NCBI GenBank assembly: GCA_017992455.1
Contig: JAGOOP010000006.1
Coordinates: forward strand, 1,707 to 65,706
Source of the DNA: Candidatus Omnitrophota bacterium
Lineage (GTDB): Bacteria; Omnitrophota; Gorgyraeia; Gygaellales; Profunditerraquicolaceae
Length of the DNA stretch: 64,000 nt
Direction: 5' to 3'
In this document: piece by piece, positions 1 to 64,000 of the stretch
Numbering within the stretch: position 1 is the first letter of the stretch
How the letters are laid out: every line of letters begins with the position of its first letter
Notes under the pieces: model-generated
Database searches by the model: none
What the model saw: only the letters and a program-made list of their open reading frames with translations
What the model was told of the DNA's origin: nothing
Program-made: the position numbers and the translations under genes

Positions 1-394
1 TCTGCGGAGGCAGATACGCCCGGGAAGTGACATATCCTCTTCTGCGGTAGGCATCGGTTATCAGATCCGCGACCTTCTGCATGTCGGCAAGGGTCAATTC
101 CCTGTTCTCGAACGGCGCCGTGATCCTGGCGATCTGTTCGTAGTTCAGAAGCGTAACACGGCTGACATTGATGCCTCTGACGAACGCCTTCTGCTCCCGC
201 GAAGCAGGAAGAGGCTGTGCGGCCGCCGGTTCTTCTATCTGCGGCTGTTCCTGCTCCGCCTCGATGCGCTCACGCATAAGCTTCTCTTCTTCAACCTGGC
301 GCTCGCCGGTCTGGACTTTTTCTACCTGGGCAATGACGAATGAGGGAAATAGAACGGAAAGACAGACAACTGCGGCTAGAACGGGATTACGCAT
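1..394 (-). CDS. ShlB/FhaC/HecB-type (TpsB-like) outer-membrane transporter, N-terminal fragment; gene runs off the window at position 1
   Basis: Own minus-strand translation from ATG 394 gives MRNPVLAAVVCLSVLFPSFVIAQ (signal peptide) ...FVRGINVSRVTLLNYEQIARITAPFENRELTLADMQKVADLITDAYRRRGYVTSRAYLPPQ. This parallels the POTRA segment of the 6044-7783 paralog. SD aaggggg lies upstream. Absent from the ORF track because there is no stop in the window. Confidence 0.6.
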   Translation of the reverse strand, partial: MRNPVLAAVVCLSVLFPSFVIAQVEKVQTGERQVEEEKLMRERIEAEQEQPQIEEPAAAQPLPASREQKAFVRGINVSRVTLLNYEQIARITAPFENRELTLADMQKVADLITDAYRRRGYVTSRAYLPPQ

Positions 395-460
395 ACCTGC
401 CCCCTTGTTAGGCTTGATTTATTTAACCTTCATTGTAGCATAATCTTTCGCGCCTGCAAG

Positions 461-550
461 AAAAAAAGGGCTAAAAACGGGGTCAGAATTATTTATTTGC
501 CGGCGCTCACATAGCGAGCAAATAAATAATTCTGACCCCGTTTTTAGCCC
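461..550 (-). terminator. Intrinsic terminator: perfect 33-bp-stem hairpin followed by a U7 tract (minus-strand sense)
   Basis: 468-500 (gggctaaaaacggggtcagaattatttatttgc) is the exact reverse complement of 518-550, with a 17-nt loop. A7 at 461-467 gives U7 on the minus-strand RNA. The hairpin starts 6 nt after the nitroreductase stop at 557. Confidence 0.7.
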
Positions 551-556
551 TTATCT

Positions 557-1057
557 TTACCAGCGCTCATGGTGGATCCTCGCTGTGTTAAAGCGGTTCG
601 CCGGCGGCAGGTCCTGTTCGGGATGGCCGACCGGTATAATGGCAAACGGCACGATATGCTCGGGCAGAGAGAAATATTTCTTAAGGTTATCGACCCTGTC
701 CTGGCGCGGAAAAACCCCAAGCCATACAGCGCCGAGCCCCTGGGACGTCACCTCGATGAGCATATTCTCGACCGCAGCGGAGCAATCCTGCATCCAGTAA
801 CCCTGATGCTTTTCAAGCGACAGGTCCCCGCATACGACGATCGCCACCGGCGCGTCAGCCGCCGCCCGCGCATACGGGGAACATTCGCTGACCTTTTTGC
901 GCGCCCCGGCCTCTCTCACGACGATGAACTGCCACGGCTGCTGATTCCCCGCCGACGGCGCTGCCATCGCGGCAGAAAGTATCTTCTCAACCGCTTCTTC
1001 GCTCACATCCGCGTCCGTGAACCTTCGAACGCTCCTTCTCCTTAATATCGCATCCAT
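557..1057 (-). CDS. Nitroreductase family protein
   Basis: 166 aa. RRRSVRRF and PSAGNQQPW motifs are typical of the FMN nitroreductase fold. SD aggaagga lies upstream. Confidence 0.85.
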   Translation of the reverse strand: MDAILRRRSVRRFTDADVSEEAVEKILSAAMAAPSAGNQQPWQFIVVREAGARKKVSECSPYARAAADAPVAIVVCGDLSLEKHQGYWMQDCSAAVENMLIEVTSQGLGAVWLGVFPRQDRVDNLKKYFSLPEHIVPFAIIPVGHPEQDLPPANRFNTARIHHERW

Positions 1058-1079
1058 GGCATTCCTTCCTATAAATATC

Positions 1080-1107
1080 TTGAAATCGGTTTTTTTTACG
1101 CTACAAT
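1080..1107 (+). promoter_or_regulatory. Sigma70-type promoter, leaderless-type geometry
   Basis: TTGAAA (1080-1085), 16-nt spacer, TACAAT (1102-1107). The ATG at 1114 begins 6 nt after the -10 and has no clear SD. Confidence 0.4.
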
Positions 1108-1113
1108 AAGGGT

Positions 1114-1848
1114 ATGTTCCTGTTTATCCGCCTCCTCTTAGCGCATTTTATCGGCGACTTCCCCCTCCAGTTCGATTTTATATTCAAGCTGAAACTCAAA
1201 GGCCTGCGGGGAGTTATCCCCCACGCGCTGATCATATTCTTCTGCGGCATTGCGATGTCCTGGCCGTATCTTCATATGCCGCTCGTATGGGGATTCCTGG
1301 CCTTCATCGCCATAACGCACCTGATCCAGGACTCGCTAAAGATCAATTACGGAAAATCAAAACACGGCTTCTGGGCATATGTGATCGATCAGATAACGCA
1401 CGCCAGCCTCATCTCACTGATCTTCTTCACCGGACTGAAAGACCTGCCCGCGCCCGAGCCGTCGAACTGGTTCGTCAGGCTCTATTCCCACGACGGCCTT
1501 GTCATCTACCTTATCATCCTCATCGCCGCAACCTACAACGGCCACTTCCTCATCAGATGTTACAAAGACTCGTTCGTCAAGAACGCCAATCCCTGCGACG
1601 CGTATGAAAAATGGTTCGGGATGTTCGAGCGGCTCGCGATCGTATCGCTCTTCCTCACGCCTCTGCCGCTGTGGCTCGTTATCCTGCTGAGCCTTGCTTT
1701 GCGGCCGCTCACCTATGTGTCTCTCAAAGAACGACTGTCCCTGCACCGCTGCTTCGTCGCCGTCCCGGACATGGTCCTCAGCTGGATCATCGGCTTGAGC
1801 TGCGGCATCACGCTCTCTCTACTTCAATCCCGTTACCCGGTATATTGA
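1114..1848 (+). CDS. DUF3307-like multi-pass membrane protein
   Basis: 244 aa, hydrophobic throughout. The N-terminus LLLAHFIGDFPLQ resembles the DUF3307 signature as I remember it. The 3' end overlaps the convergent cyclase gene by 30 nt. Confidence 0.6.
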   Translation: MFLFIRLLLAHFIGDFPLQFDFIFKLKLKGLRGVIPHALIIFFCGIAMSWPYLHMPLVWGFLAFIAITHLIQDSLKINYGKSKHGFWAYVIDQITHASLISLIFFTGLKDLPAPEPSNWFVRLYSHDGLVIYLIILIAATYNGHFLIRCYKDSFVKNANPCDAYEKWFGMFERLAIVSLFLTPLPLWLVILLSLALRPLTYVSLKERLSLHRCFVAVPDMVLSWIIGLSCGITLSLLQSRYPVY

Positions 1849-4056
1849 AATCGGATTTGCCTTTCCCTTGACCATGATCGGCTCCAGTTTCTCCACAATG
1901 ACATGGTCCCGGGCCATCTCATAGGTCGATTCGCTGATGATGATCTCGCCCTTGCCCGCAGCGGCGCACAGCCGCGCGCCGAGATTCACGTTATCCCCGA
2001 TGACCGTGTAATCCATGCGCTCCGCAGACCCCATGTTCCCGACGACCATGTCGCCGGTATTGATGCCGATGCCGATCTGGATCGCAGACTTCGCGTCCTG
2101 GGCAAGTTTCTGGCGCAATTCATCCATTTTTTTCTGTATATCGATGGCGACGCGGATCGCCACAAGCGCGTGGTCCTTTTCATGCCTGTTGCTCGGCGCT
2201 CCGAAGAACGCCATGACCTCGTCACCGACGAACTTGTCGAGCGTGCCGTTGTAATGGAATATCACCTTGACCTGCAATGAAAGGACCTCATTGAGCATCG
2301 CGACGACCTCTTCGGGCTGGCGCGATTCGGAGAACGAGGTAAAACCCCGCACGTCGGAGAACATGACGGTCAGCCGCTTGCGCTCTCCGCCGAGCGTCAG
2401 CCGCGACGGATTATCCATCATCTCGGTGATGACCTCATGCGACAGGTAATGCGAGAACGCGCCCTTGATCCAGAGTTTCTCCCGCTCTTCGGTGAAAAAC
2501 CGGTAACTCGTGATCGCCGTCAGCCCGAACACGACGATCCCCATCGGGCCCACCATGTCGAACCACAATCCGCGGGTGACGAATAAATGCAAAGAAAGCC
2601 AGAAATATCCCCCCGCATACAGAACAGCCAGCAGCAGGCTTTTCCAGAGTTTCAAAAGCGAAACAAAGGTTATGACCAGCGCGGTCAACACGAGCATGAG
2701 CACCCGCAGGGCCATGCGCTGCCTGACGATGAACCGCTCGGTCAGTATGGTATTGATGATGTTCGAATGCGTGCCGACCATTGGATAATTCTCCTGCAAA
2801 GGGATCGGCCGCAGATCGTGCGTGCCGGTCGCGGTCAGCCCCACAATGCAGATCTTGCCGTTGACAAGCGCGGTCAGCCGGGCGATCAGGTCCGCCTCCA
2901 TCTTCTTAAGGGTCTCCTCAGCCCCGGACAGGCTCGCGCCCTGGCCGGACAACTGCATGCGCACGTCCTCAAGCTGCAGGACCAGATAATACGGGATATG
3001 CTTGAACGTCCTGTCCCAGGCGCCGTGCCAGTTCACCATCATGCAGCCTTCGTTGTCGACCGGGATGACAATATCCCTGCGTCCCGGATGGAACCGGGCG
3101 TTCTTAAGCGTGACGCTGTAGGGCGCCAGCTCCACCCGTTCGACCTCAAGCCGGTCGATGAGCGCGGCGATCGTCAGCTGAGGCAATATTTTATCCTCGT
3201 ACCTGACAAACAGGGGGATCTTGCGCGTCACGCCGTCTATATCAGGGTCAGCGTTGATAAAACCGCTGCCCATCATGCGCCGGGCATATTCCACGATCGG
3301 AACGCTCAAGGTCCCTGCTTCATTGGCGTACGGCCACGAGGCAGCGTCTATGGAAAACCGGTTCACGTAGAAATATACCGTCCGGTGATGCTCGAACCGC
3401 TCCCGGGCGTACGCTTCGTCCTCGGGGAACAGGAAGAACCCGTATTCTCTCTCCATGCGCTCCAGGCACGCGTCAAACGACATTTCAGGATCTTTGCGCA
3501 CGATGCCGCGGACCACTTCATCAAGCACCATGCGCCGGGCAATGGGAAGCTTCTCGCGCACAAGGTTCTCGTCAACATTGATCGATCGCGCCGCTTTGTC
3601 CGCAGGAACCGCAATATCATGCATGAGCACTTCTTTGAGTTTCGGAAAAGGAAACGGCTGGGGCTTGCTGAAATAGAACGGAAGGTATGTAATGCCGCTG
3701 CGGTGCATGGCGTCGGCGAACGCCTCGTCCTCGCGCGGATCCCTGTCCGCCTCGCTGAAGATGACATCCCAGAGGACCTGCCGGGCCCCGCATTCATTGA
3801 GGATCTTCGTCAGGCGCGCGTGATACGTCCGGGGCCAGGGCCACCTGCCCGCTTTCTCAAGGCTCCGGTCGTCGATATCGATATGGACGACCGGGCCGCG
3901 GGTCGGCTGCGTGCCCTGAAGGGTAAAACGCAGGTCGAGCGCCTTCAATTCCAGGATCTCATATGGCTTGGAACGGACGGAGAAAAAGATGGCCACCGCC
4001 AGCGAAAGCGTTATCGTAAGGCTGACGGTCAGTTTAAGGCGGGTCTTCTTGTTCAC
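1819..4056 (-). CDS. CHASE2 sensor domain-containing class III adenylate/guanylate cyclase
   Basis: 745 aa with a GTG start. It has an N-terminal TM, a ~400-aa periplasmic CHASE2-like region (DDRSLEKAGRWPWPR) and 3 TMs. The cyclase core carries MFSDVRGFTSFSE, KFVGDEVMAFFGAP and YTVIGDNVNLGARL. Confidence 0.9.
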   Translation of the reverse strand: MNKKTRLKLTVSLTITLSLAVAIFFSVRSKPYEILELKALDLRFTLQGTQPTRGPVVHIDIDDRSLEKAGRWPWPRTYHARLTKILNECGARQVLWDVIFSEADRDPREDEAFADAMHRSGITYLPFYFSKPQPFPFPKLKEVLMHDIAVPADKAARSINVDENLVREKLPIARRMVLDEVVRGIVRKDPEMSFDACLERMEREYGFFLFPEDEAYARERFEHHRTVYFYVNRFSIDAASWPYANEAGTLSVPIVEYARRMMGSGFINADPDIDGVTRKIPLFVRYEDKILPQLTIAALIDRLEVERVELAPYSVTLKNARFHPGRRDIVIPVDNEGCMMVNWHGAWDRTFKHIPYYLVLQLEDVRMQLSGQGASLSGAEETLKKMEADLIARLTALVNGKICIVGLTATGTHDLRPIPLQENYPMVGTHSNIINTILTERFIVRQRMALRVLMLVLTALVITFVSLLKLWKSLLLAVLYAGGYFWLSLHLFVTRGLWFDMVGPMGIVVFGLTAITSYRFFTEEREKLWIKGAFSHYLSHEVITEMMDNPSRLTLGGERKRLTVMFSDVRGFTSFSESRQPEEVVAMLNEVLSLQVKVIFHYNGTLDKFVGDEVMAFFGAPSNRHEKDHALVAIRVAIDIQKKMDELRQKLAQDAKSAIQIGIGINTGDMVVGNMGSAERMDYTVIGDNVNLGARLCAAAGKGEIIISESTYEMARDHVIVEKLEPIMVKGKANPISIYRVTGLK

Positions 4057-4089
4057 GTGGTGGCTCGCGAATGGCCGCGGCGGATGGCG

Positions 4090-5103
4090 CTAGAACCGGT
4101 AATACGCCGAAAGCGACATCAATGATCCGGAATACCGTTCGCCCGGCTCGTTCGATTTGTTCTGCCGGTACGAATAATTCAGGCCGAGCGAAAGCGCTTT
4201 GTTGACCGTATAGAACAACGCGGCCGTGTACAGGTATGTCTTGTCCTCCTGATTGGCGCCCGTGTCATTGATCAATGTCCTGGTGCGGTAATCCCTGATC
4301 TGCCGCGACGCGGACAGGTAGCCGAAAAGCTTGGTCGAGAACAGATGCGTCAGGGACGCGCCGAACCGGAACGAATCGTAATCATAATAGTTCAGGTATT
4401 TCTCGTCGGAATTATTATTGTAATACTCGAAATTGAGCTTGAACATGTCCTTTTCGAAGAATTTGCCGATCTCATACGTAAAGGTATTGCGCACGTCATC
4501 GCGTTTTTTCGTGCCGACGACGCCGTCATGGGAACGGTTATACCGCTTGGCGTAATTCCGGTAGGAACCGTCATACCTGAGGCTGTGGAACATCTTTTCA
4601 GGCAGTGTCTGCTTGAACTTCAGGTCGATGATCTGCTCGATGTAATCGTCGGTGCCCGTGTGATAGTATTCGATCACGTCGAACCCGTATCCGCCCGAAA
4701 GGGTGATGTTCTTGTTGAGCCGGTGGTCAAGCCCCGTGTGGATGCCGTTGCGTATCATATCGAGCTTGCGGTGGTCAGGATACACGAGGTTCATGAGCTC
4801 GTAGTCGAAGAAGAACTCCGTCTGGCGCCAGATCGGTCCGGCGAACGAAGAGCTGATGAATTCCTGCGTGTAGAGATCTCCGTCGCGGCGGCTGTCAAGA
4901 TACGCGTTATTGTCGTAGCCGACCGTGACAGCGGCGAGATTATTGAAATCGCCTTTTTCCCACAATGTCTGCTGCGCTTCGAGATATATCTTCTTGACCC
5001 TCGGCGTGACCTCCTCTTCCATGAGATCGGCTGCGCTGCAGAGCGCCGGGATGGAAAAGGCAACTGCCATCAACCAGACAATTTTTGCTCTCGACATGGA
5101 CAT
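4090..5103 (-). CDS. Outer-membrane beta-barrel protein, family uncertain
   Basis: 337 aa with signal peptide MSMSRAKIVWLMAVAFSIPALCSA. Alternating Y/N/D/R-rich strand pattern and an OMP-type C-terminus ...LSAYYRF. SD AGGAGG. Confidence 0.6.
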   Translation of the reverse strand: MSMSRAKIVWLMAVAFSIPALCSAADLMEEEVTPRVKKIYLEAQQTLWEKGDFNNLAAVTVGYDNNAYLDSRRDGDLYTQEFISSSFAGPIWRQTEFFFDYELMNLVYPDHRKLDMIRNGIHTGLDHRLNKNITLSGGYGFDVIEYYHTGTDDYIEQIIDLKFKQTLPEKMFHSLRYDGSYRNYAKRYNRSHDGVVGTKKRDDVRNTFTYEIGKFFEKDMFKLNFEYYNNNSDEKYLNYYDYDSFRFGASLTHLFSTKLFGYLSASRQIRDYRTRTLINDTGANQEDKTYLYTAALFYTVNKALSLGLNYSYRQNKSNEPGERYSGSLMSLSAYYRF

Positions 5104-5151
5104 CGTTCCTCCTTGGAAATGATTATACCCCGCCGGCCATACGGCGTCTTA

Positions 5152-6009
5152 TTACGGCTCATACGGTTCGTAAGGTTCCTCGTGCTCCTCTTCTTCCAGC
5201 CGGTCCTTTATATCCTCGATCGTATTGCGCTCGTCGGTAATATCCTTGGTGTCGATGATCTGGTCCAGGGCCGATTTCTTCTCTTCCGCCTGCTCGCTCA
5301 GGGTCTCGATGACGGATTTTTCCGGCTCGAACCTTCGTTCCCGTTCCTGGCGCCGCGGCTCTCTTCCTTCTGCGCGGCTCGTCAGGTCGCTGCGGATATT
5401 ATCGAATTTTTCGAATTCCCTCAGGCTCACCTGCAGGAGCGCGCTCGGCTCCTTGAACCGCTCGATAAAGGTCCTGAAGCCTTCGGGAAGCATCATATCC
5501 ATCAACTGCACATTATCGGCGTCAAAAGCCTTGATGAACACCGTATCCTTCAATGCCGCCACTTCGTCCTGGTCAGGCTCCACGTACACCATGTAGCTGG
5601 AACCCCTGACGCCGGCCACAGCCGACGGCGTGGTCACTTCAAAGCTCATTCCGGCCCTGAGGCCTTCGAGGTTCGAATATACCCTTCCGCGGGAAATGTC
5701 GAGCCGGTCGATGACCGTATCGCTCTCGGCCGCGTGCAGGACCGCAAGGGTCTTTTCGGCAAGTTGTATCGTGTTCTTCTTTTCGCTGTCAAGGGCGATA
5801 TCGACCTTTGAATGGCGCGCGGTCCTTACCGTGTCCCCGACGTTCAACTGCATGCCTTTTTCCGCTGTTCTCCACTCCTGGCTGTTGGAGGACTGCACCT
5901 GGACATTGCCCTGAACAAAAAGGACTTCTGCCGAATGCGCCGCCCCGAGAATGGAAATGACCGCAAGGGCAAGCATTATACTCAGTATCAACATCCGATA
6001 TCTTCTCAT
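5152..6009 (-). CDS. Secreted FecR domain-containing protein
   Basis: 285 aa with signal peptide ...ILGAAHSA. FecR-like core VLFVQGNVQVQSSNSQEWRTAEKGMQLNVGDTVRTARHSKVDIALD. Acidic disordered tail ...RLEEEEHEEPYEPYEP. Confidence 0.8.
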   Translation of the reverse strand: MRRYRMLILSIMLALAVISILGAAHSAEVLFVQGNVQVQSSNSQEWRTAEKGMQLNVGDTVRTARHSKVDIALDSEKKNTIQLAEKTLAVLHAAESDTVIDRLDISRGRVYSNLEGLRAGMSFEVTTPSAVAGVRGSSYMVYVEPDQDEVAALKDTVFIKAFDADNVQLMDMMLPEGFRTFIERFKEPSALLQVSLREFEKFDNIRSDLTSRAEGREPRRQERERRFEPEKSVIETLSEQAEEKKSALDQIIDTKDITDERNTIEDIKDRLEEEEHEEPYEPYEP

Positions 6010-6043
6010 ATTCGTCTCTCCCTCTGTATTGAATACGCTATGA

Positions 6044-7783
6044 TCAGAACCCCTTGGTTATGGCAAACCACGCGTGAGCGTGATCGCCGTCCTTGGTCGG
6101 TTGGTCGCTCAAAGGCCAGCCGATGTCGAGACGGAATGAAAACGCCCTGTCCGGGACCTTGAACTCGCAGCCGATGCCGCCGGACGTATATTCATAGTGC
6201 TTCGGATTTCCTTCCTGATGTGTCTTGAAGCTTGCCTTCGCGTAATCGAGGAACGTGAACAAACGCACGGCATCATACATCTTGGTCTTTGAATACGGCA
6301 CAGAGAGCCCCCGCGACAGGCCGAACGGAGGAAATGACAACCCGGTGGTAAAAGATATCCCTTCGTCTCCGGGCGCCTGGGCCCGCGGGAAGCCCCGCAT
6401 ATCGATGACACCCATGAAACCGCCGATACTGAAAACGTTGACCCCGGGCTGTGCCTGCGAGGATTTCTGCCAGTGCATTTTGCCGAGCCAGTCGATGTCT
6501 TTCATGAGCTTCTGCCTTCTGGCAACGATCAAATGGTTCTTCTTATACCCGCCGCCTGCGCCAGCGACGGAGCAGGATTCGTCTTCAGCCGTTGACGCGC
6601 CGAATATCCGGGGAATGCCGATCTCCAGGTCGTTGGCCACGATCCAGCGGCCGTACCGGTCAACGCGGTTCAGGTCGAGGCTCCAGAGCGCAGCGCCGAA
6701 CTTATCCGCCTTTTGCTTCCTGCCGTATTTCCACCAATGGATGTTCTTATGCACAAAACCGTAGCTCGACACGAACTCGCAGCCCGGCTCGTCGATCAGC
6801 GATTGATAAAAATAGAAATACCACTTGTACGCGTGTTTTTCAAAATCCGTATCGACATTGTCCCCGCAGCAGTAATCCTCGAGCTTATACGGCATGTAAT
6901 AGAACTCGAACTTCCAGTCGGGGTTCAAAGGAAGAAAATAATCGAAATCGAACAAACGGTGGGCGTCGGATTCGGTCGCCTGCGCCTTGAACTGCAGCGT
7001 GTCATCGTGGCCGGTAAAGTTATTGTGCGTGATATAGGTCTTATACCGCTTGTAGGTGATATATTCAGAGCCGTAATTGTCCATCTGCAGCGTTACATGC
7101 ACGGGTTTCTTATCTTTGACCGTCAGGATGACGTCGGTAAGCCCGGTCTGCACATCCGGGTCGCAGGTGATCGAAACCTTGCGGTCCGGATGCTTATTGA
7201 TGCGGTAGATGGAATTGTTAAGCTTCTTGAAATTGAAATAATCCCCTTCTTTCAAGGTAAGCTTCTTTTTGAACACGGCGTCGGAAAAATGCTCGTTGCC
7301 TTCGATGACGATCTTTCCGGTCCGGCCTTCCTTTACGACGATCTGAAGGATGCCTTCGCCAAGCCGCGAAGGATCGATATACCCGTACGAGGTGATGTAC
7401 CCTTCCCTGCTGTACGCGCGGGTCACGCGGTCCGCCACATATTGAAGCTCCCTGCCGGTCAGCTCGCGGTTCTCGTACACGGTCTTCAAACGGGCCCGCG
7501 CCTCAGGCGCCAGGATGGTCGCGCCGACGACACGGACTTCCTTGATAAGGGTCTTGCCCGCAGGCAGCGTGGGCTTGGGGATCTGCGATTCGACGGTCTG
7601 CTTCAGGATGATAGCCGGAGATTTCTGCCGCCCTGCTCCGATGTTCTGCTGGATCGCCTCGGATCTCGGGCTGTCATCATCGCCGCCATCGAGAGCGAAC
7701 GCCGCAGAGGGGCTGACAATGACCGCAGCGAGTAAGAAGACATATATCCATTGCTTTATGCCGCACCACGCTCTTTCTATCAT
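6044..7783 (-). CDS. ShlB/FhaC/HecB family (TpsB-like) outer-membrane transporter with POTRA domain
   Basis: 579 aa with a signal peptide. POTRA segment IKEVRVVGATIL...RELQYVADRVTRAYSREGYITSYGYIDP. Large barrel ending WFAITKGF. SD AGGAGG 8 nt upstream of the ATG. Confidence 0.85.
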   Translation of the reverse strand: MIERAWCGIKQWIYVFLLAAVIVSPSAAFALDGGDDDSPRSEAIQQNIGAGRQKSPAIILKQTVESQIPKPTLPAGKTLIKEVRVVGATILAPEARARLKTVYENRELTGRELQYVADRVTRAYSREGYITSYGYIDPSRLGEGILQIVVKEGRTGKIVIEGNEHFSDAVFKKKLTLKEGDYFNFKKLNNSIYRINKHPDRKVSITCDPDVQTGLTDVILTVKDKKPVHVTLQMDNYGSEYITYKRYKTYITHNNFTGHDDTLQFKAQATESDAHRLFDFDYFLPLNPDWKFEFYYMPYKLEDYCCGDNVDTDFEKHAYKWYFYFYQSLIDEPGCEFVSSYGFVHKNIHWWKYGRKQKADKFGAALWSLDLNRVDRYGRWIVANDLEIGIPRIFGASTAEDESCSVAGAGGGYKKNHLIVARRQKLMKDIDWLGKMHWQKSSQAQPGVNVFSIGGFMGVIDMRGFPRAQAPGDEGISFTTGLSFPPFGLSRGLSVPYSKTKMYDAVRLFTFLDYAKASFKTHQEGNPKHYEYTSGGIGCEFKVPDRAFSFRLDIGWPLSDQPTKDGDHAHAWFAITKGF

Positions 7784-7874
7784 GTATAGATCCTCCTTTT
7801 GCCGGAATAATCCGCAAAGTTAACTGATTATATGTTAATACTCGCCTTTCCTTTGTCAAGTAAATACTTGCCGT

Positions 7875-8555
7875 TCATCGCGTTTCGCTCCTCTTTTGAG
7901 AAAAATAATTTATAAAAACGACGATGAACGTGACACACACAAGCAATTGCGCTATGACGACCAGTTGTCCTGCGGTATTTTTCGGCCCGATATCGCCGAA
8001 CCCGACCGTTGTGGTCGCGACAACGCTGAAATAGAACGCAGAAACCGGGTCCATCGCCCTGTCCAGCAGGTCAAAGGCCATATAAACAACTGCAAAATCC
8101 GCCATTACCTCTATATAGTGCAGAAAAATAAGCAAAAGCGACCGATGGTAAGAAACAACAGCAGTATGCAGGTCATCAAGGAATACCAGATGGAGGATAT
8201 GGACGAATGTATCGCACAGAAAATATATGATAAGGAACACCGCAAAAGGGTTCGCATGCCATCCCTGCCACAGAACTGCCAGCGGGAACAGGAATTTGAA
8301 AAGCGTATATGCCTCGACTGCCAATTTGCGCCCGGGCGCCCCCCAGTACCCGAACACATCCCGTATCAAAAGGACCGGGAACAGGAACTGCACCAGGCAC
8401 AGAGAAAGGCGCGCGATCCGCTCAAGGCCATAGGTCTGTTCGCCCCAGACCTTTCGCACCTGCTCCATCTGCCGGGCATACGCCTCATGGATCTTATCGC
8501 GCCCGCCTGAACGCGGCACCGGATTTGCAAAGATCTTCAGGAATCCCTGTCTCAT
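7875..8555 (-). CDS. Ion-channel (K+ channel-like, two-TM pore) protein
   Basis: 226 aa. TM helices plus a pore loop with selectivity-filter-like TTTVGFGDIGP. Confidence 0.75.
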   Translation of the reverse strand: MRQGFLKIFANPVPRSGGRDKIHEAYARQMEQVRKVWGEQTYGLERIARLSLCLVQFLFPVLLIRDVFGYWGAPGRKLAVEAYTLFKFLFPLAVLWQGWHANPFAVFLIIYFLCDTFVHILHLVFLDDLHTAVVSYHRSLLLIFLHYIEVMADFAVVYMAFDLLDRAMDPVSAFYFSVVATTTVGFGDIGPKNTAGQLVVIAQLLVCVTFIVVFINYFSQKRSETR

Positions 8556-8558
8556 TGT

Positions 8559-9398
8559 TTAGTAATAAAACACCGTATAATACTGCATTGTATCGTCTTT
8601 GGTGAACCATTTCTTATCGGGCCCGGGGCCGATATACTTTTTTTCTTTGGTCTTGCGGCTGTCTGCGTTGTAAAAACATTCTTTTGTCGAAGTAACGGCG
8701 TCATCCGCGGTGAACCATACTCCGTCTTTGCCCCTGCCTCCTTCTGAACCGTGGAACTCCCTGACCTTGCCCATTTTGTGCTTGTTGTCATAGTCGAACA
8801 AATGGTATTTTACGATCTCATCGCCTTTATATTCCACATCCTTGACGATCAATCCGGCATGGCCGTGGAAGTAATTGATCGAGCCGATCTCATGGTTCTG
8901 CGGGTCATACCGGCTCACTTTCATTTTCTGCCCCGCATTGTCATACGCATAGACGCCGGTATACTGCAGTATTCCCGTACCGGTAAACAGGGACTCGCCG
9001 GATACCTGCCCGTCAGGCCTGAACTCATAGGTCATATAGTCATCGAGAATATCGTCATCGGTCATCAACAGGCCGTCAACGCCTTTCAGGTGCCCGGACC
9101 TGCGCACGAGCCTGCCCTTGTTGTCGTAATGCAGAAGATAATACTCGTGCACATCATCGTCTTTCGTGAACCAGGCCCCGTCAGCGCCCGCCGTATATTT
9201 TATCTCTTTGCTCACCCGTTCGGGGACGTTCGAGGCAAGCCCCTCGGGTTTTTCCTGATCGAAAAACGGATCGTTCCCCGCCATCCTGCTTTCCCGGTCG
9301 AATTCGATCATCTGCGCCGCGCCTCGGGTAAAAATGAGCGCAAGCATGACAACGCACATGACCGCTATGAAAATTCCGCAATAGATATCTCTTCTCAC
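8559..9398 (-). CDS. Exported repeat protein (G.DG.WFT.DD and YD-like repeats), function unknown
   Basis: 279 aa with a GTG start and an N-terminal TM/signal. Three copies of G(A/K/P)D(G/K).WFT(K/A)DD, plus YAYDNAGQ, FDYDNKHK and LHYDNKGR repeats. Confidence 0.6.
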   Translation of the reverse strand: MRRDIYCGIFIAVMCVVMLALIFTRGAAQMIEFDRESRMAGNDPFFDQEKPEGLASNVPERVSKEIKYTAGADGAWFTKDDDVHEYYLLHYDNKGRLVRRSGHLKGVDGLLMTDDDILDDYMTYEFRPDGQVSGESLFTGTGILQYTGVYAYDNAGQKMKVSRYDPQNHEIGSINYFHGHAGLIVKDVEYKGDEIVKYHLFDYDNKHKMGKVREFHGSEGGRGKDGVWFTADDAVTSTKECFYNADSRKTKEKKYIGPGPDKKWFTKDDTMQYYTVFYY

Positions 9399-9412
9399 CG
9401 TATATATCCCTC

Positions 9413-10531
9413 TTATTTCTCCGGCGCGCTGGCCGCAGGTTTTGTCTTAAGCGTTGCGACGGTCTTGACGACGCGGAATCCCACCACCTGCCGGCTCAAA
9501 TAATCGAAACTGCGGAACCGGTTGTTATAGACTTCGGGATGGATCACCGCATCCATGACGAACGGCATGCCCATGCCTTTGCGATAGCCCGGATCGAGGA
9601 GAAAACTGCCTCCCCTGATCACCCGCGCAGCCCGGAACGACTTGAACACCGGCAGATTGAAAAAAAGTGTCTGCCCCGCGCCCACCGGATCCGTCAGTTT
9701 GGTTCCGCCCGAATAGAAATCGTTATACCAGTCATTGCACCATTCTGCGACATTGCCGGCCATATCGCAAATGCCCAGCTTGCTGTCGCCTTTGGGCGAA
9801 TACGAGCCCGCGGCGGTCGTATCCACGTCAACGGGGTCCTTGACCGTATGCCCCATGTTCGCGAACGAATCATCACCGGGTTCATTGCCCCACGGGAACG
9901 CGCGTCCGTCGTCAAAGCACGCGGCATATTCCCATTCCGCTTCGGTCGGAAGCCGGTAGCCGGTCTTGCCGTACACCTGGCACGACCAGTCATCGAGGTT
10001 ATATAAGGTCGGGAACCCTTCCATTTCGCCGAGCATATTGCAGAAGAACGCGGCGCCGTACCAGGACACTTCGACCACGGGAAAATCCTCCTTGCCCGGA
10101 TGCGGCTTGAATTTTCCGTCAACGAACGCGATCTGCGAATGCTCGTCGAAAACATCCTGGTATTTCTGCGGCGAACGGGACACGCCGCGGGCTTCCCTCT
10201 TTTTCGCGTCCTCGGCCAATGCCGCCTTGTCGAGGTATCCTTTGGACAGGGCGAAATTCAGCACATCGGCGTACTGCTGATTGGAAACTTCGTATTTTCC
10301 GATGTAGAAATCATCGGTCAATGTTACCTCGTGCATTGGCTTGGCGTTGGCGAATTCATCAGAGCCCATCATGAACGTGCCGGCAGGGACCTTGACCATC
10401 TGGGATATCACGACCTGCGCAGGCGCCTCAGCCCCCTGCTGTCCCTGCTGCGAGAACGCCTGCCGCGATGCAGTCCACGTACCCGCGCCGATCGCCGCCG
10501 CCGCGCACACCCATATTCCCAATCGTCTCAT
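9413..10531 (-). CDS. Formylglycine-generating-enzyme (FGE-sulfatase/SUMF1) family protein, secreted
   Basis: 372 aa with a signal peptide. Motifs MVKVPAGTFMMGS, YRLPTEAEWEYAA, GNVAEWCNDWY and RVIRGGSF. Confidence 0.9.
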   Translation of the reverse strand: MRRLGIWVCAAAAIGAGTWTASRQAFSQQGQQGAEAPAQVVISQMVKVPAGTFMMGSDEFANAKPMHEVTLTDDFYIGKYEVSNQQYADVLNFALSKGYLDKAALAEDAKKREARGVSRSPQKYQDVFDEHSQIAFVDGKFKPHPGKEDFPVVEVSWYGAAFFCNMLGEMEGFPTLYNLDDWSCQVYGKTGYRLPTEAEWEYAACFDDGRAFPWGNEPGDDSFANMGHTVKDPVDVDTTAAGSYSPKGDSKLGICDMAGNVAEWCNDWYNDFYSGGTKLTDPVGAGQTLFFNLPVFKSFRAARVIRGGSFLLDPGYRKGMGMPFVMDAVIHPEVYNNRFRSFDYLSRQVVGFRVVKTVATLKTKPAASAPEK

Positions 10532-10588
10532 TTCCCCTCCTTAACTAAAACCATTACAAGTAGTAACGATTATGATCTATCAGAACAG

Positions 10589-10713
10589 GATGAAAGGTCT
10601 GGTGTAGTGTCAGATGCGAGTTCCCGCACAAGCGGGATACTGACGTAATACCTATTTAACGTCAGGTATGCAGTTCCTGTTTGAGCAGATGACACTACAC
10701 CAGGCCTTTCATC
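10589..10713. repeat. 125-bp structured intergenic element with 29-bp terminal inverted repeats
   Basis: 10589-10617 (gatgaaaggtctggtgtagtgtcagatgc) pairs with 10685-10713, with 3 non-identities of which one is a G-U pair. Inner hairpins are cccgc-acaa-gcggg and atactgacgt...acgtcaggtat. It lies between the two FGE paralogs, 6 nt after the stop at 10720. Confidence 0.6.
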
Positions 10714-10719
10714 ATATAC

Positions 10720-12342
10720 TCAAAATCCTAATCGGCACCCGCTGTTTTTGCCGTCTTCGCTCTTGGGGAAATTCGCCGCGAATCTGAGCGCGATCCGCAG
10801 ATATTTGGGTTCGGGGCTGGACCAGACGCCGCCGCGGTTGCCTGCGCCTGCGCCGTCCTTGCCGGGCCAGTTCGCCGCATTGCTGTAACCGTCCGCATCG
10901 AGCTCGCCGTCGCCGTGTCTGGCGTCGAACGCGCGGCCGAGCTCATGGCCGATGGTAACGCACCGCTCCCACACGTTACCCGATAAATTCCGGACGCCGT
11001 AATACGAAGCGCCGTCGTTGATCCGTTCGGGGACACCTTCCACGCGAAGGTTCTCGAAGACCTCGCCCGATACAGGCCCCTCGAAACCGGGATTATCCGG
11101 CTTCTCTTTCTTGCCCACGTCGAACGGAGCGATACCGCCACCGAAACACGCGTTCACAACGCCTTTCTGCGGGACCTTCTTTTCATATCCCGAACCGTCG
11201 GCGCCGTCGAACGTTTCGACACGGCCGATGTTCGCGGTATCGTCCATGGACACGCCCCAGGCAAGCTCGTTGAGAAGAGCCTCTCCGGGGCCGCGGCAGG
11301 CCTTTTCATATTCCAGTTCGGTGATCGGCCGCAATCCTGACCAATCGCCGATCGAGGCGATATTCGACCAGGACATGAAATTCACCGTGCGCGCCGGGGC
11401 ATACGTATAGAATCTCACCGGTTCGGCGGTCCTGTTGCCTTTTTTCGCCGCGACAATGGCGTTGCGCAGATGTTCTTCCTCGCTGTTGGTCTTGACATAA
11501 TAGTTTTTGATCTCATCGCCGGAGATATCGGCTTCCACCATGCTCTGCTGCTGTTTTCTCGTCAGCGTGTTGAGGAAATCGCAGAATTGCTGGGAAGTCA
11601 ACTCGTATTTCATGATCCAGAAGGGCCGGAACCCTTTGGGAAACGCCTTCGGGATCGTGAACGGAGTATCATCCCTGCTGCGGGGATTGTCCTGGTCGCA
11701 GAACAAAGCGCCGTCCTGCTTGTCGACCAGGATCGGCTCTTCGGAACCGATCAGGTATGCGCCGTTGTTCGGATATACATACAACGCATTATCCGGGCCG
11801 TCAGGTCCTTTGGGATCGCCCACATAATGCTTATCCTTAGGTATATAGACCATTTCATAGCCGAACACCCTGACCGGCGCCTTCATGACCTGCTCGGGCG
11901 TCAGGCCGTCCTTGACATAATCCCACACGAACCTGACGTTCTTTGCCGCAACACTGCCCGATCCTTTGAGCCTGAAAAGGAAAAAACCCTTTTTCCCGTC
12001 GGGAACCAGCATGCCGGCGTTCGGGTCGTCGCCGCGCGAAAAACGGTTCGGCGCGCAGTCCGCATAGGTGTACTGCGAGCCGCTTGCGGATTTGAGCGTC
12101 ACGTGGCGCCAGGTGCCTTCAGGCGACAGAAATTTCGCAAAGACCCATACGCCGTCCGAATTGACATCGTTCTTCCACGCGTTGTCCCACGACACGTCGC
12201 ACTGGATCACCGCCGCCTTGCGTTCAATATTGACCTCGGAGACAAGCGCTTTGTCGATCTTCAAATGGCTTGCGAAAACCGGACTGCCCGCAAACACCGC
12301 AGCAGCCATGGCGAACACACAATGCAGGACCCTCATCTTCAT
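10720..12342 (-). CDS. FGE-sulfatase domain protein with N-terminal extension, secreted
   Basis: 540 aa with a signal peptide. Motifs FWIMKYELTSQQF, ITELEYEKACRG, GNVWERC and NRGGVW. Has a ~230-aa N-terminal beta-rich domain. Confidence 0.85.
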   Translation of the reverse strand: MKMRVLHCVFAMAAAVFAGSPVFASHLKIDKALVSEVNIERKAAVIQCDVSWDNAWKNDVNSDGVWVFAKFLSPEGTWRHVTLKSASGSQYTYADCAPNRFSRGDDPNAGMLVPDGKKGFFLFRLKGSGSVAAKNVRFVWDYVKDGLTPEQVMKAPVRVFGYEMVYIPKDKHYVGDPKGPDGPDNALYVYPNNGAYLIGSEEPILVDKQDGALFCDQDNPRSRDDTPFTIPKAFPKGFRPFWIMKYELTSQQFCDFLNTLTRKQQQSMVEADISGDEIKNYYVKTNSEEEHLRNAIVAAKKGNRTAEPVRFYTYAPARTVNFMSWSNIASIGDWSGLRPITELEYEKACRGPGEALLNELAWGVSMDDTANIGRVETFDGADGSGYEKKVPQKGVVNACFGGGIAPFDVGKKEKPDNPGFEGPVSGEVFENLRVEGVPERINDGASYYGVRNLSGNVWERCVTIGHELGRAFDARHGDGELDADGYSNAANWPGKDGAGAGNRGGVWSSPEPKYLRIALRFAANFPKSEDGKNSGCRLGF

Positions 12343-12358
12343 AAAACCTCCCCGTATA

Positions 12359-13783
12359 TTAATGTCCCGGCACTTTTGCCGTCCGGTACTGCTCGAACCC
12401 GCCTGAGCGCGCGACCTGTAATGCGCTCACCAGCGCCCACATTGTCGCGCAGGACAATCCGACTGCAAGAAAATTGAACTGTGAACGGAACACATCCACG
12501 CCCGGAAATGCGGATGCCGCTTTTAAAATGACCGGCGATAAGAACTGGCCCAGGTATATGCCGCAGCTCACAATGGCCATGGATAATGCCCTGCCCTGCT
12601 CCGGAGTGATGCGCGCGACGCGAAGAAGCAGGATCGGCATGAGAATGCCTGAACTGAACCCGATGAACAACATTGCTATGAGCACGCCGGCAAGGGAATA
12701 TGTCCGGCCGAGCAGCGCATACCCCAGGGCCATGGACGCGATCCCCAGCGCCGTGCAATACGGACCGAATATATGCAGCAACGCGGCCAGAATTATCCCG
12801 GATACAACTCCCACCATGGTCATGGTCGAAAGGTAAAAGCCCGCGATGCCGGGCCGTCCGATACGCTCCGAAGATACGACGAGGCGGTCGGTTTCTCTGG
12901 TCACGACAAAACGCCGGGACCGGTCTTTAATGATCCATGCTTTTCCCGGCTCTTTAACGGAGAAAGAGGCTTTCGGCGACAGCGCGATGCCGTTATCCTT
13001 GAACGCTGCGCGCACTGAATCGGACAGGGTCCCGGTGCGCAAATGCGATTCCAGCTCCGCTTTGTCCTTGAAAAGCGGGGTCACGCTCGTGTACATCTGC
13101 TGCTGGTTCTCGATGAACATGGCAAGATTCGTGGGCGCGGCGTAAAAAGCGACCATCATGAGCGCTCCGATAACGGCGCACCAGTATATCTGCCACGGCA
13201 GGCTTACCTTGGCGCCGCCTGCCGCTTTTTTCACCGGCGGTTCAGGCAGCCAGAAAAAAACCGTCACCATGATCAGCGCTGAAAGGCCGTACACCCCGAA
13301 CGCATACCGCCACGACATGCACGCAAGCCAGCCGGACAACAAAAGGAATAAAACTCCTCCGAAATGAGAAACCGAACCGGACAGCCCCATCATTTTTGCC
13401 CGCTCCTGTTTCTCATAAAAATCGGCGATGAGACTGATGGAAAGCGGGATGATAAGCCCCACGCCGATCCCGAATATGCCCCGGATAACGAGCAATTGCG
13501 CGATCGTGCGCGCAAAGCCGCCTCCGACGCCGGCGAGGAAATAGATCACCAGGCCGATAAGCAGGATCGTCTTTTTGGGCATGCGCGACGCGAGCCATCC
13601 GCCGAGCAGGCTGAACGGAATGATCAATAAAGACGGCAAAGTCAGGACCAGCTTGATGAGCGTGATGTCCGTGCCGGGAAATGCCTGGCGGATCTTTGCC
13701 AGAGCCGGCGAGATCGCAGCCGACGCCATGACCGTAAGCAGGGAGATCGACAGGATGCTTATCCTGACCAATAACGTGTTCAT
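12359..13783 (-). CDS. MFS transporter with ~90-aa insertion in the central loop
   Basis: Start moved to ATG 13783 (MNTLLVRISILS...). Support is SD aaggggg and an ATGA overlap with the upstream stop. About 12 TM segments. The ORF-track start at 13906 adds an Arg-rich non-membrane extension. Confidence 0.85.
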   Translation of the reverse strand: MNTLLVRISILSISLLTVMASAAISPALAKIRQAFPGTDITLIKLVLTLPSLLIIPFSLLGGWLASRMPKKTILLIGLVIYFLAGVGGGFARTIAQLLVIRGIFGIGVGLIIPLSISLIADFYEKQERAKMMGLSGSVSHFGGVLFLLLSGWLACMSWRYAFGVYGLSALIMVTVFFWLPEPPVKKAAGGAKVSLPWQIYWCAVIGALMMVAFYAAPTNLAMFIENQQQMYTSVTPLFKDKAELESHLRTGTLSDSVRAAFKDNGIALSPKASFSVKEPGKAWIIKDRSRRFVVTRETDRLVVSSERIGRPGIAGFYLSTMTMVGVVSGIILAALLHIFGPYCTALGIASMALGYALLGRTYSLAGVLIAMLFIGFSSGILMPILLLRVARITPEQGRALSMAIVSCGIYLGQFLSPVILKAASAFPGVDVFRSQFNFLAVGLSCATMWALVSALQVARSGGFEQYRTAKVPGH

Positions 13784-14394
13784 GTATTGCCCCCTTTCAG
13801 AAGCGTCAGCAGAGCGCTGCCGAACTCCCCTGCGGCAGCGGGGCCGTTGGCGGTCACGATATTCCCGTATATCTCGACGGGGTTGGCCGTATAATGCACC
13901 CCGCACGCCTTAAAATTCTCTGCTTCGGAAGGATATACGGTCGCCCGCTTGTATTTCAGCACGCCTGCTCTGGCAAGGATCATCGGAGCCAGGCAGATCG
14001 CGCCGATCACCTTTTTGGCAACGAACGCATCATAAATAAGCTTATGGGCGACCGGATCGTCGATATACTGGACCGAACCGGAACCGCCGATGAATACGAC
14101 GGCATCGAAATCAGCCGCCCTGACATCTTTGAGCAGCATATGCGGCTTGACGATCAGGCCGTTCATGCCGGAGACCTGCTTGAGCGTGGTCGAGGCTACG
14201 GTGACCCCGACGCCGCTGTTCTTGAGCATGCGCAGCGGCTTGGCCAGTTCATCGTCCTGAAAATCCTTTGCGGCGATGACGAATACCGCTTTTGCTTCAG
14301 GGCCTGCGGCGAACGCGCGGCCAATACCGCCCGATATCACAGCAGACAACACTGCGGCTGCGGCAGCAATAAAGAATATTTTTTTCATTATCAC
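13780..14394 (-). CDS. DJ-1/PfpI family protein, exported
   Basis: 204 aa with signal peptide MIMKKIFFIAAAAAVLSAVISGG. Nucleophile elbow GAICLAP. Confidence 0.85.
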   Translation of the reverse strand: MIMKKIFFIAAAAAVLSAVISGGIGRAFAAGPEAKAVFVIAAKDFQDDELAKPLRMLKNSGVGVTVASTTLKQVSGMNGLIVKPHMLLKDVRAADFDAVVFIGGSGSVQYIDDPVAHKLIYDAFVAKKVIGAICLAPMILARAGVLKYKRATVYPSEAENFKACGVHYTANPVEIYGNIVTANGPAAAGEFGSALLTLLKGGNT

Positions 14395-14399
14395 GCTCC

Positions 14400-16382
14400 T
14401 TATACGATCGTGCGCACCGGCCTGAACGGATACCGGCCTTCTTTTTTGCCGGCATAATATCCGTCATATCCGAACTGGAAATTCACGCCCCAGCCGAACG
14501 TATCGCCGTATGTCGACGACGACCAGTAAAAGCCCAGCGGCGCGGTCTTTGTCCCGGGGAAGAATTGTTTATGGAACCAGCAGCCGTCCTTGAACGAAAG
14601 GTCCAGGAGCGAACCGATCTCGCGGATCGTCGGCACACGCCAGTCTGTATGGCCGCCCAGATCCATCTCTTGGCAGAACTTCATTGCCTCTTCCCAGTTC
14701 AATTCAGGGCCTTCGTCCTTCTTCCACATCAGATTTGAATTCAGGTCCGTCACCGTGCCGTCATTGTTATCCCTGAAGGCATACGCATTGATATCGCCGA
14801 ATCCCCTGCTGTAACCGCCGCGCACTGCGCGCACCGGATAATACGATGTCTTCAGGTAACAGATCGCGCAGCCGTATGCGAAATACACGCCCCAGCCGAA
14901 TATCGGATCTTTCACATTGGGATCCTTTGACCAGTAGAACGCAGGGAGGCAGTCGGAAAAGAACTTCGCGTCCGTCGCAGGGATCTGGCCGTTGTAATCC
15001 ACGATCATGCGCAGTTCTTCGCGCGACGGAAGCCGCCAGTCGCGAAAACCGCCGAAGCCTTTCCGGTTCAATTCTTTGACATAGACGAATGCGTCTTCCC
15101 ATGTGTAGCAGCTGCCCGCGAAATTTACGTCGATTGCATCCGGGGATTTCACTTCCCAGATCAGCCCCGTGTTGTTATCTTTGGTCATGCGCCAGCCTTT
15201 TTCCCACGAGGCCTTATCCGAAAGCGGCTGACCATCCATACCCAGCTTGCTGAACGAGAGCGGATGGATCGCATACGAACCATCCTGGCCGTAATACCGC
15301 TCTTGCTTTTTCGGGGCCTTGATGATATCGCCGTTTTCCGTATAATTCCTCTTCTGTCCCGAATCAGGGAACTTGAACGCCGGTTTTTCGACAGCAGCGG
15401 CCTTATTGACATTCCGCACTGCGCGGAACAAAAGCGCGGCGTTCTTCGACGCATAATAACCGTCATAACCGAAACAAAAGTTCGTCACCCATACGTAAAT
15501 ACCTTCATACGGCGTTGACGAAAAATAGTGCAGAAGCGGCGGCTTTAATCCGTCAGCCGGGAAGAAATCCTTGTAATACCACCAGCCGTTCGTGTGATCG
15601 AGATTCAATATTGTGTTCAATTCTTTCAGATTCGGCATGCGCCAGTCATCATGGCCGGCAAGGCGCATTTCCCTGCAGACTTTCATCGCAGAATACCAGT
15701 CCATACGCTCGTTCTCGCCCTTCTGCCACATCAGGCCGGTAATGGAATCGGTGATGGTGCCGTCGCCGTTATCTTTGAATCGAGTTGGATCGGCAACGCC
15801 GTATGTGCGATTCGCTCCTGCCCTGACCGCGCGCACGAACCGCTCGCTCGAAGGCGTATAGCAGATACCGCTGCCCAGGCCGAAGAACAGGCCCCAGATG
15901 AACGGCTTTTGCATATTATAAGGATTGGCTGTCCAGTAGAGGTCGCTCTGCGTATTGGGGAAATAATCCGGATCCACTGCGGGATTCGTGCGTCCGTAAT
16001 CGAGGATCGTGCGCAATTCGTCCTTATTGGGCATGCGCCAGTCTGAGAAACCGCCGTATTTCGCCTTGTTCAATTTCTTGATATAGCCATCGCAGGCCTT
16101 TTTCCAGGAATAATGGTCCCCGGTATAATTAACATCGCCTTTTTTCGGGGATTTGACCTCCCAGACAAGGCCGGTGTTGTTATCGAGCACCGCGCGGAAC
16201 CCGTCTTTCCACTGCGCCGCCGCATCCAGCTTCTTGCCGGTCTTGCCGAGCTTCGTGAACGACATGGGATTGACGACAAAACACCCGTTCTGCCCCCACA
16301 ATTCATCCCCGGGCTTCACATCTATTTCCAGCCCCTGCTTATCATAGCATTTGATATTGCCCGCATCCGGCATCCTGAACAT
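14400..16382 (-). CDS. DUF1566 (Lcl C-terminal domain) repeat protein, four domains
   Basis: 660 aa with no signal peptide. Four repeats carry DWRMP/DWRLP/DWRVP..EL..I(L/V) and end in RAVR/RPVR. They form two super-repeats, each starting near (W/Y)GQ(N/D)G. Confidence 0.85.
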   Translation of the reverse strand: MFRMPDAGNIKCYDKQGLEIDVKPGDELWGQNGCFVVNPMSFTKLGKTGKKLDAAAQWKDGFRAVLDNNTGLVWEVKSPKKGDVNYTGDHYSWKKACDGYIKKLNKAKYGGFSDWRMPNKDELRTILDYGRTNPAVDPDYFPNTQSDLYWTANPYNMQKPFIWGLFFGLGSGICYTPSSERFVRAVRAGANRTYGVADPTRFKDNGDGTITDSITGLMWQKGENERMDWYSAMKVCREMRLAGHDDWRMPNLKELNTILNLDHTNGWWYYKDFFPADGLKPPLLHYFSSTPYEGIYVWVTNFCFGYDGYYASKNAALLFRAVRNVNKAAAVEKPAFKFPDSGQKRNYTENGDIIKAPKKQERYYGQDGSYAIHPLSFSKLGMDGQPLSDKASWEKGWRMTKDNNTGLIWEVKSPDAIDVNFAGSCYTWEDAFVYVKELNRKGFGGFRDWRLPSREELRMIVDYNGQIPATDAKFFSDCLPAFYWSKDPNVKDPIFGWGVYFAYGCAICYLKTSYYPVRAVRGGYSRGFGDINAYAFRDNNDGTVTDLNSNLMWKKDEGPELNWEEAMKFCQEMDLGGHTDWRVPTIREIGSLLDLSFKDGCWFHKQFFPGTKTAPLGFYWSSSTYGDTFGWGVNFQFGYDGYYAGKKEGRYPFRPVRTIV

Positions 16383-16398
16383 ACACCCCTCCTGAAAT

Positions 16399-16434
16399 CT
16401 TAGGGACGGTTCTCAAAACTTAGGGACGGTTCTC
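16399..16434 (+). repeat. REP-A, two tandem direct copies (cttaGGGACGGTTCTC)
   Basis: cttagggacggttctc at 16399-16414 and again at 16419-16434, between the VOC stop and the DUF1566 start. Confidence 0.85.
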
Positions 16435-16435
16435 A

Positions 16436-16831
16436 TTATTTCCCCATTATCTCGATCAATATCCCGTCCGGATCCTTGATGAAAAAATAGCTTCTGCCGT
16501 CAACAAAACTGCGCAGATCGGCCGCGAATTTGACGCGCGCTTTCTTGAATTTATTATATGCGGCTGTAATATTGTTTGTCTCGAAAGAAAAATGTTTGAC
16601 GCCAAGGGTGCGAAGATCATTATCCAGAGTCTTTCTGTACTGCGGCAGCGGTCTGCGCTTCTTGAATTCGAACAGCTCTAATGTGATATTGCCGCGCTTG
16701 AGCAGCGCGATCGTCATGCCTTTATCTCTAAAGCTGTACCGCGCAGTCTGCCGCACGCCGAAGAACTTCCGGTAGAAAGCTATCGAACGCTGAAGGTTCC
16801 CGACGCTTATTGCGATATGCCCTAAAAACAT
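16436..16831 (-). CDS. VOC family protein (glyoxalase/bleomycin-resistance/dioxygenase fold)
   Basis: FLGHIAISVGNLQRSIAFYRKFFG ... YFFIKDPDGILIEI. Start set at ATG 16831. The ORF-track ATG at 16846 lies inside the REP hairpin arm, so the start is uncertain by 5 codons. Confidence 0.8.
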   Translation of the reverse strand: MFLGHIAISVGNLQRSIAFYRKFFGVRQTARYSFRDKGMTIALLKRGNITLELFEFKKRRPLPQYRKTLDNDLRTLGVKHFSFETNNITAAYNKFKKARVKFAADLRSFVDGRSYFFIKDPDGILIEIMGK

Positions 16832-16890
16832 GGGGACGGTTCTCATTTTTTCAGGGATCTGTTCTCAGAGAAAAAATGAGAACCGTCCCC
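16832..16890. repeat. REP-A inverted pair forming a 20-bp perfect hairpin (probable terminator)
   Basis: 16832-16851 (ggggacggttctcatttttt) is the reverse complement of 16871-16890. The 19-nt loop contains a degenerate third copy (gggatctgttctc). It sits between the TPP-enzyme stop (16897) and the VOC start. Confidence 0.85.
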
Positions 16891-16896
16891 AGTTTT

Positions 16897-18549
16897 TCAG
16901 ACTTTTCCTAATCCGAACGGCGGATACACTTCCGATTCGACCACAACGTCGATCAGCGCTGCCTTCCCGCAGGAAAGCGCATGCTTGAAAGCCGCGTCAA
17001 AATCCTCGAGTTTCTCAACATGCACGCCTGATGCCCTGCACGCCTCGGCATATTTGACGAAATCAGGGTTGGTGAATTGCATGAACGCCTGGTCGTTGAA
17101 CAGATTCAGCAGAAATTTCTTGATGACATTGAACTCGCCGTTATTGAAAATGACCCAGATGACCGGGATATTGTATTGTATCGCGGTCATCAGCTCGAAT
17201 CCCGCCATCTGATACGCGCCGTCCCCGCACCCGCAGATAACCGGCCGGCCCGGGTTCGCGCACTTTGCGCCGATCGCGCCGTTGACATGGCTTGCCATAG
17301 GGCCGAAACTTCCCGGGTTCTGATACACCTGATGTTTGGTCAGGTGCAGATAGCAGTTGAGCCAGAGCATATGCGAGCCGGCGTCGCCCATGACGATCGC
17401 GTTCTCGGGCATATTACGTGACATCGCCTTGACAAGGTCGGCCGGATGGATCTTGGTTCCGGGCGGCTGCACTGCCCGGTCATGCCACAGGTCCTTTTCG
17501 ACTTTCCTGACGGCGACCGAACTCACCCGCTTGGCCAGCGCCTGATGGAGCGCGATGATCGCAGGTTTTGCGTCGCTGTGCACCGGGCAATCGGCCTTGT
17601 ATACCTTGCCGATCTCATGCGGATCGATATTGATATGGATGAGGACCTTGTCCTTGAACAGGTCCGGCTTGAACCCGAAGCTCCAGTTCTGCGCGAATGA
17701 GTTGCCGATCGCGAGGATCACTTTGGAAGCGAGCAGATATTTATTCGCGCCGGGGTCGCCTGATGTGCCGAAGATGCCCGCGTACAACGGATGGTCTTCA
17801 GGGATCAGTCCTTTTGAATCCATCGTCGCGGTGAACGGTATCTGGAATTTTTCGGAGAACTCCTGCGCATCCTTTTCGCCGTGGCTTCTGATGACCCCGT
17901 ATCCGTACACCGCGCAGATCTGCTCGTTGTTCCGGATGGCCTGTGCCAGAGCATCCGCAGCGGCATCGATCTCGGACTGTTTCGGCAGGACCTTTTTGAT
18001 ATCGACCTTGATCTCGCGGAAATTCTTCACCGGCATGATCGTCACGTCTTTGGGCACGTGGACATGCACCGGCCCGGGCCGGCCTTCATAGGCGAGATTG
18101 ATCAATTCCTCAAGGATATCGCAGGTCGAATCAGGGTCTTCGATGATCCTGGATTTCTTTGTCGTCGCATTGAACATTGCGGGAGAATCAGGGGTGCGGG
18201 ATTTTCCGGTCGCCTCGTTCAGAGCGCCTTTGCCGCGGTCGCGCGCCGAGGTATACCCCGAGATCCCCAGAACAGGCAGGGAATCGGAATATGCGACCGC
18301 CAGGCCTGAGAACAAATTGAACTCGCCCGGGCCGCCGGTTGAAAAACACACGCCTAATTTATCGGAGAACATGGAATAACCGCATGCCATGAACGAAGCG
18401 GCCTGCTCATTGCGGATGATCACGGTTTTGACCTTCGTCGATTTTTTCAAAGCCAGCAGCATCGAGCCGTTGACCTGGCCTGATCCGCCGAACACATGGT
18501 CCACGCCCACGTGCTCGAGTGTTGCCACGATCGCCTCATTGACATCCAT
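16897..18549 (-). CDS. Thiamine-diphosphate-dependent enzyme, acetolactate-synthase-large-subunit-like
   Basis: 550 aa. N-terminal Pyr domain (GVDHVFGGSGQVNGSMLLAL). C-terminal TPP-binding motif GCGDGAYQMAGFELMTA...NNGEFN. SD AAGGAG. Confidence 0.9.
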   Translation of the reverse strand: MDVNEAIVATLEHVGVDHVFGGSGQVNGSMLLALKKSTKVKTVIIRNEQAASFMACGYSMFSDKLGVCFSTGGPGEFNLFSGLAVAYSDSLPVLGISGYTSARDRGKGALNEATGKSRTPDSPAMFNATTKKSRIIEDPDSTCDILEELINLAYEGRPGPVHVHVPKDVTIMPVKNFREIKVDIKKVLPKQSEIDAAADALAQAIRNNEQICAVYGYGVIRSHGEKDAQEFSEKFQIPFTATMDSKGLIPEDHPLYAGIFGTSGDPGANKYLLASKVILAIGNSFAQNWSFGFKPDLFKDKVLIHINIDPHEIGKVYKADCPVHSDAKPAIIALHQALAKRVSSVAVRKVEKDLWHDRAVQPPGTKIHPADLVKAMSRNMPENAIVMGDAGSHMLWLNCYLHLTKHQVYQNPGSFGPMASHVNGAIGAKCANPGRPVICGCGDGAYQMAGFELMTAIQYNIPVIWVIFNNGEFNVIKKFLLNLFNDQAFMQFTNPDFVKYAEACRASGVHVEKLEDFDAAFKHALSCGKAALIDVVVESEVYPPFGLGKV

Positions 18550-18563
18550 AGTCGACTCCTTTA

Positions 18564-18633
18564 AAAAAAGGGGGACGCTTCCCGTTTTCCCGGGACGCTT
18601 CCGCGTTGAAAACGGGAAGCGTCCCCCTTTTTT
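18564..18633 (-). terminator. REP-B inverted pair forming a 25-bp perfect hairpin terminator
   Basis: 18564-18588 (aaaaaagggggacgcttcccgtttt) is the reverse complement of 18609-18633. The loop holds a third partial copy (gggacgcttcc). T/A runs flank it, and it abuts the stop codon at 18632. Confidence 0.8.
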
Positions 18634-18850
18634 ATTTCTGGTTGAACTTGCCGACAGCCAGTTTCGGGGGATTTTCAGAGAACAGCACGCCGTTGGATGC
18701 CGCGTTATCGAGCGTGTAGCCGTTGAAAAAAAGATAAATGCGGTCCTTGGGCACTTTCGATATTTCTGAGAATATCGTTATATATTTATCGGCGAGGACC
18801 TTCTTCTGCTCGTCGGTAAGTTCCAGGGAATGGATGATGATCGCGGGCAT
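18632..18850 (-). CDS. 4-oxalocrotonate-tautomerase-family-like small protein
   Basis: 72 aa starting MPAIIIHSLELTDEQKKVLADKYITIFSEI (Pro-1 after Met, beta-alpha-beta pattern). SD GGAGG. Confidence 0.6.
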   Translation of the reverse strand: MPAIIIHSLELTDEQKKVLADKYITIFSEISKVPKDRIYLFFNGYTLDNAASNGVLFSENPPKLAVGKFNQK

Positions 18851-18936
18851 ATGCGCCTCCGGAGTATATGATGCCGGGTGGACATGAAAATGCGGGCGGA
18901 CGCGCGCCTGCCGCGCGCCCGCCGCATGAACGCAGT

Positions 18937-19707
18937 TTACAGTTTTTTGCTTGCGAGCACTTCTGCTACCTTTTTGCCGTACGCGATCGAAGATTCGACC
19001 GATGTGCCGGTAACGAACGGCCAGTCATAGGCAACCGACGGATTCTCGCGGTTTGCTTTTTCTATTGCAATGCACTTGCCGTTCGGGCCGACTGCGTCGC
19101 GGACCAGATGTTCCAGCGGCCACAGGAAACCGGGAGTATGGACGTCCGTGCCTTTGTTATCGGCAGATGCGCCGTACAGGTCATAGGTAAAATCCCAATC
19201 CGGGCCGTAGAAATCCCATGACGCCGGATGCGCGGTGATCTTTTTGCCGTAGATAACGCTGTTCTTGGTCTTGTCGTCGCGGCAGAACACGAGCGCCGTG
19301 ACGGAATAACACAATGCCCCGACGAGTTTTCCCTGCGCGAGCGCGTCTTTGATCAGTTTGTGCAGATTGTAATTATTGCACATGTCGATCATGGCGCCGA
19401 GGCCGCCGGTCAGGACAAGCGCGTCATAGTCCTTCATGTTCGCGTCCTTGAACTTGATCGGCTTTGCCCACTCATTGCCGTCGGTCAATTCCTTGATCCT
19501 TTTGCATACGTCAGGCGGATTCGTGTGCGCGTTGATGATCGGGTCCACGAAATCCGGGTTCACGCTCACTGCCAGCGGCAGCGGCTTTTTGCCGAACCAG
19601 GTCGTCAGCGTCAATTGGTGCCCCGCGGCCTTGAGAATATCCCACGGCGCCTGCAATTCTTCTCCCCATACGCCGTAATTTGTGGCGCATACCAGTACTT
19701 TTGCCAT
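18937..19707 (-). CDS. Type 1 glutamine amidotransferase-like (DJ-1/PfpI superfamily) protein
   Basis: 256 aa. MAKVLVCATNYGVWGEELQAPWDILKAAGHQLTL, ALVLTGGLG and GALCYS (nucleophile elbow). SD AAGGAGG. Confidence 0.8.
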   Translation of the reverse strand: MAKVLVCATNYGVWGEELQAPWDILKAAGHQLTLTTWFGKKPLPLAVSVNPDFVDPIINAHTNPPDVCKRIKELTDGNEWAKPIKFKDANMKDYDALVLTGGLGAMIDMCNNYNLHKLIKDALAQGKLVGALCYSVTALVFCRDDKTKNSVIYGKKITAHPASWDFYGPDWDFTYDLYGASADNKGTDVHTPGFLWPLEHLVRDAVGPNGKCIAIEKANRENPSVAYDWPFVTGTSVESSIAYGKKVAEVLASKKL

Positions 19708-19762
19708 TCCCGCCTCCTTGGTTTCGCCGCCGCGCCCCTGTGACGGGCCGGGCGGACCGGTG

Positions 19763-20131
19763 TTATTTTTTCGCTTTTATCCGCTTTCCAGCATTGCCGC
19801 CCTTGGCCTTCCACGGAAAGTCCTTCTTGACCGGGGTGAAAAGATCGATCGCCTCGGTCTGCCCCACAGCGACGAACTCATGCCACACGTTCGGCGGGAT
19901 GAAATACGCGTCCCCCGCTTTCAACAGGGTCTTTTTTCCGCCGATGTTCATCCTGAATCCGCCCTTGATCACATAGCCGAACTGCTCCTGCTTATGCCTG
20001 TGCCATTTCACCACGCTTTTATTCGCCATATCCCAATGCTGGGCGTTCAACTTCCTGCCCTCGCCCAGATACTGGCGGATAACGCCTCCTCCCATGTCGA
20101 ACTTATCGAGCTTTTTCCTGAATACGTACAT
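19763..20131 (-). CDS. Cupin domain protein
   Basis: 122 aa. HRHKQEQFGYVIKG ... GDAYFIPPNVWHEF matches the two cupin motifs. SD GGAGGG. Confidence 0.8.
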   Translation of the reverse strand: MYVFRKKLDKFDMGGGVIRQYLGEGRKLNAQHWDMANKSVVKWHRHKQEQFGYVIKGGFRMNIGGKKTLLKAGDAYFIPPNVWHEFVAVGQTEAIDLFTPVKKDFPWKAKGGNAGKRIKAKK

Positions 20132-20143
20132 CGGCCCTCCTTC

Positions 20144-20434
20144 CTATTCCATGCCTTCGACGCAGAACACATCCGCACATGCCGCATGCAAACGCAGTTT
20201 CTTCGCTTCCCCGTAATCCGATGAATCCCACCAGTCCCGCGCCGCCTGCATATCCTTGAACTCAAGCACAATGATACGCCGGGGATCCGGATCGCCTTCC
20301 CACACCTCCGTCTTCCCGCCGCGCACGAGCGGCTTTCCGCCATGCGCAAGGATCGTCGGAGCGCCCGCCTTCATATACTTGGCGTATTGCTCCTGATCCT
20401 TGACATCGACATTGATGATGACATACGCAGACAT
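20144..20434 (-). CDS. DUF1330 domain protein
   Basis: 96 aa. MSAYVIINVDVKDQEQYAKY...ILAHGGKPLVRGG...IIVLEFKDMQAARDWWDSSDY. Confidence 0.8.
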   Translation of the reverse strand: MSAYVIINVDVKDQEQYAKYMKAGAPTILAHGGKPLVRGGKTEVWEGDPDPRRIIVLEFKDMQAARDWWDSSDYGEAKKLRLHAACADVFCVEGME

Positions 20435-20441
20435 TTCGCGA

Positions 20442-21011
20442 TTATCCTTTTGCCGCGATCAATTCAATGATCTTCTTCGCGAACACGTTACAATGGCCGC
20501 CGCTGCGGCCGGTGACCAGATCCCCGTCCACGACCACGTCCTCGTTGACATAAACCGCGCCCATGTTCTTCGCGTCGCCGAGCAGATTATTGTGCACAAC
20601 GACCTTACGTCCCTTTACCAGCTCGGGAGCCGGCGCAATAAGCCACATGCCGTGGCAGATAATGCCTTTAATGATATTCTTCTGGGCAAAGGCCCGCTTC
20701 ATGAATTCCGTCGCCGGCGGCAGTTTACTGACGTCTTCGGTATAGCGCAGGCGGTCCGCCACCATGCCCGCAGGCACGATGATCGCAGCAAAGCTCTTCA
20801 ACTGCGCATCGTCCATATCCTCAAAGCTCTCATGACAATCCATAGGGATCTGATATTCATGGCCCTTGAACGTGAGCGACGTGCAGCCCCACAGCCTCGT
20901 CATAAAATGCACGTCGATGCCTTCTTCGGCAAAACGGAACTTATAATACCATATCTCCGGTTCATAATAATCCCCTTCGAGCAAGATCCCGATCTTTTTG
21001 CCTTTCAACAT
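20442..21011 (-). CDS. DJ-1/PfpI family protein
   Basis: 189 aa. KKIGILLEGDYYEPEIWYYKFRFAEEGIDV and GIICHGMWL (Cys elbow). Its start overlaps the upstream gene end by 7 nt. Confidence 0.8.
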   Translation of the reverse strand: MLKGKKIGILLEGDYYEPEIWYYKFRFAEEGIDVHFMTRLWGCTSLTFKGHEYQIPMDCHESFEDMDDAQLKSFAAIIVPAGMVADRLRYTEDVSKLPPATEFMKRAFAQKNIIKGIICHGMWLIAPAPELVKGRKVVVHNNLLGDAKNMGAVYVNEDVVVDGDLVTGRSGGHCNVFAKKIIELIAAKG

Positions 21012-22576
21012 GGTTTTGCCCCTTTCTGGGCGCCTGTATACCGCACCGCCAGCATCGTAATGTCATCGGACTGCTGCGCGCCGCGGGCGAATACCGTCAC
21101 TTCCCGGCGCATTGCCTGGATCATGTCCTTGATACCGTTATCCTTAAGCGAAATGAGCTTTTCGCGAAGCCGCTCTTCGCCGAATTGTTTTCTATCCGGG
21201 TCCATGGCCTCGGTCACGCCGTCGGTATAGAGGAAGATCGTATCCCCGGGCTTCAAGCGCAGGCGCTCATTCGTGCATTTCAGGTCAGCCATGATACCCA
21301 CCACGAACCCGCACGCCATCTTGATGAAATTGAAACAGCCGGTCGCGTCGCACACCAGCGGCGGATTGTGGCCGCCGTTGGAGAACTCGATCTCGCCGGT
21401 GGCGATATCGAGGATCGCGCAGAAGACCGTGACGAACAGGCACGTCTGGTTGTCCTGGCACAGGATGCTGTTGACCACGGACAGGACCTCGTCCGTCGCC
21501 AAGCCCTGCTTCGCCTCGGTCTTGATGAGCGTCTTGCAGATGGCCATGAACAGCGCCGCGGGCACGCCCTTGCCTGAAACGTCGCCGATGACAAAGCACA
21601 ACCGCGACTCGTCGATGAAGAAGAAATCGTAAAAATCCCCGCCCACTTCTTTCGCCGGGTCCATCATGGCGAACAGTTCGAACTCCGCGCGTTCCGGGAA
21701 CACGCTCGGCAGCATGCTCGCCTGGATCTCCTGGGCGATGCGCAGTTCGCTTTCGATGCGCTCGCGCGCCGCGGTCTCGGCCTTGAGGTTCTCGATGAAC
21801 CGCTTGATGGAAAGCTGTATGAGGTCGATCGCCATGGCAGGATCTTTGCCGAAAAATTCGATCACCTCGTCCTTGCCCATCGTATAAACGTCCGTGTCTT
21901 CCTCGCACACGGCTGAAGCGGTCCGTTCCTTGAACGGCGAAAAGATGCCCATTTCCCCGAGCACATCGCCCTGCTTGACGACCTTGTCGATCTCAGGCAG
22001 ACGGATCGAGCCTTTGGCGATATAGAACATGCGGTCTGCCTTATCCCCTGCCTTGAACAGGCAATCCCCTTTTTTGTACGTCTCAAGCTTCATGAACGAG
22101 ATCGGCCAGCGGCACGAGTTGCCCGCTTTCGCAGCGGAGGCCTGGACCGCCGAATGCAGGTCCTTGGGGCTGCACGTATTGTATTTGACAAGGGTCAGGA
22201 TATTGCGGTCATTGTCCCGTTTATACGAAACATCGTCCATGATCTTCTTCATCATGAATACGCCCAGGCCGCCGATCTGGCGTTCTTCGATGGGCTTGTG
22301 GATATCGGGTTCGGGAAGGGATAAAGGATCAAAGGGGACGCCGGAATCGATGACCGTTATTTCCAGATATGAATTGCTGTTGAGATAGGTGATCTCGAGG
22401 TCTCCCGTGCCGCCGGGATACGCGTAATTGATCACGTTGACAAGCGCCTCTTCGCAGGCAAGCTGTATCTTGTCGATGTGCTCCTTGACAAAACCCTGGC
22501 GGGCTGCGCCTTCTCTGATAAAGGCGAACATGGTTTCGAGATTTTCCAGTTTGGCGGGCAGGACAAGGCGTTCCAT
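21005..22576 (-). CDS. Tri-domain fusion: RsbW-like GHKL kinase + cyclic-nucleotide-binding domain + PP2C/SpoIIE phosphatase
   Basis: 523 aa. Residues 1-135: CEEALVNVINYAY...GGLGVFMMKKIMDDV (HATPase_c_2-like). Residues ~165-260: FKAGDKADRMFYIAKG...GDVLGEMGIF...RTASAV (cNMP phosphate-binding cassette). C-terminus: AKEVGGDFYDF, GDVSGKGVPAALFMA, DGVTEA and SDDITMLAV (SpoIIE). Confidence 0.85.
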   Translation of the reverse strand: MERLVLPAKLENLETMFAFIREGAARQGFVKEHIDKIQLACEEALVNVINYAYPGGTGDLEITYLNSNSYLEITVIDSGVPFDPLSLPEPDIHKPIEERQIGGLGVFMMKKIMDDVSYKRDNDRNILTLVKYNTCSPKDLHSAVQASAAKAGNSCRWPISFMKLETYKKGDCLFKAGDKADRMFYIAKGSIRLPEIDKVVKQGDVLGEMGIFSPFKERTASAVCEEDTDVYTMGKDEVIEFFGKDPAMAIDLIQLSIKRFIENLKAETAARERIESELRIAQEIQASMLPSVFPERAEFELFAMMDPAKEVGGDFYDFFFIDESRLCFVIGDVSGKGVPAALFMAICKTLIKTEAKQGLATDEVLSVVNSILCQDNQTCLFVTVFCAILDIATGEIEFSNGGHNPPLVCDATGCFNFIKMACGFVVGIMADLKCTNERLRLKPGDTIFLYTDGVTEAMDPDRKQFGEERLREKLISLKDNGIKDMIQAMRREVTVFARGAQQSDDITMLAVRYTGAQKGAKPC

Positions 22577-22597
22577 GCGTTCTGTGGTCCCTGAATG

Positions 22598-22918
22598 CTA
22601 TTTGGTATAGGTATCTGCGACGGTCAGGAAATTATCGAGGCCGGACATCTTGATGACGTTGAGGATCGCGTCAGGCGCGCCGATGAGCAATACCTGCGCA
22701 TCCACGCCGATCTTCTGCTTGGCGAAGATGATGACGCGCAAGCCTGCGCTTGATATATATTCCAGTTCCTTCGCCATGAATACAAGTTCGGCGATCTTTT
22801 GTCCGATGAACTTCTTCAATTCCGCCTGGAGGCCTTCCGCGTTGGTCGCGTCGAGGCGGCCGCACAGCTCGACCTTCAGGATCTCATTGGCGCATGAACA
22901 GGTGTATTTCGACTCCAT
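22598..22918 (-). CDS. STAS domain anti-sigma-factor-antagonist-like protein
   Basis: 106 aa. ELEYISSAGLRVIIF retains the phosphorylatable Ser motif. SD AAGGAG. Confidence 0.85.
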   Translation of the reverse strand: MESKYTCSCANEILKVELCGRLDATNAEGLQAELKKFIGQKIAELVFMAKELEYISSAGLRVIIFAKQKIGVDAQVLLIGAPDAILNVIKMSGLDNFLTVADTYTK

Positions 22919-22950
22919 GGATATTGTCTCCTTTGTTGTGGCGCTGCGAT

Positions 22951-25086
22951 TTATTTTATGTCTTTGCCGGTCAAGATCACGACCGACCGGGGGCCTACTA
23001 AAAATTCGTTCTGGTTCTCAAGCTTTACCTCTTTGCCGGGCTGCCAGATATCGAACGGCGGCTCGGCGTCGGTATTGGCGAACACATACCACTCCATATG
23101 ATGGTTGAGCTTCGGCAGTTCGAACCCGTGCATGTCCCAGTGCATGTTCATCGCGACATATATGGAGTTGTCGTCGACCGTGCCGCCTTTGGCATGCATG
23201 CCGCAGAGCAGAAACGCCAGCATCCTGCTGTCAGGCGACCAATCCACGTTCCATGCCTTCTGGCCGTGCCAGGTGATATCCGCAAAACCCGACCCCATGT
23301 AATCGCGGTTCTTGAAATGGCCGCTCGAGCGCAGGACCGGATGCGCCCGTCTGAACGCGATCATCTGTTTGAAGAAATTGAACAGCTCTTTATTCGTATT
23401 GAGCAGCGACCAGTCGATCCATGATATCTCGTTATCCTGGCAGTAGGCGTTGTTATTGCCCCACTGGGTATTTGCCATCTCGTCGCCGGCAAGGATCATA
23501 GGCGTTCCCTGGCTTACCAGAAGCATCGCCACGGCGTTCTTCATCTGCTTCATGCGCAGCTTGTTGACCGCAGGGTCGGTCGATTCGCCTTCCCAGCCGC
23601 AGTTCCAGCTGTAATTGTCGTTGCCGCCGTCGGAATTGTTCTCGCCGTTGGCCTCGTTGTGCTTGCCGTTATACGAAACCATGTCGTAGAGCGTGAAGCC
23701 GTCGTGCGCGGTGATAAAATTGATCGACGCGGTCGCGCCTCTTCCCTCCCATGAATACAGGTCAGGAGAACCCTGCAGGCGCTGAGCCATGCCGCCCAGG
23801 CTGCCGGGCTCGCCCTTTAAGAATTTGCGCAGGTCATCGCGGTATTTGCCGTTCCACTCTGCCCAGCGGCCCCATGCGGGAAAGCTTCCGACCTGATACA
23901 GGCCGCCTGCGTCCCATGCCTCTGCGATCAGCTTGCATTTTCCCAGGATCGGGTCGAACGCGAGCGTTTCCAGAAGCGGCGGCGAGTGCATGGGAGCGCC
24001 GTTCTGGTCGCGTCCGAGGATCGACGCGAGATCGAACCGGAATCCGTCCACGTGATAATCCGCCGCCCAGTACCGCAGGCAGTCGAGGATCATGTTGCGC
24101 ACAATGGGATTATTGCAGTTGAGGGTATTGCCGCAGCCTGAAAAATTGAAGTAATACCCGTCGGGTGTGAGCAAATAATAGGTCTTATTATCAATGCCTT
24201 TATAGGAAATATACGGCCCCTTTTCATTCCCTTCAGCGGTATGGTTGAAGACCACGTCGAGGATCACCTCGATGCCGTTCTTATGAAGCTCCTTGATCAG
24301 GGTCTTGCATTCGTCAACCTGCATGCCGAATTTTCCCGTTGCGGCAAAACCCGCCTTGGGCGCGAAGAATCCGACGTTCGAATATCCCCAGTAATTCATG
24401 AGCATCTTTCCCGTTGCGGGAGAGATACGGGAATTCTCGAACTCGTCGAATTCGTGTATGGGCATGAGCTCCACGCAGGTAACACCGAGCTCCTTGAGAT
24501 ACGGTATTTTTTCCTTGATGCCAGCGAACGTGCCCGGATGCTTGACGCCCGACGACGGATGCTTGGTGAACCCGCGCACGTGCATCTCGTAAATGATCAG
24601 ATCCTCGATCGGGGTCTCGAGCGGATGGTCGCTCTCCCAGTCGAAATCGTCGAAACAGATGCGGGCGCGGTGCTGGTATATGTCGTTCCAGTCAGGGTTC
24701 TTGCCCCACACGTCCCTGCCGCCGATGGCCTTGGCATACGGGTCCATGAGGACCTTTGTCCTGTCGAACCGGTGGCCCTGCCGCGCGTCGAACGGGCCGT
24801 CCATATAAAAACCGTATTCGAGATTCTCGTAATCGAGGTCGAACACGATCATGGTAAAAACATTGCCGATGCGGAATTCGTCCTTGAAGGGGATGACGCA
24901 GAACGGCTGAGGCTCATGCTTGTTGAAAAGCGCCAGCTTGCACGATGAGGCTGAGCGGGAATAGATCGAGAAGTTCACCCCGCCGGGCACGATGCTCGCT
25001 CCGAACGGCAGCGGCTTTCCGACGCGCAGATGGTATTTGCCGTCCTCGCTCACATGGGTCGGATGCAGGTCAACGCGCAGCATCAT
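22951..25086 (-). CDS. glgX: Glycogen debranching enzyme GlgX (GH13)
   Basis: Start moved to ATG 25086 (MMLRVDLHP...), which forms an ATGA overlap with the upstream STAS stop. Motifs IEVILDVVFNHT, VDGFRFDLASILG, IAEAWD and NFITAHDGFTL. Confidence 0.9.
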   Translation of the reverse strand: MMLRVDLHPTHVSEDGKYHLRVGKPLPFGASIVPGGVNFSIYSRSASSCKLALFNKHEPQPFCVIPFKDEFRIGNVFTMIVFDLDYENLEYGFYMDGPFDARQGHRFDRTKVLMDPYAKAIGGRDVWGKNPDWNDIYQHRARICFDDFDWESDHPLETPIEDLIIYEMHVRGFTKHPSSGVKHPGTFAGIKEKIPYLKELGVTCVELMPIHEFDEFENSRISPATGKMLMNYWGYSNVGFFAPKAGFAATGKFGMQVDECKTLIKELHKNGIEVILDVVFNHTAEGNEKGPYISYKGIDNKTYYLLTPDGYYFNFSGCGNTLNCNNPIVRNMILDCLRYWAADYHVDGFRFDLASILGRDQNGAPMHSPPLLETLAFDPILGKCKLIAEAWDAGGLYQVGSFPAWGRWAEWNGKYRDDLRKFLKGEPGSLGGMAQRLQGSPDLYSWEGRGATASINFITAHDGFTLYDMVSYNGKHNEANGENNSDGGNDNYSWNCGWEGESTDPAVNKLRMKQMKNAVAMLLVSQGTPMILAGDEMANTQWGNNNAYCQDNEISWIDWSLLNTNKELFNFFKQMIAFRRAHPVLRSSGHFKNRDYMGSGFADITWHGQKAWNVDWSPDSRMLAFLLCGMHAKGGTVDDNSIYVAMNMHWDMHGFELPKLNHHMEWYVFANTDAEPPFDIWQPGKEVKLENQNEFLVGPRSVVILTGKDIK

Positions 25087-25430
25087 GCGCCCCCTTTGCC
25101 GACCGCCGCGACAGCGGCGTTGATGTCCGGGAAGGATTTGAAGAAATTGGAGAACCCGGTCATTTCCATGACGTCCTTGATCTCGTCGCATACGCCGCTC
25201 AAAGCAAGCGTCCCGCCTCTGCCCGATACCTGCTTTGCGGCCATGAGCAGAAGCCGCAGGCCTGCGCTTGAAACATACCCGCAGCCCTTCAGGTCGAGCA
25301 CGAGCGACTTCGTATCCGGCGCTAAAAGCGGCATGATCTTTTCCTGCGCTTCATTGACCGTATTTCCGTCAAGGTTACCCGATAAGGTGACGATGGCCAC
25401 ACCTTCCTGTTTGCTCATCTGGATGTCCAT
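25083..25430 (-). CDS. STAS domain anti-sigma-factor-antagonist-like protein
   Basis: 115 aa. LDLKGCGYVSSAGLRLLLMAAK. The stop overlaps the glgX start. Confidence 0.85.
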   Translation of the reverse strand: MDIQMSKQEGVAIVTLSGNLDGNTVNEAQEKIMPLLAPDTKSLVLDLKGCGYVSSAGLRLLLMAAKQVSGRGGTLALSGVCDEIKDVMEMTGFSNFFKSFPDINAAVAAVGKGGA

Positions 25431-25440
25431 GCGATCTCCT

Positions 25441-27261
25441 TTACGCTGTCGGAACGATCCGTACCTTGATCTTCGGCCGGTAATTCACATTGGGGATGCT
25501 CACGGTCAGCTTCTGCGCATCGAAATTCTTCCACGGGTTGCCGTCCACCCACACGTCCGATATCCTGATGCTTCCCGGAGGCAGGATATCCGGCTCGACG
25601 CGCAGGACATCGCCGGGAAACCCCTGCGGCATGGGCTTGAAATAAAGGTCAAGCGGCTGTTTCGTATACAGAAGGTTCTGGTATATCTGGGCCAGATAAC
25701 ACAGCTCGATCGAGTGGTAACAGGCCATGGAATGGCTCCCCTTCAGCCGCTCGGTGCCCAGCAAAAACGGCAGGCCGTTGTTCAGCACGTTGAAATACAC
25801 GGCTCCGTCGTCGTGATCGAGATAGAACGCGTTATAGAACGCGGCCGACTCGCGGCCGAGCCGCAGGTATTCCGGATCTTTGAACACGCCGTGCATGATG
25901 TCATACGCGAGGATCCCCTGCTCCTGCTGCCACCACGCCTTGCGGTCATGCCACACATGGCGGTAACATTGTTCGCCCGGCGCAAGCTCCCGTTCCATAA
26001 CGTCATACCAGCCGCCGCGCTGAACGTCCATGCCCACGCCCGGCATCACCTTGGCGATCTTTTTGGAAAATTCCACGTATTTATCCTTGGGCACAAGGCT
26101 GTTGATGCGCGTCAGGTTCCATGCGATCTTGAGGTTATGGCCGATGACGCCGCGGTTCTGCTGCCATCCCCATGTCTTGTCATGGCTCCAGTCCTCATGG
26201 AATTTTTCCTGAACGAACGGGCTGTGTTCATAATCCTGGAAATGGTCCGTGATGCAGTCGGCGGTATATGCGAGGAAATCCTTATATTTGGGATCTCCGG
26301 TCGCCAGCCACAGGTTGATCAGATACGCGGGCGCGTGATCTCCGACCGAATTCCAGTTCTTGCGCGCGCGGTTGCGGCCGAGCGATTCAGCCCGGGGATC
26401 GAGTTTCAAGGGATCGATATGCGAGAAATACCCGCCCTTTTCCTTATCGAGGAAGAAACGGTCGAACAGGTCGATCGTCATCTTGATATCTTTCATGATC
26501 GCCGGGTCGCCGCTGATGCGATATGTCTGCGTCGGGCCTGCGAGCGCGTATATCTGCTCATATGCCGGGATCGCGTCATAATCGTCGCCGAATTCTGACG
26601 CGAACACTTTGTGTTCGCGGCCGTGCTTGACATCGATGCCGTGATACCAGTACACGACGTTCTCGTCCGTATCGTAGAACCGCATATGGTCGCGCAGATA
26701 CTGAACGCCTTTTTCAGCCGTATTGAGGAACCGGTCCTCGCCGGTCAGAAGGAACGCGGATGCCATTCCGTAGATCATGCGGGAGATCGTGTCCGTCTCC
26801 TGGCGGTGGTCTGTCTTGCGTTCGCCGGTCAGGGAGACATTCGTGCGGTAATTATTATAATCGATGGTGTCCGCAGAGCCGAATTCCGCCCTGATATAAA
26901 AATCAGCGATATTCGCTGCCTGCTTTACCCACCAGTCAGGCTCTTCAAAGCGGTATTTGCCCAGGCCTTCGCCCGGGAACACGAGCACTTTGGCGTCAAA
27001 ATCATACCGGTCTTTTTCAGGGTAGAAAATGCCCAGAACGAACAGATACTGGCCCGGGACCATGAGCGAATCGACCCTGCCCGTATAATCGCACCAGCCC
27101 TCACCCAGGTTGCGCGGCCCTTTTGCATACGCAGTGCCGGTCATGCGGCCTGAATATTCCCGGCCGTCTGACGTCTTCAATGAAAAAGTTTTTTTATCAC
27201 GGTCGTAACTCGTTACATAACCTGCAATTGTATCGGAGAACTCAAAACTTACCTTATTCAT
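25441..27261 (-). CDS. AGE (N-acylglucosamine 2-epimerase) superfamily epimerase/isomerase with ~130-aa N-terminal extra domain
   Basis: 606 aa. (alpha/alpha)6-barrel-type repeats: GGYFSHIDP, GDHAPAYLINLWLATGD, IGHNLKIAWNL, GGWYDVMERE, WWQQEQGILAY. Confidence 0.8.
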   Translation of the reverse strand: MNKVSFEFSDTIAGYVTSYDRDKKTFSLKTSDGREYSGRMTGTAYAKGPRNLGEGWCDYTGRVDSLMVPGQYLFVLGIFYPEKDRYDFDAKVLVFPGEGLGKYRFEEPDWWVKQAANIADFYIRAEFGSADTIDYNNYRTNVSLTGERKTDHRQETDTISRMIYGMASAFLLTGEDRFLNTAEKGVQYLRDHMRFYDTDENVVYWYHGIDVKHGREHKVFASEFGDDYDAIPAYEQIYALAGPTQTYRISGDPAIMKDIKMTIDLFDRFFLDKEKGGYFSHIDPLKLDPRAESLGRNRARKNWNSVGDHAPAYLINLWLATGDPKYKDFLAYTADCITDHFQDYEHSPFVQEKFHEDWSHDKTWGWQQNRGVIGHNLKIAWNLTRINSLVPKDKYVEFSKKIAKVMPGVGMDVQRGGWYDVMERELAPGEQCYRHVWHDRKAWWQQEQGILAYDIMHGVFKDPEYLRLGRESAAFYNAFYLDHDDGAVYFNVLNNGLPFLLGTERLKGSHSMACYHSIELCYLAQIYQNLLYTKQPLDLYFKPMPQGFPGDVLRVEPDILPPGSIRISDVWVDGNPWKNFDAQKLTVSIPNVNYRPKIKVRIVPTA

Positions 27262-27321
27262 TTTCGTCCCCTTGGGTTATACAACCGACGAGCGGATTGA
27301 ATATCGTCTATTGCAGCCAAT

Positions 27322-27349
27322 AAAAAAGCCAAGGCGCGAATGCCTTAGC
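27322..27349 (-). terminator. Intrinsic terminator (or attenuator) between the STAS gene and the AGE operon
   Basis: Minus-strand RNA gcuaaggc-auucgc-gccuuggc has an 8-bp stem with one G-U and is followed by UUUUUUAUU. It lies ~135 nt after the STAS stop (27487) and ~60 nt before the AGE ATG (27261). Confidence 0.55.
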
Positions 27350-27446
27350 GTGAGATCATCATTCTTCGGATATACGTTCTCTGAAAACGATTCATACGGC
27401 CTCATCCGGATAATGTGTTTTTCCCTAACCTTCAGACAACGAAGGT

Positions 27447-27455
27447 ATTATAACA
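27447..27455 (-). promoter_or_regulatory. Candidate extended -10 promoter (TGTTATAAT)
   Basis: The minus-strand sequence reads aaaTGtTATAATacc in an AT-rich tract. A possible -35 TTGTAT sits 16 nt upstream (27469-27474). Confidence 0.35.
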
Positions 27456-27486
27456 TTTCTTTGAAATAATACAAGCAAATATTGCT

Positions 27487-27867
27487 TCAGCCCGAGGTAT
27501 CTTTGGCGCGCTTCTGGATCTCCATAAAATAGCGGTCCGCCTCTTCCATGCTCTCGAAAACCTTTACATCAGGCAGCGCCTTAACGATCTCGAACACCTT
27601 GGCGATCTGGACAGGGATATTCGCCATCACAAAGCTCGCGCCTTTTTCTTCAAACATCTTTTTCGACATCAGTATGGCGCTGATACCCATTGAACTGACA
27701 TATTCCAGCTCCGCAAGGTCCAGGATCGCGCCGGTGACCGCTTTGGCGATCAACTGCCTGCTTTTATCGAGCAGCTGCGTATGGGTCTCGGTGTCAAGAT
27801 GTCCTTTCAACTTGATGATGACGGTGTTCTCATCCTCTTTTCTGAATACACTCAGCTCTAAAGCCAT
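27487..27867 (-). CDS. STAS domain anti-sigma-factor-antagonist-like protein
   Basis: Start moved to ATG 27867 (MALELSVFRKEDE...; SD AGGAGG). LAELEYVSSMGISAIL. Confidence 0.85.
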   Translation of the reverse strand: MALELSVFRKEDENTVIIKLKGHLDTETHTQLLDKSRQLIAKAVTGAILDLAELEYVSSMGISAILMSKKMFEEKGASFVMANIPVQIAKVFEIVKALPDVKVFESMEEADRYFMEIQKRAKDTSG

Positions 27868-27892
27868 GGACCCTCCTTGTATGATAGGGGAA

Positions 27893-29761
27893 CTATCCCG
27901 GATATTCGAACACGACCGCGGTAATGTCGTCGAACTGCCTGCCTTTACCCTCGAACGCAGCATGGCGCTGTTCAAGATGCGCAAGCGCTTCGTCGATGGG
28001 CATGGCACGCACGCCCGTTACGCTGTTTTTGAGGTTCTCGATCCCGAATTCCCTGCCCGTTGTTGACCGCGCCTCGGTCCATCCGTCCGTATACATGAAC
28101 ATCCTCATATCCCGCGTAAAAGACTGCCGGACTGTCGTAAATCTGATGTTCTCCATAAGGCCCAGAGGCGGGCCGGAGGCGGGCAGGACCTCGATAACTC
28201 CTTCGGCTGTTTTATTCGTTACCAGCGCCGCCGGATGTCCGGCGCAGGCGCCCTCCCAGTACCCGTCCTTATGATGCACGACGACATACTGCCCGGTAAC
28301 GAACCTGCCGTTCAAAAGGGGCTTGAGCTGATTGTTCAACACATACAATACCTCAGCCGGATCGCGCGACATGCGGCCGGCAACCCGCAAAAGCGATATC
28401 GTCTGCGCCATGATAAGGGAGGCGCTCACCCCTTTGCCCGATACATCGCCGATGAACACGCCGAACGCGGCCTCGTCGAGCGCGATGATATCGTACAGGT
28501 CCCCGCCCACGAACCGGGCCGCTTTCAGATACGCGCGGATGTCCACGGGACCGATCCGGCGCACGTCCGGCGGCAGGAAACTGCGCTGGATGCTCGCGGC
28601 GATCTCGAGCTCCTTTTCAAGAAGCCGCCTTTTCTGGACCTCTTCGAAAAATTTGGCAAGCAGCACGACCGCATACACGATCCCGATGCAGGCCAGGGGC
28701 AGAAAAACGTCGATGAATATGCCCTGATATGCAAAGAGCGTCCATGCGGCAAGAACATATACGCCCGCGACCGCAATGCATATTCCGAACGCCGCGACCG
28801 GAGCCGCCGCGGCGCAGACTGCGAACGCCGTTGCCGCAACCGCGATACCGATAAGCGCGCGGCCGACAGCGCCGGCGCGCTTGACAAACGCATTGCGCAG
28901 GATACTGTCGCAGACGCTTGCCTGCGTTCCGACCATCGGATAGACCGGATCGATCGGATTTGCCCGGAAATCCGAGGTTCCCGCAGCGGTCAATCCCACA
29001 AAGCATATGGCATCCTTTAATACGCTCAGATCGAGCCACGAAGACGCGCCTTTTTGCATCGCAGCCGCAGCCCGCAGCACGTCAAGATAGGAATAATGCG
29101 AAAATGTCCTGGTCCAGGGGCCCGGATAATTCACCCATATCGCGCCCGACGCTTCGGCGGCTTTGTTCAAAACATCTTCCACCGGCACGCCCAGATATTG
29201 CGAAGCGGCGAGCACGCCGAGCGACGGGAACAGCTCGCTGCCGTGCCGGATCATTGCCGGCACCCTGCGCACTTTCCCGTCGCGGTCGACGATGATATTG
29301 ATATGGCCGGCGCCTGCCGCATGTTCCCGCAATGCCGGCGCAACGCCCGCCAGCATCTCGCTTGAAACCGCAGGCGGTCGATACTGCATGCGCTCCAGCT
29401 GGAACGCCATGGGAAGAAAAACCCTGCCTGAACGCCGCAGGACTTCGGATAATACCGGGTCTGAGCCGGATGGCTCGGCAAGAAGGATATCGAAAACGAT
29501 CATGCGGCATCCTGCCTGCGTCAGCGCGTCGATCAATGCGGCATGGAAATCCCTGGACAAAGGCCATCGGCCAAGGGCCTTGATGGTGTCATCCGCTATC
29601 TCGATCACTGCGATGCCAGGATGCGTGGCCTGGACAGGCCGCGTCCTCATCAGCCAGTCATACGCGGCCATTTCCTGATGATCGAAAAAACCCGAGAACA
29701 CCGCCCCATTGATGCACAGGACCGGAACGAGGACCGCCCAATACCGGAATACCCGTTTCAT
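27893..29761 (-). CDS. CHASE2 sensor domain-containing PP2C/SpoIIE phosphatase
   Basis: 622 aa. N-terminal TM, then CHASE2-like region (IAVIEIADDTIKALGRWPLSRDFHA), then ~3 TMs. SpoIIE part: ARFVGGDLYDI, GDVSGKGVSASLIMA, TDGWTEA, FDDITAVV. ATGA overlap with the upstream RsbW gene. Confidence 0.85.
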   Translation of the reverse strand: MKRVFRYWAVLVPVLCINGAVFSGFFDHQEMAAYDWLMRTRPVQATHPGIAVIEIADDTIKALGRWPLSRDFHAALIDALTQAGCRMIVFDILLAEPSGSDPVLSEVLRRSGRVFLPMAFQLERMQYRPPAVSSEMLAGVAPALREHAAGAGHINIIVDRDGKVRRVPAMIRHGSELFPSLGVLAASQYLGVPVEDVLNKAAEASGAIWVNYPGPWTRTFSHYSYLDVLRAAAAMQKGASSWLDLSVLKDAICFVGLTAAGTSDFRANPIDPVYPMVGTQASVCDSILRNAFVKRAGAVGRALIGIAVAATAFAVCAAAAPVAAFGICIAVAGVYVLAAWTLFAYQGIFIDVFLPLACIGIVYAVVLLAKFFEEVQKRRLLEKELEIAASIQRSFLPPDVRRIGPVDIRAYLKAARFVGGDLYDIIALDEAAFGVFIGDVSGKGVSASLIMAQTISLLRVAGRMSRDPAEVLYVLNNQLKPLLNGRFVTGQYVVVHHKDGYWEGACAGHPAALVTNKTAEGVIEVLPASGPPLGLMENIRFTTVRQSFTRDMRMFMYTDGWTEARSTTGREFGIENLKNSVTGVRAMPIDEALAHLEQRHAAFEGKGRQFDDITAVVFEYPG

Positions 29762-30189
29762 GAAAGGCTCTGAATGGTTTTCGACATCCTGACGCCGCTG
29801 CCGTTGTCGTAGAACTCGACTTTATCCATAAGCTTGCGCATGAGATACACGCCGCGGCCCGAGGGCTGATGCGCCTTTTCTCCCCGTGTCGGGTCGGGAA
29901 GGACGCGGAAATCGAACCCGTCGCCTTCGTCATGGATGTCCATGGTGATCTGCCGGGGGCCCGCGTCGATATGCACGGTGACAAAACAACGCTCATCGAG
30001 CCGGTTTCCGTGGCGCATGGAATTGACCATCGCTTCCTCGAGCGCGAGCTTGATCTTGAATACATCGTCCTTGGAGCCGATCAACGGCAGAAGTTCCTGC
30101 GCGACGCGGTCAAGGAACGGGTTGACGGCCTTCAGGTCGGTCTTGAGCTTCTCGTGCACGCGGTATATGGATGCCATATGGTCCGTCAT
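29758..30189 (-). CDS. RsbW/SpoIIAB-type anti-sigma regulatory factor (Ser/Thr kinase, GHKL ATPase)
   Basis: 143 aa. LALEEAMVNSMRHGN, DEGDGFD and GRGVYLMRKLMDKVEF. ATGA overlaps at both ends. Confidence 0.85.
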   Translation of the reverse strand: MTDHMASIYRVHEKLKTDLKAVNPFLDRVAQELLPLIGSKDDVFKIKLALEEAMVNSMRHGNRLDERCFVTVHIDAGPRQITMDIHDEGDGFDFRVLPDPTRGEKAHQPSGRGVYLMRKLMDKVEFYDNGSGVRMSKTIQSLS

Positions 30190-30578
30190 GCGAAACGTTC
30201 CGGCGGTTTAATATTGCCCTTCTGGACCCCGTCGAGGAATTTGTCAAGGTATTCGTCCGCTTCGGTCAGGCTTGCGAACATCTGGGGGCTCAATATCTTC
30301 ATGGTATCGAATACCTGCTTGACCTGCGGCTGCATGTTCACCAGCGCGATCGTTCCCGCGCGCTCTTCGACCGCCAGCTTGACGCGGAAAAGCGCGCTCA
30401 GTCCCATTGAGCTGATATACGAAACCTGCCCCATCTCGAATACGACGGCCTTTGCTTTCGGCACGATATCTTTCAGCCGCTCTTCGAACAGCTGATACGT
30501 TTCCGTATTGATCTCGCCTTTGGGCGCTGCGACAAAAACCCCGGATTCCTTCTCAATGATCGAAACATCCAGAGCCAT
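30186..30578 (-). CDS. STAS domain anti-sigma-factor-antagonist-like protein
   Basis: Start moved to ATG 30578 (MALDVSIIEKE...; SD AAGGAGG). MGQVSYISSMGLSALF. Confidence 0.85.
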   Translation of the reverse strand: MALDVSIIEKESGVFVAAPKGEINTETYQLFEERLKDIVPKAKAVVFEMGQVSYISSMGLSALFRVKLAVEERAGTIALVNMQPQVKQVFDTMKILSPQMFASLTEADEYLDKFLDGVQKGNIKPPERFA

Positions 30579-30588
30579 TGCGGCCTCC

Positions 30589-31629
30589 TTATTTTTTGGG
30601 ATTTTTCTGCGGAACAGGTTTTTTATGCAAAGGCGCCTTTTTCTCAACAGCGCCGCCTGCGTTATGCAGGGCGCTGCGTTCCTGCGCCTGAAGCTCTTTG
30701 AGCTTCTGCGGTGCCTGCTGCTTGAACTGTTCCTGCACTTTCAATTCCTTGTCCTTCCGGGGCTCCTGCTCTTTGAACTGCTGTTTGAGCTGCTGTTCCC
30801 TGGCCTGCTGCTTGAGCTGCTGCCCATCAGCCTGCTCTGCCCGCTTCCGATCCCCGCTGACCAGCGGTTTGAATCCGTCTTCCGGACGGGCCTTTTTGCC
30901 CTTCATCTCCTGAATAAAATCCTTGCGGTTGAACTGCGGCCGCTCCTGCCGCTTGATGACCGCCTCGCCTGCGCGACGGCGCACCTGCTGCTTCATGTCC
31001 TGCCATTTCTGCTGCCTGCCTGCAGCCATGGGACGGGGCTGCATGGGCGGCTGGAACCGTTTCACCGTGGTCATCTGGCCGGGCTGTATCATGGTCATCT
31101 GCGCTGATTTCACGCCGGCGGATTCAAAATGCCTGACATACGGGATGCTGTCGATTGCCTCGACGTCAGTCCCTTCGCCGCTGACCTTCGTGACCCAATC
31201 GGTCCCCCGTGCGCCGGATACCGCCGTCGGCGTGCGGATCTCGAACGAACTGCCGCCTGCCAGTTCGCTGACAGAAGCGAACACCTCGCCCGTCGTCATG
31301 GAAAGCTTTTCGTCGCCGGACAATACCACCTCGGCATCCGTATTCTCGTTCAACCGCACCACATTGGTATTCGCCTCGTTGAACGAAAGTTCGGCTGACC
31401 CCCCGTCGGATGTCTTTATCGTATCGCCTGCCTCAAGCGCCATGCCTTCCTGCGCCGCAGCGTATTCGTCAGCGCCTTCAAGCAGAACTTCGACCGTGCC
31501 GTTCACCGATATGATCTCGGCCTGGTCAGCGGCTGCGAAGGAACAGGCGCATAAAAGAAAAAAACCGCACAAAACAAAAGAAACCATGCTCCTCTTGTGC
31601 GTGCGATTTTCCATACGCATTGTTTTCAT
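30589..31629 (-). CDS. Secreted FecR domain-containing protein with K/Q-rich tail
   Basis: Signal peptide MVSFVLCGFFLLCACSFAAA. FecR-like core IISVNGTVEVLLEGADEYAAAQEGMALEAGDTIKTSDGGSAELSF. Tail QQLKQQAREQQLKQQFKEQE... The start could be M1 (31629, leaderless-type) or M15 (31587). Confidence 0.8.
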   Translation of the reverse strand: MKTMRMENRTHKRSMVSFVLCGFFLLCACSFAAADQAEIISVNGTVEVLLEGADEYAAAQEGMALEAGDTIKTSDGGSAELSFNEANTNVVRLNENTDAEVVLSGDEKLSMTTGEVFASVSELAGGSSFEIRTPTAVSGARGTDWVTKVSGEGTDVEAIDSIPYVRHFESAGVKSAQMTMIQPGQMTTVKRFQPPMQPRPMAAGRQQKWQDMKQQVRRRAGEAVIKRQERPQFNRKDFIQEMKGKKARPEDGFKPLVSGDRKRAEQADGQQLKQQAREQQLKQQFKEQEPRKDKELKVQEQFKQQAPQKLKELQAQERSALHNAGGAVEKKAPLHKKPVPQKNPKK

Positions 31630-31637
31630 ACGCTGAT

Positions 31638-31666
31638 ATTATATCGGAAATTTACAGTAAAATCAA
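31638..31666 (-). promoter_or_regulatory. Sigma70-type promoter, leaderless-type geometry
   Basis: Minus strand: TTGATT (31661-31666), 17 nt, TATAAT (31638-31643). ATG 31629 begins 8 nt after the -10. Confidence 0.5.
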
Positions 31667-31697
31667 TCATTCACTGCCCGGCCTGCTCACTCACTGA

Positions 31698-32333
31698 TCA
31701 ATCATCGATGTAATAATTGCCCCTGCCTGAAGCGCCTGTGCGGCCGCGGCCCATTCCGCCTGACTGGCCCATGCCCGGCTGAGCGCCGTGCCTGCGCAAA
31801 AGCGCGATCATTTCGGTATTCTGCCTGAACATCGCCATTGAAAGCGGCGTTGTGCCGGTATCTATTTTTGCGTTCACGTCTGCGCCGTTATCGATGAGGA
31901 CCTGCGCGGCCTCGATATGGCCTTTTTTCTGGCCTTTGAACGCGGCGAAATGCAAAGGCGTCGAGTCATTGCGCGTGCGCGCGTTGACGTCCGCGCCGTA
32001 TTTGATGAGCAGGCGCGCCGCCTCGGGCTGGGCCTGGGACGCGGCGACATGAAGCGGCGTTCCTTCGTTCTTATTGCGGATGTTCGGGTCTGCCTTGTAA
32101 GTCTCGAGCAAAAGCTTGACCGCTGCGGTCTGTCCTTTGCCCACTGCCCAGTGAAGCGGGGTCTTTCCGACATCGTCCTGCACGAGCAGAAGTTTCGGGT
32201 TCCTGTCCAGCAGGGCTTTTAATTTCGCCAGGTCGCCGCTCTGGGCAGCGTCATGGATCTCGCCCGCGTGAGCCGCATTGGCCAGACCGCACAACGCCAG
32301 CCATCCGCACAATACGAGTATGATCTTTTTCAT
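31698..32333 (-). CDS. Exported ankyrin-repeat protein
   Basis: Start moved to ATG 32333 (MKKIILVLCGWLALCGLANAAHA; SD AAGGAGG). About 5 ANK repeats (G.TPLH.A...G....V..LL..GA(D)(V/P)N). Confidence 0.85.
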   Translation of the reverse strand: MKKIILVLCGWLALCGLANAAHAGEIHDAAQSGDLAKLKALLDRNPKLLLVQDDVGKTPLHWAVGKGQTAAVKLLLETYKADPNIRNKNEGTPLHVAASQAQPEAARLLIKYGADVNARTRNDSTPLHFAAFKGQKKGHIEAAQVLIDNGADVNAKIDTGTTPLSMAMFRQNTEMIALLRRHGAQPGMGQSGGMGRGRTGASGRGNYYIDD

Positions 32334-32349
32334 CACCGGCCTCCTTTGA

Positions 32350-34260
32350 TCATGAAAAACGCACCGCGAGCATGGTAATATCGTCCGACTGCGGCTCATC
32401 CTTGGCGAAATCGCGCAGGGCCCGGCGCAGCGACAGGACCATCTCTTTAATATCCTGCCCTTCCATTGCCTGCAGGGCAGAACGCAGGCCCTGTTCGGTA
32501 AAGAATTTTTTCTCCGGGTCAATGGCCTCGGTCACCCCGTCGGTATACAGGAACAGGGTATCCCCGCTGCCGAGCGTTATCGATGACTGTTTGTACGCAA
32601 ACCCCGCCATCGGGCCGAGGACAAAACCCTTGTCAACAGCAAGGTATTCAAAACGGCCCCCTGCCGGGCACACGAGCGGCGGATTGTGGCCTGCGTTGGC
32701 GAACTCGACCGCGCCGGTCCGCGTGTCAAGCACCCCGCACAGGACCGTGGCGAACATGCTCGTGTTATTATCGAGCGCGAGGATATTGTTCACCCGCGCC
32801 AGTATCTGCGCAGGAGACGATCCCTGCAGCGCTTCGTTCTTGAGCAATGTTTTGGTGATCATCATGAACAATGCCGCAGGCACGCCTTTGCCCGAAACAT
32901 CGCCCATGGCAAAATACAGCTTCGTTTCGTTGACAAGGGCAAAATCATAGAAATCCCCGCCGACCTCTTTTGCCGGCTCCATCATGGCGAAGATATCGAA
33001 TTCCTTCCGGTCAGGGAACGCCGGGAATATCCGCGGCAGTATCCCGGTCTGTATCTCGCGCGCGATCTTTAATTCGCTCTCGATGCGCTCCCTGGCAGCA
33101 GTGGCCTCGGTCAGCCTTCTGATATAGTCTTTGAGCGCATCCTTCATTGCGGCAAAAGCCTGGGTCAATCTGCCCACCTCGTCGCCTGATGCGTATCCGG
33201 GCAGAACCGCGTCGAGATCCCCCTTGCCGATCGCCTGCGCAGCATGGGCCATGCGCCGCAGGGGCTTGGTGATCGAATGCGATATGGCCGCGATCACCGC
33301 CACGAGCAGCAGTATGCCGAAAATGCCGACCCCTGCGGACACCAGGGTGTTCGTGCGGATGTCGGCGAACAGTTCGTCCTCGGGGAACACGACCGCAAGC
33401 GACCAGCCGCTGGCAGGCACGGGCGTGTAATACATCCAGCTTTTTTTATTGCGCACAATGGACATATACGGCACGAAACCCGTCTTGCCGGCAATCATCT
33501 CCCTGCCGATCCGCCGCAGCGCCGGGTCATTGCGGCGGGCCGCGACCGTGAATATCGTCTCGTTCATGATCAGGTCTTTATCCGCATGCGTGATGATCGT
33601 GCCGTTGCGCGACACCAGGTACGCGTCGCCGGTCTTGAGGATCCTGACCGAATTGACGATCGCGGTCAGATGTTCAAGCGATACGTCCGCGCAGATGATC
33701 CCGTGCAATTTCGGGCCGTACGGCGTCGTGTAGTAAAAAGGCACCGAATAGGTGCCCATCATGATATCGTCGAAATACGGTTCGCTCCAGACAGCGGCGT
33801 TGAGCTCGCGGGGTATCTGATACCAGTCCTCGTAGAAATACCGGTATGCGTCATCACCCATATAGGTGAGGACCAGCCCCTTCTTTTCCTTCGCATAGTA
33901 CGGGGCGAAATAAAGCAGGCCCGGGTCGAATGCGTACGGCTCGAACGCGATGCCCATGCCGTAGATCTCGTCGTTATTGGCCACCGCCAGCCGCAGAAGA
34001 TCGTCGATTTCCTGTTTGTTCAGGCTGCCGGATTCGATGGCAAGGGCGAGGTTCTGGGGGATCTCTTCGATCTCCGACAGCGCGCCGTTGATCTTGTTGA
34101 CCGCGCGCAACGCGATGTTCTCTGCAGTCTGCCGGATATCGGAAAGGATGATCCGGCGCGAAAGATGGAAATTCAACCCGATGATCGACAGAAAAATGAT
34201 CGAGCAGCTGCCGGAGAAAAACAGGATGAATTTGAACGCGAGGCTTCTATTCCTGAACAT
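32350..34260 (-). CDS. Cache-like sensor + HAMP + PP2C/SpoIIE phosphatase
   Basis: 636 aa. TM, then ~270-aa periplasmic dCache-like region (WYQIPRE...WSEPYFDD...ICADVSLEHL), TM, HAMP (ITKPLRRMAHAAQAIGKGDLD). The SpoIIE domain is clearly paralogous by eye to that of 21005-22576. Confidence 0.85.
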   Translation of the reverse strand: MFRNRSLAFKFILFFSGSCSIIFLSIIGLNFHLSRRIILSDIRQTAENIALRAVNKINGALSEIEEIPQNLALAIESGSLNKQEIDDLLRLAVANNDEIYGMGIAFEPYAFDPGLLYFAPYYAKEKKGLVLTYMGDDAYRYFYEDWYQIPRELNAAVWSEPYFDDIMMGTYSVPFYYTTPYGPKLHGIICADVSLEHLTAIVNSVRILKTGDAYLVSRNGTIITHADKDLIMNETIFTVAARRNDPALRRIGREMIAGKTGFVPYMSIVRNKKSWMYYTPVPASGWSLAVVFPEDELFADIRTNTLVSAGVGIFGILLLVAVIAAISHSITKPLRRMAHAAQAIGKGDLDAVLPGYASGDEVGRLTQAFAAMKDALKDYIRRLTEATAARERIESELKIAREIQTGILPRIFPAFPDRKEFDIFAMMEPAKEVGGDFYDFALVNETKLYFAMGDVSGKGVPAALFMMITKTLLKNEALQGSSPAQILARVNNILALDNNTSMFATVLCGVLDTRTGAVEFANAGHNPPLVCPAGGRFEYLAVDKGFVLGPMAGFAYKQSSITLGSGDTLFLYTDGVTEAIDPEKKFFTEQGLRSALQAMEGQDIKEMVLSLRRALRDFAKDEPQSDDITMLAVRFS

Positions 34261-35251
34261 GGCCCTCCGGGGGACGGTAAAAATCGCGATAAAGCGGTAT
34301 TGCCTCGATCAGGCCGCCGCGCAGCAATTCTTCGGCAACACGGTCGAAGTCATTCTGAACAAGCGTGCCCGCAGGAGCGGGATCATCCGGCATGATCAGA
34401 TCTTTCATCTTCGACAGCATCCAGCGCTGATGCACGCGATTGGCGGGAAGATGCGCTTCGCGCATGCGCGCGAGCACGATATCGACCGCCTCATCGGGAT
34501 GATCGAATGCATATTGCCAGCCGTCGAACGACGCGGCAACGAACGCGGCTGCGCCGGCAGGATCCTTATCGAGCGTTTCCTCAAGGCAATAGATGCCGTC
34601 CTCGGGAAAGTTCATGCCCAGATCGCTGAAAAAGAAGGTAACGAGCTCTTCGGGATCCAGGCCGGAATTGATGATCGTATCGTATTCGTTATACCACATG
34701 GCAGATACCGCGTCGACCCCTCCCCTGAGGAACAGATTGACCGTATACGACTGCGGCACGATCTCGGCAGTAACACCGGTCCGGCGGAAATACGCCTCGG
34801 GCTGGATACGCAGATCGCCTTCCCACAGGCTCACCTTCCTGCCCTGCATGTCCTGCGGCTTGAGTATCCCGCTTGACCTGCGGCTGATCAGCATGAGCGC
34901 CGAGCGCTGCACGACCTGGCCGACATTGACGAGTGCGACATCTGCGGCGCGGCGCTGCACCGCGGACACAAGCCACGCGATGCAAAAATCGGTTTTTTTA
35001 TTCTTGAGCGCTTCGAGGGACGGATCATTGGCTCCGCCGGGAACCAGGGTAACGTCAAGGCCCCTCTGCCGGTAAAACCCTTTTTCAACGGCAACGATAT
35101 ATCCGGCGAACTGGGCCTGCGGCTTCCAGAGCAAAGCGCACGATACCTTTTTTAAGGGGACATCAGCGGCCCGGCCACAGGCGGGAAATATAACAACCGC
35201 TGCCGCAACAACAAGAATGATCCTGAGGGATATGTGAACCGGAGCTTTCAT
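34247..35251 (-). CDS. NMT1/THI5-like (NitT/TauT-type) periplasmic substrate-binding lipoprotein
   Basis: Start moved to ATG 35251 (MKAPVHISLRIILVVAAAVVIFPAC, lipobox-like). LLWKPQAQFAGYIVAVEKGFYRQRGLDVTLVPGG. The ORF-track N-terminus (GEPSP repeats) is translated REP sequence. Confidence 0.75.
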   Translation of the reverse strand: MKAPVHISLRIILVVAAAVVIFPACGRAADVPLKKVSCALLWKPQAQFAGYIVAVEKGFYRQRGLDVTLVPGGANDPSLEALKNKKTDFCIAWLVSAVQRRAADVALVNVGQVVQRSALMLISRRSSGILKPQDMQGRKVSLWEGDLRIQPEAYFRRTGVTAEIVPQSYTVNLFLRGGVDAVSAMWYNEYDTIINSGLDPEELVTFFFSDLGMNFPEDGIYCLEETLDKDPAGAAAFVAASFDGWQYAFDHPDEAVDIVLARMREAHLPANRVHQRWMLSKMKDLIMPDDPAPAGTLVQNDFDRVAEELLRGGLIEAIPLYRDFYRPPEGHVQE

Positions 35252-35258
35252 CCCGCCC

Positions 35259-35286
35259 ATTATACCAAAAATGGGGTCAGACACAA
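35259..35286 (-). promoter_or_regulatory. Sigma70-type promoter, leaderless-type geometry
   Basis: Minus strand: TTGTGT (35281-35286), 16 nt, TATAAT (35259-35264). ATG 35251 begins 7 nt after the -10 with no SD. Confidence 0.45.
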
Positions 35287-35294
35287 TAAATAAT

Positions 35295-35380
35295 GGGGAC
35301 GGTTCTCCAAAAACATAGGGACGGTTCTCCTTCGGAAAACATGGGGACGGTTCTCCGAACGAGAACCGTCCCCATGTTTT
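35295..35380. repeat. REP-A cluster: three direct copies plus one inverted copy
   Basis: ggggacggttctcc at 35295, 35318 (ggg) and 35343, with an inverted gagaaccgtcccc at 35361-35373. 35336-35355 and 35361-35380 form a perfect 20-bp hairpin with loop cgaac. The cluster lies between divergent promoters. Confidence 0.85.
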
Positions 35381-35383
35381 CAA

Positions 35384-35412
35384 TTGTCACATGCCCCATT
35401 TTTTGATACAAT
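35384..35412 (+). promoter_or_regulatory. Sigma70-type promoter, leaderless-type geometry
   Basis: TTGTCA (35384-35389), 17 nt, TACAAT (35407-35412). ATG 35420 begins 7 nt after the -10. The ATG at 35411 lies inside the -10 hexamer. Confidence 0.5.
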
Positions 35413-35419
35413 GCGAGCC

Positions 35420-36166
35420 ATGGACAAGACGCATACACATATCAAAAAAGTCGGGATCACCGGATCAGCGGGCAACATCGGTTCCACCCTGCAAAAGGGG
35501 CTGTGCGAAAAATACGACCTGTGCCTGTATGATGTCCGCGATGCCAGGCCGATATGCCCGGCATTTTTCAAAAAGATCGATTTTGCCCAGCGCAGCCAGC
35601 TCGACGGTGTTTTCAACGGGCTCGACGCCCTTATTCACCTGGCCGGAAACCCCCACCCTGACGCTCCCCGCGCGCAGACATACCGCAACAACTTCGAAGC
35701 GACCAGTTATGTTTTTGAGGAAGCGCGCAAGGCAGGCGTCAAAAAGATCGTTTACGCAAGCTCCAATTTTTACCACGAGGCAGCGATCGGCCGGATTCTC
35801 GACGGATCCATGCGCGGCCGCATCACCCTCGACATGGCGCCGAGCCCCATATCGCTCTACGGCGAATCAAAGGTGTACGGCGAATCGCTCGGCAGGCATC
35901 TGGCATATCTGGGAATGCAGTTCGCGGCGCTGCGCATCGGCTGGACCGTGCCGCAGGATAACCCGAAGATGTACTGGGGGGATTACATGCGCGCCGTCTT
36001 CTGCTCGAAACGCGACCTTGTCCAGGCATTTGACAAAGCCCTGCAGGCGCAGGCCGCGTTCCTTCCCGCATTTGTCACGAGCAACAACACGCACAATGTC
36101 TTCGACCTTGCCGAGACGAGAAAAACGCTCGGTTTCGATCCGCAGGACAACGCCGAAGATTATTAG
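35420..36166 (+). CDS. NAD(P)-dependent epimerase/dehydratase (SDR) family protein
   Basis: MDKTHTHIKKVGITGSAGNIGSTL (Rossmann GxxGxxG) and YGESK (catalytic YxxxK). Start chosen from promoter geometry; the ORF track starts at TTG 35384. The 3' end overlaps the convergent receiver gene by 4 nt. Confidence 0.8.
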   Translation: MDKTHTHIKKVGITGSAGNIGSTLQKGLCEKYDLCLYDVRDARPICPAFFKKIDFAQRSQLDGVFNGLDALIHLAGNPHPDAPRAQTYRNNFEATSYVFEEARKAGVKKIVYASSNFYHEAAIGRILDGSMRGRITLDMAPSPISLYGESKVYGESLGRHLAYLGMQFAALRIGWTVPQDNPKMYWGDYMRAVFCSKRDLVQAFDKALQAQAAFLPAFVTSNNTHNVFDLAETRKTLGFDPQDNAEDY

Positions 36167-36570
36167 CCGAATATCTCGTCGATACGCTGGACCAGTTCTT
36201 TCGGCGAGATCGGCTTCTGGATGAAATAGTGCCCGCCGAGGCGCCCCGCCTTCTGTTTCAACTCATCGTTGGACACCAGCGACTGCAAGAACGCCATGGG
36301 GATCGCTATGGCAGTGACGAACACGATCGTGATCCCTTTGGTCTCATCGTCCTCGCACAGGATCTGCGCGGCTTCCGTGCCTTCCATATCAGGCATCATG
36401 ACATCGAGCAGGATCATGTCCGGCTTGTTCGCCTTGGCCAGATCGATGCCCTTGGTCGCCCGCGTGGCTGTCAGGACCTCGAAACGGCCGGTGCGCTCGA
36501 GTATGGATTTGATCAGATCGCATATCTCCTGTTCATCGTCGACAACGAGTATCTTCTTTTTATCGCTCAT
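36163..36570 (-). CDS. Stand-alone response-regulator receiver (CheY-like) protein
   Basis: 135 aa. KKILVVDDEQEI, PDMILLDVMMPDMEG and ..KP. SD AAGGAGGG. Confidence 0.9.
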   Translation of the reverse strand: MSDKKKILVVDDEQEICDLIKSILERTGRFEVLTATRATKGIDLAKANKPDMILLDVMMPDMEGTEAAQILCEDDETKGITIVFVTAIAIPMAFLQSLVSNDELKQKAGRLGGHYFIQKPISPKELVQRIDEIFG

Positions 36571-36606
36571 GTTCCCTCCTTAAACCCCCCGGGATATCCC
36601 CGGGTT

Positions 36607-38451
36607 TCAGCCGCCGATAATAACATGCGGAGCGTCATCGACCCATGTGCCGCTCGCCTGTGCGTTGAAATGGTTATTGGCATAATCTCCGCTAAAACTG
36701 CCGAGGGTCAGCGTTTTATCCGGTTCTGTGCCGACAATAGTTCCCGAGAAATTCACGTTCGGATCAAAAGATGCCGGAATCGACGTGTTCAGGAGCAACG
36801 GAGTCTGGATATCGCTCAAAGCTATTTTGTCGGTCGCCGGGTTGGTAAAATATAAACCCCATCCGGGCGCCAGGATAGAAGCGTTAAAATCCCCTCGCAT
36901 GCTCGCGGTCCAGGTACCGTCTTTTTTAAGGGTCAGATCAAGATTTGCCGCATATATTTGATCAGGCATATGGGGCACAGACACGCCGTCCCTGACAAAC
37001 GGTATCTGCGCAAGGACATCCTCGGGGAACGGCTTAAAAACCTGCTCGAACGGCGGCAAAGGCGGCAGGAGCATCTTGGCAGGATCCATAAGCGGCGGCA
37101 GCGGCCCCTTGGGCCCTTCGCCGTGGAACGGCGCGTGCGGCGGCAGAGGCGGTTTCTCAATGTTTCCTGACTGGCCGGCGAACGCCTTGCCCGGCCGATA
37201 CCCGTCCACGGGCTTATCCATAGGCATGGGGATCCCCGGGCCGACGCGCTGGTTCATGGGTGTCATTGCCGGAGCGGATATGGCGCCTGCGGGATTCACA
37301 ACGGTGTTCTGGCCCGCGAACAACTGCCGGGTCTGTCCGGTCATGACGCTCGTGACGATACCGCTTCCTCCTTCGAAGAATACGCGTGTTTCAGGGACCG
37401 GCATATCGACGGTCGGCGGAGGAACGACGATCCGCAATACCGTGCCTCTGACGCCTGACACCGCAGTCGGCGTGCGCAGCTGGAACGTCGACTTGGAATC
37501 GATCTTTTCGATCACGCCGATGACCTCCCCCACGCTCATATCAAACGTATTCTCGTAACTTCCGGTTTCCGGATCGTAGCGCAGTTTCGAGAACCCGAGC
37601 TCTGTGTCCGCCTGCAGATACAGCACATTGCCGTTGGCCATCCGGATCTCCGCTTTACCGTCTGCGCCGGTCTGGACCTTTTCGCTTTCCGAAACAACGT
37701 CCTGCGCACAAGCGGGGCGCCAGTCATCCGCATCCTTTTTATAGATCCGCACCGTGCCCGAAAGCTCAGTGATGACCGCGTTCATCTCTGCCGCGTCCTT
37801 ACCCGGGATCCATTTGCGGATCAACGCGCGCTCCACGTCCTTCCTGTGCTGCTTCATTTCGATATCCAGCATTGGACGGACATCCGAAGGCGGGTTGTCG
37901 AACGCGACAAAAACGCAATCCCCTTTGACAAGGTTGATCTCGCTTCCGGTCAAAGCGGCGGAGCCGACGGCCATGGCGCCTTCCTGCACGAACACCCCTG
38001 TCCTGCCTGCCAGATACGAAACAAAAATGTCAGAACCTTTGACGGAGCCGTGCGCATTCGGGGTGTCCACCCGGAACGTCCCGGGCCTGCCGGTCTTTGA
38101 CACAACCGCCTCGATCTTGCCTCTGGTGAGATCGACCCGGCAGAACTCGCGTTTTCCGTCAGGGCCGATCGCGAATTCCTCCAGCATCAGACAGCTTGCC
38201 GGCGCGATCCTGATGACGCTCTTGTCCAACAGTTTTATCTCTGCCTTTGAATAGTTCTTGGTCCTGATACGGTCGCCCTGATACACCGGCTGGGACTCAA
38301 CCGCGATAACGGTCTCTCCGCCGGCAGGGGGGGTCACGTCGCACACGCCTTCGATGAACGTGATCGTCCCGACCTGCGGCTGCTGGGCAACAGCGATCCC
38401 TGAACACAGTAAACAACAGAATAACAGCATAATGATCGATATCATGCGCAT
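36607..38451 (-). CDS. Secreted protein with two FecR-like domains, Pro-rich linker and C-terminal beta-rich domain
   Basis: Start moved to ATG 38451 (MRMISIIMLLFCCLLCSGIAVAQ; SD AGGAGG 8 nt upstream). FecR-like segments are GTITFIEGVCDV...YQGDRIRTKNYSKAEIKLLD and LSGTVRIYKKDADDWRP...VQTGADGKAEIRMANG. Confidence 0.8.
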   Translation of the reverse strand: MRMISIIMLLFCCLLCSGIAVAQQPQVGTITFIEGVCDVTPPAGGETVIAVESQPVYQGDRIRTKNYSKAEIKLLDKSVIRIAPASCLMLEEFAIGPDGKREFCRVDLTRGKIEAVVSKTGRPGTFRVDTPNAHGSVKGSDIFVSYLAGRTGVFVQEGAMAVGSAALTGSEINLVKGDCVFVAFDNPPSDVRPMLDIEMKQHRKDVERALIRKWIPGKDAAEMNAVITELSGTVRIYKKDADDWRPACAQDVVSESEKVQTGADGKAEIRMANGNVLYLQADTELGFSKLRYDPETGSYENTFDMSVGEVIGVIEKIDSKSTFQLRTPTAVSGVRGTVLRIVVPPPTVDMPVPETRVFFEGGSGIVTSVMTGQTRQLFAGQNTVVNPAGAISAPAMTPMNQRVGPGIPMPMDKPVDGYRPGKAFAGQSGNIEKPPLPPHAPFHGEGPKGPLPPLMDPAKMLLPPLPPFEQVFKPFPEDVLAQIPFVRDGVSVPHMPDQIYAANLDLTLKKDGTWTASMRGDFNASILAPGWGLYFTNPATDKIALSDIQTPLLLNTSIPASFDPNVNFSGTIVGTEPDKTLTLGSFSGDYANNHFNAQASGTWVDDAPHVIIGG

Positions 38452-38476
38452 ATCAAACGCCTCCTGAGGACGCATT

Positions 38477-40009
38477 TTAAAAACGCCACTGCGTCCCGAT
38501 GCTGTACAGGTTCTTCTTATATTTGTACACGCCGATGCTGGCGCCGTCGTATATAAACGTATGCTGCAGCTGCAGCTCGAAGTCCCGGAATATCTCCCAG
38601 GAGAACAGGTTTGCAAGCGTCACCACATTGTCATGCCGGGCTTTGCTGTAGGTCGTATTATCGTGTTCGAAATCCTGCCGGTAATAATCGGCGACAAAAT
38701 TCCATTTATAATCCTGCGCAAAAGGCACCGCGGCCATACACGTCAGCCGGTGGCCCGCATAGGTCCAGTTGCGGCCGTCCGCTTCCTCATAATTAGCAGC
38801 ATAGCGCACATTCACGAACCCTTCGTTATTACTGCCGAAGAACCGGTACCAGCCGGCCGAAACAAGGTGGTCATGGCTGTCCCTGCGCTCGTCCTCGCTC
38901 GACGCGGACCAGAAATAATTCTTCGCGTTATACTGCAGCTGCACCTGGGCCATGGTCCTTTTGCCGAGCATGAAATTGCTTATGACCCCGGCGCCGGATG
39001 TTTCCGAATACCGTTCTTCGTTCACCGAAACGTAATTAAAATGCATCGGCAGGGCGATCGACGCTTTTTCGAAATACAGAACCGGCTGCACGGGAAAATC
39101 GTAACTGCGCACGTCATAGTAGCCGATATCGTCGTGCTTGGAACCGTAGCCCGAAAAACCGAATTTCAGCGCGGCTTTGTCCGTCGGCTTCACGGTGTAT
39201 TCCGCCTGCGCGGTGGCCACATGCACGAGATCGTGCTCCTTCGATACCGAAGTGCTCAACGCCTCGTCGTTCGGTTTGCAGACGACATTGTCATCGTACT
39301 GGAACGCGTAGCCGACGCTGCCGCGGAAATTCTTCTGCGCGTCCTGCGCGCGCTCGATCGCCTTCATATATTCGTTCGCATACCCGGCGAGATCGGTCGC
39401 CGGGTCCTTGACGATGATCTCCGTGAAGATGCCGCGGGCTTTGCGGTAATCCTTCATCTGCGTGTAAATAAGCCCTTGCTGATAGGCCACGGCCTGCGCA
39501 AGAGACGCATCGAGGCTCCGGGCGTCGGCGAACGCCTTCAAAGCCGCTTCGAGATCGATCCCCTCTTTTGCAAGCACCAGGCCCTTGAAGAACGCCACCT
39601 GCGCAGGGGACACGAAATCCTGCTCGGCGCGGCCGATCCATTTCTTCGCCTCGTCGAGCTCGTCGCACTGATATAACAGATCGATGAGCTCGGGCAGGGC
39701 CTGCTCTATGACCGGCTCGAGCGTGACGGCTTCGACGAGATACGGCCTGGCCGACGGGTAATCCTGGAGCCGCTTGTATGTCATGCCCAGATAATACGCG
39801 GCCTCGCTCGAACGCGGCTTTTCCGCCTTCAGTTGTTTGAACCGGTCAAGCGCCTCTTCGAAATTTTCATGCTGGAAAAGCCAGCGCGCCTGTTCGAAAG
39901 ATGAAACGGAAGGTGTTTCGGCGAGCGCGCGGGAAGGATCGGCGAAGCAGGCAATGACTGCAGTGAACGATATGAACAGCAAAAATAACGCGGTCTTTTT
40001 CGCTCCCAT
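38477..40009 (-). CDS. TPR-repeat N-domain + outer-membrane beta-barrel protein (architecture reminiscent of DUF560/Slam-type proteins)
   Basis: 510 aa with a signal peptide. TPR-like repeats (AYYLGMTYKRLQDYPSARPYLVEAV...). The C-terminal ~300 aa has a strand pattern ending ...YSIGTQWRF. The family assignment is tentative. Confidence 0.7.
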   Translation of the reverse strand: MGAKKTALFLLFISFTAVIACFADPSRALAETPSVSSFEQARWLFQHENFEEALDRFKQLKAEKPRSSEAAYYLGMTYKRLQDYPSARPYLVEAVTLEPVIEQALPELIDLLYQCDELDEAKKWIGRAEQDFVSPAQVAFFKGLVLAKEGIDLEAALKAFADARSLDASLAQAVAYQQGLIYTQMKDYRKARGIFTEIIVKDPATDLAGYANEYMKAIERAQDAQKNFRGSVGYAFQYDDNVVCKPNDEALSTSVSKEHDLVHVATAQAEYTVKPTDKAALKFGFSGYGSKHDDIGYYDVRSYDFPVQPVLYFEKASIALPMHFNYVSVNEERYSETSGAGVISNFMLGKRTMAQVQLQYNAKNYFWSASSEDERRDSHDHLVSAGWYRFFGSNNEGFVNVRYAANYEEADGRNWTYAGHRLTCMAAVPFAQDYKWNFVADYYRQDFEHDNTTYSKARHDNVVTLANLFSWEIFRDFELQLQHTFIYDGASIGVYKYKKNLYSIGTQWRF

Positions 40010-40030
40010 GAAAAAAAAGCGCTTCCCCTT

Positions 40031-41815
40031 TTATGTGCCCTGCGGCGCAGGTTCGGGCTGCGGCGCGGCTTCGGGCGCGGTCCCGGCCTGCGATGCGGCT
40101 TCAGGCGCGGTTCCGGATGCCTCCTCGGCCTGAGCCTGTTTTTCGAACACCGTCAGCGTGAATTCAATGGGCACGAATCCCATGCTGCCCTGCGTCTCTT
40201 TGTTCCTGCCTATGCTCAATCGGGAGCTGTCCGTGAAGCCGCACGCGACGATGAAATCATACACGGTCTTTGCGCGCGCGTCGGCAAGCTTCGAGAACAC
40301 GGTCCTGTCGTTCGGCGGCGTTTCGATGATCCTTTTCTTAAGCTCAGCGTTCAACGTCGCGGCATCGAGATCCGAATACTTGCCCCGCAGTTCCTTGGTC
40401 AGGTTCCAGAATGACATGATGCCGAACCGCTTCTGATAGAGTTCCTGATACACCATATCCTCGGTGCGCTTGGGAAGTTTCATCAGCGCCTCGAAATCCC
40501 GGTTGAAGACCTCGGTTGTCATGGTCTGCCAGTCCAGGACAGGGTCATACGTGCCGTTGACCTCGATGCGCAGTTTCGGCCGCTCAAGCAAACCATTGAC
40601 GAGGATCTTGAGCTTCTCCTGTTCTTCCTCGGAAAGGCCGGATGTGCCCGGAACAAAACGCGTCATGCCCGGCTCTTCGGTGCCTGAGTCCGCGCCGAGC
40701 ATTTGCGCCATGAACATGAACGGCGATGTGACGAGCTTCATGAAAAAGTTCCTGACCACCCCGAATACGAGATGGCTGTATTTGAACTGCGGGTCAGACA
40801 TGTCCCCCGAAACGGGAAGCGATATCTTGATGCGGCCCTGCGGGTCTTCAAGAAGCGCGATCGCAAGGTTGAACGGCAGGTTCAATGCGTCCTTGCTCTC
40901 GATTTTCTCGCCGAAGCCGAAACGCTGGATCATCAATTTATGGCTCGCCTTGATCTTGTTGTCCTCGATCTTGTAGGTCATCTTCACGTCGAGCTTGCCG
41001 TCCCCGACCGCGCGGCCGGTATACTTGCCCGCATAGGGGGTCACGACCTGCAATGCGTAATTATTGAGGGAGAACGTGGTCTCCAGGCGCAGAGGCTGGA
41101 CGAACGGTTCGACGAGCGCTTCGGTCGCGATCTCGCCCTTTTCGTCAAGTCTGGCCTGAAAATCCACCCGCACCTGAGCATCCGGCTTGGTGGTGACGCC
41201 GGTGACGCGGATGTCAATATTGTTGATGGAGGTTGAGAAATTCGGGCTGACCGATTGATCGGTAAAGCTCACCGTGCCCTTCTGGACAGTGATGATATCG
41301 ACGATCACCAGCGGCAGCGGTTTGGATCCGGCAGACGCAGCCTGCGGGCCTGCGGCACCTGTATCCGGGGCCTGCGGCTCCTTCTGCTCCGGCGTGCCGC
41401 TCTGCGCGGCAGCAGGCTCAGCTGCCTGCGGCACGAGGCTCATCAAATTGATCGTTCCGTCTGCCTGCAGGATGGCGTTCACGGCCAGGCCGTCGAGATT
41501 GATTGACTCGACCCTGATCTCTTTCCTGAAAAGCTTGAGAAAGCTGACATCGACGGAGAACCTGTTAAACCCTGCCATCACCCGCTTATCCGCATCAGTG
41601 ATCTGAAAGCCGTTGACGCTCAGGCGCCACAGGAACGGATTGAACAATATCGCGCGCACGGACACGGGAGTCTTGAGGATCTTTGTTGCCTGGCTCTTGA
41701 CCGCCCATGTCCCCCCGACCGGGATAATGACAAGGCACAGAAACAGATAAAAGATAAAAACGCCGATGATGATCTTTGCCGTAATACCGAGGATCGTGCG
41801 TAAGAGAGACGGCAT
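40031..41815 (-). CDS. DUF748/AsmA-like envelope protein
   Basis: 594 aa. N-terminal TM anchor, then repeated beta-rich segments typical of DUF748 as I remember the family (FNRFSVDVSFLKLFRKEIRVESINLDGLAVN). Ala/Pro-rich tail. SD aaggggg. Confidence 0.6.
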   Translation of the reverse strand: MPSLLRTILGITAKIIIGVFIFYLFLCLVIIPVGGTWAVKSQATKILKTPVSVRAILFNPFLWRLSVNGFQITDADKRVMAGFNRFSVDVSFLKLFRKEIRVESINLDGLAVNAILQADGTINLMSLVPQAAEPAAAQSGTPEQKEPQAPDTGAAGPQAASAGSKPLPLVIVDIITVQKGTVSFTDQSVSPNFSTSINNIDIRVTGVTTKPDAQVRVDFQARLDEKGEIATEALVEPFVQPLRLETTFSLNNYALQVVTPYAGKYTGRAVGDGKLDVKMTYKIEDNKIKASHKLMIQRFGFGEKIESKDALNLPFNLAIALLEDPQGRIKISLPVSGDMSDPQFKYSHLVFGVVRNFFMKLVTSPFMFMAQMLGADSGTEEPGMTRFVPGTSGLSEEEQEKLKILVNGLLERPKLRIEVNGTYDPVLDWQTMTTEVFNRDFEALMKLPKRTEDMVYQELYQKRFGIMSFWNLTKELRGKYSDLDAATLNAELKKRIIETPPNDRTVFSKLADARAKTVYDFIVACGFTDSSRLSIGRNKETQGSMGFVPIEFTLTVFEKQAQAEEASGTAPEAASQAGTAPEAAPQPEPAPQGT

Positions 41816-41830
41816 AAGCGCCCCCTTTCT

Positions 41831-42589
41831 TTAAATAAAAACAATGCTGACAGCCATCACCGCCATGCCGAAGATAACGCCCAGGATGGAAATATGGTAC
41901 CCTTCGTCCTGGCAGGACAAGGGCAAAAGCTCGTCGAAACTGATAAAGACCATGACGCCTGCGACCAGGGCAAGGGAAAAAGACAGGACAAAGGCGTTCA
42001 AGAACGGCATCAGGATAAGTATCGCGATGACCGCGCCCGCGGGTTCGGCGAACCCCGAAAGGAACGAATAGAAGAACGCCTTGCGCTTGCTCTTCGTCGC
42101 ATAAAATATGGGCATGGCGACCGCGACACCTTCGGGAATATTGTGCAATGCGATAGCGATCGCAAGGACGACGCCGAGCTTTACATCCGCGAGCGCGGAC
42201 ATGAATACCGCAATGCCCTCGGGGAAATTATGGATCGCGATCCCGATGGCCGTGAATACGCCCGCGGACATGAGCTTCTTGTCATGGACATCTTTATGGA
42301 TATGCTCTGCGATATATTCGTGCGGGATGAAAAAATCGATCAGCATGACAAAGACGATGCCGCCGAAGAAAGCGATGTTCGCCTGCACGGGACCGATATG
42401 CCGTATCGCCTCAGGCAGAAGCTCGACCAATGAGACATACAGCATGACCCCGCCCGACATGCCGAGGAAGAACTGAAGGTGTGACCGTTTAAAATCCCTG
42501 ATAAAGAAGGTGATGCAGCTGCCGATCACCGTGAACAACCCGGCAAGCAGGCTCAAAAGCAGCGGGAACCATATCTGAGTGGTGACCAT
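41831..42589 (-). CDS. zupT: ZIP-family zinc transporter ZupT
   Basis: About 8 TMs. HNFPEGIAV and HNIPEGVAVAMP motifs. ATG 42589 preferred over the TTG at 42592 in the ORF track. Confidence 0.85.
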   Translation of the reverse strand: MVTTQIWFPLLLSLLAGLFTVIGSCITFFIRDFKRSHLQFFLGMSGGVMLYVSLVELLPEAIRHIGPVQANIAFFGGIVFVMLIDFFIPHEYIAEHIHKDVHDKKLMSAGVFTAIGIAIHNFPEGIAVFMSALADVKLGVVLAIAIALHNIPEGVAVAMPIFYATKSKRKAFFYSFLSGFAEPAGAVIAILILMPFLNAFVLSFSLALVAGVMVFISFDELLPLSCQDEGYHISILGVIFGMAVMAVSIVFI

Positions 42590-42636
42590 CAAACTCCTTG
42601 ATGAAAATGACCGCGCGCGATGTTTTCTCAGATACG

Positions 42637-42665
42637 ATTCTACCCCAAAGACAAGCGACCCGCAA
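42637..42665 (-). promoter_or_regulatory. Candidate sigma70-type promoter of zupT
   Basis: Minus strand: TTGCGG (42660-42665), 17 nt, TAGAAT (42637-42642). It lies directly downstream of the single REP-B copy. Confidence 0.4.
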
Positions 42666-42673
42666 GAAAAAAC

Positions 42674-43372
42674 TCACCCCTCAAAAAAGGGGGACGCTTC
42701 CCTTTTTTTCCGCGGGCGCCCTATCAGAGGAATTCCCATTTTTATGCCATTCTGCCGACATAATGCTTCAATATAGCGATCGCTGCCGATGATCGCCGCT
42801 CTGGCCAGCTTAGCTGAGTTGACAAGTATATCGTTTACCACGAATTTGATATACCTTTCCCGCCTTGCGAGCGGATGTTCCGCCAGCTCGATATACTCAG
42901 GGCTGTCGCTGACAACATCATCGGGAATACCAAACGCATAATGGCGATAACTGCTAAAACGATAATCCTCCGGCATACGCACCATACCAGCCCGGACAGG
43001 ATTAAGTTCGATATATTTGCCGCACTGCAATAAGTACACGTTGGTTTCAATAACATTACTTTTATATCTTCCCTGCCAAACATGTCCGTAATACCCGTAT
43101 TTCCTTCTGTAAAAATTATAATACGATAGGTTCAACTGCTTCATAAACTTTGCGAACCGACTCATCTGGATAATCCATGCAATAAAATGAATGTGAGTCG
43201 CCATGATGCAGTAATGGAATATATCGATCTTATTCTCGGTTTTCAACTCTTTCAACAATTTCCAGTAAAAAAGCTTGTCGCTGTCGTCATGGAAAACGAC
43301 TTGTTTGTTATTGCCCCTGCACATAACATGCAGAGCTGAATCTTGCGGGACTATCCTGCTATGTCTCGGCAT
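42674..43372 (-). CDS. REP-associated tyrosine transposase (RAYT; IS200/IS605 Y1 transposase superfamily)
   Basis: Start moved to ATG 43372 (MPRHSRIV...; SD GGAGG). HUH motif in CIMATHIHFIAW and catalytic-Tyr helix GKYIELNPVRAGMV. The last codons (REASPFFEG) are encoded by a REP-B copy. Confidence 0.85.
   Translation of the reverse strand: MPRHSRIVPQDSALHVMCRGNNKQVVFHDDSDKLFYWKLLKELKTENKIDIFHYCIMATHIHFIAWIIQMSRFAKFMKQLNLSYYNFYRRKYGYYGHVWQGRYKSNVIETNVYLLQCGKYIELNPVRAGMVRMPEDYRFSSYRHYAFGIPDDVVSDSPEYIELAEHPLARRERYIKFVVNDILVNSAKLARAAIIGSDRYIEALCRQNGIKMGIPLIGRPRKKREASPFFEG
42683..42709 (+). repeat. REP-B single copy (aaaaaaGGGGGACGCTTCCCttttttt)
   Basis: Core 42689-42702. It lies within the 3' end of the RAYT CDS. 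Confidence 0.8.
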
Positions 43373-43427
43373 GGTGGATCCTCCTTCCTTTAAAAGAATA
43401 GACGCGCCAGAAAGGAAAATCTCACTT

Positions 43428-43501
43428 AAAAAAAAGGGGGACGCTTCCCTTTTCCTCGCAAGCTGGCTTGCCGGGGAAAAGGGAAGCGTCCCCCTTTTTT
43501 T
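43428..43501 (-). terminator. REP-B inverted pair forming a 27-28-bp hairpin terminator
   Basis: 43428-43455 (aaaaaaaagggggacgcttcccttttcc) pairs with 43475-43501. The loop has a mini-hairpin gcaagc/gcttgc. It begins at the YeeE-like stop codon (43500) and is followed by a U-run on the minus strand. Confidence 0.8.
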
Positions 43502-44021
43502 ATTTAGTCTCGAACAGCGCAAAAAGCGCGATCACGCCAATGATCACCAGCGGTATGACAACCCAGTGATTGACATGCAGGATCTGCGGTATGGTGATCT
43601 TGCCAAGATCAGCCCAGGTCAGAACGGTTTTTTTGAGGAACGGGTACATATGCGAGAATATCCCCGCGCCCGTTACCATGCCCAGGACAGCCCAGAACGC
43701 ATCCACGCGGCCCTCGCCCAGCGCAGCCAGGGACGTCGCAGGGCAATACCCGACAAGCGCCCAGCCGGCGCCGAACAAGAGCCCGCCGAATATCACCGCG
43801 CCCAGTATCGCCGGCTTGACCGCAAGTTTGACGATCCCGGCATCCTTGAGAATATAGATACCCACCATCCCGAAGATGATCGCAGAGAACATGAATTTGA
43901 TCACGGTCATATCCTTGAACAAGAGCACATTGATCTGCCTGTCGAACCGGATCACCTGCGCGCGCTGAAGAAGAATACCGAAAACGATCCCCGTGATCAA
44001 TCCGATAAGGTTCGTATTCAT
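43500..44021 (-). CDS. YeeE/YedE family (sulfur-compound transport) membrane protein, second half-gene
   Basis: 173 aa from ATG 44021 (MNTNLIGLITGIVFGILLQR...; SD AAGGAGG; ATGA overlap with the upstream stop). GYCPATS motif. The 352-aa ORF-track call is an artefactual upstream extension. Confidence 0.8.
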   Translation of the reverse strand: MNTNLIGLITGIVFGILLQRAQVIRFDRQINVLLFKDMTVIKFMFSAIIFGMVGIYILKDAGIVKLAVKPAILGAVIFGGLLFGAGWALVGYCPATSLAALGEGRVDAFWAVLGMVTGAGIFSHMYPFLKKTVLTWADLGKITIPQILHVNHWVVIPLVIIGVIALFALFETK

Positions 44022-44539
44022 CTGGGCCTCCTTTGCGCATACAGCAGGCGCGCGACCACAATGCCGCCGGCAAAGAAACATACCATGGCGATAAGGCTTC
44101 CTGCCGAGAGCTGCATCATTCCGCTCAATCCGTGGCCGCTCGGGCAGCCGTCCGCGAGCCGCGCGCCGATCATCGCGATGATGCCGCCGAAGAAAGCGAC
44201 GATCGCCCGTTTGACCGCGCTGTTGCCGAACCTTTGACGCCAGACCTCGGGCACCGCTTTGATTGCAAAGCTCTTTGTCGCAAGAGAAATAAGGAACGAG
44301 CCGACGAGCACTCCGGTGACGAACATCCACTGCCATTCGATCTTCGGCTCCTCCTTGATGTAATAATCCATGCGCGCGACCATCGAAGGGTTGAAGAATC
44401 TCTCCACAAACCCGGCCGCCCGCACAAAGGTGGTGGACGCGCCGAAGAACTTTCCCGTGATCCAGACCGACGCGACCGCAAGCAGGCCGGTGAGCGCGCC
44501 TCCGATATACGGGTTCAGGGCTTTTGTATCTCTTGCCAT
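44018..44539 (-). CDS. YeeE/YedE family membrane protein, first half-gene
   Basis: 173 aa. ...GARLADGCPSGHGLSG... motif and 4 TMs. SD AAGGAGG. Confidence 0.8.
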   Translation of the reverse strand: MARDTKALNPYIGGALTGLLAVASVWITGKFFGASTTFVRAAGFVERFFNPSMVARMDYYIKEEPKIEWQWMFVTGVLVGSFLISLATKSFAIKAVPEVWRQRFGNSAVKRAIVAFFGGIIAMIGARLADGCPSGHGLSGMMQLSAGSLIAMVCFFAGGIVVARLLYAQRRPR

Positions 44540-44584
44540 AGCATCCTCCTTCTTGCACGGATCTCTGACAGATGCAGGCGCGTA

Positions 44585-44983
44585 TTATTTATACACAACG
44601 CCCCTGTTATCTTTCAGTGCGCCGTCCTGGTCTATGGTAAAAAAACGGGCGGGATTGTTCTTGCTCGCCGCCTTGACGATGAATTCATAGCGGGTAGGGA
44701 CCTCAAGCGTATATGTAAAATACCGGTCTTTCGTGTTCAGATCACCGCACAGCAGCTTTGACCATGAAGACGCGTAGCGTTCGTCGGGCGCAGAATATGC
44801 GAACGCGTCTTTTTCAGCCTGGAACGCGAGCTTCAGATTGATGCGGGCATTGCGTTCTTTTTCAAGCGCGCCGTTATACACCATCGTGCCCGCCAGGAGG
44901 ACCAGAATGATGACAACGACAAGCAGTTCGATCAGGGAAAAACCCCTGTGCGGGCCCGGTTTAATTATTCGGGAAATGGACAT
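44585..44983 (-). CDS. Prepilin-type N-terminal cleavage/methylation domain protein (pilin/pseudopilin)
   Basis: 132 aa from ATG 44983. MSISRIIKPGPHRG|FSLIELLVVVIILVLLAG has the G-F cleavage site and Glu+5. Confidence 0.8.
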   Translation of the reverse strand: MSISRIIKPGPHRGFSLIELLVVVIILVLLAGTMVYNGALEKERNARINLKLAFQAEKDAFAYSAPDERYASSWSKLLCGDLNTKDRYFTYTLEVPTRYEFIVKAASKNNPARFFTIDQDGALKDNRGVVYK

Positions 44984-45302
44984 GACCGGTGACTTTCCAT
45001 TTTGTGACCGCGGTACGGGAGGGCAAACTGACCTTGACCGTACCGGTATCGTATATAAGCGTCGGATTCCCCGCGGGCAAAGCAGCGATGTCTTTCTGCG
45101 CGAATACGACCTGGGTATCGGTCTCCCGGGCTGTCTGATAACATGCCGCGGCTTCCCACAACTCGTCATACCAGGCGCCGATATTGCCGGCATCGCTCGA
45201 AGAATACGGGGACGGGGCATTGGTCGCTCCCAGATACGCAATACACCCCAGGACTGCGCCGGCGACTGCCATACTCATGATCACTGCTCGCTTAACCGTC
45301 AT
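44961..45302 (-). CDS. Small membrane-anchored protein, paralog of 45540-45869 (C-terminal TKW..GH.H motif)
   Basis: 113 aa from ATG 45302 (SD AAGGAGG). One TM, then WYDELWEAAACY ... VTKWKVTGHVHF. Confidence 0.6.
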   Translation of the reverse strand: MTVKRAVIMSMAVAGAVLGCIAYLGATNAPSPYSSSDAGNIGAWYDELWEAAACYQTARETDTQVVFAQKDIAALPAGNPTLIYDTGTVKVSLPSRTAVTKWKVTGHVHFPNN

Positions 45303-45330
45303 GCGTTCCTCCTTAAGATCGTGCCGCCGG

Positions 45331-45573
45331 CTACCGCAAATGGGCCGGCGCAGCGATAACAAATCCGTACTCTGTCTGATTATGTACCATCGCCTGCCGG
45401 ATAGCCTCCAGCCGCCTGTTTACGATCAATCGTTCATGCGCATCCATGTGCGCATGCGGACGCCGCCCGATCGCTCCTGCGCGCGCCGCAAGCGCGCCTG
45501 CCGCGAAGCCTGCGCATAAACACAAGAACAACAATGCGATTATTCGTAATGAAGATGCCCGTGTATGCGCCAT
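45331..45573 (-). CDS. Hypothetical small TM protein
   Basis: 80-aa ORF with one hydrophobic segment (IIALLFLCLCAGFAAGALAA). No SD, and a 34-nt overlap with the upstream gene. It fills an otherwise empty 238-nt gap. Confidence 0.35.
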   Translation of the reverse strand: MAHTRASSLRIIALLFLCLCAGFAAGALAARAGAIGRRPHAHMDAHERLIVNRRLEAIRQAMVHNQTEYGFVIAAPAHLR

Positions 45574-45869
45574 TTCGTGACAAATATTTCAGGATATGTC
45601 TCGACATATCCCCCGGCGGCGTTGATACTGCCGGAAACCGCCGTTTTCGTTCCCTGCGACGGATCGAAGGCCCGATACCCTGTCTGGGAACTGTGATATG
45701 CCTCTATCGCCTGCCACTCTTCATCCCATGCGATCAGATAATCCGTTATGCCGACTATTTCTCCCTCCGGGGATGAAGCGCGCGACTGCCGGCTGCTCCA
45801 CAGGCCGATACCCGCGCCCAATATAAAAAGACTGATGCCGGCGAAGATCCATTTCCTGTTCTTCATCAT
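45540..45869 (-). CDS. Small membrane-anchored protein, paralog of 44961-45302
   Basis: 109 aa. One TM, then WDEEWQAIEAY ... VTKWRIHGHLHY. SD GGAGGAGG and an ATGA overlap with the upstream stop. Confidence 0.6.
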   Translation of the reverse strand: MMKNRKWIFAGISLFILGAGIGLWSSRQSRASSPEGEIVGITDYLIAWDEEWQAIEAYHSSQTGYRAFDPSQGTKTAVSGSINAAGGYVETYPEIFVTKWRIHGHLHYE

Positions 45870-46297
45870 CCTCCTCCTGCTTTACCCCTGATAAAATACG
45901 GAAATCCGCGTTTTGCTCCCATGCGCAATTTGTACGTGCAGCCCAGGCCCAGCGGGGACGGTACCGAGGACACGATCTCATAGGCGCCGCCCTGCTTCTT
46001 CTCGACCGTATACGACACCGTGTACGCCGTATTCCGGGCGTTCACCGTATACGACCGCGTGACGGGAAACGTCTTGAACCGCCCCGGTATGATAAAATCG
46101 CATTGCGCGAACGTCTGCGCCGTCTCGCATAAATAATACGCGATGATCCTGTCCATTCCCTTCTCGTGCTGTTTCACCCGGTAGTTCAGCACGATGATCA
46201 TGGCGATCACGGTCAACGACAGCAAGAAAAGAGTCCCCAGAGACAGCATGAACGCAAATCCGCGCCGGGCCCCGGCATGACGCATATACACTCTCAT
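45866..46297 (-). CDS. Minor-pseudopilin-like protein (no Glu+5)
   Basis: 143 aa. ARRG|FAFMLSLGTLFLLSLTVIAMII. ATGA overlaps at both ends. Confidence 0.55.
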   Translation of the reverse strand: MRVYMRHAGARRGFAFMLSLGTLFLLSLTVIAMIIVLNYRVKQHEKGMDRIIAYYLCETAQTFAQCDFIIPGRFKTFPVTRSYTVNARNTAYTVSYTVEKKQGGAYEIVSSVPSPLGLGCTYKLRMGAKRGFPYFIRGKAGGG

Positions 46298-46881
46298 TCC
46301 TCCCAGAAATCCTGAAGATCAAGCGATAAGCCCTGTGTCATGGCAAACCCGACCGGCGCTACCAGAAGCTCTTCGTGCATCGGCCGGCCCGCTTCCGTCC
46401 AGAATATGGTCACACGGATCGAATAATATTTTTTACAGGCGGTCTTCGTTTCGTCGCACGGCAATGCGGTGCCGTCGGGCAGTGTTTCGCTCGTCAATCC
46501 TTCATAGACCATCCTGACCGAAAGAGGATCGGATTCCGGCACGTACTTCTTTTCCAGGATATCCCCGAGCTTCTCGAACGGATCCACACAGCAGGTGCCG
46601 TCGATCGTACTGCCGCATAACGGAGCGCTGCCCGTATAGACGCTTTCGTATTTCTGTACCGCCGGCTGATATGCGTATTCGAATTTGCAGTGGGAGAGGA
46701 CAAAATCAGACTCCCCGAACTCGACGACATCGCGCAGGAGGCTGAGGGCGATATTCCGGTAATGGAGGCTGTGCACGAGGCGGGTGAAATTCTGCGATGC
46801 GAGGGCGATAAATCCGGCTCCCAGGAGGAGCAGAATGGCGGCAACCAGCACTTCCAGAAGGAGGACACCTTTATTCTTCAC
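46294..46881 (-). CDS. Prepilin-type N-terminal domain protein (pseudopilin-like)
   Basis: 195 aa with a GTG start. MKNKG|VLLLEVLVAAILLLLGAG has Glu+5. Confidence 0.7.
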   Translation of the reverse strand: MKNKGVLLLEVLVAAILLLLGAGFIALASQNFTRLVHSLHYRNIALSLLRDVVEFGESDFVLSHCKFEYAYQPAVQKYESVYTGSAPLCGSTIDGTCCVDPFEKLGDILEKKYVPESDPLSVRMVYEGLTSETLPDGTALPCDETKTACKKYYSIRVTIFWTEAGRPMHEELLVAPVGFAMTQGLSLDLQDFWEE

Positions 46882-46889
46882 AATTTATT

Positions 46890-46917
46890 ATTGTATATGA
46901 TTCTCCCCGGTTGTCAA
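46890..46917 (-). promoter_or_regulatory. Sigma70-type promoter, leaderless-type geometry
   Basis: Minus strand: TTGACA (46912-46917), 16 nt, TACAAT (46890-46895). GTG 46881 begins 8 nt after the -10. Confidence 0.5.
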
Positions 46918-46942
46918 TACCAACTATTCCCCGGAACCGGGA

Positions 46943-47980
46943 TCATGTCCCCAGGCGGCCGCGCGCGGTAACCCGGAGAAGCTCCCAGACCGCTTTCCAA
47001 TCAGAAAGGTCCACGCCGCGTTTCCTGGCGTCATCGAAAACAGGGGCAAGACGCTTAACTTCTGCCTCATACCACGCTTCACTGCCGGCATTGATCCTCT
47101 GTTTCGCCTCCTCTATCTGATCCTCGGCGAATATGACCCCGCCCCCGTACGCCTTGTTCATCTGCATGGCATACGATCCGTTGATCGTGCCGGGCAGGAC
47201 ATCTCCCATGAACATGATCTCTTTGCCCATCTGCTGCTGCAGCTTGACCCGCAGGTTCAGCGGAACCGCGACCATGATCGTCGCAGGATCTATAGCCTGG
47301 ACGCCGGCAGGCGTATGCATTGCGACATACCGCGCTTGAACGGCTGCATACAGCGTATTCGCGATCTCCTGAACCTCCATCAGCCGCCCCTGCAGCGCGG
47401 GAGACAGCCAGGCAACCCGCTCCTGGGTCGCCGACGCCAGACGCGGAACAACGGCGGTGCGCATATGCACCGTTTTGCCGGCATCGAACGGATTTACAAA
47501 TTCCACATCGACGGCGACACGCTCCGGGCCTTTGGAATTGTAGTAATACACGGGGGCCCATACGCCGTCGGGCACCGGATTGCCGACGGTCCAGTCTCTT
47601 TCCATCTGGAAATCATGAGTGAACTCGACCCCTTTGACGCCCGACGCGAGGACCTGTTTCTCGGCATTGCCTTCCCGCGGATAATAGACGATCGTGTCCC
47701 CCTCGAGCGTGATCAGCGCATTGATCTCCTGCTTGTCTTGTTTATACGTAATGACGAGTGTTTTATTATCGTCGCGGATCTGCGTCTTTTTAGCGCGCAT
47801 GACGCGCTGCATGACCGTATCGAAAAAACGCATTCCCTGGCTTGATCCTTCTCCGAGCTCCTTCTGAACCCCCATATACGTCGCTGCGGAATAATGCACC
47901 AGTGCGCCGACAACGGTTATGACAACGCCGAACAGGACCAATGCGATAAGGATCTCAACCAACGTCAGACCGCGCCTCAT
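46943..47980 (-). CDS. Large prepilin-type N-terminal domain protein (pseudopilin-like, 345 aa)
   Basis: Start moved to ATG 47980 (MRRG|LTLVEILIALVLFGVV, Glu+5; SD GAGGAGGGG). Confidence 0.75.
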   Translation of the reverse strand: MRRGLTLVEILIALVLFGVVITVVGALVHYSAATYMGVQKELGEGSSQGMRFFDTVMQRVMRAKKTQIRDDNKTLVITYKQDKQEINALITLEGDTIVYYPREGNAEKQVLASGVKGVEFTHDFQMERDWTVGNPVPDGVWAPVYYYNSKGPERVAVDVEFVNPFDAGKTVHMRTAVVPRLASATQERVAWLSPALQGRLMEVQEIANTLYAAVQARYVAMHTPAGVQAIDPATIMVAVPLNLRVKLQQQMGKEIMFMGDVLPGTINGSYAMQMNKAYGGGVIFAEDQIEEAKQRINAGSEAWYEAEVKRLAPVFDDARKRGVDLSDWKAVWELLRVTARGRLGT

Positions 47981-48007
47981 AGCCCCTCCTCTGTAATATA
48001 TATAACA

Positions 48008-48036
48008 AGTATACCATGCTCGCCGGTATATATCAA
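48008..48036 (-). promoter_or_regulatory. Sigma70-type promoter of the pseudopilin cluster
   Basis: Minus strand: TTGATA (48031-48036), 17 nt, TATACT (48008-48013). A 27-nt leader carries the SD. Confidence 0.5.
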
Positions 48037-48057
48037 TTCTCCGGCAGGCGCATCCCG

Positions 48058-48453
48058 CTATTGACGCGCCCCTCTTAATTCCCACGAATCCAGCTTCTGC
48101 TCTTCATCGAACGTAAGATAGACCTTATCTGACGAGAAATACTGCGTGGGGTGGCGGTACAGGCACCGGAGCCTGCCTGCGCCGCCGTTGCCTTCGGGCT
48201 TGCACAACAACGGCTCTCCGTACATCGCGACGATCCTCTGTCGAGCCGTTCCGCGGGTCAAACGATCGTTTAATATATCGTCTTTCAGCTTGCGGAACGA
48301 CTTTTCCCTGTCGTCCAGATACCCCTGGATCCCGTGCTGATTTTTCGCAAACCTCTTGAGCAATGAAATGTTTTGATAATGGCTTGAAAAACATCCTTCC
48401 AGCCACATCGCGATACACAGAACAGAGATCAGACCAGGAACGGTTCTTTTCAT
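48058..48453 (-). CDS. Hypothetical lipoprotein
   Basis: 131 aa. MKRTVPGLISVLCIAMWLEGC has a lipobox-like sequence. No recognisable domain. Confidence 0.6.
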   Translation of the reverse strand: MKRTVPGLISVLCIAMWLEGCFSSHYQNISLLKRFAKNQHGIQGYLDDREKSFRKLKDDILNDRLTRGTARQRIVAMYGEPLLCKPEGNGGAGRLRCLYRHPTQYFSSDKVYLTFDEEQKLDSWELRGARQ

Positions 48454-48462
48454 GGGGCGCTA

Positions 48463-49743
48463 TCAAAAAGTTTTCTTGAACTTTATCATGACCGTATCAT
48501 TGGCAACTTTATCCGCGGGCGCTCCGGACGCGGGAGCCGGTTTCAATTCCTTTTGCACTCCCAGCGAGATCGTATCGCTCACTTTCAGTTCGCCGCTGAC
48601 GGTCGTTGTGATCTCGGGTTCTTTCTCCGGGCTCTGCGTCTGAACGACCCCGTACCCGACCTCGACCTTTTCAGACACCGCGCCCGTGACGCCGACGCCT
48701 TTTTTCGTTTCGTCGAACGTCACGGAAACACCGGTGATGCCGAATTTGCGCGCGATCGTGCTCCCTGACCCGCCCAGCACGAAATAATCGAAAAGGTCCA
48801 TTGCCAGGTCAGGAGCGAGCCCGCCCTGGCTGAACGACGTGCCCACCCCTGCCCATTGCCTGCCCGTTGCCAGCATCACGAGCAATTGTTCCTGCGGCAG
48901 GAGCGGATCCGAAAAAAGCTGGATATCCGGCTCGTCGACCGTGCCTTTGACCGCAACCCTGATCTTGACCTGTTCGACCGTCGATCGTCCCCGCACGTCA
49001 AGCCGCGGTTTCGCGATGTCTGCCGTAAATACGAGCCTGCTTTCATCAAGCACGACGACCGCGGTCCTGCGGCCTGATACCGTTCCGGTCTTGATGACAA
49101 GCGCGCCTTTCACACTGCCCGCATCCGGCTCGTCCGTGAACGCCAGGTCGCAGACAAGCGGCGCATCGGTCATGGAAAATCCTTCATACGTAAGGCGCTG
49201 GGCGACCGCGGTACCCGTCAATGCCAGGTCGTTCAGCGTTCCCTCGAGCGCCAGATCGATCTGCGAAAGAGTCCCTGCCAGAAGGACCGCGGACCGTTTC
49301 AACCCGAAGAAGGTTATCAGGCTGTCGAGAGCGACTTTCTGGGAATATATCTTGAGGTCGAGAATACCCCCGGAATATGCCCCGTAGAAACGGATGGCCT
49401 CTCCCGTCGGCAGGAACAGAGAACCGCCCGAGATCGTGACATGGATGCCGTCGATGCCGGGGCGGGTGACCCGGATATCGATCTGCCGGATAGCGATCGA
49501 ACTTCCCGCGGGCAGCTCCTTCAATCCGGCGGCGCTGACATTGCGCAGCGTGAACCCGGACGCGATACTTCCCTCGGCGTCCTCAAATGTGATATTCTCG
49601 GCATTGCTGTACCGCGCGATCGCTTTCTCCGCCGCGAACTCGCCTCCGGCCGTGGTGAACAGAAAAAAATACGCCGCGCCGGCCCCTGCGGCCAGCAGGA
49701 AGGCGGCGAAAATCATTATCTTGAAATAAGCCTTCACTGCCAT
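48463..49743 (-). CDS. TamB-like (DUF490-type C-terminus) translocation/assembly module protein, short form
   Basis: Start moved to ATG 49743 (MAVKAYFKIMIFAAFLLAAGAG, TM anchor). C-terminal LFSDPLLPQEQLLVMLATGRQW...FGITGVSVTFD resembles the TamB DUF490 region. Confidence 0.65.
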   Translation of the reverse strand: MAVKAYFKIMIFAAFLLAAGAGAAYFFLFTTAGGEFAAEKAIARYSNAENITFEDAEGSIASGFTLRNVSAAGLKELPAGSSIAIRQIDIRVTRPGIDGIHVTISGGSLFLPTGEAIRFYGAYSGGILDLKIYSQKVALDSLITFFGLKRSAVLLAGTLSQIDLALEGTLNDLALTGTAVAQRLTYEGFSMTDAPLVCDLAFTDEPDAGSVKGALVIKTGTVSGRRTAVVVLDESRLVFTADIAKPRLDVRGRSTVEQVKIRVAVKGTVDEPDIQLFSDPLLPQEQLLVMLATGRQWAGVGTSFSQGGLAPDLAMDLFDYFVLGGSGSTIARKFGITGVSVTFDETKKGVGVTGAVSEKVEVGYGVVQTQSPEKEPEITTTVSGELKVSDTISLGVQKELKPAPASGAPADKVANDTVMIKFKKTF

Positions 49744-49744
49744 G

Positions 49745-50941
49745 CTATCTGCTTTCGGTTGACTCCCCGACCCCGGGCGGGGCCTTCTTCCACTCATACC
49801 CCTTCAATGCCTGCTCGAACCCAAGGTCGAAGAGCGCCTGCATTTCGGCGCGGTCGAACGGTTCTCGTGCTTTTGATACGTGGGTCGAAGGGATATACGC
49901 CAGGTTGAAATCCCCCCTGCCTTCGCGCGTGAACATATACAGCCGGTAAATATCCCCGATGCTCTGGGACGTGGTCAGGGTATCGACGGCGCGCTCGGCG
50001 ATCGCCAGGATCCTGTCAGGCACCTCTTTGTACAGGGAATCGACATATCCGTTGCGGATGACATAGACGACGTACTTGTTCCGGCCCGGATCGATGCGCT
50101 TTTCCTTCAATGCCTTTTCCATGCCCTGAACGACATCATACAGGAAGAACACCTGCTTGGAAATGCCGCCGTCCACGTGCATCTCATCATAGACCTCGCT
50201 GTCCGCTTCGGCCTCGATATACACAGGCGGGAACGCGATGGGGATGGATGCGGACGCAAGGATGATCTTGCGGAATAATTTAAGCGCATTCTCGTCGCCG
50301 ATGGACGCGATCCTGCCCATATCCCAGATGGTAAGGCGCTGGGCATCGAGGTTGGTCGTGCCGATATACAGCCTGCGGCCTTTACGATACTCCGCCGCAA
50401 TATCCTTCAGAAGCCCTTCGTTAAAATACTGGTCGATAAGGCGCGCGAGCGGCTTGGTGCTCGCGAACGAATTGCTGAACGGAATACGCAGGCGGATCAG
50501 GTCCCGCGTGGAATACCTCGTGTAAAACTCCTTCATGACCGCGTCGCGGCTGCTGCCGAGGAACGCATACGGCGCGATGACCGCGCCGGTGCTGATGCCG
50601 GTCACGACCCTGAACTCGGGCCGCGTTCCTGCCTGCGACCAGCCGTTCAGGATACCGGCCCCGTACGCGCCGTTGGCGCCCCCTCCTGAAATAGCCAGCA
50701 GATGGAACGTCTGCGGCTCGCTGTCGACCGGAAGCGCGCCCCTGTTCTTCTCCTCCTGTTCAAGCAAAGTGACAAAGTCATGTTTGAACGCATCGCTCGG
50801 GCCTCCGCCAAAGGTCCTGATATCCTTCATGCCGAATATGCTGACGTCGTAAATAAGATCCGGAGGGACCGCGTGCCGCACCGTGGCACAGCCGGAGGCA
50901 AGGAGCGCAAGGACAAAAATGATGCACAACCGTTTTACCAT
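49745..50941 (-). CDS. Patatin-like phospholipase lipoprotein
   Basis: Start moved to ATG 50941 (MVKRLCIIFVLALLASGC, lipobox). ISGGGANGAYGAG (oxyanion hole), GISTGA (GxSxG) and VDGGI (catalytic Asp). Confidence 0.85.
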   Translation of the reverse strand: MVKRLCIIFVLALLASGCATVRHAVPPDLIYDVSIFGMKDIRTFGGGPSDAFKHDFVTLLEQEEKNRGALPVDSEPQTFHLLAISGGGANGAYGAGILNGWSQAGTRPEFRVVTGISTGAVIAPYAFLGSSRDAVMKEFYTRYSTRDLIRLRIPFSNSFASTKPLARLIDQYFNEGLLKDIAAEYRKGRRLYIGTTNLDAQRLTIWDMGRIASIGDENALKLFRKIILASASIPIAFPPVYIEAEADSEVYDEMHVDGGISKQVFFLYDVVQGMEKALKEKRIDPGRNKYVVYVIRNGYVDSLYKEVPDRILAIAERAVDTLTTSQSIGDIYRLYMFTREGRGDFNLAYIPSTHVSKAREPFDRAEMQALFDLGFEQALKGYEWKKAPPGVGESTESR

Positions 50942-50958
50942 AAAAACACCTTTGTTGC

Positions 50959-51939
50959 CTACCATCGCCAGCTGACAGGCGTTTTCGCGCATACAAGGCA
51001 TATTGGAGACTTGATCTCGTGGATGCGGCGGATCGGCTGATCGAAGATCGAACCGAGAAGATTCGATTCTGCATACACGGCGCAACAGCGATACAGCCGT
51101 CCGTCGGTATCGATAGCGACCTGATCGTTGAGCATGGGGCAGATGCGGTGATCGGGCAGCGTCGTCATACAGCGCTCCTCCTGCTCAAGGTCGATGAAAC
51201 GGCTGTAATACGCGCCCCAGCGCTGCTTGTCCTTATGGTATGCGGCAGACGCCTCCACCCCGGGGATAAAACAGCGCACCCGCTCGAACTCCAGCCCGTT
51301 CTCCGCGCAGAACGCGCGTGCCGCCTGCTCTTCATGCGCGTTATAAAGATAGCTGTGATAACGGAGCCGGATGCGCATGGTGCGCTTCTGCTGACTGCGC
51401 GCGCGGATCAGAGAACGCACATTCTCCAGGACAACGGCGATATTGCCGTTACAATGGTTCCGGGCATATACTTCCTGCGTCATGCCCGAGATAGAAACCG
51501 CGATATGGTCAAGGCCTGACCCGACGAGCCCGCCGGGATCCTTGAGGACGTTGAGATTCGTAAAAACCACCGTTTCGGTGCCGGGCATGCGCTCTTTTGC
51601 GTAGCGGATCATATCGGCAAGGGCGGGGTTCAACAACGATTCTCCCCAATTGCCGAACCAGATACTGCGAAACCGCACCCTTTCAGCGCAGATCTTGTCC
51701 ACGATCCTTGCAAACAGCCCGTAATCCATCAGGGGTTTTTTCTTCCGCCGTAAGGCAAGCGCCTCGTTGTTCGGGCACATCGAGCACCAGAGGTTGCAGT
51801 CGGCGACATCGATATTAAGGACTGTGCGTCGGGAAGAAAATCGCTTGAGGTAGTGGCGGCAGATTTTGGCCGCAGTAAGCCAGGACTCAGGGATCGTCCG
51901 CTTGGCAGCTGCGCGCATGGCTTCGCTTGAACGGGACAT
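50959..51939 (-). CDS. Radical SAM protein with Cys-rich C-terminal (SPASM/twitch-like) region
   Basis: 326 aa. CNLWCSMC (CX3CX2C). C-terminal cysteines: CPMLND...RCCAVY...CLVCAKT. Confidence 0.85.
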   Translation of the reverse strand: MSRSSEAMRAAAKRTIPESWLTAAKICRHYLKRFSSRRTVLNIDVADCNLWCSMCPNNEALALRRKKKPLMDYGLFARIVDKICAERVRFRSIWFGNWGESLLNPALADMIRYAKERMPGTETVVFTNLNVLKDPGGLVGSGLDHIAVSISGMTQEVYARNHCNGNIAVVLENVRSLIRARSQQKRTMRIRLRYHSYLYNAHEEQAARAFCAENGLEFERVRCFIPGVEASAAYHKDKQRWGAYYSRFIDLEQEERCMTTLPDHRICPMLNDQVAIDTDGRLYRCCAVYAESNLLGSIFDQPIRRIHEIKSPICLVCAKTPVSWRW

Positions 51940-51946
51940 ACGGCGC

Positions 51947-52648
51947 CTACTTTGTTACCGGTGCAGGCTGTTGTGTCACGTCAGTGGACGGAATGGTCTT
52001 GGTGATGATCTCTCCGTTATGATCGAGCTTTACATGATACGGCGTTATATTGATGACCCGCGCCTTATTGACCACCGAGCCGATGCCGACAACCTCATCG
52101 TTGATGATCGCCAGATACCCGCCTTTTTCGTCGGCGAGAATGCCGGTCAGCACAAAGTCCTGTGCGGCGAAAATACGCCCCGCCTGCATGGCCTTCTTCT
52201 TGAACTCGGACACGTTCATGCCGAGTTTCCCGGCTTTGTCCGCGTCGGCAAGGGCTTTCTCGAAATCGTTGATGGAAAAGTATGCGCTCGCGCGGCTGTA
52301 AAAGTACTGCGCCGACCGGGGATCGAGATCGATGGCCTTGCTGAAATCGACGATAGCGAACGGGATGTTGCCCATCTTCAGATACGTGTTGCCCCGCGCA
52401 GCGTAGAACTTTGCGTTCCCCGGCTCGACCTTGAGCGCCTGATCGTACGCCGCGATGGAATCAGCCCAGAGCCCTTTATTATAGAATCCGAACCCGCGGT
52501 CGAAATGTTCCCCTGCCGCGGCTACAGCCGCCTGTTTCGTTGTGCCGGTTTTCGGCGGACTCTGCATTTGACAGCCGGCAAAGACCAGGTTCAGCGAAAG
52601 GGCTAATCCAGCAGCGGGAAACATCCACGATCTCGCATCCGTCTTCAT
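51947..52648 (-). CDS. TPR-repeat lipoprotein
   Basis: Start moved to ATG 52648 (MKTDARSWMFPAAGLALSLNLVFAGC; SD AAGGAG). TPR units (AIAAYDQALKVEPGNAKFYAARGNTYLKMGN...). Confidence 0.75.
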   Translation of the reverse strand: MKTDARSWMFPAAGLALSLNLVFAGCQMQSPPKTGTTKQAAVAAAGEHFDRGFGFYNKGLWADSIAAYDQALKVEPGNAKFYAARGNTYLKMGNIPFAIVDFSKAIDLDPRSAQYFYSRASAYFSINDFEKALADADKAGKLGMNVSEFKKKAMQAGRIFAAQDFVLTGILADEKGGYLAIINDEVVGIGSVVNKARVINITPYHVKLDHNGEIITKTIPSTDVTQQPAPVTK

Positions 52649-52683
52649 CGCTTCTCCTTTTTTCTGAAAATCCCGGCACGGCA

Positions 52684-53016
52684 CTATCGTTTTTTCAACC
52701 TTTCCAGATTCGATCTGGCTTCAGGCGCATGCTCGAGCACAAACCCGACTTCCTTGCAGGGAAATGCGCCGCATTCGATACACGTCCCGTAATTCCTGCC
52801 TATACAGCAAGCGCGGATCTTGCATAGATTGCCGCAATAAAAGGACTTTCGCCCCTGTGCCTTACAGCCGTCGCACAGAACGTGTTCCGGCTTTATGTCG
52901 GAATGGAACTGCGCGGACCATGTGCGCGCGACCTTTGCGAGCTGTTCCTCATCGCCGGCCTGCGTCGCACAATACCCCTCGCATTTGGAACAATCCAAGC
53001 CGCAATACGCGATCAT
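52684..53016 (-). CDS. DUF3795-like Cys-rich protein
   Basis: Start at ATG 53016 (MIAYCGLDCSKCEGY...; SD aaggggg). About 17 Cys in CxxC-type arrangements. Confidence 0.7.
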   Translation of the reverse strand: MIAYCGLDCSKCEGYCATQAGDEEQLAKVARTWSAQFHSDIKPEHVLCDGCKAQGRKSFYCGNLCKIRACCIGRNYGTCIECGAFPCKEVGFVLEHAPEARSNLERLKKR

Positions 53017-53041
53017 TCCGCCCCCTTTTATCCTGTTCATT

Positions 53042-53069
53042 ATTATAAACCCTTCATGCCCGTTAGCAA
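53042..53069 (-). promoter_or_regulatory. Sigma70-type promoter
   Basis: Minus strand: TTGCTA (53064-53069), 16 nt, TATAAT (53042-53047). It lies immediately downstream of the REP-A terminator hairpin. Confidence 0.5.
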
Positions 53070-53072
53070 GAC

Positions 53073-53130
53073 AAAAAACTTAGGGACGGTTCTCTCCCCT
53101 TCGGGGGAGAGAACCGTCCCTAAGTTTTTT
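53073..53130 (-). terminator. REP-A inverted pair forming a 27-bp perfect hairpin terminator with TTCG loop
   Basis: 53073-53099 (aaaaaacttagggacggttctctcccc) is the reverse complement of 53104-53130, with a TTCG loop. A/T runs sit on both sides, and it lies 9 nt after the stop at 53140. Confidence 0.85.
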
Positions 53131-53139
53131 GTCCCGAAC

Positions 53140-53436
53140 CTATTTCTCTATCTCTTCCTCTACTTCCTCGGCGCCTTCCTTGTAGAACTTTTCTTCGTCA
53201 GGAGCGAGCTCTTTTAAAAGCCGCAGGAACTCTCCCGCGTGCACCCGCTCTTCGTCGGCGATATCCTTGAGGACTTCCTGCGCCAGCTTGTTGTCGGTCG
53301 ACTCGGCCAGCTGCATATACATCTGGATCGCTTCATACTCGGCCGCGACCATAAAGCGGATGGCGCGGATGAGCTCTTCAGCCGTGACCTTGCGGTCCTT
53401 TTTCATCCCGGAAAACGGGCTTCCGAATTCAGGCAT
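53140..53436 (-). CDS. Small ferritin-like/rubrerythrin-family protein (EncFtn/Flp-like fold)
   Basis: 98 aa. ...LIRAIRFMVAAEYEAIQMYMQLAE...IADEERVHAGEFLRLL (E..E and E..H iron-site motifs). Acidic C-terminus with no obvious targeting peptide. Confidence 0.75.
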   Translation of the reverse strand: MPEFGSPFSGMKKDRKVTAEELIRAIRFMVAAEYEAIQMYMQLAESTDNKLAQEVLKDIADEERVHAGEFLRLLKELAPDEEKFYKEGAEEVEEEIEK

Positions 53437-53451
53437 TGCGCACCTCCTTTC

Positions 53452-54507
53452 CTATGCTGCTTTGTTCACAAAAAGCGTCTGCGTCGGATACGCAAACTCG
53501 ATCTTTCGCTTTTCAAATTCTTCCTTGATGGCGAAATTGATCTCCTGCTGTATGTCCATATATTTGTTGTAATCCGGGCTCAGCACAAAATACACCACCT
53601 CGAATATCAGGCTGAAATCCCCGTAGCTGAAAAAATGCGCCCGGTCAAACGCCGCGCCCTTCGTATTCTTGACGGCCTGCTCGATAATACGCGGGATCTC
53701 TTTGAGCTGGGCCAGCGTTGTCTGATAGGTCACTCCGAGACGGAACACAACGCGCCGTTGTTCCATGACCTTGTAATTGCGCACGCGCGAATCGGTGAGG
53801 TCCGTATTGGAAAATATCAACTGCTCGCCGCTCAAACTGCGGATACGCGTGGTCTTGACCCCGATCTGCTCGACCGTGCCCATATATTCGCCCACGATGA
53901 TGAAATCCCCGAGTTTGAACGGCCGGTCGAATACAATGCAGAAATAACTGAAGAAGTCCTTCAAAAGCGCCTGCGCGGCTATCGCGACCGCAATGCCGCC
54001 GATGCCCAGGCCTGCCAGGAGCGTCGAGACCTTGAACCCGATATTGTCAAGGAAGATGACGACCGCCACGCCCCAGACGAGGAATTTGACGACCTTGAGC
54101 ATGCCTTCGAGGCTGCGCACGAGGGTTATATCTTCCTGCTTCTTCGACAAATACACCTGCAGGCTGTATCTGATGAACATCATGACGATGCGCGCGGCAA
54201 AGAACGTGACCACTGCCATCTGGACGATATTCAGCGCCTTGTCCACTTCCTGCGGCACGGTCAGGATCTTCAGGCTCACGTAAAGACAGCTCACATATAA
54301 CGCCGGCAGGACGATCTTCTCGAGGACCCGGACCAGCAGGTCGTCGAACGTGGTCGTCGTCTTCGCGGCCAGTCTTTTCAGATGCGCGACCACGGCCACG
54401 ATCACCAGCTTGACGAACAGGCCGCTTACCAGCAGCGCGCACAGCGCGACGATATAGTCAAGGACGCGATTGTGCCAGAAAATACGCTCCAGAATGGTCA
54501 GATCCAT
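53452..54507 (-). CDS. Mechanosensitive ion channel (MscS family)
   Basis: Start moved to ATG 54507 (MDLTILERIF...; SD GAGGAGG). PFKLGDFIIVGEYMGTVEQIGVKTTRIRSLSGEQLIFSN. Confidence 0.85.
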   Translation of the reverse strand: MDLTILERIFWHNRVLDYIVALCALLVSGLFVKLVIVAVVAHLKRLAAKTTTTFDDLLVRVLEKIVLPALYVSCLYVSLKILTVPQEVDKALNIVQMAVVTFFAARIVMMFIRYSLQVYLSKKQEDITLVRSLEGMLKVVKFLVWGVAVVIFLDNIGFKVSTLLAGLGIGGIAVAIAAQALLKDFFSYFCIVFDRPFKLGDFIIVGEYMGTVEQIGVKTTRIRSLSGEQLIFSNTDLTDSRVRNYKVMEQRRVVFRLGVTYQTTLAQLKEIPRIIEQAVKNTKGAAFDRAHFFSYGDFSLIFEVVYFVLSPDYNKYMDIQQEINFAIKEEFEKRKIEFAYPTQTLFVNKAA

Positions 54508-54523
54508 GATTGCCTCCTCGATC

Positions 54524-55156
54524 TCAATGGCCGCAGCAGCACGAATGCTTATGCTCGCCCGGCACGAACAACAGCGGGAACACGATATCACTGAAACAGC
54601 ACGGTATCCATACCGCGATGAACAGGAACACGAAAATGCCGATATACGGGATCGCAGAACCGTGATCATGCGCCATGAGCATGTGGAACAGCGACGCCCA
54701 GGTGCTTATCAGGACATGCAACGCGTGCGGGGATTTGGTCGCCGGCTTATAATACCCGATGACGATAACCGCGATCACAAGCGGGTTGATGAGCCACCAT
54801 TTTTCCACAAATCCGATATGCGCGTGGCGGTGCGGCATCTTGAGCAGCGCCTCTCCCCAGAACGGGATCAGGGAATCGCTCAATGTCCCGACTGCCACAG
54901 ACCCCACATACCCGATCGCCAGGACCTTCAGGAAAAGTTTTATGCCCTGCGGCTCTTTGGTCAGATACTTGCGGAACATCGCCGTTGTCACTACCGCGCT
55001 CAAACAGATATGGAGCGGATGGAAAACGTAAAAAAGGTTTTCGGCAGTGTCATGAGGCAGATTGCGGAATATGATCATCAGGACGATCCCCGTCAACGCA
55101 CCGAACAACGTGAACGGAGCATGCGCCCGTAATTCATGGACTATTTTTGTGAACAT
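54524..55156 (-). CDS. His/Cys-rich polytopic membrane protein, putative metal transporter or sequestration protein
   Basis: Start moved to ATG 55156 (MFTKIVHELRAHAPFTLFGAL...). About 6 TMs. HPLH, PHRHAH and HMLMAHDH clusters, with C-terminus EHKHSCCCGH. No family recognised. Confidence 0.6.
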   Translation of the reverse strand: MFTKIVHELRAHAPFTLFGALTGIVLMIIFRNLPHDTAENLFYVFHPLHICLSAVVTTAMFRKYLTKEPQGIKLFLKVLAIGYVGSVAVGTLSDSLIPFWGEALLKMPHRHAHIGFVEKWWLINPLVIAVIVIGYYKPATKSPHALHVLISTWASLFHMLMAHDHGSAIPYIGIFVFLFIAVWIPCCFSDIVFPLLFVPGEHKHSCCCGH

Positions 55157-55602
55157 ATGAACGCCCCTCTCCCCGGGCCCCGCGCGGAACGCGCTGAGGA
55201 CTTCGCGCAGCTGCCGCACAGACCGTTGACCTGCATGAAATGGCTCACGACCGTATAACCCTTGATCTTCCGAACGCTGTCTATGACGCACGCTTCTATA
55301 TTATCGACCCTTCCGCACCTGATGCAGGTAATATGATGGTGATGATGTTCCTCGGAACACAGGCCGTAATGCTTTTTGCGGTCGAACTGCTCGATCCGCG
55401 CGAGGATGCCGCACTCGGCCAGGCTCTCGAGATTACGGTATACGCCTGGCAGGCCGCAGCGCGCGAACCGTTTCTGCAGCTTGTTCCAGATCTCCTCTGC
55501 GGTAAAATGCGTATTGCGGTCCAGGAAGAACCCGATGATCGCCTGCCTGCGCGGGGTCAGTTTGAACCCGCCTTTTTTCAATCTGGCCAGATACCGCTCC
55601 AC
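55141..55602 (-). CDS. Fur family transcriptional regulator (Fur/Zur/PerR-like)
   Basis: 153 aa with a GTG start. FKLTPRRQAIIGFFL...HFTAEEIW (wHTH), EEHHHHHITCIRCG...GLCGSC (structural Zn site). Confidence 0.85.
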   Translation of the reverse strand: MERYLARLKKGGFKLTPRRQAIIGFFLDRNTHFTAEEIWNKLQKRFARCGLPGVYRNLESLAECGILARIEQFDRKKHYGLCSEEHHHHHITCIRCGRVDNIEACVIDSVRKIKGYTVVSHFMQVNGLCGSCAKSSARSARGPGRGAFICSQK

Positions 55603-55618
55603 CGCCCCTCCTGTAAAC

Positions 55619-55663
55619 AGAAATAGCTTCTATTTATATTATCCGAACTTTCTACTTTGTCAA
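55619..55663 (-). promoter_or_regulatory. Sigma70-type promoter plus AT-rich palindrome (candidate Fur-family operator)
   Basis: Minus strand: TTGACA (55658-55663), 16 nt, TAATAT (55636-55641). This is immediately followed by aaatag-aag-ctattt (55619-55635), which has 6-bp perfect arms, or 8 bp with one mismatch. Confidence 0.45.
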
Positions 55664-55665
55664 CA

Positions 55666-55715
55666 AAAACATAGGGACGGTTCTCCCTCAAAAGGGAGAA
55701 CCGTCCCTATGTTTT
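55666..55715 (-). terminator. REP-A inverted pair forming a 22-bp perfect hairpin terminator
   Basis: 55666-55687 (aaaacatagggacggttctccc) is the reverse complement of 55694-55715. It lies 2 nt after the stop at 55718. Confidence 0.85.
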
Positions 55716-55717
55716 CC

Positions 55718-56428
55718 CTATGATTTCTCCATAGCTTGTGCTTTCAATGCGGCGGGCAGCTTTTCGATGGCGCAGCGCAGTGCGGTCCGGGGCATGCGGG
55801 CTTTGCGTTGGCATACGTATTCAAAGACCTCTTGGGGATGCGCTTCGCCGGCTGCCTTAAGCATCCAGCCATAGCCCTTTTGCACGAGATCTTCCTGGTC
55901 CAGAAGCAGGATATCGGCTATCTCAAAGATGTCTTTCAGGAATTTTCCGCGGCGGGCGGGAATGATAAGCGACACTGCGGCAGCCCTGCGCATCCAGCGG
56001 TTTTTCGACCGCGCCCATTTCTTAAGCGCTGCGACAGAGGCAGGATACATCTCAATAAAAGCGCCGACGGTGTGATTGCAAAGCGTATCGCAGCTTGCCC
56101 AGTTGCTCACATAGGCATTAACCCACTTCCGGAACACCGTAATATCAGCCGGCTCAAAATCTTTTCGCAGGTTATACGCCCACGCGCAGGCAATATACCC
56201 TTCTTCCATATACCCGGATTGCCACAGTTCTTCGCACAGGCCGAATATCTGCGCTTTGCTCCGGGCCCTGATCGCCGTGAACTTCCCTTTTGCGATCGCG
56301 GCCACCGCGGCAGTCATCATGCCATAGCATTTGATCGGCTCTTTAAAATACCGCCGGGCGCCCTCGCGGATCTTCGCATCGGCTTTTTTCTTCAATTCAG
56401 CGCGGATGTCGAGAATAATTTGATCCAT
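55718..56428 (-). CDS. DNA alkylation repair enzyme (AlkD-like HEAT-repeat protein)
   Basis: 236 aa. ...REGARRYFKEPIKCYG..., NRWMRRAAAVSLI, VQKGYGWMLK. Confidence 0.8.
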   Translation of the reverse strand: MDQIILDIRAELKKKADAKIREGARRYFKEPIKCYGMMTAAVAAIAKGKFTAIRARSKAQIFGLCEELWQSGYMEEGYIACAWAYNLRKDFEPADITVFRKWVNAYVSNWASCDTLCNHTVGAFIEMYPASVAALKKWARSKNRWMRRAAAVSLIIPARRGKFLKDIFEIADILLLDQEDLVQKGYGWMLKAAGEAHPQEVFEYVCQRKARMPRTALRCAIEKLPAALKAQAMEKS

Positions 56429-56431
56429 GCA

Positions 56432-56851
56432 TCATTCTCCGATGAACTGGAGAATAACCTTCCTCTGCCGCGGACGGTGGTCGAATTCCGCCAGCACCAC
56501 CTGCTGCCAGGTGCCTAAAAGAAGCTTTCCGTCCGCAAACGGCACGACGAGCGACGGCCCCTGGAGCCCTGCGCGCACATGGCTGAACCCGTTGGCATCG
56601 CCCCAGGTCCGGTCATGCGCGTATGGTTTTCCTTCAGGCGCAAGCTTCTCATACAAAGCAGTCATATCCTTGATGAGCCCCGGCTCGTATTCAAAAGACG
56701 TGATCGCCGCGGTCGAGCCCACGACAAAAACAGTGACATTTCCTTCCCGCAGGCCGGAATCGTCCAGCTTTTCCTTGAGTGAAGCAGTAATGTCGATAAG
56801 ATCCCCTGCGCCTTCGGTCTTGAGATTTATTTCTTCAGTGATGACGCGCAT
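56432..56851 (-). CDS. YjbQ/UPF0047 family (secondary thiamine-phosphate synthase) protein
   Basis: 139 aa. GNVTVFVVGSTAAIT..EYEPG, HVRAGLQGPSLVVPF..GKLLLGTWQQV. Confidence 0.85.
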   Translation of the reverse strand: MRVITEEINLKTEGAGDLIDITASLKEKLDDSGLREGNVTVFVVGSTAAITSFEYEPGLIKDMTALYEKLAPEGKPYAHDRTWGDANGFSHVRAGLQGPSLVVPFADGKLLLGTWQQVVLAEFDHRPRQRKVILQFIGE

Positions 56852-56861
56852 AGCGGATATG

Positions 56862-57506
56862 TTATTGCGGATAGCCCACGGACTGCGTCAGCATCACCTT
56901 CTGGTCAGCCCTGAGCTTCATCTTCTTCGAAAGCAATTCTGCGTCAAACAGCCCTCGCGCCACGGTCGACAGCCCTTCAGACGCGCAGAACAAATACACA
57001 TTCTCTGCGATAAACCCCGTATCCATTGCCGCCCAGGAATCCTTCTGCGCGCCGAACCTGCCCTTTTTGGAGAAATCCGCGACATAGATCAGGTTCACCG
57101 GCGCGTTCTTGACAAATCCCTGCACGCCGGTCGCTTCGCGGATATCCTCGGCAGAGATCAATTCCAATATGTTCGCCTGCGCATTGTACCGGAACAGGCC
57201 GTCGGCTTTTGCAACATACATATCGATCTCCTGCACGTTCGCCGCAGACGGCGCAGTGCGGCGGCCGTCAGGCCGGGTGATCCCGAACCCTGCCCAGAGC
57301 ATATCGGAAAGCGTCTGCAGGGAAATTTCCTTACCGCTGTAATCGCGCCCGCTTTTTCGCTCCTTCAGCGCCTGCATGAGCGGCATGCCGCCGGAAGTCC
57401 TGGGCGCAGGCAGCACGACCGTCTTTGCCTGCTCCGCGGCAAAAGCAACGGTAACACACGCGATCAAACACCACCAGACACACGCGCAGATCCTTGATCT
57501 TTTCAT
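56862..57506 (-). CDS. SagB-type/nitroreductase family protein, exported or membrane-anchored
   Basis: 214 aa. N-terminal hydrophobic segment, then LMQALKERKSGRDYSGKEISLQTLSDMLWAGFGITRPDGRRTAPSA. Confidence 0.8.
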   Translation of the reverse strand: MKRSRICACVWWCLIACVTVAFAAEQAKTVVLPAPRTSGGMPLMQALKERKSGRDYSGKEISLQTLSDMLWAGFGITRPDGRRTAPSAANVQEIDMYVAKADGLFRYNAQANILELISAEDIREATGVQGFVKNAPVNLIYVADFSKKGRFGAQKDSWAAMDTGFIAENVYLFCASEGLSTVARGLFDAELLSKKMKLRADQKVMLTQSVGYPQ

Positions 57507-57532
57507 ATCCGCCCTCCTCGCGTTATATCCGG

Positions 57533-57562
57533 ATTATACATCTGCCTGCACGGCGCGGTCAA
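57533..57562 (-). promoter_or_regulatory. Candidate sigma70-type promoter
   Basis: Minus strand: TTGACC (57557-57562), 18 nt, TATAAT (57533-57538). The leader carries SD GAGGAGGG before ATG 57506. Confidence 0.4.
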
Positions 57563-57735
57563 CCGATTCTTCTGCTCGCTGTCGCGCGCGCGGGAACCTG
57601 ATTGCTGCCCGCGCCGACAAGCCCCTCGCCGCTGTGAACATGGCACAATGCTTCGTGATTATAGATGCTCAGGATATGCTGACAGCCCGGGTGCTTGCAT
57701 TTCCTGCCCTTGATCGACGTCCGTATCTTTTTCAT
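57559..57735 (-). CDS. 58-aa Cys/His-rich small protein (zinc-ribbon-like), not in the ORF track
   Basis: Own translation: MKKIRTSIKGRKCKHPGCQHILSIYNHEALCHVHSGEGLVGAGSNQVPARATASRRIG. The ATG forms an ATGA overlap with the stop of 57732-58829, and aaaggtga lies 5 nt upstream. Confidence 0.45.
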   Translation of the reverse strand: MKKIRTSIKGRKCKHPGCQHILSIYNHEALCHVHSGEGLVGAGSNQVPARATASRRIG

Positions 57736-58829
57736 TGTTCACCTTTCTCTTCATTCTGCAAAGCATGGGAGGTATCCGCCGTCAACTCGGACATAAGCTC
57801 TTTGACCGATACGATCTTCTTGATCCGGTAGGCATTGCTCCCGCACATGGCAAACCCCTTATCGAGCGCGCCGCGGTATGCATTGATCAGGGCTTTGGCA
57901 ATGCAGTAGTTGGCTTTTTTCGCGTCACAGGTCGACAGGCACTGGTATTCGCAGTCAAAATCGATGCGTTCCCCGGTGCATATCCTTTTGACAAAATCGT
58001 TGTTGAGGACCCGGCCCGGCATCCCTACCGGGCTGTTGATGATGACAATGTCCTTTTCTTCCGCAGCCAGATACGCATTCTTGTATTCGATCGACGCGTC
58101 GCATTCCGTGGTGCAGACGAACCTCGTTGCCATCTGGACCCCGGCCGCGCCCGAGCGCACTGCGCATGCGATATCCTCCCCGTCAAAAACCCCTCCCGCA
58201 GCAATGACCGGTATGCGCCTGCCTTCTTTCTCAAAATCTTTCATGACCGAGATCACGTCCTGCAGTATACCCGCAAGCGAAAAATTCTTCGAATCTTTCA
58301 ATTCCTCCCTGCTGTATCCCAGATGGCCTCCTGCAAGCGGGCCTTCGACGATCACTGCATCGGGAAGCCGGCCGTACCGCCGCTGCCAGGTGCCGCAAAT
58401 GATCTTCGCGGCCCTGCCGGAAGACACGATCGGCACAAGCTTGGTAACGGCGTTCTTGATAAGCGAGGGCAGTTTCAGGGGCAGGCCCGCGCCCGAAATG
58501 ATCACATCGACCGCTTCCTGCACGGCAACACTCACCAGATCGGCATAATCCGTCAGGGCGCACATGATATTGACGCCGAACGGGTTCTTCGTCCGCGCGC
58601 GCGTCTCCCTGATAATATCCCTGAGCGCATTGCACGAGCGGGTCTTGAAATCTTCCCCTTCGGTCCCTTCCTCGCCGAGCCCGACCGCGGCCACGACCCC
58701 CAAACCGCCTTCGTTGGACACCGCGGACGCAAGCGACGACGCCGATATCCGCACGCCCATGCCGCCCTGTATGATCGGGACACGGATCACCAGCCCGCCG
58801 ATATTCAGATCCTTGAATTCAATAGCCAT
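57732..58829 (-). CDS. Nitronate monooxygenase / FabK-like FMN oxidoreductase (NPD family)
   Basis: ATG 58829 preferred (MAIEFKDL...; SD GAGGAG) over the TTG at 58832. PIIQGGMG, GLGVVAA, GPLAGGH, AAGGVFDG. Confidence 0.85.
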   Translation of the reverse strand: MAIEFKDLNIGGLVIRVPIIQGGMGVRISASSLASAVSNEGGLGVVAAVGLGEEGTEGEDFKTRSCNALRDIIRETRARTKNPFGVNIMCALTDYADLVSVAVQEAVDVIISGAGLPLKLPSLIKNAVTKLVPIVSSGRAAKIICGTWQRRYGRLPDAVIVEGPLAGGHLGYSREELKDSKNFSLAGILQDVISVMKDFEKEGRRIPVIAAGGVFDGEDIACAVRSGAAGVQMATRFVCTTECDASIEYKNAYLAAEEKDIVIINSPVGMPGRVLNNDFVKRICTGERIDFDCEYQCLSTCDAKKANYCIAKALINAYRGALDKGFAMCGSNAYRIKKIVSVKELMSELTADTSHALQNEEKGEQ

Positions 58830-58850
58830 CAACTCTCCTCAAAAAACAAA

Positions 58851-58910
58851 GGGACGTTTCTATGATCTGGGGGGCTCTTTTAAAGAGACCAAAAACCACA
58901 GAAACGTCCC
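58851..58910 (-). terminator. REP-like nested hairpin (GGGACGTTTCT / AGAAACGTCCC), probable terminator
   Basis: 58851-58861 is the reverse complement of 58900-58910. There is an inner hairpin ggctcttt/aaagagacc. On the minus strand it is followed by tttgtttttt. It lies downstream of the small CxxC gene. Confidence 0.55.
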
Positions 58911-58939
58911 CTGGTTTTTAATTTTTTTAAAAGGGGGGA

Positions 58940-59110
58940 TTAGCGCCCTTCGTTCTTACGCTTTGAAAAACAATCCTTGCAATAGATCGGACGGTCTTCT
59001 CTCGGCTTGAAAGGCACTTCGCATTCTTTTTTGCAATCCGAACACACCGCTTTGTGCATTTCCCGCGGCGCACCGCCGTACCCGCCGCCACCGCCCTGGT
59101 TGTAACCCAT
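58940..59110 (-). CDS. 56-aa CxxC-x17-CxxC zinc-ribbon protein with Gly-rich N-terminus, not in the ORF track
   Basis: Own translation: MGYNQGGGGGYGGAPREMHKAVCSDCKKECEVPFKPREDRPIYCKDCFSKRKNEGR. SD AAGGAG 7 nt upstream. Cys23/26 and Cys44/47 are separated by exactly 17 residues. Confidence 0.65.
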   Translation of the reverse strand: MGYNQGGGGGYGGAPREMHKAVCSDCKKECEVPFKPREDRPIYCKDCFSKRKNEGR

Positions 59111-59129
59111 ACATTCTCCTTTTCTGATG

Positions 59130-59297
59130 TTACTCGACTACCGCAGGAGCGTCACTCGCCGCCTGCGCTGCATCGCCTTGAGCTTCTTGAGCCTGCAGAT
59201 TTTTTCGAGCCAGCTTATTCTGCATCTTTTCTTCCCGCTTCTTCTTCTTTGCCAGCTCTTTCTGACGCTTTACAAATGAATAATTATCTCTGCCCAA
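59130..59297 (-). CDS. 55-aa Lys-rich small protein (TTG start), not in the ORF track
   Basis: Own translation: (M)GRDNYSFVKRQKELAKKKKREEKMQNKLARKNLQAQEAQGDAAQAASDAPAVVE. SD AGGGAGG 6 nt upstream of TTG 59297, with its own promoter upstream. Confidence 0.4.
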   Translation of the reverse strand: MGRDNYSFVKRQKELAKKKKREEKMQNKLARKNLQAQEAQGDAAQAASDAPAVVE

Positions 59298-59336
59298 TAC
59301 TTGCCTCCCTTGATCACATCCATAACCTTCATCTCT

Positions 59337-59365
59337 ATTCTAGCGGCTTTCGGGCCGTCCGTCAA
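59337..59365 (-). promoter_or_regulatory. Sigma70-type promoter of the small-protein bicistron
   Basis: Minus strand: TTGACG (59360-59365), 17 nt, TAGAAT (59337-59342). Confidence 0.55.
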
Positions 59366-59389
59366 GGGTTATTACGCTTTCCTCCTGCC

Positions 59390-59887
59390 TTATTCGATCA
59401 ACACGATCCCGTAGTAATTCCCCTTACAATCCGTATCTTTGAGCACTTTGATGGGATAACCGTTGGCGCGGACCGTTGCGTACACATCGATGCCGCATGC
59501 CTCCATCGCAGGCCTGGTCTTGTCAGTGTGCCTGCAGGACTTTCCGCACGAGCTGCACAACTGGCACGGCCCTGCTCCCATGCCGAAGGCCTTATAATAC
59601 CCGTCCAGGAATATCTCCCGCTCCAGTTCAGGGATCAGCGCGTGGATATCCGTATACGCATCCCCGTGCACGAGGATCGCTTTTTTGTAGAAACTCAGGA
59701 CGCGGCGGGTCTCTTCGGGTTTCGGCGAATGCGGCGGGCACGTCAAGCTTTGGCCATACCCGTCACAGCCGAACTGGCATCTTAAGCGCACCCATTCAGC
59801 AACCACAACGGATCCGGCAGAGATGATCTTCGCCTCTTTTGCACCGAGCTTCTTTGCGGATCGTATATACTTCGTATAGGCAGGCAT
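59390..59887 (-). CDS. DUF2284-like predicted metal-binding protein
   Basis: 165 aa. RLRCQFGCDGYGQSLTCPPHSP ... CQLCSSCGKSC. Confidence 0.75.
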   Translation of the reverse strand: MPAYTKYIRSAKKLGAKEAKIISAGSVVVAEWVRLRCQFGCDGYGQSLTCPPHSPKPEETRRVLSFYKKAILVHGDAYTDIHALIPELEREIFLDGYYKAFGMGAGPCQLCSSCGKSCRHTDKTRPAMEACGIDVYATVRANGYPIKVLKDTDCKGNYYGIVLIE

Positions 59888-59913
59888 AGTATCCTGACAT
59901 TCGATATGCCATT

Positions 59914-59942
59914 ATTATAGCATTGGAGAAGGCTTAAGACAA
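59914..59942 (-). promoter_or_regulatory. Candidate sigma70-type promoter
   Basis: Minus strand: TTGTCT (59937-59942), 17 nt, TATAAT (59914-59919). It overlaps the stop codon of the B12-radical SAM gene. Confidence 0.45.
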
Positions 59943-61205
59943 CCGTCGCTCTGCCTTCTTATACTGCCTGGCAACGAAGGCGATATCCTTTGTCGTCATC
60001 CGGTCGGTCTCAAAATCAGCTCCGGTCGACAAATACAGCGGCTTGCGGGTCTCGAACACGCGAATGCCGTATTTGCGCGGATTGTTAAAAACATCCGTGC
60101 CATAAAAAAGGAACAACTGCTGGCCTGCTGAATTGCGCGAGATCTTAATGCCCAGGCCCTGTAAGAAGCGCAAGGTCTGTAACGCAGACTCCCGCGTTTG
60201 CCCGGGCAGGCCGTACAGGGTGAAAACCTCAGGCTCGATACCCACTGCCTGCGTCATCCTGATCGTTTTCGCAAACTGCGCCAGATCGACGCGTTTATGA
60301 AGCGCCCTGTTCACCTCAGCATCGATCGACTCAAGGCCGTAGGCGATAAACCTGACCCCTGCCTTTGCCATCAGCCGCAGAAGCGGCGCATCCACCAGAT
60401 CCGATCTTGTCTCGCACCAGATCTCGATCTTCCAGCGCTTTCTGATAATGCCGCGCATGATCGCTCTCACCCGCTTCTTATCAAAAGTAAACGACGGGTC
60501 AGCGAAGAAAAACCTGCGTATCCCGTGGCTGACGCACGCGTTCATATCATCGAGCACCCTGCGGATCGAATGGACCCGGATCTTCCGGCCAAAAGCGCTT
60601 GGCGTATAACAAAATCCGCACGCGAACGTGCATCCGCGCGACGTCAGCATTGCCGCGCCTGTGTGATCTCTCCACCGGAACACGCCTGTCTGATACGGAG
60701 AAGGGAATTCGTCCAGATCACGCACAAACGGCCGGGGCTCTGTTTCATACACGCCGTCCTCTGCCCTGAATGCAATGCCTTTCACCTCGGTGATATCCCC
60801 CTGCTGGTGCAGGCAGTTCACCAGGTCAGGCAGAACCGTCTCCCCTTCGCCTCGAATGATCACATCAACCGCCGACATCTGGAACAATGCCTCGATAGGC
60901 ATAAACGTCGCCTGCGGCCCGCCGAGCACAACAACAATGGACGGATCGCACTTCTTGACAAGCTTGGCCAGTTGGACCGCCAGCCTGATATTCACCTGAT
61001 ACACTGCCAGCCCGACCACAGCCGGCTTGAATTTAAGGATGAACGCGGCGATCTGGCGGTCAGTCACCGACGTCACCGTATCTATCTCGCAGATGACCGA
61101 ATCGATATTACGGCCGGCAAGGCTCGCGGCGATATACCCGAGGGATATGGGGAACAGATCCCCTCCCAGCGGAGGCAGATTGAACAGCAACACCTTAGGT
61201 TTCAT
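59934..61205 (-). CDS. B12-binding domain-containing radical SAM protein
   Basis: 423 aa. N-terminal cobalamin-binding-like Rossmann region (KVLLFNLPP...VVGLAVY). TSRGCTFACGFC (CX3CX2C). Confidence 0.9.
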   Translation of the reverse strand: MKPKVLLFNLPPLGGDLFPISLGYIAASLAGRNIDSVICEIDTVTSVTDRQIAAFILKFKPAVVGLAVYQVNIRLAVQLAKLVKKCDPSIVVVLGGPQATFMPIEALFQMSAVDVIIRGEGETVLPDLVNCLHQQGDITEVKGIAFRAEDGVYETEPRPFVRDLDEFPSPYQTGVFRWRDHTGAAMLTSRGCTFACGFCYTPSAFGRKIRVHSIRRVLDDMNACVSHGIRRFFFADPSFTFDKKRVRAIMRGIIRKRWKIEIWCETRSDLVDAPLLRLMAKAGVRFIAYGLESIDAEVNRALHKRVDLAQFAKTIRMTQAVGIEPEVFTLYGLPGQTRESALQTLRFLQGLGIKISRNSAGQQLFLFYGTDVFNNPRKYGIRVFETRKPLYLSTGADFETDRMTTKDIAFVARQYKKAERRLS

Positions 61206-61279
61206 ATATAGGGACAGGTCCGCCGTTTTAGTCTCGTCGACAAAAAGGGGCAGAACTGTCCCCAGACCAATTTGAACAT
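61202..61279 (-). CDS. Candidate 25-codon upstream ORF overlapping the radical SAM start (speculative)
   Basis: Own translation: MFKLVWGQFCPFLSTRLKRRTCPYI. SD GAAAGGAG 7 nt upstream, and its TGA overlaps the radical SAM ATG (ATGA). Most of the coding sequence is repeat copy A, so it may be fortuitous. Confidence 0.25.
   Translation of the reverse strand: MFKLVWGQFCPFLSTRLKRRTCPYI
61211..61263 (+). repeat. 53-55-bp repeat family, copy A (GGGACAGGTCCGCC...CTCGTCGACAAAAA...CTGTCCCC)
   Basis: gggacaggtccgccgttttagtctcgtcgacaaaaaggggcagaactgtcccc. The ends ggacag/ctgtcc are self-complementary. Confidence 0.8.
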
Positions 61280-61298
61280 GCGCTTGCTCCTTTCGACG

Positions 61299-61307
61299 AT
61301 TATATCA
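61299..61307 (-). promoter_or_regulatory. Extended -10 promoter (TGATATAAT)
   Basis: The minus strand reads ctgTGaTATAATcg, between repeat copies B and A and upstream of the SD/uORF/radical SAM gene. Confidence 0.45.
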
Positions 61308-61314
61308 CAGCACA

Positions 61315-61369
61315 GGGGAACAGGTCCACCGTTTTAGTCTCGTCGAAAAAAAGTGGCAGAACTGGCCCC
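61315..61369 (+). repeat. 53-55-bp repeat family, copy B
   Basis: ggggaacaggtccaccgttttagtctcgtcgaaaaaaagtggcagaactggcccc. It differs from copy A at only a few positions and lies 5 nt after the ORF6N stop. Confidence 0.8.
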
Positions 61370-61374
61370 TTTCA

Positions 61375-61896
61375 CTAATCCCGATTGAACCCGATCGGCG
61401 GCTTCTTCGGTTCCGGCGGCTCCGGCTGCGGCGGCACCGGCTCCAGCAGCTTCTTGATCGCCTCAAAAACGACGAAGAATTTCCTATCATACTTACGCTC
61501 CATCTCATCTATCTTTCGTTTTAACCCCACATAAGTTAAACCTACTCTGCGCATCATTACAAAAGCGCGCATGATTTGAATGTTGACCTTAACAGCTCGT
61601 TCGCTATGCAGCACACTCGAAAGCATCGCTCCCCCTTCCTGGGTAAACGCAAAGACATTCGGGGCATGTTTTATCCGTGAACTTATCACAATTTGTGATA
61701 AGTTCATTATCTCCTGACGGCTTAAAGAAAACAGAAAATCTTCAGGGAAACGATCAATATTGCGTCTAACCGCCTGATTTAACGCACGAGTTTGAACGCC
61801 GTATAGCTTTGCGAGGTCCATATCCAACATTACTCGCTTTCCTCGCAATTCATAAATCTTACTAGCTAGAAGATCCGGTGAAATGATATTGTTCAT
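61375..61896 (-). CDS. ORF6N domain-containing protein (KilA-N-related DNA-binding, phage/mobile-element associated)
   Basis: Start moved to ATG 61896 (MNNIISPDLLASKIYELRGKRVMLDMDLAKLYGVQTRALNQAVRRNIDRFPEDFLF...; SD AAAGGAGAG). Pro/Glu-rich C-terminus. Confidence 0.85.
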   Translation of the reverse strand: MNNIISPDLLASKIYELRGKRVMLDMDLAKLYGVQTRALNQAVRRNIDRFPEDFLFSLSRQEIMNLSQIVISSRIKHAPNVFAFTQEGGAMLSSVLHSERAVKVNIQIMRAFVMMRRVGLTYVGLKRKIDEMERKYDRKFFVVFEAIKKLLEPVPPQPEPPEPKKPPIGFNRD

Positions 61897-61920
61897 ATTC
61901 TCTCCTTTCTTGTTTATCTT

Positions 61921-62024
61921 GATATCACAATTTGTGATATCAAGTCTGCAACTTATTGCAATATAGAATGTTGTGAATTTGAAGTGACAATTTGGCACTT
62001 CAAGATATCACAGTTTGTGATATC
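61921..62024. promoter_or_regulatory. Array of three 21-bp palindromic operators upstream of ORF6N
   Basis: gatatcaca-att-tgtgatatc (61921-61941), gaagtgaca-att-tggcacttc (61981-62001, one mismatch) and gatatcaca-gtt-tgtgatatc (62004-62024). A fourth, ttatcaca-att-tgtgataa, lies inside the CDS at 61683-61701. Confidence 0.7.
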
Positions 62025-62077
62025 CTCTAGTCTAATAGACGCGCGAAAGAAGAATCTCTCACACAAATATTACAAAC

Positions 62078-62103
62078 AAAAAAGCGCCGATTCTATTCGG
62101 CGC
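62078..62103 (-). terminator. Intrinsic terminator
   Basis: The minus-strand RNA GCGCCGA-auagaa-UCGGCGC has a 7-bp perfect stem and is followed by UUUUUU. It lies downstream of the PHP-kinase gene. Confidence 0.7.
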
Positions 62104-62118
62104 CTCAATCCCCCCCAA

Positions 62119-62173
62119 GGGGACACTTTTGCCCGTTTTTGTCGACGAGCCCGATTCAGCGGACCTGTCCCCC
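62119..62173 (-). repeat. 53-55-bp repeat family, copy C (inverted relative to A and B)
   Basis: The reverse complement reads gggggacaggtccgctgaatcgggctcgtcgacaaaaacgggcaaaagtgtcccc. It overlaps the last codons (GGQVR-stop) of 62156-63682. Confidence 0.75.
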
Positions 62174-63682
62174 TCGCTCTATGGCGCTGTAAAGCTTTTG
62201 AGATTCTTCCACTAAAAAATCCATATCCGGGCTTTCACCCTTGCCCACTTTTATGAGGAACGACGCTATGCTCAGGTTGGCGCGCAGCCTGAACAGGTCT
62301 ATGAGTTGGCTCGAGACTTCACCCTTGTGCCCGGCAAAATCCCGGTACGCCTTGACAAAATCTTTAACGGGATAATTTTTTGCTATGTTGGGAACCTCGC
62401 TGTACTGATACAGGAACTGAGAAATAAAATATCCGACGTCGAATTCCGGCGGCATAGAAAGGGCGCTGTCGAAATCTATGACGGACACGTAGAGGGTCTT
62501 GATATCGCGCGCCCGGTCCTGGCCGATTATTATGTTCCTGGGATGGTAGTCTCCGTGGCAGAGCACGAACCCGTGCGTATCCTCATCGAATATTTTTCTC
62601 TCTTCGGCTTTGACCCGGTCGATGAATTGCTCCGCTTGTGCGCGATACGGGTTAGCCGTGGACGTGAATGAGCTCAAATACGAATCGAACCTGCGTTCTT
62701 CGCGTTTCATCGTGCGGCCCTGTCCCCCGTCGCTCAATTTAAGGCCGTGAAGTTTAGCCAGCCATTCCGCGGACAGCTTAAAATACTCGGAGCCTATCGC
62801 CGGATCCACATACGCGAGAGTATCAAAGAGAATGTTCCCCCTTTGCCCTTCCTCGATGATCAGCCGGTCATTTTCGTTGATGTCCAGAGTTTTGGGCACG
62901 CGGTACTTGCCCGCATTGAAGCCGCAGGCATAAAGCGTTTCTCTTATTTTCAAGGAATCTCTGGCCTCCTGCCATTTTTTCTTGTCAGAGAACTGTTTCG
63001 TTATGAGCCTGTTCCGGACTTCGTCCTGGCCTTTGGTCCCCATCGTGATCTCGGTAACGACCAGGTTGCTGCCTGACCGGGGGATCTCCTTTACAAATGG
63101 GATGCATCTGCCTTTTTTGAGCTCTTCGATGAACTCTTCGATGCCGGTTATCGGGTGTAAAACCTGCGTTGAAAAAAGCCCCACATCTTTATCGTCGTGC
63201 GCATCGGTTCCGGCAACAGCGTTGAATTTATATTGATGCCAGAGCTGAAGAGCCAGGTAATTCTCCTGCGGCGTATGATTTATGTTGAATATTTCAACAG
63301 CGTCAAGCATCGGATTCAATAATTCGTCTTTCGAAGGGACTTTCCCGCCCCTGAACGGATGCGCCCAGACCAGGGCCGCGTTGGGGAACATTTTCCTGAG
63401 CTTTGCGAGATCGACCGGATCAGCCATGCTTTTGTCCGCGCCGTACACCAGGACATGGCCGATATCAGTTTTAACTTCCTGACCTGAAAGTATGACAAAT
63501 GAATTTTCGACTTCGCTTTCCCTCTTAAGATCGGCGAGTTCTTCAGGCGTCCATTGATAATGGTGCTCCGTTATGATAACTCCCTGCACTCCTTTTTTGC
63601 GGGCTCTTCGAACGATATCAACAGGATCGGCTTTGCTGCAGGAAGAGTGTTTTTTGGAATGCGCATGTATCTCTAATAACAT
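62156..63682 (-). CDS. Fusion protein: N-terminal PHP-domain phosphoesterase + C-terminal aminoglycoside-phosphotransferase/choline-kinase-like kinase
   Basis: 508 aa. MLLEIHAHSKKHSSCS...VIITEHH...WAHPF...AGTDAHD (PHP metal ligands). LCHGDYHPRNIII...VIDFDSA (APH/ePK-like catalytic loop). Confidence 0.8.
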   Translation of the reverse strand: MLLEIHAHSKKHSSCSKADPVDIVRRARKKGVQGVIITEHHYQWTPEELADLKRESEVENSFVILSGQEVKTDIGHVLVYGADKSMADPVDLAKLRKMFPNAALVWAHPFRGGKVPSKDELLNPMLDAVEIFNINHTPQENYLALQLWHQYKFNAVAGTDAHDDKDVGLFSTQVLHPITGIEEFIEELKKGRCIPFVKEIPRSGSNLVVTEITMGTKGQDEVRNRLITKQFSDKKKWQEARDSLKIRETLYACGFNAGKYRVPKTLDINENDRLIIEEGQRGNILFDTLAYVDPAIGSEYFKLSAEWLAKLHGLKLSDGGQGRTMKREERRFDSYLSSFTSTANPYRAQAEQFIDRVKAEERKIFDEDTHGFVLCHGDYHPRNIIIGQDRARDIKTLYVSVIDFDSALSMPPEFDVGYFISQFLYQYSEVPNIAKNYPVKDFVKAYRDFAGHKGEVSSQLIDLFRLRANLSIASFLIKVGKGESPDMDFLVEESQKLYSAIERGGQVR

Positions 63683-63740
63683 TGCCTTTGCCTCCGTCTA
63701 TGCATAATTCGATCGCCCGGCTGAGCGGGCCTTATCATAG

Positions 63741-64000
63741 TTAAAACCTTCTTGCAACCCCAACCAGGCCGGTCACTAAAACATCTTGTCCGACGATCGG
63801 ACTTTTTCTGATCCCGGAATCCGGGAATTCCACGCCCACCCTGGTCATCACGATCCAGTTTTTGTTGATGCCGAAGTTGAACATCACATCTGCGAAATAA
63901 TTGACCGCATGTCCCGGATCATACGCGGGACGATCGGTTGCGGCTTCGGCAGAGGTAACGCCGTAATAATAATCAACCATCTGGCTCGACTGCAACCGCG
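63741..64000 (-). CDS. MipA/OmpV family outer-membrane protein, C-terminal fragment; gene continues beyond 64000
   Basis: ...YYYGVTSAEAATDRPAYDPG...FPDSGIRKSPIVGQDVLVTGLVGVARRF. OMP-type C-terminal Phe. No start in the window. Confidence 0.7.
   Translation of the reverse strand, partial: RLQSSQMVDYYYGVTSAEAATDRPAYDPGHAVNYFADVMFNFGINKNWIVMTRVGVEFPDSGIRKSPIVGQDVLVTGLVGVARRF

Follow-up and report, generated by a model that had tools for sequence, protein, structure and literature searches.

The window, that is the whole stretch of 64,000 nucleotides analysed here from a Candidatus Omnitrophota bacterium, carries on its minus strand a cassette that runs, 5' to 3', from an AGE-family epimerase gene (25441–27261; Pfam GlcNAc_2-epim, PF07221) through STAS2 (25083–25430; STAS Pfam match, 72 bits), an isoamylase-type glgX (22951–25086; CBM48, alpha-amylase and isoamylase_C in Pfam) and STAS3 (22598–22918; STAS Pfam match, 48 bits) to a gene for an RsbW-like kinase/cNMP-binding/PP2C fusion (21005–22576; Pfam) and a DJ-1/PfpI-family gene (20442–21011; Pfam and the NCBIfam PfpI subfamily). 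The first four genes had been named in the original prediction and were all found on the minus strand at the positions it gave, as was the overlap of the STAS2 stop with the glgX start (ATGA at 25086–25083); the fusion gene, next 3' of STAS3, was absent from that account. Good Shine-Dalgarno sequences lie 5' of the STAS2 and STAS3 genes. A longer glgX reading frame of 746 aa from 25191 was rejected, its start being unsupported because homologs measure 704–717 aa. Six further minus-strand genes at 16436–20434 probably belong to the same operon and include small-molecule enzymes: a DUF1330 gene (20144–20434; Pfam), a cupin gene (19763–20131; Pfam), a ThiJ-like gene (18937–19707; Pfam), a 72-aa 4-OT tautomerase-like gene (18632–18850; NCBIfam DmpI-like), a TPP enzyme gene (16897–18549; Pfam) and a glyoxalase gene (16436–16846; Pfam).

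The AGE-like protein (606 aa) is a Slr1855-type sugar epimerase/isomerase of the AGE superfamily and scored 44 bits against Pfam GlcNAc_2-epim (cut-off 23). In its AF2 model (pLDDT 81, pTM 0.87) an (alpha/alpha)6 barrel is flanked by beta domains at the N- and C-termini, and a Foldseek search with this model gave glucose 2-epimerase 8h1l and cellobiose 2-epimerases as best matches. The alignment to cellobiose 2-epimerase 5zig (PDB) spans the GH(N/D) and YH motifs, and H375 and H516 were invariant in 35 homologs. GlgX (711 aa) is a Slr1857/GlgX2-type, isoamylase-type glycogen debranching enzyme that passed the NCBIfam GlgX equivalog TIGR02100 (715, cut-off 641), with the GH13 motifs DVVFNH, GFRFDLA, EAWD and FITAHD intact as read from the translation. 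GH13 and CBM48 domains and catalytic motifs are common to this protein and the E. coli-type GlgX of the glgBXCAP operon, but the window GlgX falls in the isoamylase-like subfamily: plant ISA1 was the best PDB match (1e-186), with E. coli GlgX behind (1e-130), and the E. coli-type model NF002983 was not reached (545, cut-off 901). In E. coli, glgX lies among glycogen synthesis genes and is not known to have a STAS neighbour.

Four STAS genes with a conserved (I/V)SS(A/M)G motif had been predicted, and all four carry it: ISSMG at 30186–30578, VSSMG at 27487–27867, VSSAG at 25083–25430 and ISSAG at 22598–22918. STAS2 (115 aa, Slr1856-type) has 4HYL as its closest solved structure, and its predicted phospho-acceptor, Ser55, aligns with the phospho-serine of SpoIIAA (Ser58) and was invariant in 72/72 family members. 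In STAS3 (106 aa, Slr1859-type) the predicted acceptor is Ser57, likewise invariant (65/65 members), and both proteins pass TIGR00377. The fusion protein (523 aa) consists of an RsbW-like Ser kinase (residues 1–140), a cNMP-binding domain with a GE...RTA phosphate-binding cassette (residues ~150–260) and a PP2C/SpoIIE phosphatase (residues ~320–515), and its PDB matches were RsbW 6m36, the CRP family, Rv1364c, SpoIIE and RssB-type PP2C. When 1.84 billion representatives were searched, only two 50%-identity clusters matched it over the full length; among related Omnitrophota loci the fusion is also present in L001 and L002 and is split in L003. The DJ-1/PfpI protein carries a Cys-His nucleophile elbow.

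A separate, complete partner-switch module lies 5' of the cassette on the same strand (27487–30578), formed by STAS0 (30186–30578), a stand-alone RsbW-like kinase gene (29758–30189), a gene for a CHASE2-PP2C membrane phosphatase (27893–29761) and STAS1 (27487–27867). The STAS0/kinase and kinase/phosphatase junctions are both ATGA overlaps, and no such module was found 5' of the cassettes of the other Omnitrophota loci. The window holds three PP2C phosphatases (21005–22576, 27893–29761 and 32350–34260), and its kinase domains score far under the RsbW and SpoIIAB equivalog cut-offs.

The cassette is very probably an Omnitrophota ortholog of the icfG cluster (slr1855–slr1861) of Synechocystis PCC 6803, which encodes an AGE-like protein (slr1855), a STAS protein (slr1856), GlgX2/isoamylase (slr1857), a second STAS protein (slr1859), the PP2C phosphatase IcfG (slr1860) and an RsbW-like kinase (slr1861) (PMC8670252, PMC12329169); a locus from a Synechocystis MAG (L020) matched the slr1855–1861 order. 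The two share the core order of AGE-like gene, STAS, isoamylase-type GlgX, STAS and kinase/PP2C, both STAS paralog families with the phospho-serine, and a nearby DJ-1-like gene, and neither includes a sigma gene. Besides the host, they differ in that kinase and phosphatase are joined with a cNMP-binding domain in one polypeptide in the window, whereas the icfG cluster has a GAF-GAF-PP2C IcfG and a separate Slr1861 kinase; DJ-1 lies downstream in the window and upstream in the icfG cluster, and only the window has a second partner-switch module directly upstream. The icfG cluster has been tied to coordinating glucose metabolism with that of inorganic carbon (PMC12329169, PMC11619594), and growth phenotypes are described for icfG and slr1859 mutants (PMC11619594). 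Phosphorylation of Slr1856 and Slr1859 goes up in darkness, the period of glycogen consumption (PMC7466104).

Conservation of the STAS–glgX adjacency, a check proposed with the original prediction, was strongly positive among the 80 closest GlgX relatives, which cover >12 phyla. A STAS gene stands beside glgX in 76 of the 80 loci, directly 5' in 71, directly 3' in 64 and on both sides in 59, and the upstream adjacency (71/80) is far above chance. The distance from STAS stop to GlgX start is mostly ≤32 nt, with the −4 offset of the window's ATGA overlap in five loci. The core order of AGE, STAS, GlgX and STAS is fixed in ~62/80 loci, while PP2C and DJ-1 genes shuffle; the DJ-1 gene is nevertheless a conserved member (54 loci, 51–71% identity to the window protein in most phyla), its position varying with phylum. 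Beside the cassette, the TPP enzyme gene was found in 31 of the 80 loci, the ThiJ-like gene in 29 and the glyoxalase gene in 24. In the reverse test, all three distant STAS2 relatives (42–51% identity) lay directly 5' of an isoamylase-type GlgX gene, which in one of them (L085) is reduced to a 228-aa CBM48 fragment. In three loci (L056, L060, L062) a STAS2–GlgX pair stands alone: the surrounding genes are unrelated, and neither a kinase nor a PP2C lies within 8 kb. The phospho-serine is kept even in kinase-less loci, which implies kinases elsewhere in those genomes, so that these loci cannot be called fully self-contained.

The sensor domains of the phosphatases are exchanged between lineages (GAF, dCache-HAMP, REC, cNMP or none) while the enzymes stay constant, as in a system whose input varies and whose output is fixed; one Chloroflexia locus (L004) has a kinase-REC-PP2C fusion, the architecture of SypE. 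Across phyla the enzymes are 59–71% identical and the regulators 27–49%, the STAS proteins being far less conserved than GlgX. Phyla are interleaved in the GlgX identity ranking, suggesting horizontal transfer; the cassette is probably mobile, and these identities fit its having moved whole. A cassette transferred whole works best if its own target travels along, and its recurrence in >12 phyla hints at protein-level control of glycogen breakdown, but the fixed gene order could partly reflect block transfer rather than selection. Among the homologs listed, no natural STAS–GlgX or STAS–AGE fusion was found.

Distance matrices of the STAS proteins correlated as strongly with that of GlgX (r = 0.71 for STAS2, 0.69 for STAS3) as with that of the kinase (0.64 for STAS2, 0.70 for STAS3), which is known to be their partner. 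Correlations were lower between STAS and AGE (0.51 for STAS2, 0.54 for STAS3) and between kinase and GlgX (0.55). The bootstrap confidence interval of r(STAS2,GlgX) minus r(kinase,GlgX) excluded 0, that of r(STAS2,GlgX) minus r(STAS2,kinase) spanned 0, and the STAS–GlgX signal is weak and confounded by the physical linkage of adjacent genes.

Canonical partner switches usually have a sigma gene in the operon. The cassette shares with RsbV-RsbW-SigB and SpoIIAA-SpoIIAB-SigF the STAS phospho-serine (SpoIIAA Ser58), an HATPase_c_2 kinase and a SpoIIE/PP2C phosphatase, but has a 711-aa enzyme gene between its two STAS genes and no sigma gene within its operon, across the 64 kb or beside ~86 related loci. 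No Sigma70 or Sigma54 Pfam domain occurred in any plausible reading frame of the window, no sigma-like family was among the conserved neighbours or the top 25 Pfam families found in the 118 closest flanking reading frames, and no cassette-linked sigma gene was present in ~86 loci from >12 phyla. The absence of a nearby sigma or anti-sigma target had been asserted in the original prediction; it holds for sigma domains and fails for anti-sigma-like proteins, with RsbW-type kinase domains at 21005–22576 (residues 1–140) and at 29758–30189, the latter 2.5 kb 5' of the AGE-like gene. An enzyme output, which the original prediction called unusual, is not without precedent: SiaC-SiaD (PMC8457831), SypE/SypA (PMC8256260) and HenR/All4160 (bioRxiv 10.64898/2026.04.08.717354).

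A single operon of Pseudomonas aeruginosa, SiaABCD, encodes a PP2C phosphatase, a kinase, a small partner-switch protein and the enzyme that is its target, and unphosphorylated SiaC binds and activates the co-transcribed SiaD (PMC8457831, PMC7647112). This system serves as the mechanistic model for the proposed direct regulation by the window cassette; SiaD is a diguanylate cyclase, whereas the candidate target in the window is a glycoside hydrolase. Phosphorylation of SiaC occurs on Thr, and the protein is not known to be a canonical STAS member in Pfam. SypE of Vibrio fischeri resembles the window fusion: it is a single bifunctional protein that combines an RsbW-like kinase at the N-terminus with a regulatory domain in the middle and PP2C at the C-terminus, and it sets the phosphorylation of a STAS-only protein, SypA. 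SypA is encoded in a polysaccharide locus, is itself the output and acts on a non-sigma target (PMC8256260). The central domain is a receiver in SypE and cNMP-binding in the window, the window cassette has two STAS proteins to the one of SypE/SypA, and the window locus is catabolic (glycogen debranching) while that of SypE/SypA serves exopolysaccharide synthesis.

Taken as a whole, the best explanation, offered tentatively and falling just short of probable, is an icfG-type cassette in which a phospho-switch is embedded in sugar/glycogen catabolic genes and STAS gates GlgX. A cNMP-controlled STAS phospho-switch is likely: cAMP or cGMP on the central domain would shift the fusion between kinase and phosphatase activity, and this balance would set the phosphorylation state of STAS2 Ser55 and STAS3 Ser57. 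Since one polypeptide carries both activities, as in SypE, the likely output would be the STAS proteins and not the kinase. Direct STAS action on GlgX or the AGE-like enzyme is possible though somewhat doubtful; for GlgX it is made plausible by synteny, the stand-alone STAS–GlgX pairs, weak co-evolution and the precedents. In the route deemed most likely, one phospho-form of STAS2, perhaps also of STAS3, would bind the co-translated GlgX and gate debranching post-translationally, resembling SiaC-SiaD; in parallel the kinase domain may titrate a distal sigma factor, as Slr1861 does SigC.

A conventional sigma-directed switch is the main competitor, if a rather doubtful one. The fusion's kinase domain, the RsbW at 29758–30189 or both would sequester a sigma factor whose gene lies outside the window. 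STAS2 and STAS3 would be no more than the antagonists that release it, and GlgX, the AGE-like protein and DJ-1 would be co-transcribed cargo or regulon members with no STAS contact at the protein level. All parts are standard for partner switching, including STAS proteins with a SpoIIAA-type serine, the STAS3–kinase order mirrors rsbV–rsbW, and the icfG and slr1859 growth phenotypes are compatible with transcriptional misregulation (PMC11619594). Control of a sigma factor encoded elsewhere, which the original prediction had listed as counting against it, is found in the orthologous Synechocystis cluster: Slr1861 binds SigC as its anti-sigma factor, sigC lying elsewhere in the genome, and also phosphorylates Slr1856 and Slr1859 (PMC12329169), so the only ortholog studied has a conventional sigma output. 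In Synechocystis, however, the dedicated anti-SigC antagonist is Ssr1600 and neither Slr1856 nor Slr1859 (PMC12329169). A sigma target also sits poorly with the lack of a linked sigma gene in ~86 loci and with a cassette that looks horizontally transferred among phyla of very different sigma repertoires, and it leaves unexplained why two STAS paralogs are fixed around glgX and why lone STAS2–GlgX pairs exist.

The enzymes might instead be the signal source or buffer of a metabolic feedback sensor, the switch reading their products (malto-oligosaccharides or epimerised sugars) or cellular carbon status (e.g. through a ligand on STAS or phosphatase) with its output elsewhere. The tie of the icfG cluster to carbon and glucose co-ordination (PMC12329169, PMC11619594), the light–dark change in STAS phosphorylation (PMC7466104) and the constant co-encoding of enzymes and regulators agree with this, but it is purely speculative and unlikely: the STAS proteins showed no identifiable ligand-binding feature, and the diverse phosphatase sensors include extracytoplasmic dCache and CHASE2-like inputs, so the input is not uniformly a cytoplasmic sugar. 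That the gene order is a frozen accident, spread as a horizontal block with no functional link, is very improbable. Interleaved phyla suggest such transfer, and the shared history of adjacent genes can by itself raise distance-matrix correlations; yet STAS–GlgX–STAS and STAS2–GlgX are kept (59/80 and 71/80) despite regulator divergence to ~30–40% identity and the moves of PP2C and DJ-1, tight or overlapping junctions are maintained, and the phospho-serine is invariant. Phenotypes or interactions that tie such switch parts to glycogen metabolism are, moreover, already reported for icfG mutants.

The leader or intergenic region 5' of the cassette (27262–27486, minus strand) gave no match in an Rfam search and had a fold z-score of −1.2. 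It contains an extended −10-like element (TGTTATAAT), followed after ~100 nt by a terminator-like hairpin and T-run at 27349–27318, with 57 nt further to the AGE start. This hairpin ranked first among the terminator-like sites of the minus strand, and the layout matches that of the leaders in the three related Omnitrophota loci (L001–L003).

Pfam annotation placed all four genes of the original prediction on the minus strand at exactly the positions claimed: an AGE-like gene (25441-27261; GlcNAc_2-epim, AGE superfamily), a STAS gene (STAS2, 25083-25430), glgX (22951-25086; CBM48, alpha-amylase and isoamylase C-terminal domains) and a second STAS gene (STAS3, 22598-22918). The overlap claimed between the STAS2 stop codon and the glgX start codon (ATGA) was seen at 25086-25083. 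A longer glgX ORF beginning at 25191 found no support, GlgX homologs being 704-717 aa long. Directly after STAS3, and left out of the earlier description, lies a gene (21005-22576, minus strand) encoding a 523-aa kinase-cNMP-PP2C fusion (HATPase_c_2, residues 6-131; cNMP_binding, 165-243; SpoIIE, 323-513). Enzyme, kinase, phosphatase and small switch proteins are all encoded in one putative operon with tight or overlapping junctions.

Each of the four STAS genes in the window (30186-30578, 27487-27867, 25083-25430 and 22598-22918) carries the (I/V)SS(A/M)G motif, as had been proposed. Every plausible ORF was scanned against Pfam, and no sigma-70 or sigma-54 domain was found in the 64 kb, in agreement with the claim that no sigma factor is encoded there. 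The further claim that no anti-sigma protein is nearby did not hold: RsbW-type kinases occur in the fusion (21005-22576) and in a second module (27487-30578), so only the sigma factor is missing. HATPase_c_2 (PF13581) scored 99 and 81 bits in the window, and SpoIIE/PP2C (PF07228) 172, 126 and 178 bits. The kinase N-box E..N and G-boxes, as well as the PP2C motifs GDVSGKG, DGVTEA and DDITML, were recognised by eye in the translation.

GlgX scored 715.5 against the NCBIfam equivalog TIGR02100 (cut-off 640.9), matched CBM_48, Alpha-amylase and ISOA1-3_C in Pfam and has intact GH13 catalytic motifs (DVVFNH, GFRFDLA, EAWD and FITAHD); in sequence it resembles E. coli GlgX less closely than it does ISA1, a plant isoamylase. 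Candidatus Omnitrophota MAGs supplied the top matches for GlgX (up to 89% identity), STAS2 (up to 97%) and the AGE-like protein (up to 87%). The AGE-like protein matched no NCBIfam model and was above the PF07221 cut-off. Its AF2 model (pLDDT 81, pTM 0.87) contains an (alpha/alpha)6 barrel between N- and C-terminal beta domains, which the solved members of the AGE superfamily lack. The top Foldseek matches were 8h1l, 3wkf, 5zig and 5x32 (E 5e-13 to 1e-10), and the structural matches comprise a glucose 2-epimerase, cellobiose 2-epimerases, a mannose isomerase and YihS. H375 (GHNLKIAW) and H516 (YHS) align with the histidines of cellobiose 2-epimerase and are invariant in homologs. Based on the modelled fold and these two catalytic histidines, the AGE-like protein is predicted to be a genuine, uncharacterised sugar epimerase or isomerase. 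A six-hairpin glycosidase (GDE_C-like) was ruled out, since its best matches, in fold and in sequence alike, are to 2-epimerases and isomerases, and both catalytic histidines are conserved.

The STAS proteins fall into two distinct paralog families, Slr1856-type upstream of glgX and Slr1859-type downstream; the upstream family includes 4HYL, a structural-genomics structure. Ser55 of STAS2 aligns to SpoIIAA Ser58, and the acceptor serine at this position (Ser55 in STAS2, Ser57 in STAS3) was invariant in 72/72 STAS2-type and 65/65 STAS3-type members, even at loci lacking a kinase.

The kinase-cNMP-PP2C order is rare, with only two 50%-identity clusters matching at full length among 1.84 billion representatives; sensor-PP2C-kinase fusions were common in the same search. 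Of the best 150 representatives, many matched the fusion query in two stretches, a pattern suggesting that fusions of a phosphatase followed by a kinase are common. An assembly artefact was ruled out, because a fusion of 523-525 aa recurs in two other Omnitrophota loci (L001 and L002) and in P0355 and P0356. On reading its sequence, we take the cNMP domain to keep the phosphate-binding cassette of CRP-like proteins (GE...RTA). The sensor domains of the PP2C proteins vary with lineage: cyanobacteria have GAF, several phyla dCache-HAMP and Phocaeicola REC, and Streptomyces has none. A locus from Chloroflexia (L004) encodes kinase-REC-PP2C, the architecture of SypE. On two metagenome contigs (L081 and L082), a 779-aa membrane sensor-PP2C-kinase fusion (dCache-HAMP-SpoIIE-HATPase_c_2) lies directly upstream of STAS-GlgX. 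Elsewhere in the window, a CHASE2-adenylate/guanylate cyclase (1819-4056, minus strand) adjoins genes for a beta-barrel-like protein, a FecR-domain protein (5152-6009) and a POTRA/ShlB-type protein (6044-7783), in the region 1819-7783. This cyclase is a candidate source of cyclic nucleotide for the cNMP domain of 21005-22576.

In Synechocystis, the icfG cluster was already known in the 1990s, and we know of no explanation, in some 25 years, for the debranching enzyme gene between its two STAS genes. In Synechocystis PCC 6803, the operon slr1852-1862 encodes Slr1855, the STAS protein Slr1856, an isoamylase/GlgX2 (slr1857), the STAS protein Slr1859, the PP2C IcfG and the RsbW-like kinase Slr1861 (PMC8670252, PMC12329169), and Slr1855 is annotated as an N-acetylglucosamine 2-epimerase (PMC8670252). 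The order STAS, isoamylase-type glgX, STAS is common to the window, a Synechocystis MAG (L020) and the Synechocystis gene numbering. An AGE-like gene of slr1855 type lies upstream of the first STAS gene, likewise in the window (25441-27261), and an RsbW-like serine kinase and a PP2C are adjacent in both, fused in the window (21005-22576) but separate in L020. On every feature compared (gene order, paralog identity, AGE-like neighbour, kinase and PP2C), sequence comparison thus assigns the unit to the icfG-type clusters. Three things set it apart from the Synechocystis prototype: its host phylum, the second switch module adjoining it and the kinase-cNMP-PP2C fusion, which resembles SypE but has a predicted cyclic-nucleotide input. 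In Synechocystis the icfG cluster is reported to take part in carbon and glucose metabolism, with the kinase phosphorylating both STAS proteins and the phosphatase dephosphorylating the upstream-type one only (PMC11619594, PMC12329169). No target is listed for Slr1856 or Slr1859 (PMC12329169).

Features of other partner switches are also present. As in RsbV/RsbW/RsbU systems, the window encodes STAS antagonists with a serine at the SpoIIAA Ser58 position, a HATPase_c_2 serine kinase and a SpoIIE/PP2C phosphatase; those systems usually co-encode the target sigma factor, whereas Pfam detected none in the 64 kb. SypE combines an N-terminal RsbW-like kinase and a C-terminal PP2C in one protein, as does 21005-22576, but its central domain is REC rather than cNMP-binding, and REC occupies that position in the Chloroflexia locus. 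The operon layout is also like that of SiaABCD, where one operon carries the genes for the phosphatase, the kinase, the small switch protein and the enzyme targeted. There the unphosphorylated switch protein binds and regulates its enzyme; for possible binding of this sort in the window, synteny and correlated evolutionary distances offer indirect evidence.

For the synteny survey, the 80 closest GlgX relatives (60-84% identical) were taken from a one-genome-per-species collection, covering Omnitrophota, Cyanobacteria, Chloroflexota, Bacteroidota (including Phocaeicola and Bacteroides), Planctomycetota, Competibacteraceae, Streptomyces, Acidobacteriota, Firmicutes, Riflebacteria and others. 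Loci were annotated with profiles built from the window proteins. Alignment-anchored GlgX starts were used for counting STAS adjacency, as stop-to-stop ORFs in high-GC genomes overrun the upstream STAS gene, and neighbours were clustered after masking the cassette genes to guard against shadow ORFs. A same-strand STAS gene was directly upstream of glgX in 71 of the 80 loci, directly downstream in 64, on both sides in 59 and on at least one side in 76, so that the adjacency which the original prediction had put up for checking is conserved. The distance from STAS stop to GlgX start was mostly ≤32 nt, and the -4 offset of the window (ATGA) was also found in five loci. The AGE-STAS-GlgX-STAS core was fixed in about 62/80 loci, cyanobacteria included, usually with the kinase next after the second STAS gene; the positions of PP2C and DJ-1 vary between lineages, and kinase and PP2C are separate genes in L020 and most other loci. 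Lone STAS-GlgX pairs stood amid unrelated genes in three loci (L056, L060 and L062). In the reverse direction, three distant STAS2 relatives (42-51% identity) all lay directly upstream of an isoamylase-type GlgX gene, which in one of these loci (L085) was present only as a 228-aa CBM48 fragment. In this metagenomic lineage (L085/L086, 7343-8897), a STAS gene is followed by the fragment and then by a HAMP-SpoIIE gene, and the cassette is either decayed or rearranged.

No sigma-like family was found among the conserved neighbours of the surveyed loci, and the 118 ORFs that flank them most closely had none among their most frequent Pfam families. Fusions of STAS with GlgX or AGE were absent from the matches listed for GlgX (120), STAS2 (114) and AGE (120). 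Across phyla, identity to the window proteins was 59-71% for the enzymes and 27-49% for the regulators, and phyla were interleaved in the GlgX identity ranking; together these point to horizontal spread of the cassette. In the literature searched, the coverage of which was incomplete, neither a description of STAS-GlgX-STAS core conservation across phyla nor a test of STAS-GlgX interaction was found. A paper on M. smegmatis SigF names GlgX and antagonists, yet is unrelated to the cassette.

The bifunctional, predicted cNMP-responsive kinase/phosphatase and the two STAS proteins quite probably form a phosphorylation switch. In response to cNMP, the 523-aa kinase/phosphatase would set the phosphorylation of both STAS proteins, which would in turn act on the co-encoded enzymes. 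Such direct regulation of GlgX or the AGE-like enzyme had been proposed in the original prediction; its synteny expectation strongly holds and its anti-sigma premise was wrong. In the conventional reading, the output is a distal sigma factor, titrated by the kinase domain, and this has direct support in Synechocystis: the ortholog Slr1861 binds SigC, and its phosphorylation substrates are Ssr1600, Slr1856 and Slr1859 (PMC12329169). A sigma factor of this kind, identified elsewhere, is what the original prediction had named as refuting it, and in this ortholog one exists. Two further points count against STAS action on the enzymes, namely the lack of any natural STAS fusion among the listed homologs and the acceptor serine kept even in kinase-less loci. 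However, no sigma gene ever accompanies the cassette at the surveyed loci, although it evidently moves between phyla of very different sigma repertoires, which argues for an output on the enzymes. The same is argued by the variation of the input domains around enzymes that stay constant and are better conserved than the rest of the cassette, by the STAS-GlgX-STAS order being kept while other members shuffle, and by the persistence of lone STAS-GlgX pairs. With a fused kinase and phosphatase, of which SypE is another case, the output would logically be the STAS protein. Enzyme targets encoded in the same operon also have precedent, established for SiaC-SiaD (PMC8457831, PMC7647112) and proposed for SypA (PMC8256260) and All4160 (bioRxiv 10.64898/2026.04.08.717354). 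Phosphorylation of Slr1856 and Slr1859 goes up in darkness in vivo (PMC7466104), and icfG and slr1859 mutants have glucose and low-carbon phenotypes (PMC11619594); these observations fit either output. On balance we favour STAS action on the co-encoded enzymes over distal sigma titration, with confidence somewhat short of even.

In its most specific form, which we put forward as a tentative and rather doubtful proposal, STAS2 and STAS3 would be phosphorylation-dependent regulatory subunits of the isoamylase-type GlgX, possibly of the AGE-like enzyme too. With the kinase/phosphatase they would make up a self-contained, mobile, sigma-independent switch gating glycogen mobilisation post-translationally in at least 12 phyla, each lineage with its own sensor (here cAMP or cGMP via the rare fusion).

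A crude mirror-tree analysis of evolutionary-distance correlations in 40 dereplicated loci gave r values of 0.71 for STAS2-GlgX, 0.69 for STAS3-GlgX, 0.64 for STAS2-kinase, 0.70 for STAS3-kinase, 0.51 for STAS2-AGE-like, 0.54 for STAS3-AGE-like and 0.55 for kinase-GlgX. The correlation of the STAS proteins with GlgX is as good as that with the kinase, their known partner, and better than that with the AGE-like protein. The signal is weak and confounded by physical linkage; the difference between STAS2-GlgX and STAS2-kinase was not significant in the 40 loci.

The cluster in the window is not new in kind. With its core in Omnitrophota, Cyanobacteria, Bacteroidota (gut Phocaeicola and Bacteroides among them), Streptomyces, Chloroflexota, Planctomycetota, glycogen-accumulating Competibacteraceae and Firmicutes, the icfG type is no longer a cyanobacterial curiosity, and being widely conserved and experimentally tractable it offers a general, testable hypothesis of post-translational phospho-switch control of bacterial glycogen breakdown. 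If this is true, a glycoside hydrolase would join the short list of non-sigma partner-switching outputs and a widespread regulator of carbon storage would be revealed. If false, the cassette would still be a conserved regulatory and metabolic unit with uncharacterised AGE-like and DJ-1-type chemistry.

Genes for a TPP-dependent enzyme, a ThiJ-like protein and a glyoxalase lie downstream in the window (16436-19707) and recur near the cassette in 24-31 loci. Across the window (16436-21011) and the 80 loci, the accompanying enzymes comprise DJ-1/PfpI, a second ThiJ-like protein, the TPP-dependent enzyme, glyoxalase, a 4-OT-like tautomerase, a cupin and DUF1330, types that fit small reactive-carbonyl or keto-acid chemistry rather than glycogen metabolism. 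Across most phyla, GlgX, the AGE-like protein and DJ-1 show 51-71% identity. These enzyme types and identities together suggest an uncharacterised, horizontally spread pathway around the cassette. Between the glyoxalase and TPP-enzyme genes, a long inverted repeat (16808-16913) gave weak matches to hairpin (miRNA) models on both strands; an Rfam scan of 16000-32400 (E ≤ 0.1) returned only chance miRNA-model matches.

All four Omnitrophota loci (window, 27262-27486, minus strand; L001, L002 and L003) are laid out alike upstream of the AGE-like gene, with an extended -10-like element (TGTTATAAT), about 100-130 nt, a terminator-like hairpin with a T-run, and 50-90 nt to the start codon. The genes further upstream differ, the leader sequences do not align, Rfam gave no match, and the fold of the leader was unremarkable (z = -1.2). 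The leader may serve the cassette as a transcription attenuator, or simply be the terminator of a neighbour.

The second, complete partner-switch module directly upstream of the cassette (27487-30578, minus strand) encodes a STAS protein (STAS0), an RsbW-like kinase, a CHASE2-PP2C membrane phosphatase and a further STAS protein (STAS1), with ATGA overlaps at the STAS0/kinase and kinase/phosphatase junctions. With the cassette it shares the ratio of two STAS proteins to one kinase, and a FecR-domain protein precedes STAS0 (region 27487-31629, minus strand); the module was absent from the other Omnitrophota loci. A third PP2C (dCache-HAMP-SpoIIE, 32350-34260, minus strand) is followed by an NMT1/THI5-like protein (region 32350-35383). 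With four STAS proteins, two kinase domains and three PP2C domains in 64 kb, the window is unusually rich in partner-switch parts. A 669-aa ORF with two FecR-domain matches and a non-ATG start (36607-38616, minus strand) competes with overlapping ORFs of odd codon-position GC, and its gene model is uncertain. The two lowest-GC stretches of the window (~0.50) hold an IS200-like Y1 transposase ORF (42674-43522, minus strand) and an ORF6N-domain ORF (61375-61998, minus strand), which are possible mobile or foreign insertions.

Follow-up and report, generated by a model that had tools for sequence, protein, structure and literature searches.

The window, a stretch of 64,000 nucleotides of a Candidatus Omnitrophota contig, carries one copy of a gene for a Y1/HUH tyrosine transposase that is probably a 'TIRtron', that is, a single-copy, chromosomally fixed TIRYT gene of the RAYT family bracketed by terminal inverted repeats whose gene-less relatives occupy intergenic regions nearby. 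Three names are equivalent for proteins of this type: subclass 2.1 of Quentin (PMC6006769), Group 1 of Bertels (PMC5581495) and the TIRYTs of Di Nocera (PMC3733652). The host lineage is indicated by the identical protein and its neighbour, which have been deposited as proteins of Candidatus Omnitrophota metagenome-assembled genomes (MAGs). The initial annotation had proposed a RAYT/REP system outside the Proteobacteria; the host is indeed an omnitrophote, but RAYT/TIRYT systems were already described in Cyanobacteria, Bacteroidetes, Acidobacteria, Planctomycetes and Verrucomicrobia (PMC6006769, PMC3733652, PMC5581495), and a host outside that phylum is by itself no novelty. The kind of system is already known, namely the TIRYT branch of RAYTs, and it appears here in a phylum new to it. 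The features of the window are listed in Table 1.

Table 1. Transposase gene, leader and repeat features of the window.
Feature	Position	Strand	Details
REP-A (AAAAC[AT]T[AG]GGGACGGTTCTC), two clusters	16392..16900	.	tandem pair 16392-16442; doublet 16822-16900; flank a glyoxalase-family gene
REP-B doublet without a gene inside	18564..18633	.	arms 18564-18589 / 18608-18633, 26 nt, 100% complementary; partial third core at 18592
REP-A cluster	35288..35380	.	three direct units and one inverted
Y1/HUH tyrosine transposase gene, 232 aa	42674..43372	-	probable TIRYT type, subclass 2.1 / Group 1 RAYT relative
Downstream terminal repeat unit, REP-B	42683..42706	+	AAAAAAGGGGGACGCTTCCCTTTT on the + strand of the window; overlaps last codons and stop of the transposase gene
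Leader	43373..43428	-	conserved bipartite motif GTGAGAT-N14-CGTCTATT at 43397-43422; ribosome-binding site AGGAAGGAGG
Upstream head-to-head REP-B doublet	43429..43501	.	arms 43429-43458 / 43472-43501; upstream terminal inverted repeat formed by the distal arm
REP-A doublet	53070..53133	.	30-nt arms, 100% complementary; terminator-like on both strands at 53079-53124
REP-A doublet	55664..55717	.	23-nt arms, 100% complementary; intergenic
Third sub-type doublet (GGGACGTTTCT)	58840..58920	.	variant dominant in some other Omnitrophota genomes

The transposase gene begins with an ATG preceded by a ribosome-binding site (AGGAGG), and its product has, as described at first, the HUH metal motif (H60-I-H62, in THIHF) and the Y1 helix with the catalytic Y120 (YIELNPVRAGMV / YIELNPVRAG), together with F-S-S-Y at residues 139-142 and an AT-hook-like C-terminal tail, G218-R-P-R-K-K. 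A 282-aa ORF from the TTG at 43522 was rejected as the gene, because it reads through the upstream doublet and all homologues begin with MPR. The search with Pfam Y1_Tnp (PF01797) that the initial annotation had proposed scored 43.9 bits (gathering score, 23), and 64 of 64 aligned relatives match the same family. In alignments of 15 and of 64 sequences, H60, H62 and Y120 are invariant and the family reads NHVH, WQ, YIELNP and FSSY, with a length of 225 aa; the GRP(R/K)K tail is also invariant in the family. Threonine stands in the window protein (N59T, giving THIH) where 98% of relatives keep the asparagine of N-H-x-H, and judged from this substitution the enzyme may be impaired. The sole sequence match in the PDB is the E. 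coli TnpA_REP / RAYT structure 4ER8 (E 0.006), which is also the top fold match of the AF2 model (E 3.4e-7), with the IS608 and ISDra2 TnpA proteins ranking behind, the fold matches including 2VJV and 2XM3; the model has a pLDDT of 78, with low confidence in the C-terminal 60 residues. HTH similarity has been reported for the C-terminal domain of subclass 2.1, where subgroup 2.1.2 is heterogeneous (PMC6006769), but no C-terminal HTH domain (Bac_DnaA_C, HTH_23, HTH_28) was found by Pfam among the 64 members (E <= 1) or in three plasmid relatives. The AT-richness first noted for the gene is borne out by a GC content of 0.44 versus 0.56 in the surrounding 20 kb, the lowest windows reaching 0.39.

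The TIRYT assignment was made from motifs and length, using the motif rows in Table 1 of PMC6006769, from the repeat core, and from homology to plasmid proteins with GGGGWSAS TIRs. On NCBIfam REP_Tyr_transpos (NF047646) the transposase scored 54.8 bits, where the cut-off is 80, and it had no match to NCBIfam transpos_IS200 (threshold 55) at E <= 0.1; its Omnitrophota and proteobacterial relatives score 54-77 on the NCBIfam RAYT model and 21-28 on the IS200 model. The tyrosine motif is Y---NP (YIELNP) as opposed to the Y---Q of IS200/IS605 TnpA, and judged by sequence the transposase is of the RAYT lineage (class 2, Y---NP), nearer to RAYTs than to IS200/IS605 TnpA. Its WQ, YIELNP, SS tail and 232 aa fit the row of subclass 2.1, for which the table gives NHVH (or NH[YF]H), W[EQ], YIELNP, an SS tail and, as the median length, about 238 aa, while its HuH motif differs (THIH versus NHVH); the row of subclass 2.2 gives DHLH, YIHYNP and 165 aa (PMC6006769).

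The sequence GGGGGACGCTTCCC occurs exactly five times in the window (18570+, 18614-, 42689+, 43436+ and 43481-) versus 0.07 expected, and none of 100 shuffles reached five. All five copies lie where they were originally placed, namely at the 3' coding end of the gene, in an inverted pair upstream of it and in the hairpin at 18564-18633. The downstream unit and the distal upstream unit (43477-43500) are 100% complementary over 24 nt; the transposase gene is therefore bracketed by an inverted repeat. Together, the downstream unit and the bases just beyond it supply the final nine codons (R-E-A-S-P-F-F-E-G) of the gene and its stop codon, which agrees with the earlier report of a repeat copy embedded in the coding end. 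The homologues terminate within this unit, at a TAG (TAGAA[ACG]CGTCCCC); the window gene has GGG in place of TAG, and thus its ORF extends 7 codons past the family stop. The arms of the upstream doublet are 30 nt long and 97% complementary; the doublet has a folding energy of -38.9 kcal/mol on one strand and -36.9 on the other (z about -10) and abuts the stop codon (43500-43502) of an upstream sulfur-transporter gene. The core of the repeat, GGGGACG(N)TTC, comes close to GGGGWSAS, the motif common to the flanking inverted repeats of TIRYTs (PMC3733652), and the flanking core GGGGACGC agrees with that motif at 7 of 8 positions.

It is quite improbable that the gene is instead a canonical RAYT of the E. 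coli/Pseudomonas type (subclasses 2.2/2.5) with a divergent REP. The best neighbour of the protein by both structure and sequence is 4ER8, the gene is single-copy, and its flanking inverted repeats are also dispersed as REPIN-like doublets, all of which would suit a canonical RAYT; the NCBIfam score, however, falls short of the cut-off, the HuH, W and Y motifs, SS tail and length of about 230 aa fit subclass 2.1 and not 2.2 or 2.5, and the repeat core resembles the GGGGWSAS of TIRYTs. The single repeat unit (consensus aAAAaanGGGGACGnTTCTanttttt) is moreover only weakly palindromic (-6.8 kcal/mol, z -2), an A/T-closed hairpin with the conserved core within, and the GT[AG]G foot of canonical REPs (GTAG or GTGG) is absent. 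Thus, of the RAYT identity first claimed, the lineage stands and the canonical type does not.

The layout of the locus is shared by all ten intact Omnitrophota loci (the window, L011, L013, L014, L070a, L071, L072, L073, L074 and L084), each having an upstream unit, a promoter-like leader, the gene, and an inverted unit over the stop codon. Protein identity among the ten is 50-64%, and in each of them the core GGGGACG[C/T/G]TTC stands upstream in + orientation and again, inverted, at the stop codon. Proteins of proteobacterial plasmids whose TIRs contain GGGGWSAS are homologous over the full length (E 2e-32 and 2e-24); the loci of these relatives (36% and 32% identity) are laid out in the same way, and their repeats (GGGGACAG or GGGGTCAG) fit GGGGWSAS exactly. 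One locus, L070, contains two paralogues 1 kb apart with different repeats, and these are therefore not copies of one IS; the repeat of the second paralogue, GGGGTCAG, again fits GGGGWSAS exactly. The association of the gene with its flanking repeat, as proposed at the outset, is upheld, since inverted copies bracket the gene and are also over-represented in intergenic DNA.

The identical transposase protein was found on 19 contigs with constant neighbours, and all 21 contigs that contain the adjacent Zip gene also carry the transposase gene; digester and sediment samples are among those in which the organism occurs. This fixity bears on the alternative that the gene belongs to an ordinary autonomous IS of the IS200/IS605 family, the inverted repeats being its ends and the doublets MITEs of a currently active IS, an alternative to which we give little probability. 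In its favour are the superfamily fold and HUH/Y chemistry held in common, the GC content 12 points under that of the surroundings, which suggests foreign origin, and the occurrence of Group 1 on plasmids (PMC5581495), relatives of the transposase being present in 23 plasmid records; a homologue locus struck by another IS (L086) and the closely spaced paralogues of L070 might also be expected of such an element. Against it are the Y---NP motif, the constant surroundings of the gene across 19 to 21 contigs drawn from many samples, the position of every homologue among different housekeeping genes, and the different repeats of the L070 paralogues. The initial annotation had named as its counter-case an ordinary IS200/IS605 TnpA accompanied elsewhere by TnpB; no TnpB or OrfB-type gene was found beside the transposase or in 12 homologue loci, and this counter-case, like the IS200 NCBIfam match, found no counterpart in the data.

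Cores of the GGGACG(N)TTC family number 21 in the window versus 2.2 expected, and all are intergenic. REP-B is a minor sub-type of this family; REP-A (GGGACGGTTCTC, 12 units) is commoner and does not flank the gene. Over-representation holds for this window and the homologue loci that the repeat counts cover. Two other repeats of the window match GGGGWSAS exactly, GGGGTCAG at 461-557 and GGGGACAG at 61211-62171. Adjacent repeat units are arranged +/- in 30 cases and -/+ in none, the same orientation as that of the flanks of the gene. Folding energies of the doublets are -36 to -39 kcal/mol (z about -9 to -10), and the doublets are placed right at gene ends; that at 18564-18633, for example, is intergenic, ends about 15 nt ahead of a start codon and has a folding energy of -36 kcal/mol (z -8.7). 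Each doublet combines a long GC-rich stem with an A-tract and a T-tract and in this resembles an intrinsic terminator that works in both directions, or a hairpin at the end of an mRNA, and such a putative function could explain their retention by the host. The doublet in the cluster at 35288-35380 shows a compensatory change of both arms between strains (ATGGGG..CCCCAT versus ATAGGG..CCCTAT). No Rfam family was found in a scan of the window at gathering thresholds.

Repeat units reach a density of 1.16 per kb in L073, and 0.6-1.2 per kb in several Omnitrophota genomes. In L070, L071 and L072 the gene's own flanks account for all, or nearly all, of the units (L071 contains one elsewhere), and dispersal is therefore not universal. 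P0013 and P0047, considered as further paralogues of this genome that might serve REP-A, were rejected because they belong to other organisms. The enzyme may serve the rarer REP-B alone, or no repeat, REP-A being commonest and yet not at the gene. A scan for AAAAGGGGGACGCTTCCC in genome and metagenome contig collections that lack the source organism returned 18 and 36 stretches, roughly as many as chance would give. True same-sequence hairpin doublets were present among these matches in L027, L039, L037, L029, L056 and L017, whose hosts are Gamma- and Deltaproteobacteria and Oscillospiraceae MAGs, and no Y1 gene lies within the 8 kb of any of these six loci.

Comparison of strains revealed no differences in the presence or absence of doublets, and 16 of 16 loci are identical over the gene; there is therefore no direct sign of recent movement, although at a background divergence of about 0-1 per kb the comparison is uninformative on doublet gain or loss or on selection. 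This lack of insertion polymorphism would also suit a domesticated or decaying relic, in which the hairpins are now host-only elements (terminators or mRNA stabilisers) and their association with the gene is historical. The N59T substitution in a 98%-conserved motif, the loss of the TAG stop in the terminal repeat, the terminator-like appearance of doublets at gene ends, and the fact that the commoner REP-A is not the flanking type are all compatible with such a relic. Its ORF is nevertheless intact and full length with all catalytic residues kept, and the perfect complementarity of the 24-nt flanking repeats argues against long decay. That one layout is conserved across ten genomes whose proteins are 50-64% identical further implies continuing selection on the gene-plus-repeat arrangement, and a relic is accordingly considered very improbable.

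Between the upstream doublet and the ATG lies a leader with a bipartite motif of fixed spacing that is found upstream of all ten aligned homologues and is present in every homologue locus; it occurs twice in the window versus 0.14 expected. The leader would be either an ECF-type promoter or else a hairpin that sequesters the ribosome-binding site. In the hairpin alignment, 86% of cells are paired versus 58-67% when the alignment is slid, with modest covariation, and this alignment-level test is only suggestive of a hairpin; as a DNA hairpin, the window sequence alone performed no better than shuffles (z -0.2).

The proposed working of the TIRtron follows E. coli TnpA_REP and IS608 TnpA, cleavage and mobility being ascribed to it, as to every TIRYT, by analogy only. 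Read in the orientation of the gene, the unit consists of an A-tract, GGGGACG-N-TTC and a T-tract, and upstream of the gene it is doubled into a hairpin. The enzyme would recognise the folded, single-stranded unit and cut beside it via Y120, with a metal ion held by H60 and H62, after which the strands would be rejoined. Gene-less head-to-head doublets, each in effect the element minus its interior, could in this manner be moved or copied into intergenic DNA. The invariant GRP(R/K)K tail may, if it acts as an AT-hook, grip the A/T tracts that border every unit. A broader reading, which we regard as unlikely, is that the TIRYT maintains large populations of doublets as two-way terminators of Omnitrophota and that its left end is also copied before unrelated genes, so that one Y1 system would distribute both transcription stops and stress-responsive starts. 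The left end in this broader reading is the doublet plus an ECF-type promoter (TGTTAG-N16-CGTCTA), and its copies would be those before a TIR-bounded ORF6N cassette at 61211-62171 and before a Sortilin-like gene in L074.

These observations extend RAYT/TIRYT repeat systems to a phylum known mostly from metagenomes, and they provide unusually clean comparative evidence that ties the large, biochemically uncharacterised subclass 2.1 / Group 1 to flanking repeats. Quentin et al. found no REP-like sequences for subclass 2.1 (PMC6006769) and did not pick up this association. The layout common to ten genomes and the 30-to-0 orientation bias suggest that subclass 2.1 / Group 1 can amplify its flanking repeats as REPIN-like doublets. 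Concrete substrates and mutants for the first biochemistry of a TIRYT are supplied by the core of 11 conserved nucleotides and by the invariant GRP tail. In the annotation of these MAGs, the system accounts for the abundant intergenic hairpins, for the 'transposase' calls, and for the window ORF running 7 codons beyond the stop usual in the family.

Among known systems, the CGTC-tagged REPs, for which Di Nocera found no dedicated transposase (PMC3733652), share CGTC with both the unit (GAAGCGTCCCC on the sense strand of the gene) and the leader motif (CGTCTATT). Their tag, however, is unpaired at the end of a stem-loop, whereas here CGTC lies inside the unit and the doublet stem; this identity was rejected because the tag is wrongly positioned, and the resemblance is probably coincidental. 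IS200/IS605 TnpA proteins (IS608, ISDra2, IS200) have in common with the window transposase the catalytic fold and, presumably, single-strand cut-and-rejoin chemistry on hairpin ends, but here the motif is Y---NP, there is no tnpB, the one copy is fixed, and the protein is about 80 aa longer. The left and right hairpins of IS200/IS605 elements differ from each other, whereas the ends here are true inverted repeats. The upstream T-tract hairpin, and a leader that might occlude the ribosome-binding site, recall the control of IS200 tnpA.

E. coli TnpA_REP (4ER8; subclass 2.2; Group 2) likewise has the HUH/Y1 fold and a single-copy gene between inverted cognate repeats, with gene-less inverted doublets in intergenic DNA and hairpins at gene ends. 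It is only 18% identical, however, and its 165 aa compare with 232 aa here, which include an extra C-terminal region; E. coli REPs have GTAG at the 5' foot and form strong, imperfect palindromes, whereas the unit here is weak and A/T-closed, with an internal core. Compared with described TIRYTs, which Di Nocera considered 'less productive' than RAYTs (PMC3733652), the system differs in having THIH in place of NHVH, no C-terminal Pfam HTH, G instead of A at position 7 of a core that is extended to GGGGACG-N-TTCTA, and doublets at the high densities given above for several Omnitrophota genomes. It is like the TIRYT/TIRtron systems in protein length (about 230 aa), in the motifs WQ and YIELNP and the SS tail, in its low copy number, and in the inverted repeats that bracket the gene, at a fixed distance upstream and overlapping its 3' end ('3'ov'). 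TIRs also make dimer families in some genomes, and the layout is common to the proteobacterial plasmid relatives at 32-36% identity.

The window holds a single copy (tblastn) of a gene for a predicted Y1/HUH tyrosine transposase, whose ATG start codon, by direct reading, lies seven bases 3' of AGGAAGGAGG. The initial annotation had pointed to an HUH motif and a Y1 helix in the 232-aa product, and both are borne out: the translation reads T-H60-I-H62-F and Y120-IELNPVRAGMV, and the Pfam Y1_Tnp profile matches at 43.9 bits (gathering score 23). The gene is also AT-rich, as had been remarked (GC 0.44, neighbourhood 0.56). A 282-aa version of the ORF starting at TTG 43522 crosses the upstream hairpin and is supported by no homologue. 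Database searching found 1,903 relatives, nearly all of about 225 aa and, where named, all from Omnitrophota. Alignments of relatives contain the near-invariant motifs N-H-x-H, W-Q, Y-I-E-L-N-P-V-R-A and F-S-S-Y, and a C-terminal G-R-P with basic residues on either side; the window protein carries N59T, a Thr before the first His at a position where Asn is 98% conserved in the family.

The protein had been called a REP-associated tyrosine transposase (RAYT). A sequence search of solved structures matched only E. coli TnpA_REP (4ER8, E 0.006), with no match to IS608, ISDra2 or IS200 chains even at E <= 10. An AlphaFold model made from 64 relatives (pLDDT 78, the C-terminal part being of low confidence) also has 4ER8 as its best fold match (E 3.4e-7, TM 0.68 on target), with the IS608, ISDra2 and IS200 transposases next. 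Among NCBIfam models, RAYT alone was found in the window protein, where it scores 54.8 bits, below the curated cut-off of 80; relatives, proteobacterial ones included, score 54-77 bits on this model and 21-28 on IS200 (cut-off 55). The RAYT-only match below cut-off and the nearest structure thus assign the protein to the RAYT side of the superfamily, though not to the canonical RAYT equivalog. An ordinary IS200/IS605 transposase accompanied by TnpB, the alternative named in the initial annotation, is made unlikely by the missing IS200 match and by the absence of TnpB from the homologue loci examined. The family motifs and length agree instead with the subclass 2.1 row in Table 1 of Quentin et al. 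2018 (NHVH; W[EQ]; YIELNP; SS; median 238 aa; PMC6006769). That subclass corresponds to Bertels' Group 1 and, probably, to Di Nocera's TIRYTs (PMC6006769), tyrosine transposases that lie between terminal inverted repeats with GGGGWSAS, not GTAG REPs (PMC3733652; PMC5581495). The HTH similarity described for the 2.1 C-terminus was not detected by Pfam in the 64 members or the plasmid relatives, and the modelled region is of low confidence. The RAYT designation is right in kind, and the protein probably belongs with the branch flanked by TIRs and not with the one that has GTAG REPs.

The repeats reported around the gene (REP-B) were all found, including the upstream inverted pair and a distant hairpin. 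The sequence GGGGGACGCTTCCC occurs exactly five times in the window (18570+, 18614-, 42689+, 43436+, 43481-), where dinucleotide-preserving shuffles lead one to expect 0.07. As single-stranded DNA, both REP-B doublets (two units head-to-head) have folding energies of -36 to -39 kcal/mol and z-scores of about -9 to -10, and the lone unit at the 3' end of the gene folds weakly (-6.8 kcal/mol, z -2). The upstream doublet shares bases with the stop codon of the transporter gene that precedes it.

Coordinates of the transposase gene, its repeats, the leader motif and the ORF6N-domain gene (in the window unless a locus is named)
Feature	Coordinates	Strand	Description
Y1/HUH transposase gene	42674-43372	-	232 aa; direct reading and ORF listing
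Upstream doublet	arms 43429-43458 / 43472-43501		30 nt, 97% complementary; repeat finder
Dispersed REP-B doublet	arms 18564-18589 / 18608-18633		26 nt, 100% complementary; repeat finder
Inverted pair around Y1 gene	42683-42706 / 43477-43500		24 nt, 100% complementary; repeat finder
Leader motif	43397-43422; 62034-62057	-	
Leader motif, Omnitrophota locus L074	6893-6918; 9945-9970; 12959-12984		
ORF6N-domain gene	~61896-61375	-	Pfam PF10543, 100 bits; likely ATG 61896
53-nt repeat, upstream of ORF6N gene	62171-62119		
53-nt repeats, downstream of ORF6N gene	61369-61317; 61263-61211		inverted

The loci of 11 other Omnitrophota homologues (48-64% identity) were fetched, and one arrangement is common to the window and nine of these (ten genomes). 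At least one unit (A-tract, GGGGACG[C/T/G]TTC(TA), T-tract) lies 70-150 bp upstream with its A-tract outward, and an inverted unit lies exactly at the ORF end, with the TAG stop codon inside it (AAAATAGAA[ACG]CGTCCCC) in all nine non-window loci. In the window, GGG replaces this TAG and translation goes seven codons further, to TGA, which accounts for the 232-aa length as well as for the REP copy noticed earlier in the 3' coding end. The exceptions are L086, shortened by an IS256-type insertion, and the second paralogue of L070, which has a different repeat, GGGGTCAGAATTAT. The two Y1 paralogues of L070 (10001-12373) are 1 kb apart, with an RHH/Fic pair between them, and are flanked by GGGGACGGTTCTA and GGGGTCAGAATTAT, respectively. 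The core of the repeat flanking the second (11681-12373) recurs in a window hairpin at 461-557 (40-nt arms, 95% complementary), suggesting that a second enzyme-and-repeat pair is, or was formerly, present in this genome. Full-length relatives on plasmids of P. aeruginosa (36% identity) and R. rubrum (32%) have an equal design, with GGGGACAG and GGGGTCAG, both fitting GGGGWSAS.

Every homologue carries GTTAGAT-N14-(R)CGTCWATT, with fixed spacing, in the stretch that separates the upstream unit from the ribosome-binding site. ECF sigma factor promoters combine an 'AAC'-type -35 element with a 'CGT' -10 element, which TGTTAG-N16-CGTCTA resembles. In the RNAalifold prediction the ribosome-binding site is paired with the pyrimidine-rich spacer (11 pairs; 86% of cells paired, compared with 58-67% when slid; modest covariation), as it would be in a hairpin occluding that site. 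The two readings can hold together, and a promoter appears somewhat more likely. The motif also precedes non-transposase genes, namely the window ORF6N gene (as CGCGTCTATT, shared with the transposase leader) and, in L074, the gene after an ECF sigma gene and a Sortilin-like gene, the last preceded by a duplicate of the transposase's entire doublet-plus-leader segment. At one or both of its ends, each 53-nt repeat around the ORF6N gene is of the GGGGWSAS-like GGGGACA[GC] type, and window 61211-62171 looks like a TIRtron (a gene with its own flanking repeats) with a non-transposase gene, a possible passenger cassette.

Cores of the form GGGAC-NN-TTC number 21 in the window (2.2 expected), all intergenic: 12 GGGACGGTTCTC (REP-A), six of REP-B type (one, at 18592, a partial unit without the full 14-mer), two GGGACGTTTCT and one variant. 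REP-B is one sub-type within a wider repeat family. REP-A (16392-16900, 35288-35380, 53070-53133, 55664-55717) outnumbers REP-B two to one in the window, where no cognate gene for it was found. The window and eight loci contain 88 units (consensus aAAAaanGGGGACGnTTCTanttttt), at densities from 0.10 per kb (L070, gene flanks alone) through 0.15 (L071, L072) up to 1.16 (L073). Among neighbouring units at most 100 nt apart there are 30 +/- cases, 11 direct ones and no -/+ ones; since the +/- form, with A-tracts outside, is the orientation of the gene-bracketing units, a doublet equals the element minus its interior. Doublets are located at gene ends and, with A-tract, long stem and T-tract, have the form of putative two-way intrinsic terminators; a simple scan finds 53079-53124 terminator-like on either strand, and no Rfam family matches the doublets. 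The exact REP-B 18-mer also occurs, forming hairpin doublets or tandem copies with these A/T tracts, in MAGs of Gammaproteobacteria, Deltaproteobacteria and Oscillospiraceae (L027, L039, L037, L023, L029, L056, L017), so the repeat type is not confined to Omnitrophota; the 8-kb stretches around these copies contain no Y1 gene. Two 300-nt stretches at 21165-21632 and 32483-32950 (68% identical, 79% over an 84-nt core, direct, 11.3 kb apart) are probably paralogous coding sequence.

Public contigs that encode the identical Y1 protein number 19 and come from many samples; in every one the gene has two Sulf_transp genes on one side and a Zip-family gene on the other, and a separate look-up by the Zip protein gave 21 contigs, with the Y1 gene in all those listed. 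Given these constant neighbours and the one window copy, and so far as assemblies allow one to see, it behaves like a chromosomal gene fixed at a single locus. Sixteen strain loci are identical over the gene and its flanks; the comparison is uninformative on selection, since background divergence is only ~0-1 per kb if one recombined tract is set aside. About 195 of ~200 differences between strains that are near-identical elsewhere fall in a ~1.2-kb tract of Patatin/TamB-like genes (49000-50200, compared with strain loci L002 and L003), probably a recombination import. The REP-A doublet at 35344-35380 differs between strains by a matched two-arm change (ATGGGG...CCCCAT, ATAGGG...CCCTAT), so either symmetry was maintained or the whole doublet was replaced.

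These computations establish the fold and catalytic residues, the bracketed layout, the orientation rule, the intergenic hairpin doublets, the fixed single locus and the lack of TnpB. By analogy with E. coli TnpA_REP and IS608 TnpA, the protein would recognise the folded single strand of a unit and would cut and rejoin it via Y120, with metal bound by H60/H62, and doublets would spread as the outcome. The invariant GRP(R/K)K tail resembles an AT-hook (Pfam AT_hook weakly matches 2 of 64 members, E about 0.15) and may contact the A/T tracts around every unit; its Arg is encoded by AGG or by CGC depending on the genome, which places the constraint on the protein.

The proteins are deposited as Candidatus Omnitrophota MAG proteins, in keeping with the non-proteobacterial lineage first supposed. 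A non-proteobacterial source is not new as such, TIRYT/RAYT systems having been published from several such phyla, the PVC group included; the literature searched contained no mention of REPs or RAYTs in Omnitrophota, and mentions of TIRYTs were confined to two of the papers cited here. Quentin et al. give no REP-like sequences for subclass 2.1 (PMC6006769), and in the view of Di Nocera et al. TIRYTs are less productive than RAYTs (PMC3733652). The addition made here is to show, across the family, that enzymes of subclass 2.1 are linked to the repeats that flank them and can amplify these to high density. The TIRYT motif GGGGWSAS and the Omnitrophota core GGGGACGC agree at 7 of 8 positions, and the doublet stands to the Y1 element as gene-less REPINs do to REPtrons and MITEs to ISs.
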